Counted from the stretch's first letter, positions 1-64,000 are shown. The stretch: 64,000 bases of DNA from Candidatus Bathyarchaeota archaeon (GCA_963707955.1 OY970176.1:896001-960000); one strand, 5' to 3'. Program-made: numbers and translations. The notes: a model not told the origin generated them from the letters alone.

Positions 1-467
1 CTTTTGGACCATTCTTTGTAGGCTTTGACACCATTTTCATAGGTGATTTTCATTCTTTCTTCTTTGTGATTCTTGAATTGAGGGACTACTAGGTGATCCA
101 CAGATACACCATAGTTGAACCCTAATTCCTTGTAGTAATCCAGGATCCTTACAGGGTCAAATGGAGGCTTTTTCTCGTTTACATATCCAAAGGCTCCGCA
201 GTCTCCAAGAATTTCAAAATTCTGTGGAAGTCGCAATGCTTTGTGGATTCCTTCAAATCGAGCTTGGGCGTATTTTCTCCTGTCTTCCTCTATCGTTATC
301 CGCGATATAAGTAGACCATCAAAAGGAACTTTGTCCGGTCCAAATATCTCCCACATATAGACATCATTCTTCGTTGGTTCTTGCTCATGTTCTGGCGAAT
401 GTGTGTCACTGATGAAATCATATCTTGGATCAACGCGATCATTCCACTCGGGTATGAAGTACTTCAA
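1..467 (-). CDS. dpdA: DpdA-type DNA-guanine transglycosylase, N-terminal part only (runs off the left edge)
   Basis: Manual translation of the minus strand: (M)KYFIPEWNDRVDPRYDF...NDVYMWEIF...FDGLLISR...ILGDCGAFGY...YYKELGFNYGVSVDHL. These match the DpdA-family F-x-P..D-x-VDP-x-YDF, GDCGAF and GxSVDH motifs. TTG start at 467 follows GAGGAG; alternative in-frame TTG at 491. Confidence 0.85.
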   Translation of the reverse strand, partial: MKYFIPEWNDRVDPRYDFISDTHSPEHEQEPTKNDVYMWEIFGPDKVPFDGLLISRITIEEDRRKYAQARFEGIHKALRLPQNFEILGDCGAFGYVNEKKPPFDPVRILDYYKELGFNYGVSVDHLVVPQFKNHKEERMKITYENGVKAYKEWSK

Positions 468-750
468 TGTTTTCTCCTCATGCTGAATCAATACCTAGTT
501 TTGGCGAAGTGGGTCTTTAACATTTTGACTTTGTTCTGCACGCAAGCAAGGTTGAAATAGCCTAAATAAATCCGATTTACTTACCTCATCTATCCTCCAA
601 GGTATTCTGCTAGAATGAAGCGGATTGTTTCTTGGATCGTTCCTAGCTTTCTTTTTTCTCTCTCTTTCTCCAGAGTTCGATTCATTGAGTCCGGAACCGA
701 CATAGTGAACTTCTTTGCCATGATGTTTGCCTCTTTGGAATTCTATGGGC

Positions 751-794
751 GTAAAAATATTTATAAGTAGGTAATTCTTTAGAAGTCTAAAGAA
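751..794 (+). promoter_or_regulatory. BRE/TATA promoter followed by a palindromic operator
   Basis: AAAAATA-TTTATAAG (TTTATA at 760-765), then TTCTTTAGA-AG-TCTAAAGAA (775-794, perfect 9-bp arms), upstream of the ATG at 824. Confidence 0.55.
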
Positions 795-823
795 GTAACC
801 ATATTGAGGAGAATTATTGTCCG

Positions 824-2005
824 ATGAGCAGTGAGAATACTCCCTTGGATTTTAGGTCAGCAACGAAGAAATATGAAAAGTATGGGCTCACGTGTAATCC
901 CTTTCCTTATGTGGGTGTGCCTGATGACACATTGTCGTTGTACACAGATCGCAAGAGAGAATTGAAGACAATTGAAGAGGTCGTCAGAGTTTCCTTGAAT
1001 GGCACATCCTCGCATATAGTCTTGGTTGGGAGTTATGGAAACGGGAAGACGCACACGATGAAATACATCAAGAAGCAGTTGGAGAGCCAAGTGCAGAACG
1101 CTCAGGTGATATACATTGCCGCTCCTGGAGACCGATTCTTGTCACTGTATGCAAATCTGATGTTCGAATTCGGTTTTGATCGTCTGGAAAGCCTGGTGTG
1201 GAGATTCCTGGAATTTGTCAACGGCGAAGAAAATCTGAGGAAGAAAGTGAATGATGGCGAAGTGCTTTTGCCCGAGATCCTAGAGATCGGCAAGAGACGA
1301 TTGCGGAATGAAGTTAAGTATACAGACTTCGCAACTGCTTTTCTCAAGTTGACTCTAGAAGAGTACAAATTCATTGCATGGAAGTACCTATGTGGAGAGC
1401 CTATTCCTTTTGAGCATCGAAGGGAACTCGATGTTGTTATGGCAATAGACAATGACGACAAAGCTCTGAGGGCTTTCATGAGTTTGAAGAAAATCCTTTC
1501 ATTGCTAGGGAACAAGCTGATATGCATACTGATTGACGAGTTTGAGTCCATTGAGTATGTTAACATACTCTTGAAGCAGAAGATCCTTAACAGCGTTCGT
1601 CATCTAATAGATCTTAACCCGCAAGGACTTTGCCTCATAATCGGATGTGCTCCAGACGTTTGGGTTGACATAATCAAAGAATACCACGCCTTCTCCGAAA
1701 GGATATTCAGACAAGTCACACTTCGAGCGCTTAACAAGGAGGACCTGCGCAATTTCGTTATTTCCTACCTACGACATTTCCGAGTCAAAGATTCGGATCC
1801 ACCGACGGATATCTTCCCTTTCACTGAAGATGCAGTTAGCGAGATCCAAAAGGCAGCTGAGGGGAATATACGTCGAATGCTTATGATCTGTAACCAGGCG
1901 ATTGATTTTGGAGTCGATGCAGGATTTCCAACTATGAACGCAAAGAAACTGAAGGAATTGCTGCCTGATCTTTTCGAAATCTCTACGCAGAGTAGTACGC
2001 CTTGA
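824..2005 (+). CDS. P-loop AAA-type ATPase (ExeA/BrxD-like), island ATPase 1
   Basis: YGLxxNPF N-terminus, Walker A GSYGNGKT, Walker B ILIDEFE, C-terminal PFTEDAV..EGNIRRML lid. Overlaps the next gene (TTGA). Confidence 0.8.
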   Translation: MSSENTPLDFRSATKKYEKYGLTCNPFPYVGVPDDTLSLYTDRKRELKTIEEVVRVSLNGTSSHIVLVGSYGNGKTHTMKYIKKQLESQVQNAQVIYIAAPGDRFLSLYANLMFEFGFDRLESLVWRFLEFVNGEENLRKKVNDGEVLLPEILEIGKRRLRNEVKYTDFATAFLKLTLEEYKFIAWKYLCGEPIPFEHRRELDVVMAIDNDDKALRAFMSLKKILSLLGNKLICILIDEFESIEYVNILLKQKILNSVRHLIDLNPQGLCLIIGCAPDVWVDIIKEYHAFSERIFRQVTLRALNKEDLRNFVISYLRHFRVKDSDPPTDIFPFTEDAVSEIQKAAEGNIRRMLMICNQAIDFGVDAGFPTMNAKKLKELLPDLFEISTQSSTP

Positions 2006-3085
2006 CGCTAGACGATGACCTATCAATGTTTCAAATAATAGCTTCGGACAACCTAGCCAGAATTGGTGAGTTAGAAACAAAACATGGATTATTGAAGACG
2101 CCAGCACTATTTCCGGTGCACAATCTTGGCACAGAGGGTGGCTGGAATACGCCCCGGTACTGGGAAAGATACCCTTTTATCAACACGGCCATGTTTAACG
2201 CGTCTTTTCTTTCAATGAACAGAGGTGGGCATCTCGGAACAATCCTGCAGATAGGTGTTCAGCGCTTCATCAGATTCTTTGGAATATCATTTGCTGACAG
2301 TGGCGGGTTCATCTACAAGAAGTACAAGCTGACTCTCAAACCGGAGAGGATTTTAGAAATACAAGAAAAAATGGGAGCAGATATAGCTTCTACTCTTGAT
2401 TATCCAATCCAATGCAAACCGATTTCTGAAAACACCAATGTGACACGTACGATAAAGAACGCTAAACTTGCTCTTTCTTTGAGAAGAGATCCAAAGTTGC
2501 TTCTTTTTGCTAGCATAAATGGATATGACCCTGTGGTTCTGAGAAACGCTGTAAAAAACCTAAAGAGAGCGGGCGATTTCGACGGTTTCGCAATAGGCAG
2601 TTTGATGCCGAGGTACACCAACTATAGGCTCCTGGTCGATTTTATACTCGCTGTGAAACTTGAAGCCCGCGAGACTCCAATACACGTATACGGGTTAGGA
2701 AGTCCGCTTGTCACTCATCTTCTGATGTTTCTTGGCGTCGACTCATTTGATTCCTCCTATTTTGTAGTAGCTTCTGGAAATAGAATCTACTCAATTCCTG
2801 GTTACGGACGCACGGAGTTCAAGGACTTGCACGAATCTGATTCCCCTCCATGCCAATGCCCTGTATGTCAGAAGCATTCGCTCTCTGAGCTTGAGGATAA
2901 GTCGGGAACTTCTCACGCTTCACAACCTATGGACGCTATGGAATGAGATAGATCAAACGAAAACAGCCATTAGAGAGAGAAGACTTGAAGAGCACCTTTC
3001 TTACCGTTTCAGAAACGCAAAATGGGCCAAAAAAGCCTTCGAATACGCAAAACATCGAATACAATATCGTTTCTCGGGTGGTTGA
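2002..3085 (+). CDS. TGT-family transglycosylase paralogue 2 (Zn site, no PUA domain); one extra base near 2890
   Basis: ARIGELETKHG..KTPALFPV, ADSGGF, IQEKMGADIASTLD, AIGSLMP, IHVYGLG, GVDSFDS, CQCPVC. The LLTLHNL..NEI..K.AI.E.RL tail continues in the next frame (ORF 2891-3085). Confidence 0.85.
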
Positions 3086-3940
3086 ATGAGTCTGAGAAAA
3101 ACAATGCGGCCTGTAACGTTGAAAAGAGTAGTAGAGGTCTGCAGCTTGGCAAGCGAGAATGAAGCCATAGACATTGTTGTTGTCTCACAGAGACTCGGCG
3201 TGAGTCATTCCAGAGCCGAAGAGATCGTTCTTGAAGTGGAGGAAATGAGGTTGTTGACAAATCTTGGGGACAAGTGTATAGCTAATCGCGAAACTTCAGA
3301 GTTTCTTAGGCATTTCGAGAACGAGCGATGGGAGAGAATTCATGAGCATTTCCTGGAGAAGTATCGTTTCTACAGAGATTTTATCCACATACTCGCTGGC
3401 CATATTGATGACGAAAAAGGTCTGTCTTTAGAGGAGATCAAAGAAGAATCGACGAGTCGACAATTAAGCCTGAACCAAACGGCAGTCGAGGTCTTGTCAG
3501 ATTGGTGTGACAGACTAGGTGTAATCCAACGACATCTTTACACTAGACGAATTTACACAGTGCGGAAGGATATTGAACCTAAGATTTTCAAAATTGCCCT
3601 CTGCAAATGCTATCGAGAACTTTCCACATGCCATGGGCGAAAAGGAGTATTCGTCGAGATACCGACGATGAGAGAAGATACTTGTGAGAATTTGAAAATT
3701 CCAAGAAAGACCTTTGATGAAAGATTGCGTCTCCTCTTCTTAGAAAATATAGGGCGAATTGAGCTAAGCGGAGCCCCGATCATAACTCTTGCAAAAAAGA
3801 GTCCATTTACCGAGAAGAAAATGATGTCTGATAGCAAAGCTGCTATATTGTCTCCAAAATACGAAGTGAAAAGAGAAAGGGAAGGTTTAGCAGTGGGTCA
3901 GAAAACTTACTATTACTTGGCGATTCATGAGAGCATCTAG
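3086..3940 (+). CDS. Hypothetical protein, probably tandem winged-helix DNA-binding domains
   Basis: 284 aa ORF abutting the TGT stop. HTH-like segments VSQRLGVSHSRAEEIV, LSLEEIKE..AVEVLSDWCDRLGVI and VEIPTMREDTCENLKIPRKTFDERL. The fold is inferred. Confidence 0.6.
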   Translation: MSLRKTMRPVTLKRVVEVCSLASENEAIDIVVVSQRLGVSHSRAEEIVLEVEEMRLLTNLGDKCIANRETSEFLRHFENERWERIHEHFLEKYRFYRDFIHILAGHIDDEKGLSLEEIKEESTSRQLSLNQTAVEVLSDWCDRLGVIQRHLYTRRIYTVRKDIEPKIFKIALCKCYRELSTCHGRKGVFVEIPTMREDTCENLKIPRKTFDERLRLLFLENIGRIELSGAPIITLAKKSPFTEKKMMSDSKAAILSPKYEVKREREGLAVGQKTYYYLAIHESI

Positions 3941-4085
3941 AGAACAGTCTTACTGTTGTCGCCTACACGCATTAGGACCTGTCTTTGGCGCAATCGTCTA
4001 TCGCCTTGGCGACTTGTCAGCGTTTGAAGACGGTGCGGAAGCACTCTAAGGTGTTGTCTCTAGGCATGCGAGTGTAGATGCAAAA

Positions 4086-4724
4086 CTAGACGCCTTTCTT
4101 ACTGCCCCACACAATTTTATGTTGCTGAAGAATAACCCTTGAATCAAGCCCATCTTTCTTGGCAAACTCTACCAATTGCTTAGCGAATTTCCTGTGCGCC
4201 CATTCGGGTTGGATGACCACGTTTAATGGACTCAGGCGTTCAATGATTCTCTTGGCATATTCGTAGTCCATTCTATTGGCGACCACGAATTTGAACTGAG
4301 TTTTGTGATCGTATAATTCTCTTGTTTTCCCCAAAACACGTTGATCACTTTGCATTCCAGAAGAAGGGCATTTGCAGTCCATGCTGATCAAGTCCACTGA
4401 ATCAAAGATCCTTTTGTGGAAAATCGTTCCATTTGTGTTTATTTGTATCCAATATGCATGATTTTTCAGCTGTTTAACAAGCTTTACCACTTCTTCGATC
4501 TGACAAAGAGGTTCTCCCCCAGTTATTGAGACGCTTTTGCAGGGATACTTTACGATTCTGCTTATCGCGTCCTTGACATCCATTTCCTTACCATTTTGAC
4601 GCGCATATTTTGTGTCACACCAAGAACACTCAAGATTGCATCCAGCCAGTCTGATGAAAATCTCCCGTCTCCCAATCTGAATTCCTTCACCTTCAATGGA
4701 GTAGAAAATCTCTGAAATCTTCAA
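4086..4724 (-). CDS. queE: 7-carboxy-7-deazaguanine synthase (radical SAM)
   Basis: ISEIFYSIEGEG, FIRLAGCNLECSWCDT, ITGGEPL, TNGT, LQQHK. Confidence 0.93.
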   Translation of the reverse strand: MKISEIFYSIEGEGIQIGRREIFIRLAGCNLECSWCDTKYARQNGKEMDVKDAISRIVKYPCKSVSITGGEPLCQIEEVVKLVKQLKNHAYWIQINTNGTIFHKRIFDSVDLISMDCKCPSSGMQSDQRVLGKTRELYDHKTQFKFVVANRMDYEYAKRIIERLSPLNVVIQPEWAHRKFAKQLVEFAKKDGLDSRVILQQHKIVWGSKKGV

Positions 4725-5470
4725 ATCTTGCCCTCTTGTCTCAATTTGAGAATTAATGGGTCTTCAATTCCAGCTTCCTGAAATCCTTTGGCCCTGAGCA
4801 AACAAGCATCGCATCTTCCACATGGTACTTCCTCACCAGCGTAGCAGCTCCAGGTCAACTCCAGAGGTGCCTTTAATTGCATGCCTAGTTCCACGATTTC
4901 TCTTTTGTTCTTGAAGAGTAGTGGTGTCTCTATCTTCATTTCGACATTGTATTGTGTACCAACTTTGCTCGCGAATTTCATCAAATCATTAATCCGAGTA
5001 TAGAATTCTGGTCTGCAATCTGGATATCCCGAATAGTCCGTAACGTTGGCAGCAATGAAAATTCTGGCCTCTATGTCTCTTGATCTAATACCATCTTGTT
5101 CAAGCTTGTAGAGGATCTCGGATTCGAGGTATGCTGCAGCCAGAATTATTAGAAAGGTGTTTCGCATTGGAACATATGTTATCGGTATCGTTTTTGACAT
5201 TTCTTCAGGGACTCTGTTTTTAGGAATGGCAAACAACTCTGGGTGAGTTAGGGCCGAGTACCACGCCATGTCTTTGTAGGATGAAATGTCAACTATTGTG
5301 TGCTTGATTTCCAGCACCTTGGCTATTCTCTCAGCACATTGAACTTCTTTGCTAAGCCGTTGACCATAATGCACCGTAATGGCATGCACATCATAACCTA
5401 GACTCTTTGCATAAGCAGCAGTTGTTGTTGAATCCAGTCCGCCGCTAAGCAGAATGACACCTACCTTCAT
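4721..5470 (-). CDS. queC: 7-cyano-7-deazaguanine (preQ0) synthase
   Basis: LSGGLDS, YGQR, SALT, TYVPMRN, DYSGYPDCRPEF, TWSCY...CGRCDAC. Confidence 0.95.
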   Translation of the reverse strand: MKVGVILLSGGLDSTTTAAYAKSLGYDVHAITVHYGQRLSKEVQCAERIAKVLEIKHTIVDISSYKDMAWYSALTHPELFAIPKNRVPEEMSKTIPITYVPMRNTFLIILAAAYLESEILYKLEQDGIRSRDIEARIFIAANVTDYSGYPDCRPEFYTRINDLMKFASKVGTQYNVEMKIETPLLFKNKREIVELGMQLKAPLELTWSCYAGEEVPCGRCDACLLRAKGFQEAGIEDPLILKLRQEGKI

Positions 5471-5506
5471 GAACCCCGCCTCATCATAATGTAATAAGCA
5501 CGCAAA

Positions 5507-5866
5507 TCAACTCTGAAAGTACTCGCACCAACTGTTGGTGCTTTCCCAGACCCTAACCTTTTCCAATCGAACAGATTCTGGCAGATCTTTCAAATTTCGG
5601 TAGATGTATCGCGAAATGTTTTCGGAAGTTGGGTTACCTATGTCTTTGAAGTGATTGAGATAAGAATGGTCAAGTTTTTCAGTTATCTGGCACAAGTTTT
5701 TTTTCAGGGTCTTGAAGTCAACTAGAATTCCGATATTGTCAGGCTTTTCTCCGATAACAAAGACTTCAACTTTCCACGTGTGTCCATGAAGTTTTGAGCA
5801 TTTTCCTTTGTATCCAACTAACTTGTGTGCTGCATCGAAATGCGATTCAATCCTCAGCCTATGCAT
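5507..5866 (-). CDS. queD: 6-carboxy-5,6,7,8-tetrahydropterin synthase
   Basis: FDAAH, C..LHGH, VDF, LDHSYLN, NPTSEN, VWES. ATG at 5866 follows GGTGGTGA. Confidence 0.93.
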   Translation of the reverse strand: MHRLRIESHFDAAHKLVGYKGKCSKLHGHTWKVEVFVIGEKPDNIGILVDFKTLKKNLCQITEKLDHSYLNHFKDIGNPTSENISRYIYRNLKDLPESVRLEKVRVWESTNSWCEYFQS

Positions 5867-5880
5867 TGTTTCACCACCAC

Positions 5881-6674
5881 CTAGAGAACCCCCCTCCACT
5901 CTGAACAGACATTGTGATCATGGATCGACTCGAAGCTCACGCATTTCACTCTGCAATATTTCGAGGGATACTTCTCTTTCAGCAATTGAACACATTTTCT
6001 GACAACATCTTCGACGAATCTAGGGTTCTTATGGATTCTCTCTACAATCTCTTTTTCTTCTGGTCTCTTTAACAACGAGAACGTTGGCGAACTAAAACTC
6101 TGATTGCAGATGTCTATGATGTCCAGGAGTTCGATGTTGTTTCTTGTAATGTCAATCGCTACGCTTAGGGTCCCTCTTTGATTGTGGGTCAGACCGTTAC
6201 ACATTTCTTTCGAACAAGGACAAGCTAATACACCGCTCAGAGAGATTCCAACTGTCTTCTGCTTTGATTTGGTGGAATATGTGGCAAACATCCTCGCAAC
6301 AGAGTTCTCGGTCTCTCCACTTGGTCTTGTTCTTTCAAAAGGAAGTTGGCCGAATACTTTGGTGAAACAATTGTAACCGTGCTTTGCGAAGGCATTTTCA
6401 GAGATTTTTTGCGCCAAGTCTTCTATTGACACAGTTTCTTTGGGATCTCTTCAACCGATTCCACGAACCTGCTCATGTGGACCCCTCGAAGATTAGAAGG
6501 CAGAGTTATGTAGCTGTTTATGGCGACAATCACGTGATAGAGTTTGTCTGGTCTCTTTACCACGACGTATTTTTTTAGTCCTTCTACTCCGACTTTCTCT
6601 AACTCGATTTCATTCTCTGGTTTTTCATTCTGCACATCAATCATTTCAGCAACTTTACTATCTACGTTTTTCAA
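5881..6674 (-). CDS. folE2: GTP cyclohydrolase FolE2/MptA family; one base missing at a homopolymer near 6440
   Basis: DVQN..P..I.LEKVGV and RGVHMSRF in ORF 6423-6674; ACPCS, THNQRG, KRPEE, NPRFVEDVVR, ESIHDH in ORF 5881-6432. Adding one A to CCCAAAGAA joins the two frames. Confidence 0.88.
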
Positions 6675-6677
6675 TGC

Positions 6678-7007
6678 CTACTTCACTCTCCCAGTCAAAA
6701 GATCCTCGTAGACCCGTCTCATGTGAAACACGGCGACTGCAGTTTTCTCATCCAAATTGCATCTGCATGCCTTGCACGACTGGCATATCAACCATCCGCA
6801 CTTGGGGCAAACCGCGGTTTTTGCCGAATCAATTTTTTCGCCGCACTCAAAGCAATAGACTTCCGGGTTGGCGAAGAATTCTAAGAAGTTTTCAATAAGC
6901 CTTGATACTGGAATATGCTTCCGTTTTGCTTCAGCGACCGCTCTTTGTTTCACTTTCTTGTCGATAGTAACATTCAACTTTTCCTTTGTCTTAGCCGACG
7001 GATTCAT
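6678..7007 (-). CDS. Ribbon-helix-helix protein with a Cys-rich Zn-binding C-terminus; first gene of the que operon
   Basis: KEKLNVTIDKKVKQRAVAEAKRKHIPVSRLIENFL (RHH pattern) followed by CFEC..CPKC..CQSC.ACRC. Confidence 0.7.
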   Translation of the reverse strand: MNPSAKTKEKLNVTIDKKVKQRAVAEAKRKHIPVSRLIENFLEFFANPEVYCFECGEKIDSAKTAVCPKCGWLICQSCKACRCNLDEKTAVAVFHMRRVYEDLLTGRVK

Positions 7008-7019
7008 ACGCCTTGATAC

Positions 7020-7040
7020 GTATTAAGGCGCATTTAATAC
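7020..7040 (-). promoter_or_regulatory. Palindrome overlapping the TATA box of the que operon
   Basis: GTATTAA-GGCGCAT-TTAATAC. TTAAAT lies about 25-30 nt upstream of the ATG at 7007 (leaderless spacing). ATACG direct repeats at 7006 and 7016. Confidence 0.5.
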
Positions 7041-7176
7041 TTGCTCACGTGTCCATGTAAAAAGCGCGCGCACTGACAAGCTTGAATTCCTATTCACGCA
7101 AGTCAGTCGTGAACTGGCAAGATATTATTATGAGTTCTTCAGTAACTGATCTTGCCGGTCGGAGTGTTGAAATCAG

Positions 7177-7677
7177 TTGAATGTCGAAACGTCCAATGCC
7201 ATTTTGTTCAAGGTTGCTAGGGAATTGCAGGATAGATCTTTGGAGCAAGGTTTGAGTTTGGCGTTGAGAGGCGGGCTTGCAGTCCATATTCTGATGGCGA
7301 GCGTTGGAAAAGAGCCAAAGGACTGGAGGCACAAAGATATTGATGTTGTGCTATTGGAGAAGCAACTACCCAATTTCATAGCTTTGATCAAGAGTCTTGA
7401 GTATGTTAGATCCCCTCTTTCGTCAAAGACCGAGAACTGCCATGTTTATCAAAATGAAGTCAATGGAAGAAGAGTTTCAGTCAATTTCGTAGGCCAGAAA
7501 ACTCTCGAAGTCGAGGCAAAAGAATACGATGGGTACTACTATAATATTATGCCACCTCAGCTTCTGTATGAACAGATAAGGGAGAAATGGATTTCAATGG
7601 ACAAGAACCCTAAAGTCGCAAGGTCTGTTGACTTCTTGAATGGATATGTCAAACATCAAGTTCAGGAGAAACGTTGA
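7177..7677 (+). CDS. Small Pol-beta-superfamily nucleotidyltransferase
   Basis: ALRGGLAVH...R.HKDIDVVL (GG..DxD signature); 166 aa. Confidence 0.7.
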   Translation: MNVETSNAILFKVARELQDRSLEQGLSLALRGGLAVHILMASVGKEPKDWRHKDIDVVLLEKQLPNFIALIKSLEYVRSPLSSKTENCHVYQNEVNGRRVSVNFVGQKTLEVEAKEYDGYYYNIMPPQLLYEQIREKWISMDKNPKVARSVDFLNGYVKHQVQEKR

Positions 7678-8618
7678 TGATTGAAGGCTCATATCGGGCG
7701 TCTTTTAGGGAGGTGCGCAGGTTGGCCTATCTTAGGTTTGCCTGCGACATTATGGCGATAGAGAAATCGAGCGAGATCAACTTAGCCAGTGAGAAATTCC
7801 TTAATAAGACAAGAACCCTGAACTGGAAACTAAGAACATACACACGAAACACTGGAAAAGTTGAAAGGATTTCGGTGGCAAAGAACCATTTTATAATAGC
7901 GAAGGCGCTTGGGCTAATGAAGATAGAAGGCGAGTTCGTCAAGTCAACTAGTATATCTGCTTTCTTTGCATCCTTGCTAAAAAACGATGAGAACCCATTT
8001 TACCTGTCTCTAGAAGAGAAACTCTCCTTTTTCGAGGAACTGTTCGAGTACAAAGGTCAGGATTTGGCCCCATTGCTGATTCTGTTTGATGATGAAGATT
8101 GGATTGATCTCGGGGAAGGAATAAATAGAATGAAAATAGAGCCAAGACCCCATGTTGATCAAATAGTGAAGTCTGGTTTTGATTGGTTTGTTGATCTTGG
8201 CCTGCTAAGTGCCACATCAGCGAGGAAAGGCAAGTTTGGGATAACAAGAGTTGGCAAGAGTCTGAGGGAGGTTCTTGAATCCAGCAACGGCAGTCATAAA
8301 TCCTCAACTCTACTTGAAGTGTATGCGGAAGATCTCTTGGGTCATATTGATATCTTGGACAGGGCAGATGACGAGTCCATAATGTCATCTTTCCATAAAG
8401 CGAGAGAGAGAACGAGAAAATTTGCAACTAGCGAGATTAGTCGTGATCTCCTTTCTGCCCTGCCAATCGTCCTATTCACACGGTTGCAACTGCTGGCGAA
8501 ATATAGGATACTTTTAAGCGTGGATGAGCTGATTACACATATGAGAGAACTACTTCCCAAGAGTGGAATATCCTTCAAGTGGGATCCCATATACAAAGGG
8601 GGTTACATAAGAACATGA
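7674..8618 (+). CDS. Hypothetical protein, probably winged-helix DNA-binding (BrxA/SspB-like by inference)
   Basis: 314 aa, overlaps both neighbours. wHTH-like segments NHFIIAKALGLMKIEG and FDWFVDLGLL...FGITRVGKSL. Confidence 0.55.
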   Translation: MMIEGSYRASFREVRRLAYLRFACDIMAIEKSSEINLASEKFLNKTRTLNWKLRTYTRNTGKVERISVAKNHFIIAKALGLMKIEGEFVKSTSISAFFASLLKNDENPFYLSLEEKLSFFEELFEYKGQDLAPLLILFDDEDWIDLGEGINRMKIEPRPHVDQIVKSGFDWFVDLGLLSATSARKGKFGITRVGKSLREVLESSNGSHKSSTLLEVYAEDLLGHIDILDRADDESIMSSFHKARERTRKFATSEISRDLLSALPIVLFTRLQLLAKYRILLSVDELITHMRELLPKSGISFKWDPIYKGGYIRT

Positions 8619-9811
8619 AAAGCTCAATCCCAAAGGGATACAAGCAGACCATGAAAGAGCTAGGGTTAAAAAGAAACCCATTTCCTATCGAAGCCCCAAA
8701 CTCAGTTGACCATTGGGCAGATTTCAAGAAGTTATTTGACAAACTTCTGGAAGTTCACCTTCAAGCATTACTTAATCCGTCCCCTAGGATTTACGTGTAT
8801 TGGGGCCATTTGGGAACTGGGAAGACTCATGCGTGCAGATATTTCTGCAATGTTAAGACGCAGAAAAAACTGGTCGAGTCTGTGCAGAAGAGGGGATCGA
8901 TCGGAAAGGTAAAGTGTGTTTCAGCGGCAGCCCAGATTCCAGGAAAGACTGGGCAACTAGTATATCACGTATACTTGCAGATCCTTTCAAGACTTCTAGA
9001 CGAAATGACTAAGGAGGACTTCAAAGACCTGTCAAATATCACCGGAGATGCTGGACCATCTTGCGTGATGGCGCTCAATAGTCTTGCTCGGGGGATAACC
9101 GAGCAGACTCAGCTTTCCGGTCCGTTTTTTGGTTTGATGAAGAACACAGAGGAGTACAGATTCCTCACCTTAGGGAGAACCAGAAAATACGGAACTCTGG
9201 AAACAACATCGGATCTCAGCCTGGTCATAGAGAGGATCTTGAAAGCGATTTTGAGATCATATCGAGTGTTCATCTGGGTTGATGAACTGGAAGACCTCAG
9301 GGAATCCAATCTGGTCGAGAGAAGGTTGTTCAGCGACTTCATACGTAGTGTCTACGATGAAATAGACTATGGCCTAACAATCATTCTAAATTTCTCCTGT
9401 GATACGTTTGACGAAGTCGAAAGACTGCTGTTGCCAGCCGTATGGAGCAGAATCAGAAAGGAAGACACCCAAGAAGGTGTAATCGAGTTTCAACTTTTGA
9501 AAGATGATGGTGACCTGCGAGAATACCTTCTTTCCAGTCTGAGGTTTGGAAGAGGTGCTGATCCCAGTGAGATCATAGAAAAGGAAGCCGCCGAAAGCAT
9601 TCTGGAGACCATGAAAAGGGAGGGAGGCAAGAATGGAATATCACCAAGAGATTTCAACAGAAGAATGCAGGAGTTGTTGTGTAGAAGTTATTATTTCTGG
9701 AAGAAGGAAGGCAAAGGTGAGTTTAAGATAACGAAAGCATCTATTGAACAACCAGAGAAACGCCAAGAAATGCTTGAAGAGCTGAGAGAGAAATTGCTTG
9801 GTGGAAACTAG
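8615..9811 (+). CDS. P-loop AAA-type ATPase, island ATPase 2
   Basis: LGLKRNPFP, Walker A GHLGTGKT, Walker B IWVDELE, ISPRDF. ATGA overlap with the upstream gene at 8615-8618. Confidence 0.8.
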   Translation: MKSSIPKGYKQTMKELGLKRNPFPIEAPNSVDHWADFKKLFDKLLEVHLQALLNPSPRIYVYWGHLGTGKTHACRYFCNVKTQKKLVESVQKRGSIGKVKCVSAAAQIPGKTGQLVYHVYLQILSRLLDEMTKEDFKDLSNITGDAGPSCVMALNSLARGITEQTQLSGPFFGLMKNTEEYRFLTLGRTRKYGTLETTSDLSLVIERILKAILRSYRVFIWVDELEDLRESNLVERRLFSDFIRSVYDEIDYGLTIILNFSCDTFDEVERLLLPAVWSRIRKEDTQEGVIEFQLLKDDGDLREYLLSSLRFGRGADPSEIIEKEAAESILETMKREGGKNGISPRDFNRRMQELLCRSYYFWKKEGKGEFKITKASIEQPEKRQEMLEELREKLLGGN

Positions 9812-9814
9812 GCA

Positions 9815-10522
9815 ATGGCAGAAACAAAGGAGGAAGAGCATAAGCTAGTTTTCGTCTTCGACAATACTTTCTTGGATTTCATTTACTGCAAGCAATTGGA
9901 CCTCAAAATCCTCGATTTAATTAGAACAGTGTTTGATCTCACTCTGGGCAATTTAGACCTGATGATAGTGACTGACAAAGTTCACGATAAGATGGTCAAA
10001 AAATACGCGTACCCCTATGGTGATGAATTCGATAGAATGCATAAGAACTGGGTAAATTTGGCTGAAAGACTTTATGGGAACTCGGAGGTTTTTTGTCAGC
10101 ACTACGAGACTAAAAAGCGTTTTTGGGAAAGGGCATTCGGTTGCTGCAGAACCCACTTTGCGAGTGAAGATGTTGATTTGATCACTTCGGCTGCACTTCT
10201 AAAGCAGAAGCAATTCAATCCTGTTATAGTTTCCGACGATTCCCGCCTCATTTACTTTTCGGATATAATGTCTTCCTATTTTGGCTTCTATTTTAGATCC
10301 TTTTCCACGTTTGAACTGCTGTCGTACCTAGGTACGCCTAAATGCCGGCGAGAGCTCTTCCTTTCCAAGAATCATTTTGACCTGGGAATGAGTCTTGCTT
10401 CACTGAATGATAAGCGAGGAATCACCAATTGTCAGTCTCTCGTTGAGGACCTGAAGGCTGCGACGAGAAAAGGGGTTTTCTCTACGCACTATTGTTCTGC
10501 AAAGTTCCCCCAAACGGTTTGA
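9815..10522 (+). CDS. PIN-domain-like nuclease
   Basis: FVFDNTFL (first Asp), VTDKVHD, SEDVDLI and IVSDDSRL give a PIN-like acidic tetrad. Confidence 0.6.
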   Translation: MAETKEEEHKLVFVFDNTFLDFIYCKQLDLKILDLIRTVFDLTLGNLDLMIVTDKVHDKMVKKYAYPYGDEFDRMHKNWVNLAERLYGNSEVFCQHYETKKRFWERAFGCCRTHFASEDVDLITSAALLKQKQFNPVIVSDDSRLIYFSDIMSSYFGFYFRSFSTFELLSYLGTPKCRRELFLSKNHFDLGMSLASLNDKRGITNCQSLVEDLKAATRKGVFSTHYCSAKFPQTV

Positions 10523-10630
10523 ACACACTATTGACACCGAATCAGGTGAAATCCAACTTCTGTCTCTACACCGTCACAAACTACAGCAATTCTAATAACA
10601 TAACAGAACTTTTCTAAGAAGCAGAAGAAA

Positions 10631-11773
10631 ATGAAAACAATAAAGCCGATGCTATTTGCGGTTTACAGTGTCTGGGGAAACCAATGGCTAAAACTCGCCA
10701 TGTTTATGCAAGAATGGTGCAGAGACATAAATGTACTCGTGAGCACGGATAGCGTCTTGAATAGTAGTGTTCCAAGGTATGAAGCAATTACAAAATATGG
10801 ATTATCAAAAGGTTTCATAAAGACAAGGGAAGAATACCGCGAATTCATGGAAAATACGGCAAGAAAATTCCCTTATTTGTCGAATTATCTGGACGAATTC
10901 GAGAAACCATTGCCAAAGATGACGTCCCTGTTTATGCTGGACAGCGGTGGATATGGTTTTACAAAGGCTTTCGAAGGTAACAACATACGTAATCAACTGA
11001 GAATACGCATCCCAGATCTCTACAATTGTTGGAAGCACGGAGACGAAAAGTCTCAAGACATGGTTCTGGAGAAGCAGCAACTCCTAAAACCGGATATTCT
11101 GATAACCCTTGATAAAGTTATCTTCCCCAACGAATTGGCCAAAGCAAAAAAGGAGAAAATTGGATTCAGCCTCAAATGCGCAAAGATAGCACTTCAGCGA
11201 AAAAAAGAAGGGATCATCGGCAATACAGCCTTGTTCGCAGCAGTTCATGGTTATGGACCAAGTCCCAACAATGGACCAGAAAAGTACTATGATAACACAA
11301 GAGAGTACATGAATAACTTGTTGAGCTTTGAGAGTGAAGTAGGTGTTCGCTTTGATGGCTTTTCAATAGGATCTCTAGTTCCAATATCGAACGAGCAGAT
11401 ACTAAGCTCGATAGCTAACGCAGTCCGGGATGTCCTCGGAAGTGAAAGGCGTAAAACGGCAGTCCACGGCCTTGGTGCCTCTACTGACAACAAAATATCG
11501 ACGCTCTACAAGTGTGGAGTCAGGATCTTTGACACAAATCTCCACATGAAGAATGCGAGGAATCGATTAATATACCATCCAACTGAACGCAGATACGTTA
11601 GTACCAAAAAGATCAAAAAAGAAGATTGGGAATGCGACTGCAAGATCTGCAGCAACTATACTTGGGATATACTGAACGAAAATCGTCGGAGAGTTCGCGA
11701 AGTTTCCACCGTACTCATCTCACTTCATAACCTATACACTGATCATCTGAGATTCCTTGAAACTCTGCGCTGA
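10631..11773 (+). CDS. TGT-family transglycosylase paralogue 3 (divergent N-terminus, Zn site)
   Basis: MLDSGGYG, KPDILITLD, AAVHG, DGFSIGSLVP, VHGLG, GVRIFDT, CDCKIC...LHNL. Confidence 0.85.
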   Translation: MKTIKPMLFAVYSVWGNQWLKLAMFMQEWCRDINVLVSTDSVLNSSVPRYEAITKYGLSKGFIKTREEYREFMENTARKFPYLSNYLDEFEKPLPKMTSLFMLDSGGYGFTKAFEGNNIRNQLRIRIPDLYNCWKHGDEKSQDMVLEKQQLLKPDILITLDKVIFPNELAKAKKEKIGFSLKCAKIALQRKKEGIIGNTALFAAVHGYGPSPNNGPEKYYDNTREYMNNLLSFESEVGVRFDGFSIGSLVPISNEQILSSIANAVRDVLGSERRKTAVHGLGASTDNKISTLYKCGVRIFDTNLHMKNARNRLIYHPTERRYVSTKKIKKEDWECDCKICSNYTWDILNENRRRVREVSTVLISLHNLYTDHLRFLETLR

Positions 11774-11892
11774 CATGATAGGCCTTCTAATAAGCCATTG
11801 TAGGGAAGACATAGCACTAGCGCACGCTTGTCCGCTTTGTTATGTTCTAAACCGTTTGTCTAGTCTGTAGCGCGTTCTTAGAATTCTTCCTT

Positions 11893-13245
11893 TCATAAAG
11901 AGTATTCTTTTGCATATTCTATCGTCTGGGCGTTCTTGAAGTAGTGTCCGAACAGTTGCTGATTCTCAGTGTGCACCGGAAAAACCTGTTTGGGTTGAAT
12001 GCAGTTGATCAAGTCCACTAGTTGGTCCTTATTCAAGTGCCCTGATGCATGCAGTTGATGAAAGTGCATTCTGAAGTGATCTATCCAGTTGTGCATTACC
12101 GCATCTTCAATGTCTTCTTCGCTGAACGGCTCACTCATGCTGTGAATGAACTGGCTGCCGGGCTCCGGTTTGATGTCTATCAACTCCGCGAACTGGTAGA
12201 AGTCCAGGTCCATCACAAGCTTTCCTTGGTTCTTGTGAATAAACTCGTGCGTCACCATTTTGTCCATGAACTTTCGCTCCCAAACATAGTAGTCCCTCTC
12301 ATCGAAGCTACCTGACTTTTTCCGCTTGTAGTAAACCAAGATATCGTCATCGTTCAGCGGATCCGGAAGATCGAGATGCTCATCATCAAGAAGTTTGCTC
12401 AGCAAATATGCAGTCTTGGGCGAAACCACGATTTTCCTTCCGTTTTTCTTGGCGACCTTGTAGAAGCTTCTAAACCTGTCTAAATCTCGACTGTAGCGCA
12501 TCGCAAGCACCAACTTATCGGTTGAGGAAACAACTTCGTTGCTCAACTGCTTAACCTGAGATTCCGAATAGTTCTTGCGCTTCTCCTTCTCAACCATCCT
12601 TGTCCCCTCACAGATCAAGCCAACCGGCTCACAACCTTGGGCCTTCTCCAAGAAATCTTCGGTCAGATCTTTCCTTGGACCGTGAATTCTCAGGTCTCCC
12701 GTGTAGACCACTGAACCTTCAGAAGTGTGAATGATGAAACCATAAGCGGCCGGAATAGAATGATCCACATGCACCGGTTCAACCGTCACGCCATCAACCT
12801 TAAAGCTGTGTCCAGTGCGAAACTTGCGACATTCATGTTCTCCATACTTGCAGAAACTACTAGTCTCCTCCATAGACTCCATCAACAGCTTAGTGCCAAC
12901 CCCGACGTAGACGGGAATCTTCGGGTCCAAGAACTGAATATGAGCCACATGATCAAAATGAGCATGCGACAAAAACACAGCATCCACCTCAGGCTCAGAG
13001 TATGGAAGATTGGTCGAAGCCAACATTTCCCGAGAATACAAACCGCTGATGCGAGGCAACAGGTTAAACGCAAAGTAATCTCCTAGACCGTTGACTGCTC
13101 TTGGTCCGAGCCAACTCGTGAAGTAATCAGTACCAAAGGTGAAAGACTGCCCAAAATCGAAGAAAATCCTCGTCTTTCCGTCTTCCAGGAGAATCTTGTT
13201 GCCACCAATCTCGTTCACTCCACCGTAGAACCTGAGTTTAACCAA
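11893..13245 (-). CDS. MBL-fold/beta-CASP hydrolase, RNase J-like
   Basis: GGVNEIGGN, SHAHFDH, VDHS, YTGD, CEGT, HASGH, PVHTE. TTG at 13245 follows GAGGGG. Confidence 0.85.
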   Translation of the reverse strand: MVKLRFYGGVNEIGGNKILLEDGKTRIFFDFGQSFTFGTDYFTSWLGPRAVNGLGDYFAFNLLPRISGLYSREMLASTNLPYSEPEVDAVFLSHAHFDHVAHIQFLDPKIPVYVGVGTKLLMESMEETSSFCKYGEHECRKFRTGHSFKVDGVTVEPVHVDHSIPAAYGFIIHTSEGSVVYTGDLRIHGPRKDLTEDFLEKAQGCEPVGLICEGTRMVEKEKRKNYSESQVKQLSNEVVSSTDKLVLAMRYSRDLDRFRSFYKVAKKNGRKIVVSPKTAYLLSKLLDDEHLDLPDPLNDDDILVYYKRKKSGSFDERDYYVWERKFMDKMVTHEFIHKNQGKLVMDLDFYQFAELIDIKPEPGSQFIHSMSEPFSEEDIEDAVMHNWIDHFRMHFHQLHASGHLNKDQLVDLINCIQPKQVFPVHTENQQLFGHYFKNAQTIEYAKEYSL

Positions 13246-13316
13246 ACGAAGCCCCTCACAAGAGCATAAGTACAAGAGTCTTATAGCATCTTGCGAATGG
13301 AACGAGACGGGTACAT

Positions 13317-13571
13317 ATGAGCAAAGAAGCCGTTGCGAGGCAATTCTTCCTCGATTTTATCGAGAACCTTGGAAGCGAATACGAAGACGAATACAACCAA
13401 GAACATATTGAGGAAGAGGCCAACCTAATACTAACAGATCTCTTCTTTTCAGGCTTGTTGAAAATCGAGTGGAATCCAAGAAAGCACGTGTTGAGACTCA
13501 ACTTCAGAGATCGCAAGAACAAAGAAAGCAAACGACAGAAGCGCGGGCTAGTTTTAATGTTCGAAAAGTAA
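13317..13571 (+). CDS. Small hypothetical protein
   Basis: 84 aa ATG-started ORF divergent from the MBL gene, with plausible composition. Confidence 0.5.
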   Translation: MSKEAVARQFFLDFIENLGSEYEDEYNQEHIEEEANLILTDLFFSGLLKIEWNPRKHVLRLNFRDRKNKESKRQKRGLVLMFEK

Positions 13572-13688
13572 TGTTGCTTCTGCCCTTCCTCATACTATAT
13601 TACAGAAAATACTGATTTCATCATTGATTATCAAGGGACAAGCGCGCGCTTAAAGAATCTATATGCGGAACCCTGCATCTCTTTTCAC

Positions 13689-14012
13689 ATGAAGCGAGAA
13701 CCTTCTCCAGCTGTCTACTTCTCCGATGAGCTCAATGATCTGATGAAGACACTCAAACCTGACGACAAAATTCTGAAATGGCTCAAGGGCATGGCCGCTG
13801 TCCTCAAAGAAAACAAAAAAGCCGGAGAGCAAATAGGGAAAAGCAGAATCCCGCAACTCTACATAAAAAAATATGGTGTAAATAACCTCTATCGGTACAG
13901 GCATCCAGAAGGATACAGATCATGCTATACTCTTGTGAATAAATGTCCTTGGATATTGGATCTAAAATCACATCTTGAGTATGACAGGATTTTTGGATAT
14001 AGAACGATTTGA
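13689..14012 (+). CDS. RelE/ParE-like small basic protein
   Basis: LKEN..AGEQI.K..IP..Y...YGVNNLYRY..PEGYR.CYTL...ILD..SH.EYDRIFGY resembles archaeal RelE-fold proteins. Confidence 0.55.
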   Translation: MKREPSPAVYFSDELNDLMKTLKPDDKILKWLKGMAAVLKENKKAGEQIGKSRIPQLYIKKYGVNNLYRYRHPEGYRSCYTLVNKCPWILDLKSHLEYDRIFGYRTI

Positions 14013-14288
14013 CTAGAGTATCCTTACGCTCGTCTTGATCAATTTTTCTAACTTGGGATTGTTGACTCCAGTGTAGATAATAGTTCTGCCGTTGAATTCT
14101 ATCTTTCCAGAAGCTTCCAGATACTCTAGTATTCTTTGGAAAGTCTGATACTGCACTTTCTTGGGCAAGCTTCTCCAAAGCTGCATGCGCGTGGGATATT
14201 CCTTAGATTCTAGAATAGCCTTCTCAACCATTAGAATAGTGTCAAGCTGAGGTTCATGCAATACCTTTTTTTCCGATTGGATGTTCAC
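14013..14288 (-). CDS. Small winged-helix protein
   Basis: PQLDTILMVEKAI..YPTRMQLWRSLPKKVQYQTFQRILEYLEASGKI. Confidence 0.65.
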   Translation of the reverse strand: MNIQSEKKVLHEPQLDTILMVEKAILESKEYPTRMQLWRSLPKKVQYQTFQRILEYLEASGKIEFNGRTIIYTGVNNPKLEKLIKTSVRIL

Positions 14289-14316
14289 CGATATTCACCA
14301 ATATTCACCAATATTC
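14281..14316. repeat. Tandem 10-mer repeat (ATATTCACCA-like, about 3.5 copies) over the start of the wHTH gene
   Basis: atgttcaccg atattcacca atattcacca atattc. Confidence 0.8.
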
Positions 14317-14666
14317 TATAGCTAACTATTATATAAACTTATATATCGCGCGCAAAAGCCTGAAGGAAGTGTTCAGACCCGTTTCTTTGTTCTCTTTGAT
14401 CCGCCGTTCAGACCTTTCAGTATTGCATAGTTTTCCCTGATGCTTTCATGAAGAACGGCAAAGGGGTCTTTTCGGCACTTTGCCATCTCTTAACCACGCT
14501 TCTATCTCAATCACATCATAAGACCTGATGTCTTTTATGACTTATGATGATCTTATACACCAATGTATTATACACTACTGTATAATTGACCATTGTTACA
14601 ACAATGTCACTAACTTCTGTATGCACTAATGCATTTTGTTATGAATCCAAAATGTAGCATAAGCTT

Positions 14667-16691
14667 TCATGCAGCCTTTATCTGTGAAACGCCGTCTTTC
14701 TTCTCGATTTTCATGACTTGGTCTGCGAAGCTTTCTAGTTCTTTCTCGTGTGAGACCATGATGACTTGGGGGCATTTCAGTTCGTCCAGTATCTCTCTTA
14801 TCTTGAACAGCTGTTCCTTGCTGAAGCCATCGGTGGGTTCGTCAAGTATCAGAAGATTGGACTTGATTCCCGCTGAGACCTTCTGCACGATAGTGTTAAG
14901 TGACAGTCTATAAGCTAAAGCCAGACTGGTTTTCTCGCCGCCGCTTAGATAGTTGTAGTCTTGTTCATAGCCGTCCTGTTCAACTATCGGAGTGAAATCT
15001 TCGTCGATGCGGCTTTCTTTGCCTGGGTCGTCGACGAGCATCGTCCACCATTTCTGGAAGTGCATATTGAATTCCTGGTTTATGTTCATCATCACGTGCG
15101 TCTCGATCGATTGCAAAGTGGGTATGAAGAAATCTTCAAGCCACATCTCGTATTCCCTCAGTCTCTCCGCGGCTTTTCTCTCCTTCTCCTTACCCTGGAT
15201 CTCTATTTCCAGTTCGTCAACTTCTCTTGTGAGCATTTCACGGGTTCTCTGGCTTCCAGAGATGCCCTTTTCCACCTTAGTGAGCTGCAACTCATCTTCC
15301 TTCAGCTCCTTGGATAATCCTTCAATCTCCGTTGAGATCCTGTTGAATTCCTCAACGTGTTGCCTGGCCTTCTCAAGCCTATCTTCTGCATTCGCGACCT
15401 GCTCCTTCAGCTTCTGGGCTTTTTCACGGTCCTTTTCTATTCTCTCCTGGTTCTTCTTGACGCGTTCGGCCAGATTCTGCAGCCTATCTTGGGCTTTCTT
15501 GTACTCTCTGAGCGCATCTTGCAGGACTTCTATTTCTTTGATTCTTCTTTCACAGGCAGCGACTTCTTCTAATGCCTGGCTTTTCTCTTCTTTTTTGAGC
15601 CTGATCTTCTCTTCAAACTCCTCTGGTTCCGCTGGTCTATCGCACGTTGGGCAGACCCTGTTTCTTTCAACAGACTCGTAATCACATATCTTTGCGCCTA
15701 TGACATCCTGCGCCGACCTCATTTCCCGCTCTTTCTGCCTCGCCATCCTCAATTCTTCTTTCAGCTGGTCCTCAGTCTTCGGCGTAGGCTCCTGCATCTT
15801 GCTCAGCCTTTCCACGTCGGGCTGCAGTTTTCCTGTTTCCGACGCAAGCTCTTCAACCTCATTTTCGAGGTTAACAACTTCACTGTTCTTGTCTTTGATA
15901 TCCGCTTCTAGGAGGGGAACTTCACCTGCAGCTTTTACGAGCGACTCCGTGCTTTTCCTTAGTGCATCGACCTTCTCTCGCAGCGTGGCAACTTTTCCGT
16001 CAAGATCCGCCTTCTTTCTGCCTAGACCTGCCAGTTCTTCCTCGCATTTTGCGATTTCGCCCTTTTTTGCCCTGTATTTTTCTCTGCGGCCTTCAAGGTC
16101 GGAAGCGTGTGAAGCTAGCTTGATCGACTTTTCCTTAATCGACTTCGCCAGAGTTGACGAGTTGTCCTGCGCTATTCGATAATCCTCGATTCTGAACGCT
16201 TTCCGAAGAGTCTGCAGCCTAGAGTCTGCCCTCATCCAGATAATCGCTTTCATCTCTTCCTGGGGCGTGAAAATCGCGTACCTGAAGATGACGCTCTGCG
16301 CCTTTGGGTCTGCTGGCTCGTTGAAAGCGAGTATGTCAAGAATCTTCTCTTTCATTTCAGAAGCTGATAACTGCAGAACCGTGCCCTCGGTTTTGAGGCT
16401 GCAGTCAGATTGTTGGACGCTCTTGGCTTTTCGCTCCAGGCTGCGGCAGGCCTCATACTCTTTGCCATCAACTTCGAAGCACAATGTTACTAACCCTTTT
16501 TTTGCGCCGGCCTTAAGCAGGGCTCCGCCTTTCTCTGAGCCTAATCCGAACAGCGCGAATTCTATCGCCATCAGGATGGTTGACTTTCCCGAACCTATGT
16601 CGCCCTCAAACAACGTCGTGCCCATGGGAAAAGTGATTGCCTGCTCCTTGTAGCTTCTGATGTTTTCAAGCCTGAGCGATTTGAGTATCAC
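14667..16691 (-). CDS. rad50: Rad50 ATPase (short coiled coil)
   Basis: GDIGSGKST, Q-loop TPQEEM, Zn-hook CPTC, LSGGE, LILDEPT, VSH. Confidence 0.93.
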   Translation of the reverse strand: MILKSLRLENIRSYKEQAITFPMGTTLFEGDIGSGKSTILMAIEFALFGLGSEKGGALLKAGAKKGLVTLCFEVDGKEYEACRSLERKAKSVQQSDCSLKTEGTVLQLSASEMKEKILDILAFNEPADPKAQSVIFRYAIFTPQEEMKAIIWMRADSRLQTLRKAFRIEDYRIAQDNSSTLAKSIKEKSIKLASHASDLEGRREKYRAKKGEIAKCEEELAGLGRKKADLDGKVATLREKVDALRKSTESLVKAAGEVPLLEADIKDKNSEVVNLENEVEELASETGKLQPDVERLSKMQEPTPKTEDQLKEELRMARQKEREMRSAQDVIGAKICDYESVERNRVCPTCDRPAEPEEFEEKIRLKKEEKSQALEEVAACERRIKEIEVLQDALREYKKAQDRLQNLAERVKKNQERIEKDREKAQKLKEQVANAEDRLEKARQHVEEFNRISTEIEGLSKELKEDELQLTKVEKGISGSQRTREMLTREVDELEIEIQGKEKERKAAERLREYEMWLEDFFIPTLQSIETHVMMNINQEFNMHFQKWWTMLVDDPGKESRIDEDFTPIVEQDGYEQDYNYLSGGEKTSLALAYRLSLNTIVQKVSAGIKSNLLILDEPTDGFSKEQLFKIREILDELKCPQVIMVSHEKELESFADQVMKIEKKDGVSQIKAA

Positions 16692-17944
16692 TGACCTTCA
16701 TCTCCCAGGCCCAAGGAAGCCCACGCGTGCTTCTGAACGCGTTCCTCATAGTCCTTCTTCGTCTCGTTAACCCTCTGCTCCTGCCTCAGGATCTTCAGTA
16801 AGTCCTCCGCGAGCTTGGCACCTTTGTCGGCTTTCAGCTCCTCTGCAGAAACTTTGACGGCTCCTATGTTCTCTCTGAGAAGTTTACTCTCGACGGCAGG
16901 AATGTCTTCGCCCCTAACCGTGACCGGCGAGTAATCCTTGGACGTCAACCCGTAACGATTCACGATTACTTCCAACGCGCCGTTGGTTTTCAGCAGGTCT
17001 CTGATTTCGGTTGAGCTTACCTCTGAAGTCTTGCCTCCGGACAGTGTTCCCTTAATCTTGACAACGGCAATCTTGTCTTGAACCTCAATCTTACCGAGCT
17101 TGTCAAGCAGGGCTTTCCTGGCCTGCACCGAGTTCTTATCAGTCACGTCGTACTCGAAGTATTCGAAACCGCACACGGACACTTCGATGAACTTCACGTC
17201 TTGCACTATGTCACCAAAGTACACTATGTAGAAACCTCTCTCCTCGCCTTTGGCAGTGTCCTCCAAGTCTCTCGGATACCCTGCGAACAGCGCCCCTGGG
17301 AAAACCACTCTTTCATACCCTGGAAACCCCGATTCAGTCCTCCGATGCACATGGCCGCTCGCGTAATAGTCAAAGCCCTTCGGAAGCAGAGACACCGGAA
17401 CAGACTCCATCTGCGCCAAGATTTCAGGCTTCAACTCTGAGACGGCGCTGTGGAAAGCGAATATTTTGAAGCCCTGCTCTGCTTCTAGGCTTTCTCGGTC
17501 GAGAATTTCAAAATAGTTTTTTTCCAGCCCTGCTTTTCTGCCCGATAGGCCGACGAGTTTTGCCTTCGTCTTCGGGTCCGTGAACACTTCCAGCCTGAGC
17601 TTGCCATCAACGACTTCCCCCTTCACCACCTTCTTGATCAGGCCCGTGCTGTCAAGAATATCGATTATCGACGTGGCATTCGGGCTGTAGTCGTGGCTTC
17701 CATAGATGACGTAGATAGGAATGCCCGCATCCCTGACTTCCTTCATCTTCTTGACGGCTTCGTTGGCAACGTGCATGTCCGGAAGGTTGGCGTGAAACAG
17801 GTCTCCGGCTATCAGAACAAAGTCAACGCTTTCCTGCACGCAGGTTTCCATGGCTTTGCTGAACGCGGCTAGTTCCAGTTTTTCCAATACTGGGTCTCTG
17901 TTTGCGCCTATGTGACAGTCTGCCATGTGTGCAAATTTGAACAT
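16688..17944 (-). CDS. mre11: Mre11 nuclease
   Basis: ADCHIG, AGDLFH, GSHD, FHS, GHVH. Confidence 0.93.
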   Translation of the reverse strand: MFKFAHMADCHIGANRDPVLEKLELAAFSKAMETCVQESVDFVLIAGDLFHANLPDMHVANEAVKKMKEVRDAGIPIYVIYGSHDYSPNATSIIDILDSTGLIKKVVKGEVVDGKLRLEVFTDPKTKAKLVGLSGRKAGLEKNYFEILDRESLEAEQGFKIFAFHSAVSELKPEILAQMESVPVSLLPKGFDYYASGHVHRRTESGFPGYERVVFPGALFAGYPRDLEDTAKGEERGFYIVYFGDIVQDVKFIEVSVCGFEYFEYDVTDKNSVQARKALLDKLGKIEVQDKIAVVKIKGTLSGGKTSEVSSTEIRDLLKTNGALEVIVNRYGLTSKDYSPVTVRGEDIPAVESKLLRENIGAVKVSAEELKADKGAKLAEDLLKILRQEQRVNETKKDYEERVQKHAWASLGLGDEGQ

Positions 17945-17948
17945 GGCT

Positions 17949-19490
17949 TTACCCCACAAAAACTGTTTTCTCTTTTCTCTTCATCTGTGCCTTGTCCTCG
18001 ACGTACTCTTCGAACAGGGGTATCTGGATGGGCACGGCGAATCTTGTGAAGTTGCTGCTCACAATGGCTTCTCCTTTGTCGAGGCTCGCGATGGTTCTAT
18101 CGTCCGAAGACAGGTCCTGTGCCGCGCTGTCCATCACGGCCTGCCTTTCGGCTGCCAGTTCGTTTCCAAGGATTATCTTGGTGTTCATATTTGCAAGTAT
18201 CGTTCGCGGAATCAAGCTGACCAGCTGAGTTATGGCGATTAATCCTACTCTGAACTTTCTGCCTTCTCTTGCAATCGTGCTGTAGATGCTGTCCCCGCGG
18301 GCTTCAAGAACGTCGGCTCCGAGGACCCTCGGCGCCTCTTCAATCACGACGCTTACCACAGGTTTCTGCTCCAACGTGCCCTCAGACTTGTATCTCTGAT
18401 ACTTGTAGAAGATTCCGCTTGAAACGATGCTTCCTATGAGCAGTTCGGCCTCGTCGAGCAGCTTTGAAGTGTCCACGATGACTTTCTTGCCGTCTTCCAG
18501 AGCCTTCGTGATCTCTTTCGTCGTGGCCATGCCAGCAGTGTCGCTGAAGACGCCGCTTCTGCACTGGATGTTGCCGCTTTCGTCTGTGTAGACGCCGAGA
18601 ACGTTGTCAAACCTTCTCTTCAGCACCTCGAGGGTTCTGGGGGCAACGCCAGCTTCAATGTCAGTTCCCCGCACGATGTTCTCTATCCACTCGTCTCCGA
18701 ACCTGTGGAAGTAGAGGGATATGGCATCCTGCTGTGCGTCGGTGAATGCTACTATGCCCTGGAAGTGTGGAGGCATGATCGACCTGAGGTTTACGACTAG
18801 CGTGTTAGTTCCTGGAACAGGATTTGTGGAGTAATACAGCAGGTTTTGCTTTGCCAGCGGATGGTCCTTCAGCCCCTTCGCGTGCCTCCCATAGTACTCG
18901 TCATGCGGGTCCAAAACGAGTATGCCGATGCCTTCTTGCTCCAGAACGCTCCACAACATGACCTTGACAAGGTTGCTCTTTCCCCTTCCAGTAGTAGCCG
19001 GAATCAACACGTGATGCGTGAGCATGTCCTTTCCATTAACGTAGACGGGCACATCCAGTATCTTCGACCCGCTTCTGACTTTTCCAAGATACACAGGGCT
19101 CTCTGGTTTCGTGAGAAAACAAAGATCTTTCTCGGCAACGTGTCTGATGGTGGAAAAGAACTTGGGAAGGGTCTTGGGAATCTTCAATTCATTGTTCTTG
19201 CCGACCCGTAAGAGTGCCTTGATTTGTGCTATAACATAGTTCCGCAGCTGCGGCTCAAGAAAATCTAGGTCAACGCCCATGCCCTCAAGCTTCATGCCCG
19301 CCAGAAGCTCCCTCACTAGCTGCGGCACTTGACTCCCATAAACAAGCTCGTAGGCCTGAAGAATCACGTATCCTCCATCTTCTTCAGCTACAAGCAGATC
19401 GCCAATCTCTATTTCTCCACCGGCTTTTTCCCTTGCTAGAATCTGCCCGGTTTTCCCCGCGATTATCTGACCTGAAACTTCCAACGTCAC
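17949..19490 (-). CDS. herA: HerA helicase/translocase
   Basis: N-terminal HAS-barrel-like region, TTGRGKS, LDPHDEY, IEEAPR, REGRKF, ITQ. Confidence 0.92.
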
Positions 19491-19496
19491 ATTCCA

Positions 19497-20603
19497 TCAA
19501 CCCTTCAACAAGTCTAACACGCCGTGAGCGTCACCAGAACAAATATGCCTCGACATCTTCTTCCACTTACCATGCTTCGATATTTCCGACATAAGCGGCA
19601 CTCTGTACGCATCTATCTCGTCAACGCTCACTCTTGCAAAATTGTCGGCATCTATCAGGCCATAAGGATACCCAGGGAAGCTTATGTCCTTCGAATTGCT
19701 TGCCAAGGCGGAAGTAACCCTGCAAAAATCTTCTTCACTCATTCTCCTCGCCTGCTCACCATAAATCTCATACCTGAAAACATACCTCGCACTCTCATGC
19801 AGCTTAACCACGTAAATGAACGCATTATGCAACACGTTAGCAACCTTGGCTACCTGAAGACACCAAGGACCCTTCACCGCGTAATCCTCAGCCAACTTCT
19901 GCACAGCACCCAACAATGAAAGCCCAGTGGTCGTGAACAGAGTACTCGTCTTCGAAATCCCAGCAAAAAATACCCCTTTGTTCACAGCTGCTTCAACCGC
20001 TCGCGCCAAGTACTTATACTCATTAGTAAGACTCGTCTGCAAACTGCCATCATGAACTATCAAATCTCCCTCCTCAAGCTCCATTTCAATAACATGCCTA
20101 GCAAACTCCCACTCAGCAAACCTCCTCGCAACAGAAGCAACATGCTGAATGTCCGCCCTCTGACTTCCAATCGTGACTGTTCTGTCAAGCGAACTAAACG
20201 ATAGAAACTGAACAGGAACGAAGCCCCCGAACTCAGGCTTCAGAGGAAAGACCGAAGTATCATAAAATATTCCGTCATCTCTGTAATTTGCCATCGTTGC
20301 AGAGTAAAACTCTGCCTTTCTGGGCAAAAACTTAGGAAGGATTCTCTCTCGACCCTTGAAAATGTTAAAGTACACCCTATTCATCTGAACCGAGAAGTTC
20401 GGCGCACCAATCATCTCATTGTTTCCACCATCCACGAAAGCCGTACGAATGCTCGGTTCCATATCTCGGATTGGAACAAAATTGGCAGTGGGAAACGGCA
20501 ACGTTTCATAGTCTGGATTGCCGAAATACGGCTGACCCAAGTCACTTTCCTCAATCTCCAAATCCAGAAACTCTGCCACTCTCTTCGAAACATCTGCAGA
20601 CAT
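19497..20603 (-). CDS. nurA: NurA nuclease
   Basis: FVDGG, HDGSL, GISKTS, GYPYGLIDADNFARV; first gene of the operon. Confidence 0.9.
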   Translation of the reverse strand: MSADVSKRVAEFLDLEIEESDLGQPYFGNPDYETLPFPTANFVPIRDMEPSIRTAFVDGGNNEMIGAPNFSVQMNRVYFNIFKGRERILPKFLPRKAEFYSATMANYRDDGIFYDTSVFPLKPEFGGFVPVQFLSFSSLDRTVTIGSQRADIQHVASVARRFAEWEFARHVIEMELEEGDLIVHDGSLQTSLTNEYKYLARAVEAAVNKGVFFAGISKTSTLFTTTGLSLLGAVQKLAEDYAVKGPWCLQVAKVANVLHNAFIYVVKLHESARYVFRYEIYGEQARRMSEEDFCRVTSALASNSKDISFPGYPYGLIDADNFARVSVDEIDAYRVPLMSEISKHGKWKKMSRHICSGDAHGVLDLLKG

Positions 20604-21114
20604 GTGCTTATCACACAACAATGTACATATGCTCCCAACCTGTTAAAAGAGTATTTCAGCGATGCATGCACAGCGCACGATATGAATCAGAGTTCAGTCA
20701 AAGATCCTTTCACAAGTCATAAAAGGTAAGCATCTCACTCAGCACCGTGATGAAGGAGTTAATTATAAATAATAAACATGAAGATACGAGGCGTTCAGGG
20801 TCAACCTATGACTGAAGTTGATAAAGGACTAAAGAAGTTCGGTATCACAGTGTCCAAGCCAGTGCTGGCTGCAATTGCCATAATATTCGGTCTGCTAGTC
20901 ATAGCATTTCACGACTTGCTTCAGTGGATCGTCGGATTGTACTTCATAATACAGGGCATACTGCTTTTCATAGACTACTATGAACTGAGAAGAAAATAGC
21001 GTAGAGCAGAACAGAATTCCCCACACTTTTTTCTCCTATGCGAAGCGCGCGCAGACATGTGCTTTATCGAACAACAACATATGTATGCTTTCAACTCGTT
21101 AAAAGAGTATTTCA
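20596..21114. repeat. Imperfect direct repeat of about 63 bp (20596-20658 and 21051-21114) covering the nurA promoter and start
   Basis: gcagacatgtgctt...gttaaaagagtatttca in both copies; 10 mismatches and 1 gap by hand alignment. Confidence 0.85.
20808..20999 (+). CDS. Small two-TM membrane protein (DUF3096-like)
   Basis: LAAIAIIFGLLVIAFHDLLQWIVGLYFII; followed by a T-rich tract. Confidence 0.7.
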   Translation: MTEVDKGLKKFGITVSKPVLAAIAIIFGLLVIAFHDLLQWIVGLYFIIQGILLFIDYYELRRK

Positions 21115-21380
21115 ACCGGCGCGCCCGCGCTGAAAAGGTGGTAGACAGCAAATATCGCATTGCAGAGCCGATGCTGGCCTATGGTATTCTTAGAGAACCT
21201 TTCAACGAATGATGGCATTTAGTAGACCTACCCCTACTTGGTAGGGGTACCCCTACTAACACCTCGATTCCCAAAAAACAAAACGGGCAAGATGCGGGAG
21301 CCCTAGGTACTGTCATGCTTGTTTTCTCGTTCTAAATCTTGTCTTCAAAAGAGTGCGCGCGTTGGATGGAGACTTGGTTC

Positions 21381-21740
21381 CTACCTTTCGTCCAGCCAGC
21401 ATACTCTCCATTCGGAGACGCGTTGACCGCGTATTTTAGCAGTCCAAATGTTTGGGCCATCGAGTGGTTTGAAAGAACAGGTAGAATAGCCAACTATAAC
21501 GACAACATTGCCTTGAATTGTTACACAGGTGAATATGTTTCTGTAATCAGGGTATTTCTTGAAGAATTCTCTCCAACCCTCTTTCACAGCATTTTTGCCC
21601 TTAGTCGTCTCTCCCTTGTTATTTGCTATGACAATGAGCGCGTGGTCATCAGTCATCAGTTCAGCTAAGCCTTCCAGGTCTCGCTGGTTAATTCTTTCAT
21701 TGAACCTCAAAGCAGGCAACATTAACTTTGAAGAATCCAT
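21381..21740 (-). CDS. SnoaL/NTF2-like protein
   Basis: FNERINQRDLEGLAELMTDDH...GWREFF...VSEWRV. Confidence 0.75.
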   Translation of the reverse strand: MDSSKLMLPALRFNERINQRDLEGLAELMTDDHALIVIANNKGETTKGKNAVKEGWREFFKKYPDYRNIFTCVTIQGNVVVIVGYSTCSFKPLDGPNIWTAKIRGQRVSEWRVCWLDER

Positions 21741-22060
21741 TTCGATTTGAAAAATAAGAATCAGTCAATTTAAGCCTTCGCATTTTCTGCTACACCATCC
21801 CTCTATCACCTTTCTTAAGCCAGTTTATCCAATTTACTCCTAGAAGAAAACGGTCATGTGGCGACGGGCGCGCGCACTTCAATTCGTTACACTTGATGGT
21901 TCTTTCCACATTCTGCAAACCTTCTCAAAATCACAATTTGTTACAGTCCGGTCGACAAAAGAATTTCGCCAAGTCAGTATTGCTAATAGCGCGCGCGGCC
22001 TTCATCCACGACTACGCGAACTCTTTTAAATATTAATCTTCACAAAGAACAAAGAACGAC

Positions 22061-22897
22061 GTGATAGAAATGAACGACAGTTTTCCGCCGGTAACAATCC
22101 GTGACTCAGAATTGAGGTTCCTTAAATCGAGATTGTTGGGAAAAGAGTACAAGATTCAGGTTGCATTACCGGCAGGTTACGCTGAGAGCAAAGAAACGTA
22201 TCCTGTTCTCTACCTGTTGGACGCGGATAACTGCTTCGGCGATATCACTGAGACCGTTCGCTTCCTGGCAGCTGTTGGGAAAACGTTCAGTATGGAGGTG
22301 CCCGATATGATCGTCGTCGGCATCGGGTACCCACTTGATTTTGCGAAACCATCCGAATACTATACAAGATGGGGTAGCGCGCGCTCTAAAGACCTCACGC
22401 CTACCAAAGTGGAGCCAAACGCTTTATGGCCTTTATCTGGCGGAGCCAGCGATTTTATGGCCTTCATCCGGGATGACCTCAAACCCCTGATCAACTCGAA
22501 CTATAGAGCCAACCCTGAAGACAATACCATACTAGGAGTTTCATTTGGAGGTCTGTTTGCGCTATACGTACTCTTCCACAGACCAGACACTTTCAATCGC
22601 TATATCGTCCTAAGCCCATCATTATGGTGGGACAAGAAAGTGACATTCGATTATGAGCGTGAGTACGCCAACGAACACACTGAACTCCCCGCGAGACTGT
22701 TTCTATCCATAGGCTCACTAGAAAAAAACGACTCGCAAGATCATCTACGGGAATTTGTGCAAATTCTTAAAAAAAGAAACTACAAGGGTCTTGAATGGGC
22801 TTCCCATATTTGTGAAGGCGAAAATCACATAACCGCCTTTTATGCAGCAAAATGCCGAGCAATCCTCTTGGTATTCTCATCGCCAAAGAAAGACTAA
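22061..22897 (+). CDS. Alpha/beta-hydrolase esterase (IroE/BesA-like)
   Basis: YPVLYLLDA, IVVGIGYP, GVSFGG, SPSLWW, GENH. Confidence 0.85.
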   Translation: MIEMNDSFPPVTIRDSELRFLKSRLLGKEYKIQVALPAGYAESKETYPVLYLLDADNCFGDITETVRFLAAVGKTFSMEVPDMIVVGIGYPLDFAKPSEYYTRWGSARSKDLTPTKVEPNALWPLSGGASDFMAFIRDDLKPLINSNYRANPEDNTILGVSFGGLFALYVLFHRPDTFNRYIVLSPSLWWDKKVTFDYEREYANEHTELPARLFLSIGSLEKNDSQDHLREFVQILKKRNYKGLEWASHICEGENHITAFYAAKCRAILLVFSSPKKD

Positions 22898-23007
22898 GCC
22901 AGAATGCTGCAGGAACGTCCGCCCAATTTGCAGACACGTGAAAGCGCGCGCTAGAGCACAAGCTTTAAGCATCTCAAAAAGTGAGCTGTTTGGGCTGGGG
23001 GTAGAAC

Positions 23008-23511
23008 TTGGACGAAAACATTGCAGAGGTTATCTTTGATCCTGAGGCTAAACGAATTGTGAGGATGACTTTTTATCGTGATGATCTTCGTTTCCGGTGT
23101 ATACGCTGTGCTGTCTTCTGCTGCAAGCTTGGGGGACCAATACTCACTAAGAGCGATATGGAGCGTGCAAAGCTGGCAGGACACTGGTTGGAAGACTCTT
23201 TGGAGACAACAGCGGATCCGAAGTTCAAGCGCTTGCCTATGACTGTTGGAAACTTAAAAAACAATAAAGCCGGATCGTGTATTTTCCTAAAATCCAGCCC
23301 AAGGAGAGGAGTTTACGAGTGTCCGATCTACGATTCTAGACCAGCTCGCTGCAGATTGTACCCGTTCGACTTTGAAACAATCAGTCCGAACTCCTTCACG
23401 CTTAAACTTATTCCTTGCTGCAACGGCCTAAACGCTGAAGATGGTGAGTTGGTGAATGAAAACTTCATTACGAAACATTTGCTTAACGCCTTGTTGGACC
23501 TGTTCGTATGA
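23008..23511 (+). CDS. YkgJ-family cysteine-cluster protein
   Basis: FRCIRCAVFCC, CIFL, CPIYDSRPARCRLYPF. Confidence 0.85.
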   Translation: MDENIAEVIFDPEAKRIVRMTFYRDDLRFRCIRCAVFCCKLGGPILTKSDMERAKLAGHWLEDSLETTADPKFKRLPMTVGNLKNNKAGSCIFLKSSPRRGVYECPIYDSRPARCRLYPFDFETISPNSFTLKLIPCCNGLNAEDGELVNENFITKHLLNALLDLFV

Positions 23512-23611
23512 GCGCGCGCTGTTACGCTGGACTGTTACAAAAGCCCATCAAAAACGGGTATTCTCAGTTAGCGCGCGCGATTATTGTTTTGAGCCTCAAG
23601 CGCGGAAGTTT

Positions 23612-24877
23612 TCATGATTTTTCGATTGGACGCGGCCTTGGCTCCTTTATTCGAACGAGTATCAACGTTGCCAACACAAATATCGGTGTCGAGGCGATGA
23701 AGGGAGACAGTGGACCCAGAGTTTGAAAGAGGTAACCTCCTACTATTTGTGCTGGAATGGCGGTGATCAGCGAGAACACACTGAACATAGCCATTATTCT
23801 CCCACGCATCTCTTGCGGTGAAAGATTCGCCTGAAGCGCCGTCAGCGACGGGCCTAGTAAAGCACCGCTCGCGCCGCCTATTGAAGTCCACGTTACAAAG
23901 TCGTCTGCTCCTTTGGCCCTCACGAATATGAGTTGATTCACAGGAATTGAAAGAGAAGCGTAAACCGCACTTTTCGCCAGACCGACTCTTTCGATTATTC
24001 TGGCCGCAGGCAGCAAGAGCAAGACGCTGATCAGTCCAGCAACATTTGTTAGAAGACCATAGAATTCTGGGGCCAAATGTGCGACGTTTACCAGATAGAT
24101 CGATGTGTAGGGCACGGTCATGGCCGTTCCAGCACTAGCCAAAACGGCGTAGATCAGAAGCTTCTTTGCTCCGTCCGTGGCGTTTCGCAGAACAAACAAA
24201 TTGTCCGCGAAAAAGTCTGAAAGAAGACGCCGAATTTGCTTTTTCTCCTTCCCCTTAACCCCCACGTAGGTCTCTTTAAGCGTGACAGCCCTGTATGACA
24301 CTCCAATGACGCCTAGGAGCCCACTGAAGAAAAACGCTATGCGCAGCCCTTCAAGTGTTCCAAGCGTCTGCATCAGTGTCCCTCCAACGTATGGGAAGAA
24401 AATCGAGGGCAACGAAGTAACAAGCGTGAAGGAAACCAAACCCCGCGCCCTAAGCTCCGGCTCCATAGAATCAGTCAAAGTCGCATTGAACGCAGGACCA
24501 TAAATCCCCGAGATCGCCCCAATCACTATGGGAATCATCAAAAGAACCGGCGCTGATATGAAAATGAACACAAAAGCGGAGCCAGCGCTCAGAAAACTGA
24601 AGACAACGATAACTTTTCTTCTACCCCAAGCATCCGCAACATATCCGCCTACTAATTGCATCAAAGCCGTGACAGCCGAGTTGACACCTAAGAGAACACC
24701 GATGAAAAACGAACTCGCCCCCAAACCTGAGAAATAAACAGACTGATACGGGCTAATCATCGCCCCCCCGATATTCCAAACAGTTGAGCTCAGAGCAAGA
24801 ACCCACGTGTTGCCCGGAAGATAGAACCTTCCTCGCCAATTCTTCGAAAGCTCTCTGGATTCACCGGAACCAGCCAA
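23612..24877 (-). CDS. MFS transporter
   Basis: GGYVADAWGRRK motif A; about 12 hydrophobic segments. Confidence 0.9.
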   Translation of the reverse strand: MAGSGESRELSKNWRGRFYLPGNTWVLALSSTVWNIGGAMISPYQSVYFSGLGASSFFIGVLLGVNSAVTALMQLVGGYVADAWGRRKVIVVFSFLSAGSAFVFIFISAPVLLMIPIVIGAISGIYGPAFNATLTDSMEPELRARGLVSFTLVTSLPSIFFPYVGGTLMQTLGTLEGLRIAFFFSGLLGVIGVSYRAVTLKETYVGVKGKEKKQIRRLLSDFFADNLFVLRNATDGAKKLLIYAVLASAGTAMTVPYTSIYLVNVAHLAPEFYGLLTNVAGLISVLLLLPAARIIERVGLAKSAVYASLSIPVNQLIFVRAKGADDFVTWTSIGGASGALLGPSLTALQANLSPQEMRGRIMAMFSVFSLITAIPAQIVGGYLFQTLGPLSPFIASTPIFVLATLILVRIKEPRPRPIEKS

Positions 24878-24976
24878 TGAAATAGACCTCTGAGCCTACG
24901 GTACAAGAAAACATATAAAAGCTTGATGAACAGCCCACTGCGCGCGCCACTTGAGTATCCTGTTTTTCTGCATCTG

Positions 24977-25399
24977 TCACTTGCTTCTACGCAGAAGATA
25001 GGACATCTGGACTTCCACTATTTTGCTGCCTCTCCAGACGTCTTTCTGAAAAACGTATTTATCATCTAAGAGATACAGACGAAAGTCAAACACAAGATCG
25101 CCGTAGATCCCTCTGACTGAAACAAAATTCCCTTTCTTCACGCCTTCGGCAGAAAAATCCCTCTGGGACAAAACCACCTTGTCGCCCACTAGTCTTATGA
25201 CCATGTCCCTCGTAACATCTTTGCCCTTGTCAAGTCCCAGAGCCGTGATACTGATCGTTTCAGAATCCTTGATCTTCATTATCTCCTCGTATTCTTCGAC
25301 CTTAACTTCGTGGTTAGGGGTGACAGTAACGTCTCTCGTCACCCAAGTCCCCTCCAAAAACGCGACTATTTCGTTCGCTCTTCTTCTATCTTCTGCCAA
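24977..25399 (-). CDS. Hypothetical beta-rich protein
   Basis: 140 aa ORF with FLEGTW start; lipocalin-like by inference. Confidence 0.6.
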   Translation of the reverse strand: MAEDRRRANEIVAFLEGTWVTRDVTVTPNHEVKVEEYEEIMKIKDSETISITALGLDKGKDVTRDMVIRLVGDKVVLSQRDFSAEGVKKGNFVSVRGIYGDLVFDFRLYLLDDKYVFQKDVWRGSKIVEVQMSYLLRRSK

Positions 25400-25802
25400 A
25401 TCAAAAGCCCCTTCCTACATTTACTAAGCAACATTTTCATAAAAAAACATTGCAGCAAGATCCGTCCCATTGACCGGGAACCCCTGCTCGTTCTTCCGCG
25501 CGCGCAAAATAAGGATTAACTGTTTTTGATGGACTTTCGTAACGATTTTGCTGTAACGATCAGTAACAAGTCCAGTTTTTCTGGAATTCTCAGAATTACA
25601 ATGAACACAACGTTGATTTTTGAGGTTTTGTGACACTTTGCTGAAAGAGACCAGTTCTCAAAGAATTGGGCTTCTTTTTGCGGTACCGCAATGAAATATT
25701 CGCAAGAATGTGGAGCGCGCTCTGGTTTTTGAACTCTACCACACGCTTCAGTATTAGCGAGTCTGCAGAAGCAAGAGTACGCATAACAAATGCAGTCTTT
25801 GA

Positions 25803-26327
25803 CTACGATGTTTCAACTTTGGCGGAGTTGATTTTCACCATAGAATTCACTGCTAAATCGATTTTGGGTTCAACAAGTAGATAGTAGTCAAATACTTTCT
25901 TGATTCGCCGTGGGGCAAGCCCTGTGCTGAATATTTTGTACATTTTGATGAGTTGGGGTTGAATGCGAAGGATATCCGTTAGCGTTACTAACCCAAGCAA
26001 CTCGCCTTTTCTTATGATGGGCATCTTTTTGATGTTCTTCTCGAACATTAGTTTTGACGCATCTCCGATTTCAACAGTGGGTTCCACAGATATCAAGGGT
26101 GTAGACATCACTTCCTCAACTCTTATTCTCTTGAGGTTTTCGGACTTGGCAAGAATCCTTTTCAGAAGATCTCGCTCTGTAAGTATTCCCACAGCCTTTT
26201 TGTTTTCTGTGACGATTAAGCACCCTATCTCATGGTCATTCATCAGCTTAACAGCTTCTTCCACCGTTGAGTTACTCGTTGTGGTTACAACTTTCGTTAC
26301 CATTATGTCACGCATTCGAACTGACAT
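25803..26327 (-). CDS. CBS-domain protein
   Basis: Two CBS repeats (DIM..KVVT, VGILTERDL; EVMSTPLIS, LGLVTLTDI). Confidence 0.88.
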   Translation of the reverse strand: MSVRMRDIMVTKVVTTTSNSTVEEAVKLMNDHEIGCLIVTENKKAVGILTERDLLKRILAKSENLKRIRVEEVMSTPLISVEPTVEIGDASKLMFEKNIKKMPIIRKGELLGLVTLTDILRIQPQLIKMYKIFSTGLAPRRIKKVFDYYLLVEPKIDLAVNSMVKINSAKVETS

Positions 26328-26733
26328 TTGGAGTTTCCCTGAACGTTCTATAATGGAAAGAGGGATAAGGCTTGTGAAGTCTTAATAAATATCCAGAGTC
26401 CAACCCTCGCGGTAGCGCGCTAGCGTGTTCCTAAATTCCTTTTCTTAAGTGTGATAGAGTTGATTTGCGCCTTCTGAACGATGCTCATCGTATCCCGACG
26501 TCCATCACTATCCATAGACGGAGTAAAGCCGGAAGCACAAGATACTCTGCAAACGAATTCAGGAACAGGCATGCGCGCGTAACAAACCGTCACAGAAATT
26601 CTTTTCTACGAAGGTTTGTAACAATCATTAATTTCGGACTCTCTTCTGCCTGTGTTGAAAGAATTGTAAAATGTAACAAGTTACTTTGCGCGCTGTTTTT
26701 CCATGAAAAACGGTGAATATCTTATGAGGAACC

Positions 26734-28026
26734 TTGGCCAACCTTGTACGGCGCGTGAGCTTGGGAAAGGATGAGTCGAGGGGCCGCCTCCGCCCTGGAC
26801 AAAGGCTTCAACGGTTTTCACGTCTGTTTTCGAAGGCAGGCCTCTCCGGTTTATCCTCTCAGGTTTACATCTTGGTTTTTCTGGGCTTTCTTATCTCGCT
26901 TGGAAGGAACATTGCTTTTTCTTATCTTGCCATGTTCTTGGCTGGGAAAACTCAGAGCGGCGGATTAGCATTCGACCCCTCGCTCGTCGGCCTGATGCTT
27001 ACAATAGGCGGACTCGCAAACACCTTCGCTCTTCCAACGGCAGGTCACCTGTGCGACAGGTTCGGAAGAAAAAGAATAATGCTTTATTCACTCATTCCAC
27101 AGGTTGCGCTGACCCTTGGCTTCGCGTACGCTCGCAGTTATGCAGAGTTCCTGTCACTATTCGCAGCTCTGTCGATCGTGATGGCGCTTTACCAACCCGC
27201 GCACAGCGCCATGATCGCAGACTTGGTTGAGCCCGAGAAAAGAGAGCACGCTTACGGTCTTGACTACATGATCGGCAACGTCGGTTTCATGATCGGGCTG
27301 CCCATCGGAGGCTTGATCGCAAGTACAAGCGGATTCTCTGTGCTCTACTTCTACTGCACTGTTCTTGTGGGTGCAACGGCAGCCGGCGTCAGCCTGCTGA
27401 TCAAAGAATCAAAGCCTGAACAGGGCTCCAATGCACCCTTAATCGTCGTTGGTTCAGTATTCCGAAACAAGGTTTTCATGCTCTTCTGCCTCATGATGTT
27501 CTTCACGAACTTCCTCTACGCGCAGTTCTACAGCCTGCTCTCCGTCTACACCGAACACCTCGGCTTCGAACCGTACGTCTTTGGCACTCTTTCCTCGATA
27601 GCCGGCGCTATGGTTGTAACGCTCCAAATCCCCATCAGGCTGGGCACAGTGCGAATAGGTCCCGCAAAAGCATTCATAATCGCTCAGACGCTCTTTGCCG
27701 CCGGATTCACCTGTTTCATGTTTGCCTCAAACTTCATCGAATTCGTAGCAGCCATTGCCCTTCTGACACTTGGGGAAATGATCTATTACCCGGCGAGTTC
27801 GGCTTTTGCCGCTAATCTTGCACCAGCAGACCAGATGGGCAGATACATTGCCATGATGGGACTGTTCTCAGGAATAGGAGGTTCAACAGCTTCAGTCGCA
27901 GTCTTCAGCATTTACGGAATGCTGGTCAACAAAACCACAGTATGGGGCATATGGGGAGCCCTCGGGTTTGCGGTTCTTCCAGGCTATTTTCTGCTATCCA
28001 AAGTCACCAAGAACCACAAGAAATAG
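26734..28026 (+). CDS. MFS transporter
   Basis: GHLCDRFGRKR, PAHSAMIADL, about 12 TMs; start position uncertain. Confidence 0.88.
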   Translation: MANLVRRVSLGKDESRGRLRPGQRLQRFSRLFSKAGLSGLSSQVYILVFLGFLISLGRNIAFSYLAMFLAGKTQSGGLAFDPSLVGLMLTIGGLANTFALPTAGHLCDRFGRKRIMLYSLIPQVALTLGFAYARSYAEFLSLFAALSIVMALYQPAHSAMIADLVEPEKREHAYGLDYMIGNVGFMIGLPIGGLIASTSGFSVLYFYCTVLVGATAAGVSLLIKESKPEQGSNAPLIVVGSVFRNKVFMLFCLMMFFTNFLYAQFYSLLSVYTEHLGFEPYVFGTLSSIAGAMVVTLQIPIRLGTVRIGPAKAFIIAQTLFAAGFTCFMFASNFIEFVAAIALLTLGEMIYYPASSAFAANLAPADQMGRYIAMMGLFSGIGGSTASVAVFSIYGMLVNKTTVWGIWGALGFAVLPGYFLLSKVTKNHKK

Positions 28027-28465
28027 TAGCACACGCGAAACAAACTCCCGAAGACAACGCCACTGAACCCGTTTTCTCCACGGTTAAACAACACAGCCAC
28101 CACAATTCAGAAAGCCAAAATGATTGAACCGAACAACCGAAACAGCACACACGACTTCAAAGCCATCACACGACCATATCAAAAAAACGTATATGCAAAA
28201 CGTATAAGCAACACGAAGCATCGACACAAAGCTGAACAACTCGCTCCCAGCATACTTTTTCAACGACAACATCAACATGACCAGGACCGAAGCAAGCCTA
28301 CGCTGGGCAACGCGGGCAAGTCTCTGGCACACCGGCGTTTCCTTGAACTGCAGCATGTGGCAACTGATTCATATTTCAACTTCACAAACGACATATCTCA
28401 CCTAAGGAACGAATTACTTGAAAGCTTGCAGCGGAAGCGGAAGAAAAAGTGCAAGGTGATCGATC

Positions 28466-28918
28466 ATGCTAACCAGCATCCTAGTCGTTGACGATGACGC
28501 CGGAGTGAGAACCATGCTCTCAACGGTACTGGGCGATGAGGGATACCTGGTTGAAGCCGTGGAAAACGGCAAGCAGGCAGTCAAGACCTGTGAAAAATCT
28601 TCTTTCGACGTCGCCCTCATCGACATCGAACTGCCAGACATGAAAGGCACCGAACTTCTCAACAAACTGAAGAGAATACAGCCTAAAATGATCAGGATAA
28701 TCATCACGGGACACCCCAGCCTCGAAAGCGCCATGAAAGCCGTCAACGAAAGGGCAGACGGATACGTACTGAAGCCCTTCGAGGTAACAGAACTACTGCA
28801 AAAAATAAGAAGACTCCTAGAAGAGAAGACCAACGAGTACCTGCGCATCTCCACAGAAACCGCTCACGAAAAAGAGAGCACTCCAGCCGTCAAGTACCAA
28901 CGCCCAGACAGATGGTAA
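28466..28918 (+). CDS. Stand-alone response regulator receiver
   Basis: ILVVDDD, ALIDIELPDMKG, ITG, YVLKPF. Confidence 0.9.
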   Translation: MLTSILVVDDDAGVRTMLSTVLGDEGYLVEAVENGKQAVKTCEKSSFDVALIDIELPDMKGTELLNKLKRIQPKMIRIIITGHPSLESAMKAVNERADGYVLKPFEVTELLQKIRRLLEEKTNEYLRISTETAHEKESTPAVKYQRPDRW

Positions 28919-29117
28919 CGAATCAAAACCATTTTTGACCATTTTAGGAACACGCATGCGCGCTATCTTATGCGAGTGAGCGCAAAATCAATAAATATCA
29001 GTGAACGGCAAATTAGCGCGCGCCAGATGGAGTCTGAAATGAACTCATCGGCAAAAAGACCCTATCGAAAAAAGGACTCGCGCTAGACGCAAGCGGATAA
29101 AATCAGCAAAGAGAGGC

Positions 29118-29885
29118 GTGCGTATGCATATGGAATTCTTCAACTCCTATCAGGATGCCAGACGCGCAGAAACCTACGCGAAGCTCGAGTTTCCAGTCAC
29201 GTACTATTTGGCCTACAGGGATCTGCCTGAGATCATACGCGAACATGCCAAAGGGAGAAGAGCACTTGATTTTGGATGCGGAGCTGGACGTTCCACGCGT
29301 TTTCTGCGGAGGCTTGGACTCAACGTTGTCAGCGTTGACATTTCAGAGGACATGCTAAAGAAGGCAAGAGAACTGGACCCCAAGGGCGATTATCGTCTAA
29401 TCGAAGAGGACAACCTAGGCCAGTTTGAGGACAATGCCTACGACCTTGTGCTATCCGCTTTCACGTTCGACAACATTCCCACAATGGAAAAAAAGCTGAG
29501 GAATTTCAAAGAGCTTAGACGTCTGCTGAAGACTGAAGGAACCCTAGTTAACCTGGTCTCGTCACCAGAGATCTACACGCACGAGTGGGCGTCTTTTTCC
29601 ACGAAAGACTTTCCAGAAAACAAACACGCGAAGAGCGGAGACAAAGTGAGAATAATCCAAACAGACCTGAACGATAAGAGGCCGGTGCAGGATGTTGTCT
29701 GGACGGACGAGTCTTACCGAGAGACCTACATGAGGGCCAGGCTTGGATTGGTCAAGACCTACAAGCCATTGGCAAAAGAGAGTGAGCCGTACGAGTGGGT
29801 CAACGAAACGAGGATTGCGCCATGGGTCATCTATGTGCTGAGAAAACTTGGTGGACGCTCTGGCCGAAGCGGGCGCTCTTCTTAG
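29118..29885 (+). CDS. Class I SAM-dependent methyltransferase
   Basis: ALDFGCGAG, VDISEDML, YDLVLS. Confidence 0.88.
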   Translation: MRMHMEFFNSYQDARRAETYAKLEFPVTYYLAYRDLPEIIREHAKGRRALDFGCGAGRSTRFLRRLGLNVVSVDISEDMLKKARELDPKGDYRLIEEDNLGQFEDNAYDLVLSAFTFDNIPTMEKKLRNFKELRRLLKTEGTLVNLVSSPEIYTHEWASFSTKDFPENKHAKSGDKVRIIQTDLNDKRPVQDVVWTDESYRETYMRARLGLVKTYKPLAKESEPYEWVNETRIAPWVIYVLRKLGGRSGRSGRSS

Positions 29886-29945
29886 GGAAGGCTAATAACA
29901 TTGAAAGAAACTCACAACGCTGACTGACAGAAGGGGCAACGAGTC

Positions 29946-30518
29946 ATGGTCGTGGATTTAAATTTTCGTCCGCTCACTTCTGAAACGTGGCAGGATCTTC
30001 AGACGCTTTTTGAAGAGGATAGAGTGTGTCGCGCTTGTTGGTGCATGTGGTGGAGGATTTCAGCATCAGATTGGATGAGGCAGAGGGGCAAAGATAATAG
30101 AGAAGCCATGGAAGCAATAGTGAAATCTGGAAAAGTTGCCGGCATACTGGCTTATTCTGATGACAAACCGATCGGCTGGTGCTCGATATCGCCTAGAGAG
30201 GAATATTGCAGGTTGGAAAGATCCAGAACTCTCAGAAGAATTGATGACAAACTAGTGTGGTCCGTTGTATGTTTCTTCGTTGGTAAACCTTTCAGGGGAC
30301 ACGGTGTTGCAACCAGATTGCTCGAGGCCGCTGTTGCATATGCTGGAAAGCAAGGAGCCAAGATTGTAGAAGGCTATCCAAGCAGGTCAAACGAGAAGCA
30401 ATCAGACCGGTTCGTTTACACTGGCCTTATGTCTTCGTTCGAGAAAGTCGGGTTTCTTGAAGTTCAGAACAGTTCCAAGAGCAAGGCAATCATGCGGTAC
30501 GTGTTTGAAGGCAAGTAG
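29946..30518 (+). CDS. GNAT acetyltransferase
   Basis: CWCMWWR, PIGWC, CFFV..FRGHGVATRLL, VEGYP. Confidence 0.88.
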   Translation: MVVDLNFRPLTSETWQDLQTLFEEDRVCRACWCMWWRISASDWMRQRGKDNREAMEAIVKSGKVAGILAYSDDKPIGWCSISPREEYCRLERSRTLRRIDDKLVWSVVCFFVGKPFRGHGVATRLLEAAVAYAGKQGAKIVEGYPSRSNEKQSDRFVYTGLMSSFEKVGFLEVQNSSKSKAIMRYVFEGK

Positions 30519-30673
30519 CGACAACGTCTGATCGATGTTAGTAGAAAAGGAGATTTTTGAGAGAGGCATCTCCGTGAGCTATACGATGCGATCAACCCAT
30601 TGGCTTTTTGAAACGATGCCGTTTTCGCTCCCTTTTTGGCTTGTGGTCCACTGGGCTCAAGCACGCTCTGGTT

Positions 30674-31602
30674 TCAAGTTAGGCATAGTATGGCAACGCC
30701 GATGATTGCAACGACTGCCCCTAGAATGCCGCGCCAGTTAGTCTTTTCTCTGTAGATTATCCACACCACTGGAATGATGAGAACTGGCATCAAGGACATC
30801 AATGTCTGCGCAATGCCTGCCGCAATGTAGGCTACAGCCACCATTGAGAGCGTCATGCCCAAGAACGGACCTACCACTGCACCGGCCGCAGTATACTTGA
30901 TTCCCTCTTTGTCCTTCACGGCCCGGTGCAGGTCCGGCAGTTTTCCCGCGAAAAGAGCACAAGTCCACACGAAAACACCTGCCAGCATCATCCGTATCAG
31001 TGCGACAGACACCGGATTCACCGCCACGCTCACGCCGAGGTACATTCCCTTTTTTGAGAGGGCAAGGCCGAACCCTTGACCCATGGCCGAAATCACGCCA
31101 AAAAGCACTCCCCAAGTCTTCCGGTTCTTTGCTGCAACTTCTCTTCCGCCTTCTCTTCCGAAGTCTCCTCCTGCTCCAACAAGACAACGGCGATCCCTGT
31201 CAACGTGACAGCTATTCCAAATATCGCCAATGGTGAGATCGTCTCTCCAGACATCCAGTACGCGCCTAATGCCGCAAATATTGGAGCCGAGGACTGGATT
31301 AGAACCGAACGCCGCGGACCGATCATGACGTACGCTGCAAACAACCCGAAATCACCGATGCCGAGCCCAACGACGCCGCTCAAACCCAGCCATAACCATT
31401 GCCCGCTGCTCGCAAGAGGCAGCAGAGTACCCAACAAAACGACATGAGCACAAGCAAGAAGCCCAATGGCCATTATCGTGCGATACGCGTTGACGCTGAA
31501 CGAACCAAACCTTCTGCCAGCCGACGTGAAAAAGATGCAGCTGAACGTCCATAAGCACGATGTGAGAATCGCAGCTGACTCTCCCAAGACACTTGAGTCC
31601 AA
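30674..31602 (-). CDS. EamA/DMT transporter; frameshift near 31135
   Basis: Two EamA halves in ORFs 31093-31713 and 30674-31108. Adding one base gives ...AKNRKTWGVLFGVIS. Likely TTG start at 31602. Confidence 0.8.
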
Positions 31603-32033
31603 AGGCCTCACTGTTAGATTAGGGCAAAACGACCCGGATAACCTTAAACCTTTCCCACAGTCCGCGCCGTTTAGGTTTAGAACAGCAGTTAGCCACGCGA
31701 GACGAGAAGACATGGATGAACTGGTTCAAGAAACAGAGCATGGCCTCTAAGACGTTCAGAAGGGATCTGCGTGCTTGGATACTGTGAAGATTATGATCAG
31801 GTTAAAGGATAATGCGCATTCTTCATGCGGATGGCCCGAAAACTTCACGAACTTCTCAGAAGGGCTTATGTGGTGCGCGCGTGGAAGCGTATACGTTTTG
31901 CATATACGGAGTAGCGCGCTGAATCATTTACTAATATTCCTGTCTGCTGATGATCTATTTTCTGCAGGAACCTCTGATTCTGATTCTGAATTCATATCTT
32001 TTAAATGAAACCTGAGCTGAGTTTAAGAGTGCA

Positions 32034-32564
32034 TTGGAAAAGAGCATGGTAGTCGTGACTTCGTTCGTACTGCAACCCGAGTTCTTTGCACTCTTAGGAA
32101 TCGACCTTTTTCTACTGCTGAGTCTGGTGAGCTGCCTATTGGATGAAAAGTTTCCGAAGGCGATACCGTACATCTATCAAATCGCCGCTATCTACGGGTT
32201 TGGACATCTACTGATAAGCCGGAATTTCCTAGACATGTTCGGAGAGTACACGCGGTTCTGGTATTCATTTCTGTACCTCGTCATTGCTCTAGCCAACATA
32301 GTTGCCGTGAACATCTACTTCGCCGTGCTGAAAAGACAAAACACTATCGCGACGATATGGTCAGGCACAATCACCTTCCCATCGATCCTTGTGGCCGTAT
32401 ACTTTGTGATGCAGTACAGTTCGATGCAAAACTCCATGCCTTCAATAATGCTGCAGATAAGCCTGCTGATTTCTGCGTGCGCGATAGGGCTAAGCCTCGT
32501 CATTCTGGCACGACCGGAAATCATCAGTAAACTGCTACGCAAAAAGAAGGAGGTGATTCGATGA
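32034..32564 (+). CDS. Multi-pass membrane protein
   Basis: About five hydrophobic helices; ATGA overlap with the next gene. Confidence 0.75.
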   Translation: MEKSMVVVTSFVLQPEFFALLGIDLFLLLSLVSCLLDEKFPKAIPYIYQIAAIYGFGHLLISRNFLDMFGEYTRFWYSFLYLVIALANIVAVNIYFAVLKRQNTIATIWSGTITFPSILVAVYFVMQYSSMQNSMPSIMLQISLLISACAIGLSLVILARPEIISKLLRKKKEVIR

Positions 32565-33130
32565 ATTTGAGAAACAATCGTTTTGCCAAGAAATCGGTGA
32601 AACTACTGATACTATTCCTATTATCAATGCTTATCGCATCGGCGAGCGCAGCGGTCTACTATTCAATGTTAATGCAACCAAGCGTGACAATAACTGGCGC
32701 GACAGTAGTGTTTGTTGCTGGAGGTGACTTTCCCGCTGGATCGACCATGGGAAGCAACGCAACTTGGGTCAGCCTAGCCCTCAAAGCATATCCTAACGCG
32801 ACGTTGACATATGACGAGCCACTCAACATCAGCAATACCGATACTTCCCCCCACAATTTCAGACTACGCAGCGTTTCGATTTCACCCACTAATGGAACCT
32901 CTTCAAATGGTAACTTCACATCCATCAACTTCATTGTCGAAAACCCATCTGGAGTCGCACAAGCTTACTTCTACTACAACACCACAGGCAACAATTGGAA
33001 CACTCCACCCACAACGTCATACATGACATTGCCAGCAAACACCATGTGGATACTCTACGTTCAGACACAGGCAGCCGCTGGTGCAAACGCCGCCACAGCA
33101 AACCTAGTGATATCGGTAGACGTGCAGTAG
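32561..33130 (+). CDS. Secreted N/S/T-rich surface protein
   Basis: Signal peptide KKSVKLLILFLLSMLIASASA; beta-rich mature region with NxS/T sequons. Confidence 0.75.
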   Translation: MNLRNNRFAKKSVKLLILFLLSMLIASASAAVYYSMLMQPSVTITGATVVFVAGGDFPAGSTMGSNATWVSLALKAYPNATLTYDEPLNISNTDTSPHNFRLRSVSISPTNGTSSNGNFTSINFIVENPSGVAQAYFYYNTTGNNWNTPPTTSYMTLPANTMWILYVQTQAAAGANAATANLVISVDVQ

Positions 33131-33134
33131 TTCA

Positions 33135-33155
33135 CCTCCCCCCTTTTTCCTTTTG
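33135..33155 (+). terminator. Pyrimidine/T-rich archaeal terminator-like tract
   Basis: cctccccccttttttcctttt directly after the stop at 33130. Confidence 0.4.
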
Positions 33156-33175
33156 TCTAACAAGGAAGATCCAAC

Positions 33176-34741
33176 ATGGAAACGCATCGCATACGGAAGC
33201 GTCACTCATTTGTCGTTTGCATAGTGCTAACTCTGTTTCTCATCATAGGTCTTTTTGCCTCAGATGCTTTTGCTGCAACCCACTACCCACTTCTAAATCA
33301 GCCCAGTACGACAATTGCTGCGCCTTCTGTTCTTCTACAGGCTGGTACAGCTGGCGCCAGCACCATCTACACGAACAGCACGAGCGCTTTAGTCCAAGTT
33401 TCGGCAGCAGCCACTCAGAACTGGCTTGCCGGCTGGAGTTACAGGCAGCAGCACAACATAACGAGTGCAAACGGTGCCGACGTGGGTTATCAGTTCAATA
33501 TCACAATTTCCAATGCGACGGGGACAAGCAAGGGAAACGTTTGCTATGCTAATGGACACGTTCGGAACAGCGATTTTTCAGACGTCAGAGTTACTGCTAG
33601 TGACGGAATCACTCTGCTCAGCATCTGGAACGAAACGGTAAACTCTGGAACTAACGCAACCATCTGGTTCAAGGACACTGACAACCTCACAAGCACCAAC
33701 AGCACCGTATATGTGTACTACGGCAATGCTGGTGCCCCATACGTAGGGAATGGAACAAACACTTTCTTGTTCTTCGATGATTTATCCTCTGGAACCTTGG
33801 GAAAATACAACATTCAACAAACAGGCACGGGTGGGTCATTAAGCGTTGATACAACTCGCGGCAACCCAGCACCTTCAATTAAAGGTTCAGTATCAGGCGG
33901 TACTGCCGCGTCAAGCACCTGGACAATAGCTGGAAACTCGAGTTCTTTCATGCCAAACAACTATAGGGTGGACATGGATGTCAACCTGACAGGGGTATCT
34001 GCACTTGTAGACTTGTTAACGAATTTTCAAGCATCCAACGGACCATTTTATGTTTTTAGGTTTGACAACAGGTCAACGTATTACGACCTGATTGGGGCTT
34101 ATCCTTCTGGTAATACAACTACTACAGTACTGAATCAAACCAGCATAAGTTCATCAACTGGAACATGGCTTCACATGAGCGCAATAAGAACTGGAGCCAA
34201 TTTGTCCTTGTATAAAGGAGGGAGTTTGCAAGGTTTAGGTACACTCGAAGCGACTTATACGACAAATCAAACATATCAATACAGTGGCGGAGGAATTGCC
34301 GTAACGACTGATGGCGCAACATCCACTGACTGGTTTGATAATATAATAGTACGCAGTTATGTGAGCCCGGAGCCAGCGCAGGGAGCGTGGGGAACAGAGC
34401 AATCTGCCGATGTGCTTAGTGTTGTCAATCAAGCAACAGCCAGTTGGAATGTGAGCTTACAAGTCTACGGGAGCTCAAACATTGCTCGTTTGTCAAGCGC
34501 ATTCATAGGTTTCAACGACGGCACCTCGAGCACCCAGATAGTGGTTAATAGCGGGAGTGTAACTCAGTCACAAGGAGCATTATGCAACCTGCCAGGAGGC
34601 TCAGGATCCACCATATTCATAAGTATGAGCAACCTCGTAGCAAACGTGACTGGAACGTCATATCTGTATGTTTACTTGGAAATCCTTACGCCAAACACGT
34701 CCACATTCTTACTTTACACAATAACTTTTGCAATCACTTGA
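33176..34741 (+). CDS. Secreted surface glycoprotein with a DUF2341-like domain
   Basis: Signal peptide; WLAGWSYRQQHNIT, DFSDVRVT..DG.TLL..W.E, IWFK, VYVYYGN, FLFFDD; many sequons. Confidence 0.8.
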   Translation: METHRIRKRHSFVVCIVLTLFLIIGLFASDAFAATHYPLLNQPSTTIAAPSVLLQAGTAGASTIYTNSTSALVQVSAAATQNWLAGWSYRQQHNITSANGADVGYQFNITISNATGTSKGNVCYANGHVRNSDFSDVRVTASDGITLLSIWNETVNSGTNATIWFKDTDNLTSTNSTVYVYYGNAGAPYVGNGTNTFLFFDDLSSGTLGKYNIQQTGTGGSLSVDTTRGNPAPSIKGSVSGGTAASSTWTIAGNSSSFMPNNYRVDMDVNLTGVSALVDLLTNFQASNGPFYVFRFDNRSTYYDLIGAYPSGNTTTTVLNQTSISSSTGTWLHMSAIRTGANLSLYKGGSLQGLGTLEATYTTNQTYQYSGGGIAVTTDGATSTDWFDNIIVRSYVSPEPAQGAWGTEQSADVLSVVNQATASWNVSLQVYGSSNIARLSSAFIGFNDGTSSTQIVVNSGSVTQSQGALCNLPGGSGSTIFISMSNLVANVTGTSYLYVYLEILTPNTSTFLLYTITFAIT

Positions 34742-34938
34742 GCGTACGCTCCTGAAAGAAAGAGGCGTCACACCTATCTTGAATGGTCAGAGGCTGATGA
34801 TCAAGGGATAGGTTTCTCGCCTGCTTTAGCGCGCGCGATAGAGAAAGTTCGCGAAATCAGAAACGAAATAGAAAAGAATCCAAGAGTTACTGGACCCTGT
34901 TAGAAGCCGATGTGTGAGTGTCTCAGATAGGCGCTGCG

Positions 34939-35700
34939 CTATTGCACGCTCCTGCAGCACGCCGGGTTGTCATAGTAGTCTCTGGCGACTCGAATCATGT
35001 TGTGGTCCTGCGTCAGCATGGCTGTTTCGTCCATCCAGTCTGACAGCGTCAAGAGAGTGTTCAAATCAGAGATGAGCATTCCAACCGAGCAACAGAGTAA
35101 GCGTACATCGCCAAGGTTTGAAGAGTCTTCTTTCTCGAAAACTTCTTGCGTTACGGCGATGTTCAGTTTGACTCTCCGCTTTTCCTCTGCCTCTTTTAAC
35201 GACTCCTTGAGCTCTCTGAGAACTGCCGGAACTGAAATGAAAATCGTTATTTCTTTTCGGGCTGCTTCAATCAGGGCTTTCATCCTGTTAATGATGTTCT
35301 TTTGCCCGCGAATGATGTAAGCCACTTCCAGTTCCTCCGACTTGTCGGCGCTTTCATATATCGGTGTCAAAACGTCAACCAAAACATCTGCTTCCATCAT
35401 TTTTTCGTTGAACGCTTCGCTTATTTGCTGTTTCAGACTGGCGACGGCTTCCTTTGGCGGCACTGGATGATAGACGTTTGGGTTGCCCCTCTGCACCACG
35501 AGCATGCCCTTCTTGGACAGCCCATCTAAGGCATGGTAGATTTTTGAGTCAGGGATGCCTGTTTCCTTGCACAGCGCGCCCGCGGTCATGTTGGAATGCG
35601 TCAAGAGCGTAACGTAGGCCATCGCTTCCTGGGTCGGCAACTCGAGCTCTTTAAGCCGTGAAACCATTCTTTCTCGAACGACCGTTTCTGTTATGTTCAC
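34939..35700 (-). CDS. TrmB-family transcriptional regulator with vicinal Cys pairs
   Basis: EAMAYVTLL..TAGALCKETGIPDSKIYHALDGLSKKG..P..Y.PVPP; C-terminal LLCCS and ACCR. Confidence 0.88.
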   Translation of the reverse strand: MNITETVVRERMVSRLKELELPTQEAMAYVTLLTHSNMTAGALCKETGIPDSKIYHALDGLSKKGMLVVQRGNPNVYHPVPPKEAVASLKQQISEAFNEKMMEADVLVDVLTPIYESADKSEELEVAYIIRGQKNIINRMKALIEAARKEITIFISVPAVLRELKESLKEAEEKRRVKLNIAVTQEVFEKEDSSNLGDVRLLCCSVGMLISDLNTLLTLSDWMDETAMLTQDHNMIRVARDYYDNPACCRSVQ

Positions 35701-35742
35701 GAGGGGTCCCCCTTTTTCTAATGAGCGGTTGTCAGAGAACCC

Positions 35743-35778
35743 TTAAATAGTTTACTACTACCCAAAAGTAGTAGTAAA
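35743..35778 (+). promoter_or_regulatory. TATA box plus a perfect 11-bp inverted-repeat operator
   Basis: TTAAATA (35743-35749), then TTTACTACTAC-CCAAAA-GTAGTAGTAAA (35751-35778), between the divergent TrmB and AhpD genes. Confidence 0.75.
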
Positions 35779-35794
35779 AACGGGGCAACCTGAC

Positions 35795-36091
35795 TTGGAA
35801 GACAAAATCAAGTTGTTGATAGCCGTCGGGGCTTCCGTCACGGCGAATTGCCAGCCATGTCTCAAGACCGCCGTCACTCAGGCTCAGTCAGTAGGAGTAG
35901 ATAAGAAGGAAATCATCGAAGCAATCGCGATAGGAAGAGTTGTCAGAAGGGGAGCGTTTGGTAAAATGGACAAATTCGCTTCCAGTGTTACCGGAAAGCC
36001 TGTGGAAAAGTCGGACGATTGTCCGTTTGGCTCGACGGAAGAGGATGTCAAAGAATGGGTGGAGGAGGACGATCAGTGTGGTTGCAAGTGA
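35795..36091 (+). CDS. Carboxymuconolactone decarboxylase/AhpD-like CxxC protein
   Basis: LIAVGASVTANCQPCL...A...GV.K.EI.EAI; C-terminal CGC. Confidence 0.82.
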   Translation: MEDKIKLLIAVGASVTANCQPCLKTAVTQAQSVGVDKKEIIEAIAIGRVVRRGAFGKMDKFASSVTGKPVEKSDDCPFGSTEEDVKEWVEEDDQCGCK

Positions 36092-36167
36092 AAGATTGGA
36101 CCTTTGAGGACAAGGCCCAAGACTTGCTAAGTAGCGCGTGCAAGCCATCATGTGGGAGGTGATCTTC

Positions 36168-37013
36168 ATGGAAGAAGAAAAAGTGAAGAAGATAGTTCGA
36201 GAAGGCTACGCAAAGATCGCCAAGAAAGACAAGTCCTGCAGCGGCACATCAACTTCCTGTTGTTCCAACGGCTCCGACATGAGCAAGGAGATCACCAGAA
36301 GAATAGGCTACACTGAAGAAGAAATAGCCTCAGTTCCAGAAGGCGCAAACCTTGGCCTAGGATGCGGAAATCCTGTCGCGCTAGCTTCTCTGAAGAAAGG
36401 ACAAACTGTACTGGACCTCGGCTCAGGCGGAGGGTTTGACTGTTTTCTAGCAGCAAACAGAGTTGGAAAAGACGGCAAGGTCATTGGCGTGGACATGACA
36501 CCTGAAATGATTGACAATGCCAGAGAGAATGCGCGGAAAGGCAAGTACGAAAACGTTGAGTTCAGACTTGGAGAAATCGAAAATCTGCCTGTGGCAGACG
36601 GCACAGTTGACGTTGTTATCTCAAACTGCGTGATCAACCTGTCGCCGAACAAGAGGCGCGTGTTTGAAGAGGCCTTCAGAGTTCTAAAACCTAACGGAAA
36701 ACTGATGGTCTCCGACATCGTGCTTCTGAAGCAGCTCCCAGAAATCATAAGAAAAAACGTTCAAGCATACATCGGATGCCTCTCAGGCGCCGAAATGAAG
36801 AACAAATACCTGCAAATGATAGGAGACGCTGGTTTTCAAGAAGTCAAAGTCATCGAAGAGAATTACTTCCAAGTCGAAAACATGGCCAACGATCCGACCG
36901 CGCAATCAATAGTCAAGAAATCGGAGATATCCCCTGACAGAATCAAGAAAATCGCCAAAGCCGTGGCAAGCGTAAGAGTCTCCGGGGTCAAACCCACTAG
37001 TAGCGCGCGCTGA
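36168..37013 (+). CDS. arsM: Arsenite S-adenosylmethionine methyltransferase
   Basis: N-terminal SCC, GANLGLGCGNP, VLDLGSGGGFDCF, GVDMTPEM, ISNCVINLSP, GCLSGA. GGAGGTGA precedes the ATG at 36168. Confidence 0.92.
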   Translation: MEEEKVKKIVREGYAKIAKKDKSCSGTSTSCCSNGSDMSKEITRRIGYTEEEIASVPEGANLGLGCGNPVALASLKKGQTVLDLGSGGGFDCFLAANRVGKDGKVIGVDMTPEMIDNARENARKGKYENVEFRLGEIENLPVADGTVDVVISNCVINLSPNKRRVFEEAFRVLKPNGKLMVSDIVLLKQLPEIIRKNVQAYIGCLSGAEMKNKYLQMIGDAGFQEVKVIEENYFQVENMANDPTAQSIVKKSEISPDRIKKIAKAVASVRVSGVKPTSSAR

Positions 37014-37226
37014 GAGCGCAGGCGTGCTAACTTGGGCGTTCGTGTTGTTCGTGGAGAATGTTTCGCTTCCTTGCGTTCCAGGCTGCAAGATTACGTTGAT
37101 TGGCGATACGACAGAAAAGGACGTTTGGGAAGAGTTCCTGTTCTGTATGCTGCCATTCACGCGCGTGACCACAGTGACAAACAGGGTAATCGCCAAGACT
37201 GTGGCAAAGCAATATCCTCCTTTCAC
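37011..37226 (-). pseudogene. Truncated paralogue of the N-terminus of surface protein 33176-34741
   Basis: Signal-like N-terminus, then VVSPINVILQPGTQGSETFSTNNTNAQVS versus IAAPSVLLQAGTAGASTIYTNSTSALVQVS. Similarity stops at the GCGCGCGC at 37003-37010. Confidence 0.55.
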
Positions 37227-37643
37227 AGCTTTTCACGCATGACACGCTGACCCATCAATAAGAAAGCAAGGCAGACTTAGCATTAGGAATACCTCAACGC
37301 ATAGAGGTACAACAGCTCTAGATGTAGCCGAGACAGAGATGGTACATCCTGCCATATCGCCCACAAGCGCACTCTTCGTGTAAAAAGCGAGGTCTTCGTC
37401 AAATAAACCGTGTGAATTCAGAATATTGATTTGAGTTGGCCTCTGTCTGACTAGATCAAGCTATCTTCTCTCTTGGTCATGCCGCACGGTTCTTCTTTCT
37501 TCAGAATCTGCCGCGCTTTATTGTTTCAAGCGCGGATCCTACTCAACAGGAAAACCAAACAAAACAAACAGGAGACTGAGCCCTCTAGAAAACGACCATC
37601 CACTTGAATGGGAAACGTTTCAAAAAAAAGAGTGGAGGATAGT

Positions 37644-38223
37644 CTAGCTGGCGGGTTGTATGTTGAAGGGTAGCACCGCGTACGCCTGCGTGCCTGTCGC
37701 GTTGATTGCTTCGTATCCTAGCATCTCGTTGATGCTGAAGTTCGCGTTACTGAACACGTTGCTCTCCAACACGTAAACCGTCACGTTTTGCCCAGTATTC
37801 GCGAACGTGCCGTTGAACAATGCGGCTCTGCCCACGACTTCGTTGCTCAATGTCCAATCTTTGGGAAGCAAGACTCGGACCTGACCCATGCCAGTGTCCA
37901 AGATAAGCATACCTCTAAGCTCTGAGACCACGGTTCCCTGAACCGTTGAGAGCGTAGCGTTCTGCAAAAGCCCTTCAGTCAGATAAAGACCGTTCTCCCG
38001 CATTTGAGGCATGCGCGTCATTTGACCCCATGGTATCGTAAAGTTGTCCGGCAGAGTAATGTTGTGCGACTGGAAAAAGGTCTGCATGTTCTGAATGCCC
38101 ATCTGTTGCTCATTAGCATTAGTCTGTGGTGCCGTTCTGCGAGCATGCGTACACGAAGGCTACAGCGCCCAGTGCGATGAACAAAACCGCAGCTACAGCA
38201 GCTATCTTTAAACTTTTCCTCAT
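37644..38223 (-). CDS. Secreted protein (OB-fold-like C-terminus); frameshift near 38130
   Basis: ATG at 38223 gives signal peptide MRKSLKIAAVAAVLFIALGAVAFVYA. Removing one base joins it to ORF 37644-38102. Confidence 0.65.
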
Positions 38224-38530
38224 TCTTTCACATCACCAAGCGATCAGCAGACCGCAGGCTACGTATAAAGTGTTTTTCAGAATTAGACCCGATTCTATCA
38301 CTAATCTGACCATGCGCTCGGCACATCTGACCGTTAGAAATTGAAGGGACATGTTCATTACGCCAGTTCAAGCGGTTCAGCTCTGATCCGCCTCTAGAAG
38401 CTGGAAACAGCCAACAGTGCGCGCTGACCATAGAAACAGGTGATAGAGATTAGGAATTCATAAGTCATTTATTGGCGTTTGCTACCACGTGTCTTTAAAC
38501 CGATGATGCAACAATACGCGGAGATTCTGG

Positions 38531-38716
38531 TTGTCCAAAAAGGATTTCGACGAAATTCCACGCAGGGCGGTCAATGAGGGATTATCTGCTAGAGGAGAGT
38601 CCGTTGAGCAGTCGGTCCATTTTCACGCGGAAAGCTCCTTTGCAGAATGCATTATTGCTGCCGAAAGTTGCTTCCCGCAGAGAAACAGAATCAAGAACGA
38701 CGGCGGAGCTGGCTGA
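38531..38716 (+). pseudogene. Degenerate small protein resembling archaeal two-component-associated output domains
   Basis: FDEI..AVNEGLS..GESVEQSVHFH looks like the family N-terminus, then the similarity decays. Family assignment is from memory. Confidence 0.35.
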
Positions 38717-41484
38717 ATGATAAGAAGAGGAGCGAAGTTACCGGGACATGCGCGGAGGGTCAAAAGCAAGAAAAGGCGCATGGTTGAATATCATCAGTTT
38801 TATGAAGAACTAGTGCAGAGTGTTCAAATTGGCCTAGATGTTTGGAAGCTTGAAAACGCAGATGACTTGGGCTCCTTCAGGCTTGTTCTGTCCAATCCTG
38901 CGGCGGAAAAGGCAACTGGAGTACCAAGAAAAAAGGTTCTGGGAAAAACTCTTGCTGAGATCTATCCTGCTCTTCTCAAGACAGAGATTCCGAAGATCTG
39001 GGTGGAAGTCATTCAAACTGGCGAGACGAGGGAACTGGAGGAATTTCACTATGGCGATGAACGCATTTCCAACAAAGTCTTTCATCTGAAGGTTTTGCCG
39101 CTTCCCAACAACTGCGTTGGCTTGGCCGTAGAAGACATCACTGAACGCAGGAAAGCTGAAGAAGCTCTAAGCGAGTCTGAGAGGAAGTACAGAAGCGTCG
39201 TTGACAACATAGCCGTTGGCATCCTAGTGATAGGTTCGAACAAGGAGATTCTGGCTTCAAACGCCCAGATGAAAAAGTGGTTCCCGGATGTCGAGGTTTC
39301 GAAGAACCTGTTTGCTTCAGGGCTTTCAACAATCCTCCTCGAGATGGCATCTGCTCCTATTGTCCGACGTACAAGACGCTGGTAGACGGGCAAGTGCATG
39401 AATCGATTAAGAGTGCTTCTGTGCGCGGCGAGACCATGCATTTTAGGGTGACATCGTCTCCGATTAAGGATAAGGATGGCAAAGTCATTGAAGCCATTGA
39501 GATGGTGGAGGATGTCACTGAACGTATTCGGTTGGAGAAGGAGCTTAAGTCTCATTCTGAACGTTTAGAGAAACTGGTCAAAGAGAGAACGAGAGAGCTG
39601 GCGGAGGACGAAGAGCGTTCTAGAACGTTGAACCTGCTCGGTGGGAAGCTTAATGCTGCCAAGACGCTCGATGAGGTCTACAAATGGACATTAGACGCCA
39701 TGCATAAGACGTTGGGTTTCGAGCATGGCACATTCATGGCTATAGAGAAAAACAATCTTGTGATTCCGGGTCACCTGGGGCACACAAGACCTGTGCTTTC
39801 GAATCTGCGAATTGACGGAACAAGAGGCATAACTGTCAGGGCCGTAAAGACTCGTGAACCCATTCTTGTTTCAGACGTGAATAAAGAAAAAGATTACGTT
39901 GCAGTTTTCCCCGGCATTCAGTCAGAACTTGCTGTTCCAGTTCTTGGAGAAGACCGAGTACTGGGGGTTTTAGACGTGGAAAGCAGGAAACCCGGAGCAT
40001 TCAGCGAAAAAGACGCTACGTTGCTGCAGATTTTGGCTTCACATGCTGCAACGGCGATCAGCAACCAGTTGAAACGGATGGAGATTGAGAACCGCTCGTG
40101 CCAGATGGCTTCACTTATGAAAAGCTCGGCTGAGATGATTCACACCGCGGACTTACGGCGCCGCCTCCAAACGATCGCCGAGGCGATCAGAGAGTTCGGA
40201 TGGCGAAGAGTCGTCATCTCCTTGAGAGACGAAAACATGGAGATGAGAAGCCGAGATGACATGGTAGCCGTTGGCATAACGGATGAGGAAAGAGAATTTC
40301 TATGGAAAAACAGGCCCCCGGGACGCGTGGTCCGTGAGCGGCTGGGGCCAGAATATGAGCGTTTCAAAATCGGCGAATTCTTCTATCTTCCATGGAATGA
40401 TCCTTGGGTTAGAGAAAAGTACGGGTACAAGGCGAGTGTTCTGAGCCATCTTGAGCCTGAAGAGATGGTTGACTGGCATCCGCAAGACACTGTGTATGCT
40501 CCGCTTCGATTGGCTGACGGACGCGTCGTAGGTCGGCTAAGCATGGATGACCCTGTGGACGGAAGACGCCCGACTAAGGAGTCTTTGATGCCGTTGGAAC
40601 TTTTCTTGCATCAAGCAGCGGTCGCAATCGAGAATGCTCAGCTGATTCAGCAGTTGGATAGTGCCAAGGCCAAGATTTCGGAGTATGCCGGCGAGCTTGA
40701 AGTGAAGGTTCAAGAGCGGACAAAAGAGTTGATGGAAACTCAGGCGAAGTTGTTGAAGAATGAGAGGTTGGCGGCTATCGGCCAATTGGCGGGGATGGTT
40801 GGGCATGACCTGCGCAACCCACTTACAGGAATCGCTGGGGCAGCATATTACATTAAAGCAAATTCAAGGCCAAGGTTGGACCAGAGATCCAGGGAAATGC
40901 TTGATATCATTGAAGAAGGCGTTCAACGTTCAAACAAGATCATCGGCGATCTTTTGGAATACTCAAGGGAGATCAGACTTGAATTCTCGGAGACCACCCC
41001 GAAAGTGGTGCTGAAAGAGGTCTTGTCGCTTGTCAAGATTCGAAAAAACATTCACGTTAAGAACTTAACGAGAGACAACCCAAGGATCAGCGTTGACATC
41101 GAAAAAATGAGAAGAGTCTTCATCAACTTAATCAAGAACGCTGTCGAAGCTATGCCAAAAGGCGGGACACTGACAATAAGAAGCAAGAAATCAGACAACA
41201 ACGTAGAATTCTCTTTCACAGACACTGGAGAAGGCATGACAAAATGCGTACTTGACAAGCTTTGGAGCCCGCTTTTCACGACAAAGGCGAAAGGAATGGG
41301 CTTCGGCCTGCCGATCTGCAAACGAATGGTGGAGGCGCACAGGGGCAAGATCTCTGTTAAGAGTGCCATTGCCAAAGGATCCACGTTCACGATTACCGTT
41401 CCAATCAACCCTGTAACGGACGGAGGTGAACAGGTTTGGGTGAACATGCCAGAATCCTTGTTGTCGACGACGACAAAAGCATAA
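38717..41484 (+). CDS. PAS-PAS-GAF-GAF sensor histidine kinase; one base missing near 39305
   Basis: PAS motifs, SELAVPV..LGVLDVES (GAF), GHDLRNPL, NLIKNAVEAM, DTGEG, GMGFGL. ORFs 38717-39385 and 39277-41484 join on adding one A. Confidence 0.88.
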
Positions 41485-41913
41485 GAAAAACGTTAGAGGC
41501 AATACTCAAGGGCGAGGGCTACCACGTGCAAACTGCAGAAAACGGGAAGCAAGCCATAGAAAAGACCCACAGCGGCAATTACAATTTAGCATTGATAGAC
41601 ATTTGCCTGCCAGACATGGAAGGAACAGAGACTTCTGACAAAAATGAAAGACACGACGCCTAAGATGCGAAAGATAATCATCACAGGCTACCCATCCCTG
41701 CAAAACGCCGTTGAAGCTCTAAACAGGGAAGCAAACGCCTACATACTGAAACCTTTCGACGTCAAAGAGGTTCTTCAAACAATAAGAGAACAATTGAACA
41801 AACAAGAAGCAGAAAAAACGTTCAGCCAAGACAAAGTCACCGAGTTCATAGAGACGCGAGTAAAAGAACTGGAACCTCAGAAGAGCACAGCGAGCCGTAA
41901 TCGGCGCGCTTAA
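41436..41913 (+). CDS. Response regulator receiver; one extra base near 41631
   Basis: ILVVDDD, ALIDICLPDMEGTE / LLTKMKD..ITGYPS..YILKPF; paralogue of 28466-28918. Confidence 0.85.
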
Positions 41914-42174
41914 ACGTTGCCAATCTTTTCCCTCGTGTGCAGCAGTCCAACTTTAAACCATTTTTGTATAGGGACATGCAGGCCCACCTTTCGACGCTAT
42001 GCAATTAGGCGTTTTAGACGCGTTCGGAGATAGCTAACCAGCCTCTGGAAGCTGGAAAAAACCAACTTGCCAGCCAATCCTGATTGCACGCACCATCGCG
42101 CGCTAGCGAATCGTTGACTCATCAGCAAAACCTATATTTATAGAGCAATCAAAGATGACTTGTGCACGGGAAAC

Positions 42175-42870
42175 ATGGAAAATAACGGCGATTATGTTTT
42201 AAGGGTGTCAAATCTAGGCGTCAAGCTTCAGAATCAGACAATTTTGGACAATGTGAGTTTCAAGCTGAAGAGAGGAACTGCCCTGGCAGTTCTTGGCCCG
42301 AACGGTGCTGGAAAGACGATGCTTTTCAAGGCCCTATTGAAGCTGGTGCCATACACGGGGAAAATTGAATGGGCAGAAAAAACGAAGATAGGCTACGTTC
42401 CTCAGAACATTGCAGTCGCCGACATTCCCATCTCTGTGAAGGAGTTTTTATCATTCAAAAATCACGTGGACGTTGAAAGCTCGCTGGGCCCCGTAAGACT
42501 TAACAACAAGAACATGGCACACAAGACCCTGGGCTTTTTGTCCGGAGGAGAGCTTCGAAGAGTGCTCATTGCCTGGGCTTTGGCTGATAACCCAAACGTT
42601 CTGCTGTTTGATGAACCGACAAGCGGCGTCGACCTCGGCAGCGAGGAACCCATATTCGTGACGCTTAAGGAGCTGAAGGAGAAAAACAAGATAACTGTAC
42701 TTCTGATCACTCATGACGTGCATATTGTTAGGGAATACTCGGACTATTTACTGGCACTGGATAAGTGTGTCACCTTCTTTGGTAATTCAAAGGAAATAAT
42801 GAACCCGCCAATACAGAAAAGGATCTACGGCGAAACGGTGTGCGCTGGAATACCCAACGAAAAAACGTGA
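42175..42870 (+). CDS. Metal (Zn/Mn) ABC transporter ATP-binding protein, ZnuC-like
   Basis: GPNGAGKT, IGYVPQ, LSGGE, LLFDEPT, ITHD. Confidence 0.88.
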   Translation: MENNGDYVLRVSNLGVKLQNQTILDNVSFKLKRGTALAVLGPNGAGKTMLFKALLKLVPYTGKIEWAEKTKIGYVPQNIAVADIPISVKEFLSFKNHVDVESSLGPVRLNNKNMAHKTLGFLSGGELRRVLIAWALADNPNVLLFDEPTSGVDLGSEEPIFVTLKELKEKNKITVLLITHDVHIVREYSDYLLALDKCVTFFGNSKEIMNPPIQKRIYGETVCAGIPNEKT

Positions 42871-42876
42871 TCCTCT

Positions 42877-43647
42877 ATGGCAGCATTGTTGCTCAGCCTC
42901 TTGATAGGGGTCTCAGTGGGCGTTTCAGCGGGCTATTTGGGCTCTCTCATGGTCCTCAAAAAGATGGCTCTCGTCGGCGATGCCCTTTCACACGTAGCCT
43001 TGCCGGGACTCGCGCTTGGAATCTTGTACAACTTCCCACCTTTTCTAGGAGCCTTTGCCTTCCTATTCGCTTCGGCCGTCATCATTTGGCATCTGGGAAG
43101 AGTCACCAAACTGCCTTTTGAAACGATCGTTGGCGCAATGTTCACTCTTGCCCTTGCAATCGGCATAATGATTATTCCAGGAGCTGACCTCCTTGAGGCA
43201 CTGTTTGGAGATATAACCACGGTAACGATCCTAGACACAGTAGCCGCATTAGTCGTCTCTGCGATAGCGGTGCTTTTGACGAAGATTATCTACAAAAAGC
43301 TCGTGCTGGGCATGATTTCAGAAGAACTGGCAATCTCAAAAGGCATCGACGTTAGCAGGACAAACTTTGTATATCTTCTGCTGACATCTCTTATCGTGGC
43401 TGTCGGCATCAAAATCACGGGAACGCTCCTGGTAGGTTTCCTAGTAGTGGTCCCGGCGGCAGCAGCAAAGAACGTGAGCGCTGACCTGTCCAAGTATGCG
43501 GTGTTGAGCGCAGCTTTCGGGACAATCAGCGCTTGCTCCGGAGTTCTGTTCTCAAGCTACTTGAACTTGCCAACCGGACCGTTGGTGGTCTTTTCTGGAA
43601 TCGTTGTTTTCTTTGGAACTGTATTAGTAAAGTGGAAAGCAAAATAG
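42877..43647 (+). CDS. Metal ABC transporter permease, ZnuB-like
   Basis: GDALSHVALPG, LFGDI, GTLLV..VVPAAAA, LPTGP. Confidence 0.88.
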   Translation: MAALLLSLLIGVSVGVSAGYLGSLMVLKKMALVGDALSHVALPGLALGILYNFPPFLGAFAFLFASAVIIWHLGRVTKLPFETIVGAMFTLALAIGIMIIPGADLLEALFGDITTVTILDTVAALVVSAIAVLLTKIIYKKLVLGMISEELAISKGIDVSRTNFVYLLLTSLIVAVGIKITGTLLVGFLVVVPAAAAKNVSADLSKYAVLSAAFGTISACSGVLFSSYLNLPTGPLVVFSGIVVFFGTVLVKWKAK

Positions 43648-43732
43648 GGCGAAACAAGCGCAAGAGAAAGAGGAAGTAGAGCTAGTGCAACTGCAAGATG
43701 GATTAGGGCAAGGAACAAGAACTTATCGCTTG

Positions 43733-44656
43733 ATGGAACCAGTCACGATTCATGAGTTCAAGGCCTTTGCTGCACGGAAAAGAGTTGTGACGATAGAAAA
43801 CCAACAAGTGGACATTGGAAATAAATGGAAGATCTCTGAGTTTGGTCCGCCGAAAGAATATGTTCCTGAAGTTCATACGGTTTGGAGTTTTCCGAACAGA
43901 GGAGACTGGGCTACACACTTGGGCAATTACCGAGGCAACTGGTCACCCTACATTCCGAGGAATCTGATACTCAAGTACACGAATACAGATGACTTGGTTC
44001 TGGACCAGATGATGGGTTCCGGGACAACTCTTGTAGAATGTAAATTGCTAGGCAGAAACGCCGTTGGAGTTGACATAAACAGAGACGCCATTATGGTTGC
44101 CCTTGATAGACTGAATTTCTCCTATAACCCGCTGGACTCAGACTATCCTGAAGACCTCAAAATCAGAACGTATGTTGGGGATGCGCGGAACCTAAATCTT
44201 ATCGAAGACGATTCGATAGACCTCATTGCCACTCATCCGCCATATACGGGAATAATCGCTTATACGAACGGTAGAGTTGAAGGTGACCTTTCGAGTCAAA
44301 AACTCGGAGGTTATCTGAAAGAAATGCGGGTTGTCGCAGAGGAAGCCTTCAGAGTTTTGAAGCACAAAAAGTGCTGTGCCGTATTGATAGGTGACACGCG
44401 GAAGCATCTTCACTACGTTCCTGTATCTGCCAGAGTTTTGGAAGTGTTCTTAGACGCAGGTTTCGTGTTGAAAGAAGACATCATAAAACTTCAATGGAAG
44501 ACGAAGACGACAAGAGAGAAGTGGAGAGGCAAAAAGTACGAGTTCTACAAGATAGCTCACGAACACCTCTATATCTTTAGGAAGCCTGCTGAAGGAGAAA
44601 AACTGTCACCGTTAAAGTACAGCAAGAGATGGCACGAGGAGTCGCTCGAAAATTAA
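43733..44656 (+). CDS. Amino (N4-C/N6-A) DNA methyltransferase, orphan
   Basis: YRGNWSPYIPRNLI, VLDQMMGSGTT, GVDIN, THPPY, IGDTR, HEHLYIFRK. Start uncertain (43685 possible). Confidence 0.8.
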   Translation: MEPVTIHEFKAFAARKRVVTIENQQVDIGNKWKISEFGPPKEYVPEVHTVWSFPNRGDWATHLGNYRGNWSPYIPRNLILKYTNTDDLVLDQMMGSGTTLVECKLLGRNAVGVDINRDAIMVALDRLNFSYNPLDSDYPEDLKIRTYVGDARNLNLIEDDSIDLIATHPPYTGIIAYTNGRVEGDLSSQKLGGYLKEMRVVAEEAFRVLKHKKCCAVLIGDTRKHLHYVPVSARVLEVFLDAGFVLKEDIIKLQWKTKTTREKWRGKKYEFYKIAHEHLYIFRKPAEGEKLSPLKYSKRWHEESLEN

Positions 44657-44699
44657 CTGGCACGCATAAAACCCAAGGCCATTTCATGCAAGATCGATG

Positions 44700-45584
44700 T
44701 TAACGCATTTCCTTTGTGAGGCCAGTCCTGCTTACGTGTCCTTTTTCACCCAGGTAATCGGCAAGGGCTTCTTTCCATTCTCTCGTTTGTATGCCATGTT
44801 TTGAAAGCCTCGTGCTTTTTAGAGCTGAAAAGCTGGGTCTGCGAGCCTTTGTTTGCTGCTGACTTGTCCTTATCGGCTTCAGCGTTGGGTTTAACCCTGC
44901 AAGTCTAAATATTTCCTGGGTGAACTGGAACCATGTGCACTGGCCTTGGTTTGAAGCGTGGTAGATTCCGAAGGGTAGCCGTTTTTCTATGATTTCTTGT
45001 ATTACTCCTGATGCGTCTTTCGTGTATGTGGGGGTCATCCACATGTCGTTCACTACGCTTAGAGGCTCGTTTTTCTTTGCTTTTGTCATCATTGTTTCAA
45101 CGAAGTTTCCTCCCTTGCCGCTTGCTCCTGCGACGCCGAAGAGGCTTGAGAGTCTTACGATGTAGTGCTTGGGGTTTTGTTTTGTGAAGAGTTCGCCTGC
45201 CAGTTTTGAGATTCCGTAGGTGTTGATTGGGTTTGGAGTGTCGTCTTCCGTGTACGGTTTCTTTTTGGAGCCGTCGAAGACATAGTCTGTGCTTATGAAC
45301 GTAGCTGTGGCCTCGATTTCTTTGGACACCGTGGCTATGTTTCTGGCGCCTACGGCGTTTACGGAGAACGCTTTCAGCGGCTCGTATTCGCATTGGTCTG
45401 TTTGGTGGAATGCAGCGGTGTTTATTATGATGTTTGGGCAGTCTTTTTTCAGAATTAGGCAGCTGTTGTAGTCTGTGACTTCTAAGTCCTGATGGGTTAG
45501 GCCTATGACTTCGTGTTTGCCACGCAGCGCTTTCACAAGGTCTGTGCCGAGCTGGCCAGTTGAGCCTATGATCGTGATCTTCAT
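44700..45584 (-). CDS. rfbD: dTDP-4-dehydrorhamnose reductase
   Basis: GSTGQLG, ISTDYVFDG, YGISKLAGE, ARRP.FSAL. Confidence 0.92.
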   Translation of the reverse strand: MKITIIGSTGQLGTDLVKALRGKHEVIGLTHQDLEVTDYNSCLILKKDCPNIIINTAAFHQTDQCEYEPLKAFSVNAVGARNIATVSKEIEATATFISTDYVFDGSKKKPYTEDDTPNPINTYGISKLAGELFTKQNPKHYIVRLSSLFGVAGASGKGGNFVETMMTKAKKNEPLSVVNDMWMTPTYTKDASGVIQEIIEKRLPFGIYHASNQGQCTWFQFTQEIFRLAGLNPTLKPIRTSQQQTKARRPSFSALKSTRLSKHGIQTREWKEALADYLGEKGHVSRTGLTKEMR

Positions 45585-46597
45585 AGTACTGCCCCTTTGA
45601 CCTCGATGTCTTTGAGGAAAGCTTGCATTTCCAGAAGGTTGCGGTACCATTTGACGGTTATCGTTTTCGGGTCGTCAGGGTTAAGTTTTCCTTCCTTGAG
45701 GGCATCGTACACTTCTTTTGCCCCTTCTTTCGGCGAATAATCCGTTCTGTAGTTGAGTGCCCTCTTGATCTTGTCGAAGCTCACCTTGTAGCTTCTCTTG
45801 TCAGGTGTGCCGTACCATTCATAGTTAAACGGCAGTTTGATGGCTTCTGCCACCAAGTTGGCGAGGTCAAAGACCTGCACGTTCTGCTCGTCGCTGCCGA
45901 CGTTGAAGATTTGGCCGTTGACAAATTCCGGGTCCGATTCCAGCACTCTGATAAACGCGTTCGACGTGTCTTTCACGTGCACAAAGGGACGCCACTGCTT
46001 TCCGTCTCTCATGATGGGTATTTTACCGTTCTTGAAGAAGCCCAGAACCATGCCGTTTATCGCCAGGTCAAACCTCATTCTTGGAGAAAACCCGTAGACG
46101 GTGGCTTGTCTGAGTGCCGTCACAGTGAAGGACTTGTTGGCCAAGGGCAGAATGTCTTTTTCAGCCAGCATGTTGGCCTTCGCGTAAGTTGTTAAGGGGT
46201 TCAGGCCTGACTGTTCCGTCAGAGTTCCTTCCTGGAAACCGTAGACGCTGCAAGTGCTGGCCAGAACGTATTTTCCTACGCCGTGTTTCTTAGACAGAGC
46301 GGCTACTCTCACTCTTCCTTTGTGGTTTATTTCGAGTGTTTTCTGCGGGTCAAGTTCGCCGCTCGGGTCGTTTGAAAGCGATGCCAAGTCGAGGACGGCG
46401 TCTACTCCATTCAGTATTTCTGGCTTGAACCATCTGATATCGCCCTTGATCAAAGTGATTTTATCTTTTACGTCTTTTACGGGGTCGGTTCCAAAGAACA
46501 GCCTGTCGAGGCATGTTACGTCGTGGCCTCTTTCCAAGATTGTTCTCGTGAGGACGGAGCCAATGTACCCTGCACCGCCTGTGACTAACACTCTCAT
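45581..46597 (-). CDS. NAD-dependent sugar epimerase/dehydratase (extended SDR)
   Basis: VTGGAGYIG, ASTCSVYG, YAKAN, RPFVHVKD. Confidence 0.88.
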   Translation of the reverse strand: MRVLVTGGAGYIGSVLTRTILERGHDVTCLDRLFFGTDPVKDVKDKITLIKGDIRWFKPEILNGVDAVLDLASLSNDPSGELDPQKTLEINHKGRVRVAALSKKHGVGKYVLASTCSVYGFQEGTLTEQSGLNPLTTYAKANMLAEKDILPLANKSFTVTALRQATVYGFSPRMRFDLAINGMVLGFFKNGKIPIMRDGKQWRPFVHVKDTSNAFIRVLESDPEFVNGQIFNVGSDEQNVQVFDLANLVAEAIKLPFNYEWYGTPDKRSYKVSFDKIKRALNYRTDYSPKEGAKEVYDALKEGKLNPDDPKTITVKWYRNLLEMQAFLKDIEVKGAVL

Positions 46598-46610
46598 TAC
46601 TCTGGCCCTC

Positions 46611-47126
46611 TCACTTGTGCGGAGGACTGAACCAGTCCCACGGTTTGCCCACGCGAGGGTCGTCTTTCTTGCCGTTTATCTCCGTCGGAACTATTTTCTG
46701 GTCGTTCCAAGCCCTGCGGATTTCGTCTGGATTCTTGTAGTCGTAGAGCCTTGTCACGAAGTAAACCGTCAATGATGGTTCGTTGCTGACGGTTTTTGTC
46801 CCGTGCAGGTACTTGCCCGGTATTCTCACAATCGTCGGCTTTTCGCCGCTGGTTATGACTTCTGCCAGTTTTCCCGTCTCTTCTTCATAGGCGCAGATCT
46901 TCATTGCCCCTTTCAGCACGAGAAAGTAGTCCACTTGCCCTCTCACGTGTTTGTGCCATGCTCTGACGATGTTTGGGTAGCTGCTGCTTACGTTCACCTG
47001 TGTTACCCATTCGTCTTCAAACATTTCTTTCCAATCTTGTCTCAGCGCCTCGGCGAAAAAGCCTCTTTCGTCTGGCAGGATGTTTATCTCGCTGGTTTTC
47101 ACTCCTTTCAACGGGTACTCTTTCAT
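46611..47126 (-). CDS. rfbC: dTDP-4-dehydrorhamnose 3,5-epimerase
   Basis: DERGFF, SYPNIVRAWHKH, HG, YDYKNPDE. Confidence 0.88.
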   Translation of the reverse strand: MKEYPLKGVKTSEINILPDERGFFAEALRQDWKEMFEDEWVTQVNVSSSYPNIVRAWHKHVRGQVDYFLVLKGAMKICAYEEETGKLAEVITSGEKPTIVRIPGKYLHGTKTVSNEPSLTVYFVTRLYDYKNPDEIRRAWNDQKIVPTEINGKKDDPRVGKPWDWFSPPHK

Positions 47127-48193
47127 ATTTCCACCTCTGAATAGTCCCCAACGTGAAGTTTTATCGCTTTGGTCTTTCTGTTTTTACATACCACTGCGTT
47201 TTTGCCTATGAGGCTTTCCTCGAGTCTGTCAACGTCCTGAACCAGAGCGTTTTCTAGGATTACAGAGTATTCCACGTTGGAGCTGATGATTCGTGAGTTG
47301 TCTCCAACACTCGTGTACGGTCCTATGAAGGAGTTCTCTACCACCGTGTTCTTGCCTATAGTGCATGGGCCTCTAACCGTGCTGTTCGTTATCTTCGCTC
47401 CATCGTCTACCCTGACTCTTCCTTCGACGGTGCTGTTTTCGACTTTTCCCTTGACGCTTCTCTTTATGTACTCGTCCAATATTTTCGCGTTGGCCGAGAG
47501 TATGTCGTCTTTCTTGCCTGTGTCTATCCACCACGTCTTGAGTACTCCAGCTTTGACCTTGAAACCCATGCTTATCATTTCTTGCAACGCGTCAGTTATT
47601 TCCAGTTCACCCCTCCATGAGGGCTTGATCCTTTCTATGGCCTGGTGGATCCTGTTGGAGAGTATATAGGTGCCGACTATTGCGAGGTTGCTCGAGGGTT
47701 CCTTAGGCTTTTCTATGAGCTGCTTTATGTTGCCTTCTCCGTCCAAAACGGCTACTCCGTATTTCGTTGGGTCTTCCACTTCTTTCAAAAGGATAAGCCC
47801 GTCGAGCTTTTCTCGTTGAAACCTCTTGACGAGGTTAACTATTCCTAACCCTTGAAGGTTGTCCCCCAAGCACATGGCGAGGCTGTCTTCTTTCAGGAAG
47901 CCCTTAGCGGTCTTGACTGCGTGTGCCAGGCCCAACGGTTCTTGAGTGATGTAAGTGACGTTGAAACCCCATTCCGCGCCATCCTTAACGTATTCCTTGA
48001 CGTAGCTTCCAGTCTCTGGCGCGATCACCAGACCAACATCGGTTATGCCCGTTTCAGCGACTTGGTCGAGAACGTAGCCGAGAATAGGCCTGTTTGCGAC
48101 GGGGATCAGCTGCTTGGCCAGGGTGAACGTTAAGGGCCTGAGCCTAGTGCCCTTTCCCCCGCTTAGAACCAACGCCTTCAAGTGTTTCGCCAC
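47123..48193 (-). CDS. rfbA: Glucose-1-phosphate thymidylyltransferase (long form)
   Basis: LSGGKGTRLRPLT, KQLIPVAN, PLGLAHAV, GELEITDA, DTGK, hexapeptide tail. Confidence 0.92.
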   Translation of the reverse strand: MAKHLKALVLSGGKGTRLRPLTFTLAKQLIPVANRPILGYVLDQVAETGITDVGLVIAPETGSYVKEYVKDGAEWGFNVTYITQEPLGLAHAVKTAKGFLKEDSLAMCLGDNLQGLGIVNLVKRFQREKLDGLILLKEVEDPTKYGVAVLDGEGNIKQLIEKPKEPSSNLAIVGTYILSNRIHQAIERIKPSWRGELEITDALQEMISMGFKVKAGVLKTWWIDTGKKDDILSANAKILDEYIKRSVKGKVENSTVEGRVRVDDGAKITNSTVRGPCTIGKNTVVENSFIGPYTSVGDNSRIISSNVEYSVILENALVQDVDRLEESLIGKNAVVCKNRKTKAIKLHVGDYSEVEI

Positions 48194-48598
48194 TTTATCG
48201 CGTAGAGTGTCAATGGTGACTTAAGTATTTCCTCACAGTAATAAAGCACCGCGCTGATCGCTTAAGAAATAACGGACGGCCTGGACCCATACGCAAAGGG
48301 CTCGAGCCCATTTCTAGAAAAAGTGCAGTGCGGGGGGTAGGTAGCGCCGTCACCCGAGTTTACCGACAATATGTGTTTAGAACGTTCTTTGTTGGGCTAC
48401 AAATTTCCTTTTGCCACTTTGAATCTACGGTAGGGTGAGGTCAAGATTCTTATCTTTGTGCGCGCGGTTTATTAGGAGCCTTAGAGCCTTACTTGACAAT
48501 TCAAACGATGGAGGCCGCATAAGGTTGAAAATGTTTGGCTGTGAGCCAATCAATGGCTGCTGCAGGCGTTCTCCATTTAACCACATGATAAAAGAGAA

Positions 48599-49555
48599 TT
48601 GGTTACTTTGACAGATCCCATTATCGAGGCTGTGAATCTCTCCAAAAGCTACGGCTCGTTTGCTGCCGTGTCGAACCTAAACTTGAAGATTGAAGGGTCA
48701 AAGTGCGTTGGATTCTTAGGCCCGAACGGTGCAGGAAAGACAACTACTCTCAAAATGTTTACTGATCTGATCAGGCCGTCCGCTGGAGAGGCTCTTATAA
48801 ACGGTGTAAACGTGCACACTCAAAAGAAAAAAGCACTTGCTTCCGTGAGTGCTCTGATTGAAACTCCCGAAATCTACCCATCGCTAACGCCCAGAGAAGC
48901 ACTCATGATGATAGCCGAGATAAGAGGAGTGCCAAGCACAGAGCGGAGCAAGAGAATAGAGGAAACCGTTTCAGAAGTTCGCATGGAGGAATGGATTGAT
49001 AAGAGGGTTGGCAAGTTCTCCAAAGGAATGAAACAGAGAATATGCATAGCCTCTGCGCTTCTGAGCGATCCAACCATACTTCTCCTGGACGAGCCCACCA
49101 ACGGGCTTGACCCAAGAGGAATGAGCGAAGTCAGAGGCATCGTAAAATCCCTTAAGAGCAAGGAGAGACTGATTTTCATGAGCTCCCACATTCTCAGTGA
49201 GGTTTCAGAAGTCTGCGACGAAGTCGCGATGATCGACCATGGAAAACTAATCGTCTACAACACGATATCCAACGTGACAGCCAAGTTCATAGGAGGAGAA
49301 AACATCGTGGAGGTTGAGCTGCAACGTCCAATCGATTCCGAGCAGACAATCAAGAAAATAGCGGCCATTCCAAGCATAATCACGGCGGAGAAAAAAGACG
49401 ACAGAAACTTGACAATCAGGTTCAGCGGAGGCCTGGACGCGCAAGAAAAGATCCTCTCTTACCTGGTGAAAATGAACATTGGAGTAATCAGTTACAGACC
49501 AGCGTCATCAGGACTCGAAGACGCATACCTCAAACTTATCAGCAGCACGTTGTGA
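48599..49555 (+). CDS. ABC-2 exporter ATP-binding protein
   Basis: GPNGAGKTT, FSKGMKQR, LLDEPTNGLDP, SSH. Confidence 0.9.
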   Translation: MVTLTDPIIEAVNLSKSYGSFAAVSNLNLKIEGSKCVGFLGPNGAGKTTTLKMFTDLIRPSAGEALINGVNVHTQKKKALASVSALIETPEIYPSLTPREALMMIAEIRGVPSTERSKRIEETVSEVRMEEWIDKRVGKFSKGMKQRICIASALLSDPTILLLDEPTNGLDPRGMSEVRGIVKSLKSKERLIFMSSHILSEVSEVCDEVAMIDHGKLIVYNTISNVTAKFIGGENIVEVELQRPIDSEQTIKKIAAIPSIITAEKKDDRNLTIRFSGGLDAQEKILSYLVKMNIGVISYRPASSGLEDAYLKLISSTL

Positions 49556-49561
49556 TCAAAC

Positions 49562-50416
49562 ATGAACGAAACAGAAACAATATCTGAGAACAAAGTGCCG
49601 AGCAGCCTCACACAAGTCGGCATCACGATGAAATACACGCTCCTCGACTACTTCAGATCCCGCAGATTCTTCATACTCCTAGCCATAACCCTCGCAATAA
49701 GCGCCCTACTCACCTTCATAGTCGGATACTACCGTCCCGCGACTTTTCTCGATTCCAACCTGTCGTTCTACTCTGGCTGGTGGGGCGGCAGCGTCACCTT
49801 CGTGATCATACTTGGAGGGATATTCTTCGGCGGAGACGCCATCAGTGGCGAATTCCAAAACAAAACGGGCTACTTCGGAGTTCCAAACCCAATCCGAAGA
49901 TCGAGCATATACATTGGCAAGTGGCTATCCGCCTTCATTGCAGCCACAATAATCTTCGCCATCTTTGCAACCATCACCGTTGGCAACGGGTTATACTACT
50001 TCGGCGCTAACGTCCCCATCCAATTCGGTCAATCACTGCTCTACGCTTGGTTTTACCTAGCCGCAGTAATGGGCTTCACTTTCTTCTTCAGTTCACTGTT
50101 CAAGAGCAGCAGCATGTCTATCCTCCTGACCGCAATCCTTTTCCTCTTCGTCTTCTCACTAATAGAACTGCTCGTTTCAACCCTCGTCAATGTTGAACCC
50201 TGGTTCATCCTAACCTACGGGGCCGGAATAATCGGAAACATACTAAACCCCCTAGGGTACCCGGGCCACGTCACACATAACCCTGTAGGCCGGGGAAGAC
50301 TGACAATAACCTCCTACAATGCCTATGTCCCCGAAGGCCTAGCAATAATAGGACTGTACTTCATCATAACCGCGATATTGGGATTGGTCCTCTTCGAGAG
50401 GAAAGAGTTTACCTAG
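49562..50416 (+). CDS. ABC-2 exporter permease
   Basis: GDAISGEFQNKT, PIRRSSIYIGK, about six TMs. Confidence 0.88.
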   Translation: MNETETISENKVPSSLTQVGITMKYTLLDYFRSRRFFILLAITLAISALLTFIVGYYRPATFLDSNLSFYSGWWGGSVTFVIILGGIFFGGDAISGEFQNKTGYFGVPNPIRRSSIYIGKWLSAFIAATIIFAIFATITVGNGLYYFGANVPIQFGQSLLYAWFYLAAVMGFTFFFSSLFKSSSMSILLTAILFLFVFSLIELLVSTLVNVEPWFILTYGAGIIGNILNPLGYPGHVTHNPVGRGRLTITSYNAYVPEGLAIIGLYFIITAILGLVLFERKEFT

Positions 50417-50473
50417 ACGAGAATTGACGGTGAATGACAGAGAGTAAGGAAAGAAAGAAATGCAGAGAAGGAG

Positions 50474-50812
50474 GTGGAACAACTGACTTTTGTAAAAGTT
50501 GCTGAAACCTCGGAGATACCCTCGGGGCAAATGAAAGCTGTTAGGTTTGAAGAAAAAGAGATTCTGATTGCCAACGTAAGCGGCTCGTATTATGCCATGG
50601 GTAATAGGTGCACTCACGCTGGCGGAGACCTTTCGAAGGGAAAGTTGGATGGCACAACCGTAACCTGTCCCAAACACGGCAGCAAATTTGACATCACAAC
50701 GGGCAAGGTTGTTTCTGGTCCAAAAGTTCTCTTCATGCACCCAAAAATCAATGACGAGACCGCTTATGAACTGAAAGTTGAAGGAAAAGACATCATGCTC
50801 AAAAGCGAATAG
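50474..50812 (+). CDS. Rieske-type ferredoxin
   Basis: CTHAGG...CPKHGSKFD. Confidence 0.9.
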   Translation: MEQLTFVKVAETSEIPSGQMKAVRFEEKEILIANVSGSYYAMGNRCTHAGGDLSKGKLDGTTVTCPKHGSKFDITTGKVVSGPKVLFMHPKINDETAYELKVEGKDIMLKSE

Positions 50813-51094
50813 TCTCATTGAAGACATAATTTGACGGAACACCTGTTCACGCGCGCGAAAGAGACTCATAGGTTTCTCCGATATCTGGTATTGGTCTTTA
50901 CGGACTCATAACCAAACGGGTTCAACTCCAATCTTATCCACGCACTGGCTCTGTTGTCGTTGCTCTCGTTTTTCATTTCAAACAGAACGACATGCAACCC
51001 TTTGGTTGCGTCTTATAGGGTTTTTTCATGAAAACCCATTGGGTTCGGGGGTTGACAGGACTTCCGTTTCGAGATGGCGCGCGCCGGTTCCATT

Positions 51095-51653
51095 TTACAG
51101 AATTTCATTTGCTGCGTCTTTGTAGACTTTGAAATCATGCTCCGTGAACAAGGCGAAGGTTATTTCGCGCAATGTGCTCTCCCTTTCAAGAAATTGCTTC
51201 ACCGTCGTTAGAGCTATTCGGCTTGCCTTTTCAACAGGGTATCCGTACGCTCCTGTGCTTATTGAGGGAAACGCCAGTGTTTTCAGCTTCTTGGAAGCAG
51301 ACCAGCTCCAGCGAGTTCTCGTAGGCATCAGCCAGAAGACCTGGTTCACCGTGCGACCCTCCATGCCAAATGGGCCCGACCGTGTGGATCACGTACTTAG
51401 CTTTTAGGTTTCCTCCGGACGTGATAACTGCCTTTCCAGTTGGAAGATCGTTCGGCCACTCTGAAGCTCTTATGCGTTTGCACTCCTCGAGTATTGCGGG
51501 TCCACCTCTTCGGTGTATGGCGCCGTCGACGCCTCCGCCTCCCATGAGAGTTGGGTTTGCCGCGTTTATTATTGCATCAGCGTCAACATCGGTTATGTCT
51601 CCCTGAACGAGGCGGATTTTCCCATTTGTGACGTTGAATTCTGCAGCAATCAT
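51095..51653 (-). CDS. Macro-domain O-acetyl-ADP-ribose deacetylase; one extra base near 51301
   Basis: [26 protein letters not shown], then [13 protein letters not shown] in the other frame. Confidence 0.88.
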
Positions 51654-51674
51654 CTTCTTTTCGTCACTGACATT

Positions 51675-52226
51675 TTATTTCCTATCCAGATCAGAAATGA
51701 AGCGTTTCTGCAACTCGACTATTTCTGTGCTGTTTCGGGCATTTTTGTAGCCTTCCAGTCTTTCATGGTTCATTTCGAGAAAAGTGTGTCCCCACTTGAA
51801 GATGGAAAGGAGCTGAACAGCCTCCTGTTCAAACCCGACGATGTACAAGGCTGCAGCCAGAGCCTCAACAGTTGAGAGTTTGGTTGGCTTGCCAAAGTTA
51901 ACGGGGTTTCCTGCGATCAAGAAGGGCAGACAGCGAGACGTCCCCCTAACGCGTTTCAGAAGCACTTCTTCAGCCCGCTCCCAGCTGCAATCCAAACCAG
52001 CCAGTCCAAACCCTTCAACACGCTCTTTATCGGCAGGAGAAAAGGCAACTTCTGAAAAAGGATTGAGCACAATAGCCCTCTTTGGCAGGTATCTTACTTG
52101 AAGTACTTCACGGACAAGTCCAAATCGTCTGAGCTTCGACGCAGTACATTTTCTTGGATCATCCTGCTTCGCGTTGTAAACGACGATCTTAACTTGCCTT
52201 TGCACGTGCTTCCTGCACCCTTGCAC
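51675..52226 (-). CDS. tsr3: 16S rRNA aminocarboxypropyltransferase
   Basis: QDDPRKCTA, LDCSWE, R.LPFLIAGNPVNFG, LSTVEA, FKWGHTFL. Start uncertain. Confidence 0.9.
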   Translation of the reverse strand: MQGCRKHVQRQVKIVVYNAKQDDPRKCTASKLRRFGLVREVLQVRYLPKRAIVLNPFSEVAFSPADKERVEGFGLAGLDCSWERAEEVLLKRVRGTSRCLPFLIAGNPVNFGKPTKLSTVEALAAALYIVGFEQEAVQLLSIFKWGHTFLEMNHERLEGYKNARNSTEIVELQKRFISDLDRK

Positions 52227-53724
52227 GATCCATCGGGTTATTCAGAACGTGCGGAATCCAGTCGATGAGGTCTGATGCGACCATGTGGGGCCCGATTTCT
52301 TGGAAGACGAAGTCTCCGGCAGCTCCGTTTACGAACGCGCCTGCGACAGCCGCCTCAAACGGGTCGACTTTTTGAGCGAGGAAAGCTCCGACGATTCCTG
52401 AGAGCACGTCTCCTGTGCCGCCGACTGTCATGCCAGGGTTGCCTGTGAAGTTGAGTTTCAAACGGTCTCCGTCAGAGATTATGTCAACGTGTCCCTTCAA
52501 CAGTATGACCGCGTTTAGCTTTGCCGCTGTCTTTTGCACTTCGGTGACTTTTTGAGACAAGGTCTCTGGCAGTTTTCTCCCGGTCAGTATAGCGTACTCT
52601 CCAGCGTGCGGAGTTAAGACCAGGGGCACTTTGAGTTTTCTCTTGAAACCAGCGAAAGCCTTCAAACCGTCTGCATCCAAAAGCAGGGGTTTACCAGCAC
52701 GCTCGACGATGTCAATCATCGCACTAACGGCCTCGCTGGTTTCATCGTGCAACCCGAGACCTGGACCTAAGACGACGGCGTTGCAAGATTCCACGTGTTC
52801 TTTCAATTCTGAAACGTTGCTCAGGTTCAAGTGGTCTCCAGCGAGCTTTATCGTGATCAAGTCTGGGGACATAGATGAGATCGCATATGCGGTTTTCTCC
52901 GGCGCAGCCAGATAGGCTAGGTCGACACCGGTGCGCAGAGCGGCCTGTGCCACAAAGGTGGGAGCCCCTGAGAAAACTTCGCTTCCACCGACAACCAGCA
53001 AACGTCCAAAATCGCCCTTGTGCGACTCTAATGGCCGTGGTTTCACGACTGCCAAAACGTCGCCTGGACCCGCGTAACTCTCAAACTCTTTGGGCAAACC
53101 TATTCCCTTGACAACCAGTTCGCCCACGAACTTCTTGGCCTTCTCAAGTCCCTTCTTCGACTTGTGAAAAGTTATGGTCAAATCAGCCTTCACTGCCGCT
53201 CCAAGAACTTCCCCCGTGTCCGAGTCGATCCCTGTTGGCACGTCTACGGCAACTCGGAAAGCATCCATCGCGTTGATCTTCTTGACCAACTGCAGAACCG
53301 GAGGTCTCAGGTTTCCTTTTGTGCCCGTTCCAAGCAGCGCGTCAATAACCACGTCCACGTCTACTTCCGGTGTCAGAGTGCTGTCGTAAACTTCATGTAT
53401 GGCTATGGTGTCTTGCAGAAACTGTAAGGCTTTAAGATTTTGCAGAGCTTCCTTGTCCGAGATGTCCTTGCTCTTGCCCGCAAGAATCACGGTGACTTTG
53501 AAGCCCATAGAAGAGAGGTGTCTCGCGGCGACGAAACCGTCCCCGCCGTTTCCGCCCAATCCGCAGAAGACCGCAACAGACTTTCCCGGTTTGAAGCGCG
53601 AAGCGACTTGGCAGGCCACGCAGTGCCCAGCGTTTTCCATCAACAGAAGCCTCGAGACGCCGAAGTACTCAGAGTTCACTTCAAGAGCACGCATTTCACG
53701 GCTGGTTATGGCATCTTTCAACAA
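52189..53724 (-). CDS. nnr: Bifunctional NAD(P)H-hydrate epimerase/dehydratase
   Basis: LMENAG, GGNGGDG, DALLGTG, DVPTG, HKGDFG, LGPGLG, LTPHAGE, GGTGDVL. Confidence 0.92.
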   Translation of the reverse strand: MLKDAITSREMRALEVNSEYFGVSRLLLMENAGHCVACQVASRFKPGKSVAVFCGLGGNGGDGFVAARHLSSMGFKVTVILAGKSKDISDKEALQNLKALQFLQDTIAIHEVYDSTLTPEVDVDVVIDALLGTGTKGNLRPPVLQLVKKINAMDAFRVAVDVPTGIDSDTGEVLGAAVKADLTITFHKSKKGLEKAKKFVGELVVKGIGLPKEFESYAGPGDVLAVVKPRPLESHKGDFGRLLVVGGSEVFSGAPTFVAQAALRTGVDLAYLAAPEKTAYAISSMSPDLITIKLAGDHLNLSNVSELKEHVESCNAVVLGPGLGLHDETSEAVSAMIDIVERAGKPLLLDADGLKAFAGFKRKLKVPLVLTPHAGEYAILTGRKLPETLSQKVTEVQKTAAKLNAVILLKGHVDIISDGDRLKLNFTGNPGMTVGGTGDVLSGIVGAFLAQKVDPFEAAVAGAFVNGAAGDFVFQEIGPHMVASDLIDWIPHVLNNPMDRARVQEARAKAS

Positions 53725-53875
53725 GCCTGAAGCCCCAGTAGTCTAATGCTTTGAAACCGAAGATAAGCATATCCGTTAATCTTGATACGCAGCATTTCCT
53801 GAAATATGCCATGGCAAGCCAACAGGGCACGTAGCAAAACATTTTAATGCAGAGAGCCAAACAATAGAGTCGGAG

Positions 53876-54124
53876 ATGCAAATGCCAACGGCATTCGTGT
53901 TAATAAACACGGAAATCGGTTCAGAAGCAGACGTGCTGAAAGACTTGAAGAAGGTAGAGGGAGTCGAAGAAGCAAACGCGGTCTACGGAGTCTACGACAT
54001 AATAGCCAGAGTGAAGGCAGACACGATGGACAGACTGAAAGAGATCGTGACGTGGAAGGTCAGGAGACTCGACAAGGTTAGGTCAACGCTGACCATGATC
54101 GTCGTTGAAGAAGGAGCAAAATAG
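53876..54124 (+). CDS. Lrp/AsnC ligand-binding domain protein
   Basis: AFVLIN.EIG.E, VYGVYDII, VRSTLTMI. Confidence 0.88.
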   Translation: MQMPTAFVLINTEIGSEADVLKDLKKVEGVEEANAVYGVYDIIARVKADTMDRLKEIVTWKVRRLDKVRSTLTMIVVEEGAK

Positions 54125-54210
54125 CAAGCACTCCCCTTTTTCTCGAAGACAAACAATCCCTTTATTTACGTTCCATTCTGACTTATTCGAAAGAGAACAG
54201 GCTGCTCTGA

Positions 54211-55548
54211 ATGAAGAAAACGATGCACATTGGACTCGACGATACCGACTCGACCAGAAAGGGATGCACAACATACGTCGCAGCTCTCCTCGTGGAGAAA
54301 CTGCTGAAGCTCGACGCCAGTTTCATCGACTACCCTAACTTGATCAGGCTGAACCCTAATGTTCCCTGGAAAACGAGGGGAAACGGCGCACTGTGCCTCA
54401 GAATACAGCACGACGAGAGTGTCGCGGACAGAGTCAAAGAAACAGTGATCTCAACAGTTGAGAAACAAGCGGACCTAGAATGCAGAGGCACAGACCCAGG
54501 CATAGTGTTTTTCCAGTCACCGAAAATTCCGAGGGAACTCGGCACCTTTGCAAGGAAGACCATAACAGGAGTAGTGAACCTGCCAGACGCAAAGAGGCTC
54601 TTGAAAAAGTTCAAAGGTGAGGCAATCGGATTCAAGAGTGGCAGAGGAATCATCGGCGCCTTGGCAGCAGTTGGAGAGAACCTTCAAGCAGACCACACGT
54701 ACGAAATCATCGCGTACCGCGCTCCGGGAAACTATGGGTCAAAGCGAATGGTAGATGAGGCTTCAGTCTTTGAGATGGACGCGGCAACAAGACCCTACAC
54801 GTTCAACAACGTCGACGCGGAGAAGAGAAGAGTCATAATCACGCCTCGAGGACCAGACCCGATTCTTTTCGGCATACGAGGCGAAAGCCCGGAGGTCGTG
54901 AAGAAGGCTTTTCAAATGCTCAAGGTTCTGGAACCCGTTGAGAGATGGGTCATCTTTCGCACGAATCAAGGAACGGACGAGCATCTCAGACGAGTTGAGA
55001 AGCTAAGCGGGATCACGCCTTACAGTCCGCTGATCGCGAGGGGAACAATCTCGGCTAGCCCTAGGATGATTCGGGGAAGACACGTGATCTTCTCGATTAA
55101 AGACGAGAGTTCTGAAGTGGATTGTGCAGCCTACGAACCCACGGGGGCCCTCCGCGCCGTTGTAAAGAAACTGATCGTTGGGGATCAAGTGGAAGTCTGC
55201 GGCGGTGTCCGTCGCCCTTCTCTGAGCACGCCTCTGACCATAAACCTTGAGAAGATCCGATTGTTGAAGCTTGCATCACAAATCGTCTTCTGCAACCCGT
55301 TGTGTTCAAGGTGCGGGAGGCGGCTCAAGTCTATGGGAACGGAAAAGGGTTTCAGATGCGACAAGTGCGGCTCGAGATACCCTTCTCTCACAAAGGTTGA
55401 GGCGAGATTGAAACGTGAAATAAGAAGAGGCCTCTACATGACTTCAACCCGGTCTCAGAGACACTTAACTAAGCCTGTTGTCCGTTATGGGATGGAGAAG
55501 CGCCATGAACGGGTTGAAGAGTTAGCGAGGGAATGGCACTTCCCATGA
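54211..55548 (+). CDS. tiaS: tRNA(Ile2) agmatinylcytidine synthase
   Basis: IGLDDTDS..GCTT, RLNPNVPWKTRGNG, GPDPILFGIRG, TNQGTD, Zn ribbon, RHLTKP. Confidence 0.95.
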   Translation: MKKTMHIGLDDTDSTRKGCTTYVAALLVEKLLKLDASFIDYPNLIRLNPNVPWKTRGNGALCLRIQHDESVADRVKETVISTVEKQADLECRGTDPGIVFFQSPKIPRELGTFARKTITGVVNLPDAKRLLKKFKGEAIGFKSGRGIIGALAAVGENLQADHTYEIIAYRAPGNYGSKRMVDEASVFEMDAATRPYTFNNVDAEKRRVIITPRGPDPILFGIRGESPEVVKKAFQMLKVLEPVERWVIFRTNQGTDEHLRRVEKLSGITPYSPLIARGTISASPRMIRGRHVIFSIKDESSEVDCAAYEPTGALRAVVKKLIVGDQVEVCGGVRRPSLSTPLTINLEKIRLLKLASQIVFCNPLCSRCGRRLKSMGTEKGFRCDKCGSRYPSLTKVEARLKREIRRGLYMTSTRSQRHLTKPVVRYGMEKRHERVEELAREWHFP

Positions 55549-55550
55549 GG

Positions 55551-55802
55551 CTATTTTTGATCAACCTTGAAGATTTCTAGCAGCATCTCGTAGAGCTCGT
55601 CGCCGCCCTCAACCTTAGAGAAAAGGTCCTTTTCCGCCTTAAGCAATCTTCCCATCGTCGTGTATGTCTCTCGCCACTCCAGTCTCTTCCACATTAAGCG
55701 GTAATTCTTCAGTTCAAGCCATGCGCGGAAAACTAGGACTGCGAACATTGCGAGCGTCGCCGCCAGGTTCAGTATGTATATGTTCAATATTTCGTCTGCC
55801 AC
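55551..55802 (-). CDS. Small single-TM protein
   Basis: 83 aa with an N-terminal TM; GGAGGTGG upstream. Confidence 0.65.
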   Translation of the reverse strand: MADEILNIYILNLAATLAMFAVLVFRAWLELKNYRLMWKRLEWRETYTTMGRLLKAEKDLFSKVEGGDELYEMLLEIFKVDQK

Positions 55803-55896
55803 GGTCCACCTCCTCCTTGCTCTTTTAGCCCTACTTTATCGGCAAAACGCATTTAAATCAGACTCTGAGTAATCTGAAACAGAGAGAAGGCTCGGC

Positions 55897-56205
55897 TTGA
55901 GTCAGGTTGTCTCGCCACTCGTTTTCCAGTTGGGCGTCGGCGGGGTAGGCGGCTTCATTGTCGGGTTTGCCCTCAAGAAGCTCAGCAAGCTCATACTCGT
56001 TCTGATAGGTGTTTTCATACTGGCACTTATCTACTTGAGCACGCGGGGCATAATTAACATAAACTATGACGCGCTCTGGACCGCACTGGCGAATTTGCTC
56101 GGTTCAGCTGGCTCAGCGTTCTCATGGCTGATCGGCGTCATATCAGTACTGCCTTTCGCAGGAAGTTTCATCGCGGGTTTCCTGATAGGGCTCAAGCTCG
56201 GATGA
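55897..56205 (+). CDS. FUN14-family membrane protein
   Basis: LGVGGVGGFIVGFALKK...YL..RGIININY...GSFIAGFLIG. Confidence 0.82.
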   Translation: MSQVVSPLVFQLGVGGVGGFIVGFALKKLSKLILVLIGVFILALIYLSTRGIININYDALWTALANLLGSAGSAFSWLIGVISVLPFAGSFIAGFLIGLKLG

Positions 56206-56486
56206 GGATGGCTTCGAAGGCAGCACTTATGAAGGTGCAATTTCACGAAGAGCGAAAATGATGGCCAAAAATTTGACGCAGTACATACAGCATTGGGGAG
56301 CCAAACTTGGAACGGAACTTCTTGACAACGAGATAAGGGCTCACACGTGGCATGGAGACACCTTTGAAGAAGCCGTCAGAAGGGTCTACGAGCGTCAGCG
56401 AAGACAGCCAGCGAAATAGTTTAAATGCCTGTTTCTTGTTAATCCTTTGAAAAATCTGGTTCCATAGTTTGTAGGAGCGACTGAAG

Positions 56487-59279
56487 TTGAAGAGATTTCC
56501 AGCTGAGGAGTACGATCTTCCATTTTTCCATGAACAAGGCTTCGTTAGAAAACTGTGCCCTAAATGCGATATCTACTTTTGGACCCAGAACCCGCAGCAA
56601 GAAACTTGTGGCGAAGCAACGTCAGAAGGATGTGCTTCATACACTTTTTTGAATAACCCTCCCACAAAGAGAAGCTACAGCCTGCGTGAAATGCGGGAAT
56701 CTTTCCTTTCATTCTTCGAAAAACATGGACACGCACGCATAAAACCCTACCCAGTTGTGGCTAGATGGAGAGAAGACCTCTACCTGACGCACGCAAGCAT
56801 AATCGACTTCCAACCATACGTGACCGACGGGCTTGCGCCGCCTCCGGCGAACCCCCTCGTTATTTCTCAACCCTGCATCCGACTCGTCGACATCGACAAC
56901 ACCGGACCCACCTTCGGCAGACACATGACAATCTTTGAAATGGGCGGCGCACACGCCTTCAACTACCCAGACAAGGAGGTTTACTGGAAAGACCAGGCGG
57001 TGCGTTATCAGCACGAATGGGTCACAAAGGATTTGGGCGTGAAATCTCACGAGATAACGTATAAGGAAGCGGTCTGGGTAGGCGGCGGAAACGCAGGTCC
57101 GTGCGTCGAATCGATTATCCGAGGCCTAGAGGTTGACACGCTCGTTTTCATGCAGTATAAGGTCACAAACAACGAGTTCGTTAAGCTGCCGATCCGAACG
57201 GTGGACACGGGCTACGGCATAGACCGTTACGCGTGGGTTTCTCAAGGTGTGCCAAGCGGGTTTCAAGCGATCTACGGTGAACTTCTTGCTAGAATATTCA
57301 AGATGGCAGGGTTAACAAAAATCGACAATGAGATGCTCGTGAAGGTGGCAAGCGTCTCGGGCCTGGTGAGCCTAGATAAAGCAGCAAGCAGGCTGGAAAC
57401 AAGAAAGAAGGAGGCTGAGCTTGTCGGGGTGAAAACAAGCGAACTGGACAGATTCGTCGGTCCAATTGAGAATGCTTTCGCGGTCGCCGACCACACGAAA
57501 TGCTTGAGTTTCATACTTTCTGAGGGCGTTGTCCCTTCGAACATTCAGGAAGGATACTTGGCTAGGCTTGTATTCCGAAGGATTTACCGGCTGCTGAGAA
57601 CTCTCGGCATTCCGGACAAGCTTTACGACATCATGGACATGCAGGTTGACCTGTGGGGTGAAGACTTTCCGCGTCTTAAAGAGATGCGTGACGAGATCAT
57701 GGAGATGGTGAAGGTCGAAGAGGAGAAGTTCGAAGAAACGATCAAGCGCGGCGAGGGAATGGTGAAGCGCATCTCTGCAGAGTTGAAAGAAGAGGGCAGA
57801 AAAGAGATGCCCGCAGAAACGTTGACGGAACTTTACGACTCTCATGGGCTACCACCTGAGATCGTCAAACAGGCAGCGGAGAAAGAAGACCTCAAAGTGG
57901 AGGTTCCGGACAACTTCTACACGTTGATCGCCCAGAGACACATGCAAGTGTCCAAACCGGTCGAAGAAGAAACCGCGTCAAAAGAGTGGCTGAAAAAAGC
58001 TGTTGCAGACCTTCCGCGAACAGAACCGCTCTACTACGAGGACCAATACTTGAAGGAGTTTGATGCAAAGGTTCTGAAAGTGGTCCAAAACGAGTTTGTC
58101 GTGTTTGACAGAACCTGCTTCTTCCCCGAAGGCGGAGGCCAACCGCCGGACACGGGCCACATCAGATTTGACGGAAAGACAGCAGAGATAACTGACGTCC
58201 AAAAAGTTGGCACCGTCATAGTTCACAAGATAAAAGGCGACTCTCCCGAAGAAGGCCAGAAAGTCAAGGGCACAATCGCCTGGGATAAGCGTTACAGTCT
58301 CATGAAAAATCACACGGCAACCCACGTCATCGGCGGCGCTGCGAAACGAGTGCTCGGACAACACGTTTGGCAGTACGGAACTCAGAAGGGCGTTGAGTCC
58401 TCAAGGCTTGACATCTCCCATTATCGCAGGTTGACGCTGGAGGAACTGCAGAAGATAGAGACTCTGGCGAACGAAGCTGTCCTGAGAAACATTCCGGTTG
58501 ACATCGCGTGGATGCCCAGGAACGAAGCCGAGAGCCGGTATGGTTTTCGACTTTATCAGGGCGGAGCGGTTCCTGGCAAGGAGATCCGCGTTGTGAGAGC
58601 AGGAGACTGGGACGTTGAAGCCTGCGCGGGAACGCATCTGAGAAGCACCGGCGAGATCGGCTTCATCAAGATAGTGCACTCTGAGAGAGTCCAGGACGGC
58701 GTTGAAAGACTCGAATACTCCGTGGGAATTCCAGCGGTAAACGCCGTTCAAGCGAACGAAAGACTGCTCGTAAAGCTTTCAGAAACGTTGAACGCACCAT
58801 TTGAGAAGCTGGACCAAACGGCTGAAAAAATAGTCAAAGAACTGAAGAAAGCAAACGTCGATAAGAGGAAACTCGTCAAGGAGCTGGCAGCGCTGGAGAG
58901 CACAGATGTGGGTTCAGAAACGGCCGCCAAAGGTGAAGGAATGAGCGGCATAAACATCGTGCTCCGTGATTTTCAGGGATCGGTTGACGTTGACCGCATG
59001 GTTCAAACGGCAACTGAAATGATCAAGAGGAACGAGGCAACCGTAACAATATTCTACGGTGCAGATGAGGAGAACGCTAGGATAATGGTCATGGCTGGAA
59101 AAACCGCGCTTGAAAAAGGCGTAAACGCCGGCGAAATAGTGAGAGAGGCTTCAAAACTCATAGGCGGCGGAGGAGGAGGAAGACCCAACTTTGCCCAAGG
59201 CGGCGGAACACAAGTTGAAAACGTGAAAGAAGCCGCCAAAAAAGCGGAAGAAACTTTGAAAAAACAATTGAAACCCTGA
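56487..59279 (+). CDS. alaS: Alanine--tRNA ligase (archaeal type)
   Basis: ASIIDFQP, SQPCIR, GRHMTIFEM, DTGYG, ADH, HTATH, CAGTH, GGGGRPNFAQGG. Confidence 0.97.
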   Translation: MKRFPAEEYDLPFFHEQGFVRKLCPKCDIYFWTQNPQQETCGEATSEGCASYTFLNNPPTKRSYSLREMRESFLSFFEKHGHARIKPYPVVARWREDLYLTHASIIDFQPYVTDGLAPPPANPLVISQPCIRLVDIDNTGPTFGRHMTIFEMGGAHAFNYPDKEVYWKDQAVRYQHEWVTKDLGVKSHEITYKEAVWVGGGNAGPCVESIIRGLEVDTLVFMQYKVTNNEFVKLPIRTVDTGYGIDRYAWVSQGVPSGFQAIYGELLARIFKMAGLTKIDNEMLVKVASVSGLVSLDKAASRLETRKKEAELVGVKTSELDRFVGPIENAFAVADHTKCLSFILSEGVVPSNIQEGYLARLVFRRIYRLLRTLGIPDKLYDIMDMQVDLWGEDFPRLKEMRDEIMEMVKVEEEKFEETIKRGEGMVKRISAELKEEGRKEMPAETLTELYDSHGLPPEIVKQAAEKEDLKVEVPDNFYTLIAQRHMQVSKPVEEETASKEWLKKAVADLPRTEPLYYEDQYLKEFDAKVLKVVQNEFVVFDRTCFFPEGGGQPPDTGHIRFDGKTAEITDVQKVGTVIVHKIKGDSPEEGQKVKGTIAWDKRYSLMKNHTATHVIGGAAKRVLGQHVWQYGTQKGVESSRLDISHYRRLTLEELQKIETLANEAVLRNIPVDIAWMPRNEAESRYGFRLYQGGAVPGKEIRVVRAGDWDVEACAGTHLRSTGEIGFIKIVHSERVQDGVERLEYSVGIPAVNAVQANERLLVKLSETLNAPFEKLDQTAEKIVKELKKANVDKRKLVKELAALESTDVGSETAAKGEGMSGINIVLRDFQGSVDVDRMVQTATEMIKRNEATVTIFYGADEENARIMVMAGKTALEKGVNAGEIVREASKLIGGGGGGRPNFAQGGGTQVENVKEAAKKAEETLKKQLKP

Positions 59280-59334
59280 CGCGAAGCTTTTAGGAGACAT
59301 CCCATCTCAATACACCATGCATTGAGGAGTATGG

Positions 59335-60483
59335 ATGAAGTATAGAAGCTTCGGAAGACTAAACTGGAAAGTTTCGGCAATCGGGTTCGGCGCGATGAGA
59401 CTACCCATCATTGGGAATGACGCTGCAAAAATCGACGAGCCTGAAGCGATCCGCATGATAAGGTACGCGATCGATAACGGCTTGAACTACTTGGACACAG
59501 CGTATCCGTATCACCGGGGAAATGCAGAGACCTTGGTTGGAAAAGCCTTGCAGGAAGGCTACAGGGAGAAGATCAAGCTAGCTACAAAGATGCCAACGTG
59601 GCTCATCAAATCCGAACAGGACATGGACAAGTATCTGGAAGAACAGTTAGACAGGCTCCGCGTGAAGCAGGTCGATTTCTACCTTCTGCACGGACTGACC
59701 GGCGAGCGTTGGCAGAAACTCACAGAACTGAACGTGTTGAAATGGCTTGAGAAGAAAAGAGACGAGGGAAACATCAGCGGTTTTGGCTTCAGTTTTCACG
59801 ACGAATACGACGTGTTCAAAAAGATCATAGACAGCTCTGACGAGTGGACCCTGTGCCAGATCCAGTACAACTACATGGACTCGAACTATCAAGCTGGTAC
59901 AAGAGGGCTAAAGTATGCCGCGTCGAAAGGCCTCGCGGTCATAGTTATGGAGCCGATCGCCGGCGGAAGACTGAGCGTTAAACCGCCAGCCGAGATCGAG
60001 GCCACTTGGAACGAAGCAGACTTCAAGAGAACCCCAGCGGAGTGGGCCCTGCAATGGGTTTGGAACCAGCTTGAAGTATCCGTGGCGCTCAGCGGCATGA
60101 GCACGATGGGGCAGGTTGAGGAAAACCTTCGAAGCGCAGACCGTTCAGGCCCAGGAACTCTGACCCAAAATGAACTTCAACTTATCGACCGAGTCAAGTC
60201 GAAGTACGTGCAGTTCGGTTTCGTCGGGTGCACAGGCTGCAGGTACTGCTTACCGTGTCCTGAAGGAGTGAACATCCCAGAGATAATTTCGCTTTACAAT
60301 GAGTATTACATGAAAGACAAGGACGATGAGATAAAGAAAAAGTACTGGGAGCACATCACAAAAGAAAGTCAAGCCAAAAGATGCGCAAGATGCGGAACGT
60401 GCGAGGAACTCTGCCCACAGAAGCTGACGGTAAGAGACATCCTCAACAGAGCGGCTTGGATATTCGAGCAAGATACTGGTTAG
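59335..60483 (+). CDS. Aldo/keto reductase with a C-terminal 4Fe-4S domain
   Basis: GFGAMRLP, DTAYPYH, ATKMP, CTGCRYCLPCP, CARCGTCEELCPQ. Confidence 0.9.
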   Translation: MKYRSFGRLNWKVSAIGFGAMRLPIIGNDAAKIDEPEAIRMIRYAIDNGLNYLDTAYPYHRGNAETLVGKALQEGYREKIKLATKMPTWLIKSEQDMDKYLEEQLDRLRVKQVDFYLLHGLTGERWQKLTELNVLKWLEKKRDEGNISGFGFSFHDEYDVFKKIIDSSDEWTLCQIQYNYMDSNYQAGTRGLKYAASKGLAVIVMEPIAGGRLSVKPPAEIEATWNEADFKRTPAEWALQWVWNQLEVSVALSGMSTMGQVEENLRSADRSGPGTLTQNELQLIDRVKSKYVQFGFVGCTGCRYCLPCPEGVNIPEIISLYNEYYMKDKDDEIKKKYWEHITKESQAKRCARCGTCEELCPQKLTVRDILNRAAWIFEQDTG

Positions 60484-60508
60484 GCACAGCTTGTAGTTCG
60501 GTGTCTCG

Positions 60509-61153
60509 ATGATTAAGGCCGTACTATTTGACATGGACGGAGTGATAGCAGAAACTGAACACGTTCACGTCGAAGCGGAGAAGCAGACCTTGCTGAAGTA
60601 CGGCGTTCAAATCACTGAGGATGAACTGCACCGGTACACGGGAACGACGGCCAAGCAGATGTTCATGGAACTGATCGCAAAGTACAAGCTTGACACAACC
60701 TTCGAGCAAATATTCAATGAGAAAGAAGAGATCATGTTCAAACTTCTGGAAATGGACGCTCAGCCAGTAAAGGGAGTCATCGAGTTAATCTGTGAGCTGA
60801 AAAAGAAGCATGTGAAGTTGGCAGTGGCTTCGAGTTCGCACAGGAGACTGGTTCAGTACGTCTTGAGAAAGTTGGAGATAACTCGGCTTTTTGATTCAAT
60901 AATCAGCGCGGAAGATGTTGCACACGGCAAACCTGACCCAGAGATATTCTTGATGTCGGCAAAGAGGTTGAAGGTGAGTCCGGCTGAATGTTTGGTGGTC
61001 GAGGATGCAAGGCTGGGCGTTGAAGCCGCGAAAGAGGCGGGGATGAAATGCCTAGGCTACAGAAACCCGCACAGCGGAAATCAAGACTTGTCAAAAGCGG
61101 ACATAGTGACTGACGACTTCTCCAGCCTGGACGTTCAGAAACTGCTTTCATGA
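60509..61153 (+). CDS. HAD-family phosphatase
   Basis: FDMDGV, ASSS, GKPDP, VEDA..G. Confidence 0.9.
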   Translation: MIKAVLFDMDGVIAETEHVHVEAEKQTLLKYGVQITEDELHRYTGTTAKQMFMELIAKYKLDTTFEQIFNEKEEIMFKLLEMDAQPVKGVIELICELKKKHVKLAVASSSHRRLVQYVLRKLEITRLFDSIISAEDVAHGKPDPEIFLMSAKRLKVSPAECLVVEDARLGVEAAKEAGMKCLGYRNPHSGNQDLSKADIVTDDFSSLDVQKLLS

Positions 61154-61177
61154 ACACGCGATTGGAGTCAGAGGCAA

Positions 61178-62042
61178 ATGACAGAAAGACTCACGAAGGT
61201 TGAGTTCAGCAACTTGGACAAGATCCTGTATCCTGAACTGAGGGTCACGAAAGCGCAGGTCATCGAATACTACATCAAGGTAGCTCCGAAAATGCTGAAT
61301 CTGCTGACAGGCAGACCGATAGTCATGACAAGGTTTCCTAACGGCATAGATAAGGAAGGGTTCTATGAGAAGGACGCTCCGCAGGGCACGCCGGCATGGG
61401 TGAAAACCTTCAAAAGATACTCTGAAACCGCAGAGCGAGAGATAAACTACGTACTCTGCAATGATCTTGACACGCTTCTCTGGTTGGCTAACCTCGCCTC
61501 CTTAGAAATTCACATGACACTTTCGAAAGCAGACTCTTTTGAAAACCCAGATCTCGTTGTGTTTGACCTAGACCCAAAACCTCCAGCGGATTATGATGAC
61601 GTCGTCGAGGTTGCTCTCCTGATAAAGGAAAGACTGGATGGCCTGAGCTTGAGGTCTTACGTAAAGACTTCTGGGAAGAAGGGACTCCACATTATCATGC
61701 CCATCGTTAAGGGCTACACTTTCCAGCAGGTCAGAGAATTCGTCCAAAAGATCGCAGCACATGTGGGAAAACAAACCGAGAAAGTCGTTGCTCAGCGTTC
61801 TAGGTCAGACATGCCTGGAAAGGTCTACTTAGACTATGTGCAGAACTCGCATGGAAGGACGATGATTTGCCCATACAGCACGAGAGACTACACCGCGGGC
61901 CACGGTGTCAACGCCGCTTGAATGGAGCGACGTTAAGAAAGGATTAAACCCAGAAGAATTCAACCTATTCAGTGTGGTTAAGGTTTCCAAGAGTCCTTGG
62001 GAAGGATTGTTGGAGAACAGACAGAAGTTGGAGGCGAGTTAA
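61178..62042 (+). CDS. NHEJ LigD primase-polymerase (stand-alone); frameshift near 61886
   Basis: SNLDKILYP, TRFPNG, LEIH, FDLDP, KTSGKKGLH, YLDYVQN, PYS.R. ATVSTPLEW continues in the next frame to TAA at 62040-62042. Confidence 0.88.
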
Positions 62043-62044
62043 TA

Positions 62045-62842
62045 ATGAGTGATGCAGAGAAAACCCGAGTGCGCAAAGAGTCTATCTGGAGTGGCACGGT
62101 TACGATAGGTCTGGTCAACGTGCCAGTTAGGTTGCAGACCATGATTTTTGACAAGAGCGTTACCTTCAAGTTCCTTCACAAGACGGATAATTCACCCCTG
62201 AAGTACGAGAAAATCTGCGTCAAAGAAGACAAAGTCGTGCCCTGGCAAGATGTCGTCAAAGGGTACGAGGTCAGAAAGGGCGAGTTCGTCGTATTCACCA
62301 ACGATGAGCTGAAGGCAGCCAGGCCTGAGTCTGACCAGAGGATTCGCATCGACAAGTTCATTGATTACTTTTCAATCGACCCTGTTTACTTTGACAGGTC
62401 ATACATCTTGACTCCTGACAAGAGCAACGATGCTTACAGCCTGCTTCTAACGGCTCTGGAGAAGATGGGCAAGGCGGGGGTTGGCAGAATAACGCTGAGG
62501 ACGAAGGAGTACCCAGTTCTGGTGCACCCTTACAAGGGCGTCCTGGTTTTGACTACTCTGCGTTACGCGTTTGAGGTTGCTGACCCTGGAAAACTGGAAG
62601 AGATCGGGAAACTTAGGGAACCTAAGAAAGAAGAGCTCGACTTGGCAAAGAAGATAGTCACTGACCTGTCAGGAGAATTTGACATAACCGAGTACAGAGA
62701 CACGTTCAAAGAGAAGATCGATGAATTGGTTCGGAAGAAGACGAAGGGTGAAACCATCACCGTTGAGAAGCCCGTGAAAGAGGAAGCCAAAGAACTGATG
62801 GTCGCTCTGCAAGAGACGCTTAAACAGCTGAAGAAGAAATGA
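62045..62842 (+). CDS. ku: Ku protein
   Basis: [48 protein letters not shown]. Confidence 0.93.
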
Positions 62843-64000
62843 ACAGGCACTACAAGCCGATGCTTGCAAAGTCCGCAGAAGCCCCGTTTAACTCAAAGGA
62901 CTGGATCTTTGAGGTAAAATGGGATGGAATCAGAGCAATCAGCTACGTCAACGATGATCTGAGCATAAGGAGCCGGAATGACAAGGAATTAAGGTACAAC
63001 TTTCCCGAGTTGGAAGAGCTCAAAGATCTTGCAATGAACGCTGTGCTTGACGGCGAAATCGTCGTCATGAAAGAAGGCAGCACGGACTTTCAAACACTCA
63101 TAGAAAGGAGCAAGGTGAGCTCACCACGGGACATTAAGTACATGTCTCGCGAATTTCCAGCGACTTATGTTGTTTTCGACATACTCGAAAACTATGGCAA
63201 ACCTCTCATCGACCTTCCCTTAATCGAGAGAAAAAACATTCTCAAGGAGACGTTGAAAGAAGGAAAGCACGTTATCATATCGTTGTTCGTTGAGGAAGAA
63301 GGCGAGATTTACTATCAGGAAGCCCTCAAGAAAGGCGTGGAGGGGATAATGGCAAAGAAAAAGGACAGTCCTTACACGCTTGGAGTGCGGAGCGACAACT
63401 GGCTGAAGATAAAGAAGCTGCTGTCCTGCGATTGCGTGATTTTCGGGTACACTGCAGGAGAAGGAAACAGAGAAGAAACATTTGGAGCCCTGATCCTGGG
63501 ACTGTATGAAAGGGACAAACCAGCGTACGTTGGCAAGGTGGGAACGGGCTTCTCACGGACCAGCATGAAACATCTGATGGAACTCTTCCGAAGATTGGAG
63601 ACAAGGGAGAAGACGCTTGAAGGAGTCGATACTCCCGAAAAGATCATTTGGCTCAAACCGGAGCTTGTGTGCGAAATTATCTATCAGGCTGTGACGAAGG
63701 ATGACAGGCTGCGCATGCCCAGGTTCCGCGTTCTCAGACCTGACAAGTCTCCGCTCGAATGCACCTCAGACCAGATAAGGCAGAATAGCCTTAGGAAATA
63801 CACTTCGAAAAGAAACTTCACTATCACGCCTGAACCAAACGTAGGCACGAAGGCTACGGAAGGACAGGTCTTCGTTGTGCAGGAACATCATGCTAGAAGA
63901 TTACACTACGACCTTCGCTTGGAAAAGGAAGGCGTCCTCAAGAGCTGGGCGGTTCCAAAAGGCATTCCGGAGAAAGTTGGCGACAAGAGACTCGCTGTTC
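62839..64000 (+). CDS. NHEJ ATP-dependent DNA ligase fused to a C-terminal LigD phosphoesterase domain (runs off the right edge)
   Basis: Manual translation: [49 protein letters not shown], then in frame [47 protein letters not shown] overlap with Ku. Confidence 0.9.

What the first reader, a model, noticed from the sequence alone, without database searches (positions are those of the whole stretch)
1..11773. Archaeal 7-deazaguanine island with three TGT-family enzymes and two ATPase/winged-helix modules
Seen: a DpdA-like gene, a folE2-queD-queC-queE operon and two further Zn-site TGTs. Each extra TGT is grouped with its own P-loop ATPase and wHTH-like protein, and one module adds an NTase and a PIN protein. 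Known: bacterial dpd islands use one DpdA with DpdB/DpdC to put preQ0/ADG into DNA and DpdD-K for restriction; tRNA TGTs are not normally operonic with ATPases or nucleases. Inference: this is a non-canonical deazaguanine modification or defence system in which several transglycosylases write, read or excise the base. It is the best novel-system candidate here. The island is cut off on the left, so dpdB/C and others may lie outside the window.
Basis: partly seen in the sequence, partly recalled or inferred. Interest (0 to 1): 0.92.

Follow-up and report, generated by a model that had tools for sequence, protein, structure and literature searches.

The report
Archaeal deazaguanine DNA-modification defence island
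This is a horizontally acquired archaeal gene island built around a DNA-type guanine transglycosylase, a second transglycosylase and the genes that make the base preQ0; the same core recurs in many archaea and probably marks the cell's own DNA with a 7-deazaguanine base so that foreign DNA can be told apart.

Summary
Window 1-11773 is the right part of a 20.8-kb low-GC island (window -8930 to 11867). The closest congener carries a type II restriction-modification cassette at this site instead.

The core is a DpdA fused to a DUF6884 (YaaA/DpdC-like) domain, a BrxD/ORC-like AAA+ ATPase, a catalytic-domain-only transglycosylase ("TGT2"), a tandem winged-helix protein, FolE2-QueD-QueC-QueE and a small RHH/zinc-ribbon protein. 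The TGT2, winged-helix and ATPase genes lie together in 61 of 80 archaeal loci fetched (haloarchaea, Methanoregula, Methanosarcina, Bathyarchaeia). A separate DpdA lies within 10 kb in 52 of those 61.

TGT2 forms its own clade, apart from housekeeping archaeosine TGTs. The genome has no DpdB in the island, no DUF328 DpdC and no YprA helicase, so this is not canonical Dpd and not BRIGADE as defined. I read it as a Dpd-like variant with a HerA/PLD/ATPase arm.

The second module (TGT380, ATPase, FokI-like winged-helix protein, PIN-like and NTase-like genes) belongs to a very rare family and stays unexplained.

Both frameshifts, in TGT2 and in folE2, are missing from short-read contigs of the same population. 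They are probably assembly errors.

No modification chemistry or defence phenotype is shown.

The parts
1..491 (-). 5' part (163 codons) of the DpdA-DUF6884 fusion gene. The whole gene is 581 aa at G000:C1:894746-896491 (L002:8746-10491).
   Evidence: PADLOC DpdA 5.4e-87 over residues 9-408; DUF6884 9.4e-16 over residues 442-547. PDB 7ui4 DNA-guanine transglycosylase 1.1e-58, with GDCGAF, VDH, FDS, CxCxxC and FHN aligned.
824..2005 (+). AAA+ P-loop ATPase, BrxD/ORC-Cdc6-like (393 aa). First gene of the ATPase-TGT2-winged-helix operon.
   Evidence: PF10923 BrxC_BrxD 8.6e-10, AAA_22 2e-07. Walker A GSYGNGKTH is visible. Homologue beside TGT2 in 62 of 80 loci.
2002..3085 (+). TGT2: a transglycosylase that consists of an arcTGT-type catalytic domain only. 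It reads as 314 aa plus a frameshift in this assembly and 360 aa in the short-read variant.
   Evidence: PF01702 2.8e-33; TIGR00432 146.8 bits against a cut-off of 350. Frameshift. One base at 2891 is absent in contigs of 3 of 3 runs that cover it, which restores a 360-aa frame. Own clade.
3086..3940 (+). Protein of three tandem winged-helix domains plus a C-terminal beta domain (284 aa).
   Evidence: No Pfam, PADLOC or NCBIfam hit. AF2 pLDDT 89.6, pTM 0.86. Foldseek: SelB WH1-4 1lva 1.4e-4, RPC62. Present beside TGT2 in 61 of 80 loci.
4086..4724 (-). QueE (radical-SAM 7-carboxy-7-deazaguanine synthase).
   Evidence: Radical_SAM 2.9e-11, Fer4_12 1.3e-09. Operon position; 56% identical to the G260 orthologue.
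4721..5470 (-). QueC (preQ0 synthase). The only bona fide QueC in the genome.
   Evidence: PF06508 4.6e-62. Own-genome scan.
5507..5899 (-). QueD (CPH4 synthase).
   Evidence: PF01242 9.4e-38.
5881..6674 (-). FolE2 (GTP cyclohydrolase IB). It is split into two ORFs in this assembly and is the only copy in the genome.
   Evidence: PF02649 5.8e-40 and 2.4e-17 on the two ORFs. Own-genome scan. A short-read contig of run X1 has an extra C behind 6441, giving an intact 264-aa frame that is 78% identical to G260.
6678..7007 (-). Small RHH-like protein with a C-terminal zinc ribbon (109 aa). Probable regulator.
   Evidence: DUF6364 5.4e-07. Weak RelB/DinJ and rubrerythrin-like hits. Homologues in G260 (59%), L015 (60%) and 4 of 80 loci.
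7177..7677 (+). Small NTase-like protein (166 aa). Weakly supported.
   Evidence: No Pfam hit. The 54%-identical homologue in L015 hits PF10706 at E 0.0045, below the cut-off. No PDB sequence hit.
7674..8618 (+). Tandem winged-helix DNA-recognition-like protein (314 aa).
   Evidence: No Pfam hit. 27 representatives at E<=1e-3 among 1.84 billion. AF2 pLDDT 93.3. Best PDB match FokI 2fok E 5.9e-3, prob 0.98. Not related to 3086-3940 by hhalign (prob 1%).
8579..9811 (+). P-loop ATPase (410 aa from the GTG at 8579). The ATG that starts 'MKSS', 12 codons downstream, would overlap the upstream stop and is the likelier start; this is my reading of the sequence.
   Evidence: AAA_22 2e-05, AAA_16 3.6e-04, both below their cut-offs. 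NF047389 1.3e-05. Walker A GHLGTGKTH.
9815..10522 (+). PIN-like protein (235 aa). A lead only.
   Evidence: No Pfam or PDB hit. Atlas feature hits to DUF4935, PIN_halo, PIN_13 and PIN clusters at 0.88-0.91.
10631..11773 (+). TGT380: a divergent TGT-family enzyme with the catalytic Asp residues and the Zn site kept. Very rare family.
   Evidence: PF01702 8e-20. 5 homologues among 5.77 billion proteins. DSGG, TLD, FDT, CxCxxC...H are invariant in A1. 0 of 400 other genomes of the phylum. Own clade, 100 SH-aLRT.

Best explanation
The finding is the right-hand 12 kb of a 20.8-kb accessory defence island (window -8930 to 11867; GC 42.7% against 47.9% for the genome).

**What the core is**
The core is an archaeal Dpd-like system for putting a 7-deazaguanine base into DNA.

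**Proposed working of the modification part**
1. FolE2, QueD, QueE and QueC make preQ0 from GTP. The gene identities are shown; the activity follows from the established preQ0 pathway.
2. The DpdA domain exchanges guanine in double-stranded DNA for preQ0. It is orthologous to the solved DNA-guanine transglycosylase and its catalytic residues are conserved; the activity is inferred.
3. The fused DUF6884 (YaaA/DpdC-like) domain converts the inserted nitrile to the amide (dADG) or otherwise works on the flipped base (inferred).
4. The obligatorily co-encoded trio of AAA+ ATPase, TGT2 and tandem winged-helix protein replaces the missing ParB-like DpdB. The ATPase would supply the ATP-dependent step and the winged-helix protein the DNA or site recognition. 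TGT2 would be a second active transglycosylase, either a partner subunit of DpdA or a writer for a second site or strand. This step is inferred and is the least certain.

**Proposed restriction part**
In this genome the restriction arm is the left-flank set: a HerA-like ATPase, a small PLD nuclease, a BrxD-like ATPase, a FokI-recognition-like protein and an ATPase-PIN fusion. Other lineages put a YprA helicase with PLD (BRIGADE-like) or UvrD with PD-(D/E)XK in its place.

**Other points**
- The que operon is the genome's only preQ0 source. It probably also feeds the housekeeping arcTGT encoded 1.07 Mb away.
- The second module (NTase-like, FokI-like winged-helix, ATPase, PIN-like, TGT380) is most likely a separate, rarer system of the same general design that draws on the same preQ0 pool.
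For: **DpdA identity**
- PADLOC DpdA 5.4e-87; DUF6884 9.4e-16.
- PDB 7ui4 at 1.1e-58, with the equivalents of Asp95, Phe99, Asp130, Asp256 and the Zn site aligned. The residue roles come from passages of PMC10164549.
- DUF6884 is related to YaaA/DUF328 and is defined by CxxxK and LSAxxG motifs (passages of PMC11701544). CSKRK and ISAKYG are present in the sequence.

**Recurrence of the core**
- A genus-level relative, G260, has the same nine genes in synteny at 54-88% identity, with TGT2 and FolE2 intact.
- Of 80 genome loci fetched with the TGT2 alignment, 61 hold TGT2, the winged-helix protein and the ATPase together.
- A separate DpdA-like ORF lies within 10 kb in 52 of those 61.
- All 5 genomes tested of the 9 without one have DpdA elsewhere.
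- Within the 61 loci: QueC in 34, QueE in 32, type I FolE in 22.
- The haloarchaeal DpdA-like proteins also carry DUF6884.

**TGT2 looks active and is not housekeeping**
- It keeps the arcTGT catalytic Asp residues and the Zn site but lacks the C1, C2 and PUA domains.
- It forms its own clade (99 SH-aLRT), apart from 28 housekeeping arcTGTs including this genome's own.

**Accessory nature of the island**
- DpdA is found in 0 of 40 relatives.
- A TGT2 orthologue is found in 1 of 300 genomes of the class.
- The nearest congener, G007, has a GHKL ATPase, an N6/N4 methylase with an MvaI/BcnI endonuclease, and ParA at the same site.

**Nuclease and helicase partners next to the core**
- HerA, PLD and a BrxD-like ATPase here and in L049 and L054.
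- An MZB/YprA-type helicase with PLD in G260 and in 12-22 haloarchaeal loci.
- UvrD with PD-(D/E)XK in 10 loci (14 ORFs).

**The genes are probably intact in the population**
- Short-read contigs remove both frameshifts.
Against: - No chemistry or phenotype is shown. Nobody has reported 7-deazaguanine in the DNA of a cellular archaeon in the papers I could search.
- The role of TGT2 is a guess. The one complex prediction gave no verdict (see Tried and rejected).
- One TGT2-clade locus (L094, Natrinema pallidum) has none of the partners in 20.9 kb.
- No DpdB and no DUF328 are present. The assignment of the ATPase as a stand-in for DpdB rests on context only.
- PLD157 matches DpdK only at E 2.6e-4. 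It matches ZacB and DrmC better.
- The left arm and the core could be independent neighbours in a defence island. Their joint occurrence is seen in only 3 Bathyarchaeia loci, and two of these come from one MAG.
- In the window's own assembly, TGT2 and folE2 are frameshifted. If that is real for this strain, the system is dead here.
- The que operon is the only preQ0 pathway in the genome. Part of the cluster may therefore serve tRNA archaeosine.
Confidence: 0.68

Rival explanations
1. Cargo of a mobile element that protects itself. The cluster modifies the DNA of a plasmid or provirus so that it escapes host restriction, as phage DpdA systems do. It is not a host defence.
For: - Several carriers are plasmids (L061, L062/L105, L077, L102; record titles).
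- In G260 the cluster abuts a large terminase and a YQBQ-like gene.
- TGT2 and DpdA rows of different haloarchaeal genera are identical or nearly so, which points to recent transfer.
- L015 carries ParA.
Against: - The TGT2 family was not found at family-level identity in IMG/VR. 8 of 69 candidate stretches were relatives, all at 25-33% identity.
- TGT380 gave 0 hits there.
- No integrase, tRNA or virion genes lie in this island.
- Helicase and nuclease arms sit beside the core in most lineages.
- The site holds a restriction-modification system in the congener.
Confidence: 0.12
2. Housekeeping archaeosine biosynthesis. The que operon and TGT2 serve tRNA G15 modification, and the neighbours are unrelated.
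For: - The que genes here are the only QueC and the only FolE2 in the genome.
- A full-length arcTGT exists that needs preQ0.
- TGT2's best named family is arcTGT.
Against: - TGT2 scores 146.8 bits against the 350-bit arcTGT cut-off.
- It lacks the tRNA-binding C-terminal domains.
- It lies outside the housekeeping clade.
- It is absent from 299 of 300 class genomes, while arcTGT is common there.
- QueC is absent from 33 of 40 relatives.
- TGT2 is tied to DpdA in 52 of 61 loci.
Confidence: 0.06
3. Protein deazaguanylation. One or both extra TGTs handle a 7-deazaguanine-protein conjugate, as Cap10 does with Cap9 in type IV CBASS. For TGT380 the target would be the neighbouring NTase-like protein or the ATPase.
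For: - The abstract of bioRxiv 10.1101/2025.04.06.647259 shows that a TGT-family protein can serve protein modification in defence.
- The PADLOC CBASS-type TGT model gives weak hits: E 9.4e-4 for TGT380 and 9.5e-3 for TGT2.
- An NTase-like gene lies in module B.
Against: - There is no CD-NTase-sized protein; the NTase-like ORF is 166 aa.
- The only QueC is canonical (4.6e-62) and sits inside a full preQ0 operon.
- Both TGTs keep the nucleic-acid TGT catalytic Asp triad and the Zn site.
- The PADLOC hits are near noise.
Confidence: 0.07
4. Sensor or eraser of modified invader DNA. TGT380, or TGT2, recognises viral DNA that carries 7-deazaguanine and removes or swaps the base. This would expose the DNA to the PIN or PLD nucleases.
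For: - Defence glycosylases that attack deazaguanine-modified phage DNA exist (passages of bioRxiv 10.1101/2025.10.29.685425).
- Archaeal viruses encode DpdA pathways (passages of PMC6884629).
- TGT380 sits with a PIN-like protein and a FokI-like DNA-recognition protein.
- The L015 relative sits beside a queuosine-salvage-family gene, PF10343 6.9e-17.
Against: - There is no direct evidence.
- Only one other TGT380 locus could be read.
- TGT chemistry is base exchange, not simple excision.
Confidence: 0.07

Closest known systems
Bacterial Dpd system (dpdA-K of Salmonella Montevideo; passages of PMC10164549 and PMC5699537 read)
   Same: - An orthologous DpdA with conserved catalytic residues.
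- Dependence on the preQ0 pathway.
- A YaaA-superfamily domain for the DpdC step.
- A PLD-type nuclease nearby.
- Location in a genomic island.
   Different: - No ParB-like DpdB in the island, and no DUF328 DpdC. A DUF6884 domain is fused to DpdA instead.
- No DpdD-K set and no YprA helicase.
- Extra obligatory trio of AAA+ ATPase, second TGT and tandem winged-helix protein.
- The que genes lie inside the island.
BRIGADE (Dpd-like systems of haloarchaea; bioRxiv 10.1101/2025.09.15.676423, passages read, supplements closed)
   Same: - A 7-deazaguanine gene cluster with PLD or PD-(D/E)XK nucleases in archaea.
- Many of my 61 loci are haloarchaeal and hold homologues of the large MZB helicase and the PLD nuclease.
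   Different: - BRIGADE is defined by YprA-like helicases and was reported only from halophilic archaea. The window's genome has no MZB/DUF1998 helicase, is a Bathyarchaeia-type genome, and has a HerA/PLD/BrxD-like arm.
- The preprint's main text never mentions DpdA or TGT. I therefore could not see any description of the two-TGT modification module there.
BRC, the BREX-related capture system (PMC12839542, passages read, supplements closed)
   Same: - A HerA/FtsK-type ATPase combined with a TGT homologue, ORC/Cdc6-like or STAND ATPases and a multi-domain DNA-binding protein.
- The authors propose deazaguanine marking without DpdB or DpdC.
   Different: - No PglZ, DUF6079, DUF4007 or GNAT hit in any island ORF scanned.
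- Here a bona fide DpdA-DUF6884 fusion and a full que operon are present.
Archaeosine tRNA-guanine transglycosylase (arcTGT, PDB 1iq8)
   Same: TGT2 aligns over the whole catalytic domain at 1.2e-36, with the catalytic Asp residues and the CxCxxC...H Zn site.
   Different: - TGT2 has no C1, C2 or PUA domains.
- It scores below the equivalog cut-off.
- It forms a separate clade.
- It is accessory and linked to DpdA.
Cap10 of type IV CBASS (bioRxiv 10.1101/2025.04.06.647259, abstract and outline read)
   Same: A TGT-family protein recruited into a defence system together with 7-deazaguanine biosynthesis enzymes.
   Different: - No CD-NTase and no Cap9-type QueC here.
- Only near-noise PADLOC hits.

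Membership tests
Canonical Dpd system | DpdA, a DNA-guanine transglycosylase | tested here: met
   PADLOC DpdA 5.4e-87. PDB 7ui4 1.1e-58 over residues 8-405.
Canonical Dpd system | DpdB, a ParB-like ATPase encoded with DpdA | tested here: not met
   No ParB_N hit in any island ORF. The genome's only ParB_N matches lie at 278 kb and 1.70 Mb.
Canonical Dpd system | DpdC (DUF328/YaaA family) as a separate protein | tested here: not met
   PF03883 gives 0 matches in the genome. A related DUF6884 domain is fused to DpdA instead. PADLOC DpdC models hit it weakly at 2.7e-06.
Canonical Dpd system | DpdD-K restriction genes, including a YprA-type helicase and the PLD nuclease DpdK | tested here: not met
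   There is no MZB/DUF1998 in the genome. PLD157 matches DpdK only at 2.6e-4. No other Dpd models were hit.
Canonical Dpd system | dPreQ0 or dADG present in genomic DNA | not testable with these tools
   Needs LC-MS/MS of DNA.
BRIGADE | One or two YprA-like (DUF1998/MZB) helicases | tested here: not met
   PF09369 gives 0 matches in the genome. The relative G260 does have a 1847-aa MZB helicase beside its cluster.
BRIGADE | A 7-deazaguanine biosynthesis cluster with a PLD or PD-(D/E)XK nuclease | tested here: met
   FolE2, QueD, QueC, QueE. PLDc_2 1.3e-08 at L002:5859-6332.
BRC (BREX-related capture) | PglZ together with a DUF6079 BrxC-like ATPase | tested here: not met
   No such Pfam hit in the 19 island ORFs scanned.
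BRC (BREX-related capture) | A HerA/FtsK translocase | tested here: met
   DUF87 8.8e-13, HerA_C 7.3e-05; PADLOC HerA and mad8.
arcTGT (TgtA equivalog) | Score above the NCBIfam TIGR00432 cut-off, plus the C1/C2/PUA tRNA-binding domains | tested here: not met
   TGT2 scores 146.8 bits against a cut-off of 350 and aligns only to residues 10-338 of the 582-aa 1iq8 chain. TGT380 scores 41.5 bits.
TGT superfamily, active enzyme | The catalytic Asp residues and the CxCxxC...H zinc site | tested here: met
   Invariant D99, D133, D250, C284, C286, C289 in A2. D104, D161, D301, C335, C337, C340, H366 in A1.
Type IV CBASS (Cap9/Cap10) | A CD-NTase with a Cap9 QueC-like protein and a Cap10 TGT-like protein | tested here: not met
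   No CD-NTase hit. The QueC here is canonical and sits in a que operon. PADLOC TGT model hits are only 9.4e-4 and 9.5e-3.

The most novel reading that the evidence does not exclude
Two claims, either of which would be new.

1. Archaea carry a widespread four-gene writer for DNA base modification: the DpdA-DUF6884 fusion, a second active transglycosylase (TGT2), a tandem winged-helix protein and an AAA+ ATPase. In it the two TGT paralogues work as a hetero-complex, or write two different 7-deazaguanine marks. This would be a mechanism not known from bacterial Dpd.
2. The neighbouring TGT380 module is a separate, essentially undescribed 7-deazaguanine-dependent immune system. It has 5 relatives among 5.8 billion proteins. 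It would read, swap or conjugate the base rather than write a self-mark.
Probability: 0.3. Interest if true: 0.85.

Novelty: new variant of a known kind. Interest (0 to 1): 0.66.

Why it matters
In the papers I could search, 7-deazaguanine in DNA is established for bacteria, phages and archaeal viruses. It is not established for the chromosomes of cellular archaea.

This cluster gives a concrete, recurrent gene set to test. Many carriers are cultured haloarchaea, which should make such tests feasible.

The cluster also shows a modification module built differently from bacterial DpdA/B/C. DpdC-like chemistry is fused to DpdA. There is no ParB-like ATPase. A second catalytic TGT is always present, together with a winged-helix protein and an AAA+ ATPase.

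Finding out what the second transglycosylase does would extend what TGT-fold enzymes are known to do. The swap of restriction arms around a constant writer module is a clear case of modular evolution in defence systems. Three arms are seen: YprA with PLD, UvrD with PD-(D/E)XK, and HerA with PLD.

Tried and rejected
**Steps that gave nothing usable**
- Complex prediction of TGT2 with the winged-helix protein (G260 pair, alignments A4 and A5): no verdict, score 0.20 against a mark of 0.32. This is evidence neither for nor against binding.
- The metagenome scan with A1 returned only one locus, L015. The viral scan with A1 returned none. The viral scan with A4 returned only distant TGTs at 25-33% identity.
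- hhalign of the two winged-helix proteins (A3 against 7674-8618) found no relation, prob 1%. BLASTP of 7674-8618 against the L015 unknowns was weak, best E 0.005.
- PDB sequence searches for the NTase-like and PIN-like ORFs found nothing at E<=1.
- Run X4 had no depth at either indel site. Runs X2 and X3 had none at 6441.
- No tRNA gene lies within 20 kb to the left of the window or in its first 30 kb. An integrated element bounded by a tRNA was therefore not supported.

**Ideas rejected**
- That dpdB and dpdC lie in the left flank.
- That the extra TGTs are housekeeping arcTGT.
- That the folE2 and TGT2 frameshifts prove decay.

**Papers**
- Searches for prior descriptions were.
- I read passages only of PMC12839542, PMC5699537, PMC11701544, PMC6884629, 10.1101/2025.09.15.676423, PMC13082051, PMC10164549 and 10.1101/2025.10.29.685425.
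- I read the abstract and outline of 10.1101/2025.04.06.647259.
- Supplements are closed. Supplementary Figure S1 and Tables S1-S2 of the BRIGADE preprint and Supplementary Data S1 of the BRC paper may already list the TGT2, winged-helix and ATPase genes.

**Rows dropped before counts**
- In the tree, TGT hits under 250 aa (L105) and DpdA hits under 400 aa (such as L093) were left out. Long proteins were cut to their first 380-450 residues.

Full report
**What is in the window**

The genes, in window order, are:

| Window position | Strand | Gene | Main evidence |
|---|---|---|---|
| 3-491 | - | N-terminal 163 codons of DpdA | NCBIfam DpdA 7.6e-40 |
| 824-2005 | + | BrxD/ORC-like P-loop ATPase | |
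| 2002-2946 | + | TGT-family gene | PF01702 2.8e-33; arcTGT model 146.8 bits against a cut-off of 350 |
| 3086-3940 | + | 284-aa ORF | no family hit |
| 4086-4724 | - | QueE | |
| 4721-5470 | - | QueC | 4.6e-62 |
| 5507-5899 | - | QueD | |
| 5881-6432 and 6423-6674 | - | FolE2, in two overlapping ORFs | |
| 6678-7007 | - | small RHH/zinc-ribbon ORF | |
| 7177-7677, 7674-8618 | + | two ORFs | no family hit |
| 8579-9811 | + | second P-loop ATPase | |
| 9815-10522 | + | ORF | no family hit |
| 10631-11773 | + | second TGT-family gene | PF01702 8e-20 |

Both extra TGTs carry CxCxxC...H. The first TGT changes frame near 2900. The HNL-containing C-terminus continues to 3085 in another frame.

**The left flank**

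The window is G000:C1:896001-960000 of a 2.35-Mb single-contig genome. Reading 20 kb to the left gives two results.

- DpdA is a 581-aa protein. Residues 9-408 are DpdA (PADLOC 5.4e-87) and residues 442-547 are DUF6884 (9.4e-16).
- Further left lie, in order: a 391-aa unknown, a BrxD-like ATPase (BrxC_BrxD 1.1e-18), a 157-aa PLD nuclease, a HerA-like ATPase, an ATPase-PIN fusion and a 427-aa unknown. Ordinary genes follow (M42 peptidase, ABC transporter).

There is no ParB-like DpdB in the island. The genome has no DUF328 protein, no further DUF6884 and no MZB/DUF1998 helicase.

**Island limits**

The closest congener, G007, is 92-96% identical in nucleotides over the aligned flanks. It aligns up to window -8938 on the left and again from window 11867 on the right. 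Between these points it has about 7.2 kb of other DNA. That DNA encodes a GHKL ATPase, a DUF1016_N protein, an N6/N4 methylase with an MvaI/BcnI endonuclease, and ParA.

The island is therefore 20.8 kb long, with 42.7% GC against 47.9% for the genome. It sits in a variable defence spot.

- DpdA was found in 0 of 40 relatives.
- QueC was found in 7 of 40 relatives, at 34-44% identity.

**The frameshifts**

Short-read contigs of three runs from one study lack one base at 2891. That is 3 of 3 runs with depth at that place. Run X1 has an extra C behind 6441 and is the only run with depth there.

With these variants TGT2 is an open 360-aa frame, 78% identical to the G260 orthologue over its full length. 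FolE2 becomes an open 264-aa frame. I take the frameshifts to be consensus errors or a minor variant. The runs may be the window's own source, but their contigs are an independent assembly.

**Is the linkage recurrent?**

Yes, for the first extra TGT ("TGT2").

- A protein search found 102 relatives, mostly about 352 aa long.
- In 300 genomes of the class, only G260 has an orthologue (79% identity). The other 32 matches are long housekeeping arcTGTs at 32-36% identity.
- G260 is syntenic for nine genes: DpdA-DUF6884 (58%), ATPase (73%), TGT2 (79%, intact), the winged-helix protein (54%), QueE, QueC, QueD, an intact FolE2 and the RHH/zinc protein.

A genome-contig scan with the TGT2 alignment gave 80 loci. 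Counts from phmmer and clustering:

| Feature | Count |
|---|---|
| TGT2, winged-helix protein and ATPase together | 61 of 80 loci |
| Separate DpdA-like ORF within 10 kb | 52 of those 61 |
| QueC | 34 of 61 |
| QueE | 32 of 61 |
| Type I FolE | 22 of 61 |

- Of the 9 triad loci without DpdA in the fetched flank, 5 genomes were tested and all 5 have DpdA elsewhere. In three it lies 12-17 kb away on the same contig.
- The misses: L052 ends before the third gene. L094 has TGT2 alone in 20.9 kb. The other 17 loci hold more distant TGTs.
- Carriers are haloarchaea (several on plasmids), Methanoregula, Methanosarcina sp. Mfa9, Bathyarchaeia and one Aenigmatarchaeota-labelled bin.
- The haloarchaeal DpdA-like proteins (about 730-1150 aa) also carry DUF6884.

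**Tree**

In a 175-row tree (quick IQ-TREE, SH-aLRT support) four groups separate:

- The TGT2 rows form one clade (99).
- 28 of the 29 arcTGT-labelled rows, including this genome's own copy, lie in another clade (99; 33 rows with five more distant TGTs). The exception is the long-branched 353-aa L018 row.
- DpdA forms a clade (100).
- The TGT380 family forms a clade (100).

**What the parts look like**

- DpdA aligns with the solved DNA-guanine transglycosylase 7ui4 at 1.1e-58. The motifs that hold Asp95, Phe99, Asp130, Asp256 and the zinc site are aligned.
- DUF6884 is a YaaA/DUF328 relative with CxxxK and LSAxxG motifs. Both are present here.
- TGT2 aligns with arcTGT 1iq8 over the catalytic domain only (1.2e-36) and keeps the catalytic residues.
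- The 284-aa protein folds with pLDDT 89.6 into three winged helices and a beta domain. Its best matches are SelB WH1-4 and RPC62.
- The 314-aa protein of the second module folds with pLDDT 93.3. Its best match is the FokI recognition domain.
- The Atlas gives a FokI-recognition lead (0.90) for the 391-aa left-arm protein and PIN-like leads for 9815-10522.

The island thus holds three pairs of a GxxGxGKTH-type ATPase and a multi-winged-helix protein. Each pair sits beside different enzymes.

**Variable arms**

Next to the constant core, different lineages carry different sets:

- A very large MZB helicase, PLD and further genes in G260. Homologues occur in haloarchaeal loci: the helicase in 22, PLD in 12.
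- UvrD with PD-(D/E)XK in 10 loci (14 ORFs).
- HerA, PLD and a BrxD-like ATPase in this genome and in two loci of another Bathyarchaeia MAG.

**The second module**

TGT380 has 5 relatives among 5.77 billion proteins. It has none in 400 other genomes of the phylum and none in viral contigs.

The one readable relative locus, L015, keeps the TGT (66%), the NTase-like gene (54%) and the RHH/zinc gene (60%). It adds a stand-alone DUF6884, an ATPase, a queuosine-salvage-family gene and ParA.

A Haloarchaeobius locus has the arrangement TGT - DUF6884 - TGT. Two TGTs with a DUF6884 may be a general theme. The function of this module is open.

**Comparison with what is known**

- Canonical Dpd: fails on DpdB, DUF328 DpdC and DpdD-K.
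- BRIGADE (passages): defined by YprA helicases and reported only from haloarchaea. The window's genome lacks such a helicase, though G260 has one. The constant module described here therefore reaches beyond that definition.
- BRC (passages): shares HerA and a TGT but needs PglZ and DUF6079, which are absent here.
- Cap10: shows that TGT folds can serve protein modification. I keep that as a rival.

I found no description of the two-TGT writer module in the texts searched. Supplements were closed.

**Verdict**

This is a new variant of a known kind of system (Dpd-like), with an unexplained second transglycosylase and a rare second module.

Noticed in passing
window 2891 and 6441: The assembly has single-base indels that break TGT2 and folE2. 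Short-read contigs of the same population do not have them. Other genes of this genome may carry similar consensus errors.
   Followed up: yes
L002:302-676 and L002:695-1051 (G000:C1:886302-887051): A SAM methyltransferase domain (Methyltransf_25 1.3e-10) is followed by a 118-aa ORF with no hit. Together they look like one gene split in two, perhaps by another indel. They lie just left of the island.
   Followed up: no
L129:7637-14848 (G007:C14): The closest congener holds different defence cargo at the same chromosomal site: a GHKL/MORC-like ATPase, a DUF1016_N protein, an N6/N4 methylase with an MvaI/BcnI endonuclease, and a ParA with a 180-aa partner. L015 carries a similar ParA with a 180-aa partner.
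   Followed up: partly
L046:1748-7313 (G260:C11): The syntenic cluster of G260 abuts a T4-type large terminase, a YQBQ-like protein and an ABC/SMC-like ATPase. This suggests a provirus or a satellite-like element next to it.
   Followed up: no
L046+L047 (G260:C11:321039-333708): A Bathyarchaeia genome carries a 1847-aa MZB helicase, a PLD nuclease, a 934-aa NACHT-like ATPase and small partners. These are homologous to haloarchaeal genes (helicase in 22 loci). BRIGADE-like arms are therefore not confined to haloarchaea.
   Followed up: partly
L085, L086, L088 (Haloarcula vallismortis, Halorubrum rubrum, Haloparvum sedimenti): The DpdA rows of all three genera, and the TGT2 rows of two of them, are identical in the tree, with the third TGT2 nearly so. 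This points to very recent transfer, or to a shared element.
   Followed up: no
L094 (Natrinema pallidum DSM 3751): A TGT2-clade gene stands alone. No ATPase, winged-helix protein or DpdA lies in 20.9 kb.
   Followed up: no
L125:9965-13748 (Haloarchaeobius sp.): A 660-aa TGT, a stand-alone DUF6884 (8.4e-16) and a 414-aa TGT lie in a row. This is another pairing of two TGTs with DUF6884.
   Followed up: partly
G669:C1:2449231-2450416: The DpdA of a Methanoregulaceae genome is in two pieces with a TAA stop between them.
   Followed up: no
window 11893-13275 and 14667-16691: A beta-CASP metallo-beta-lactamase nuclease (95% identical in the congeners, so a core gene) marks the island's right border. 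An SMC/Rad50-like AAA_23 protein follows, where GC rises to about 0.5.
   Followed up: partly
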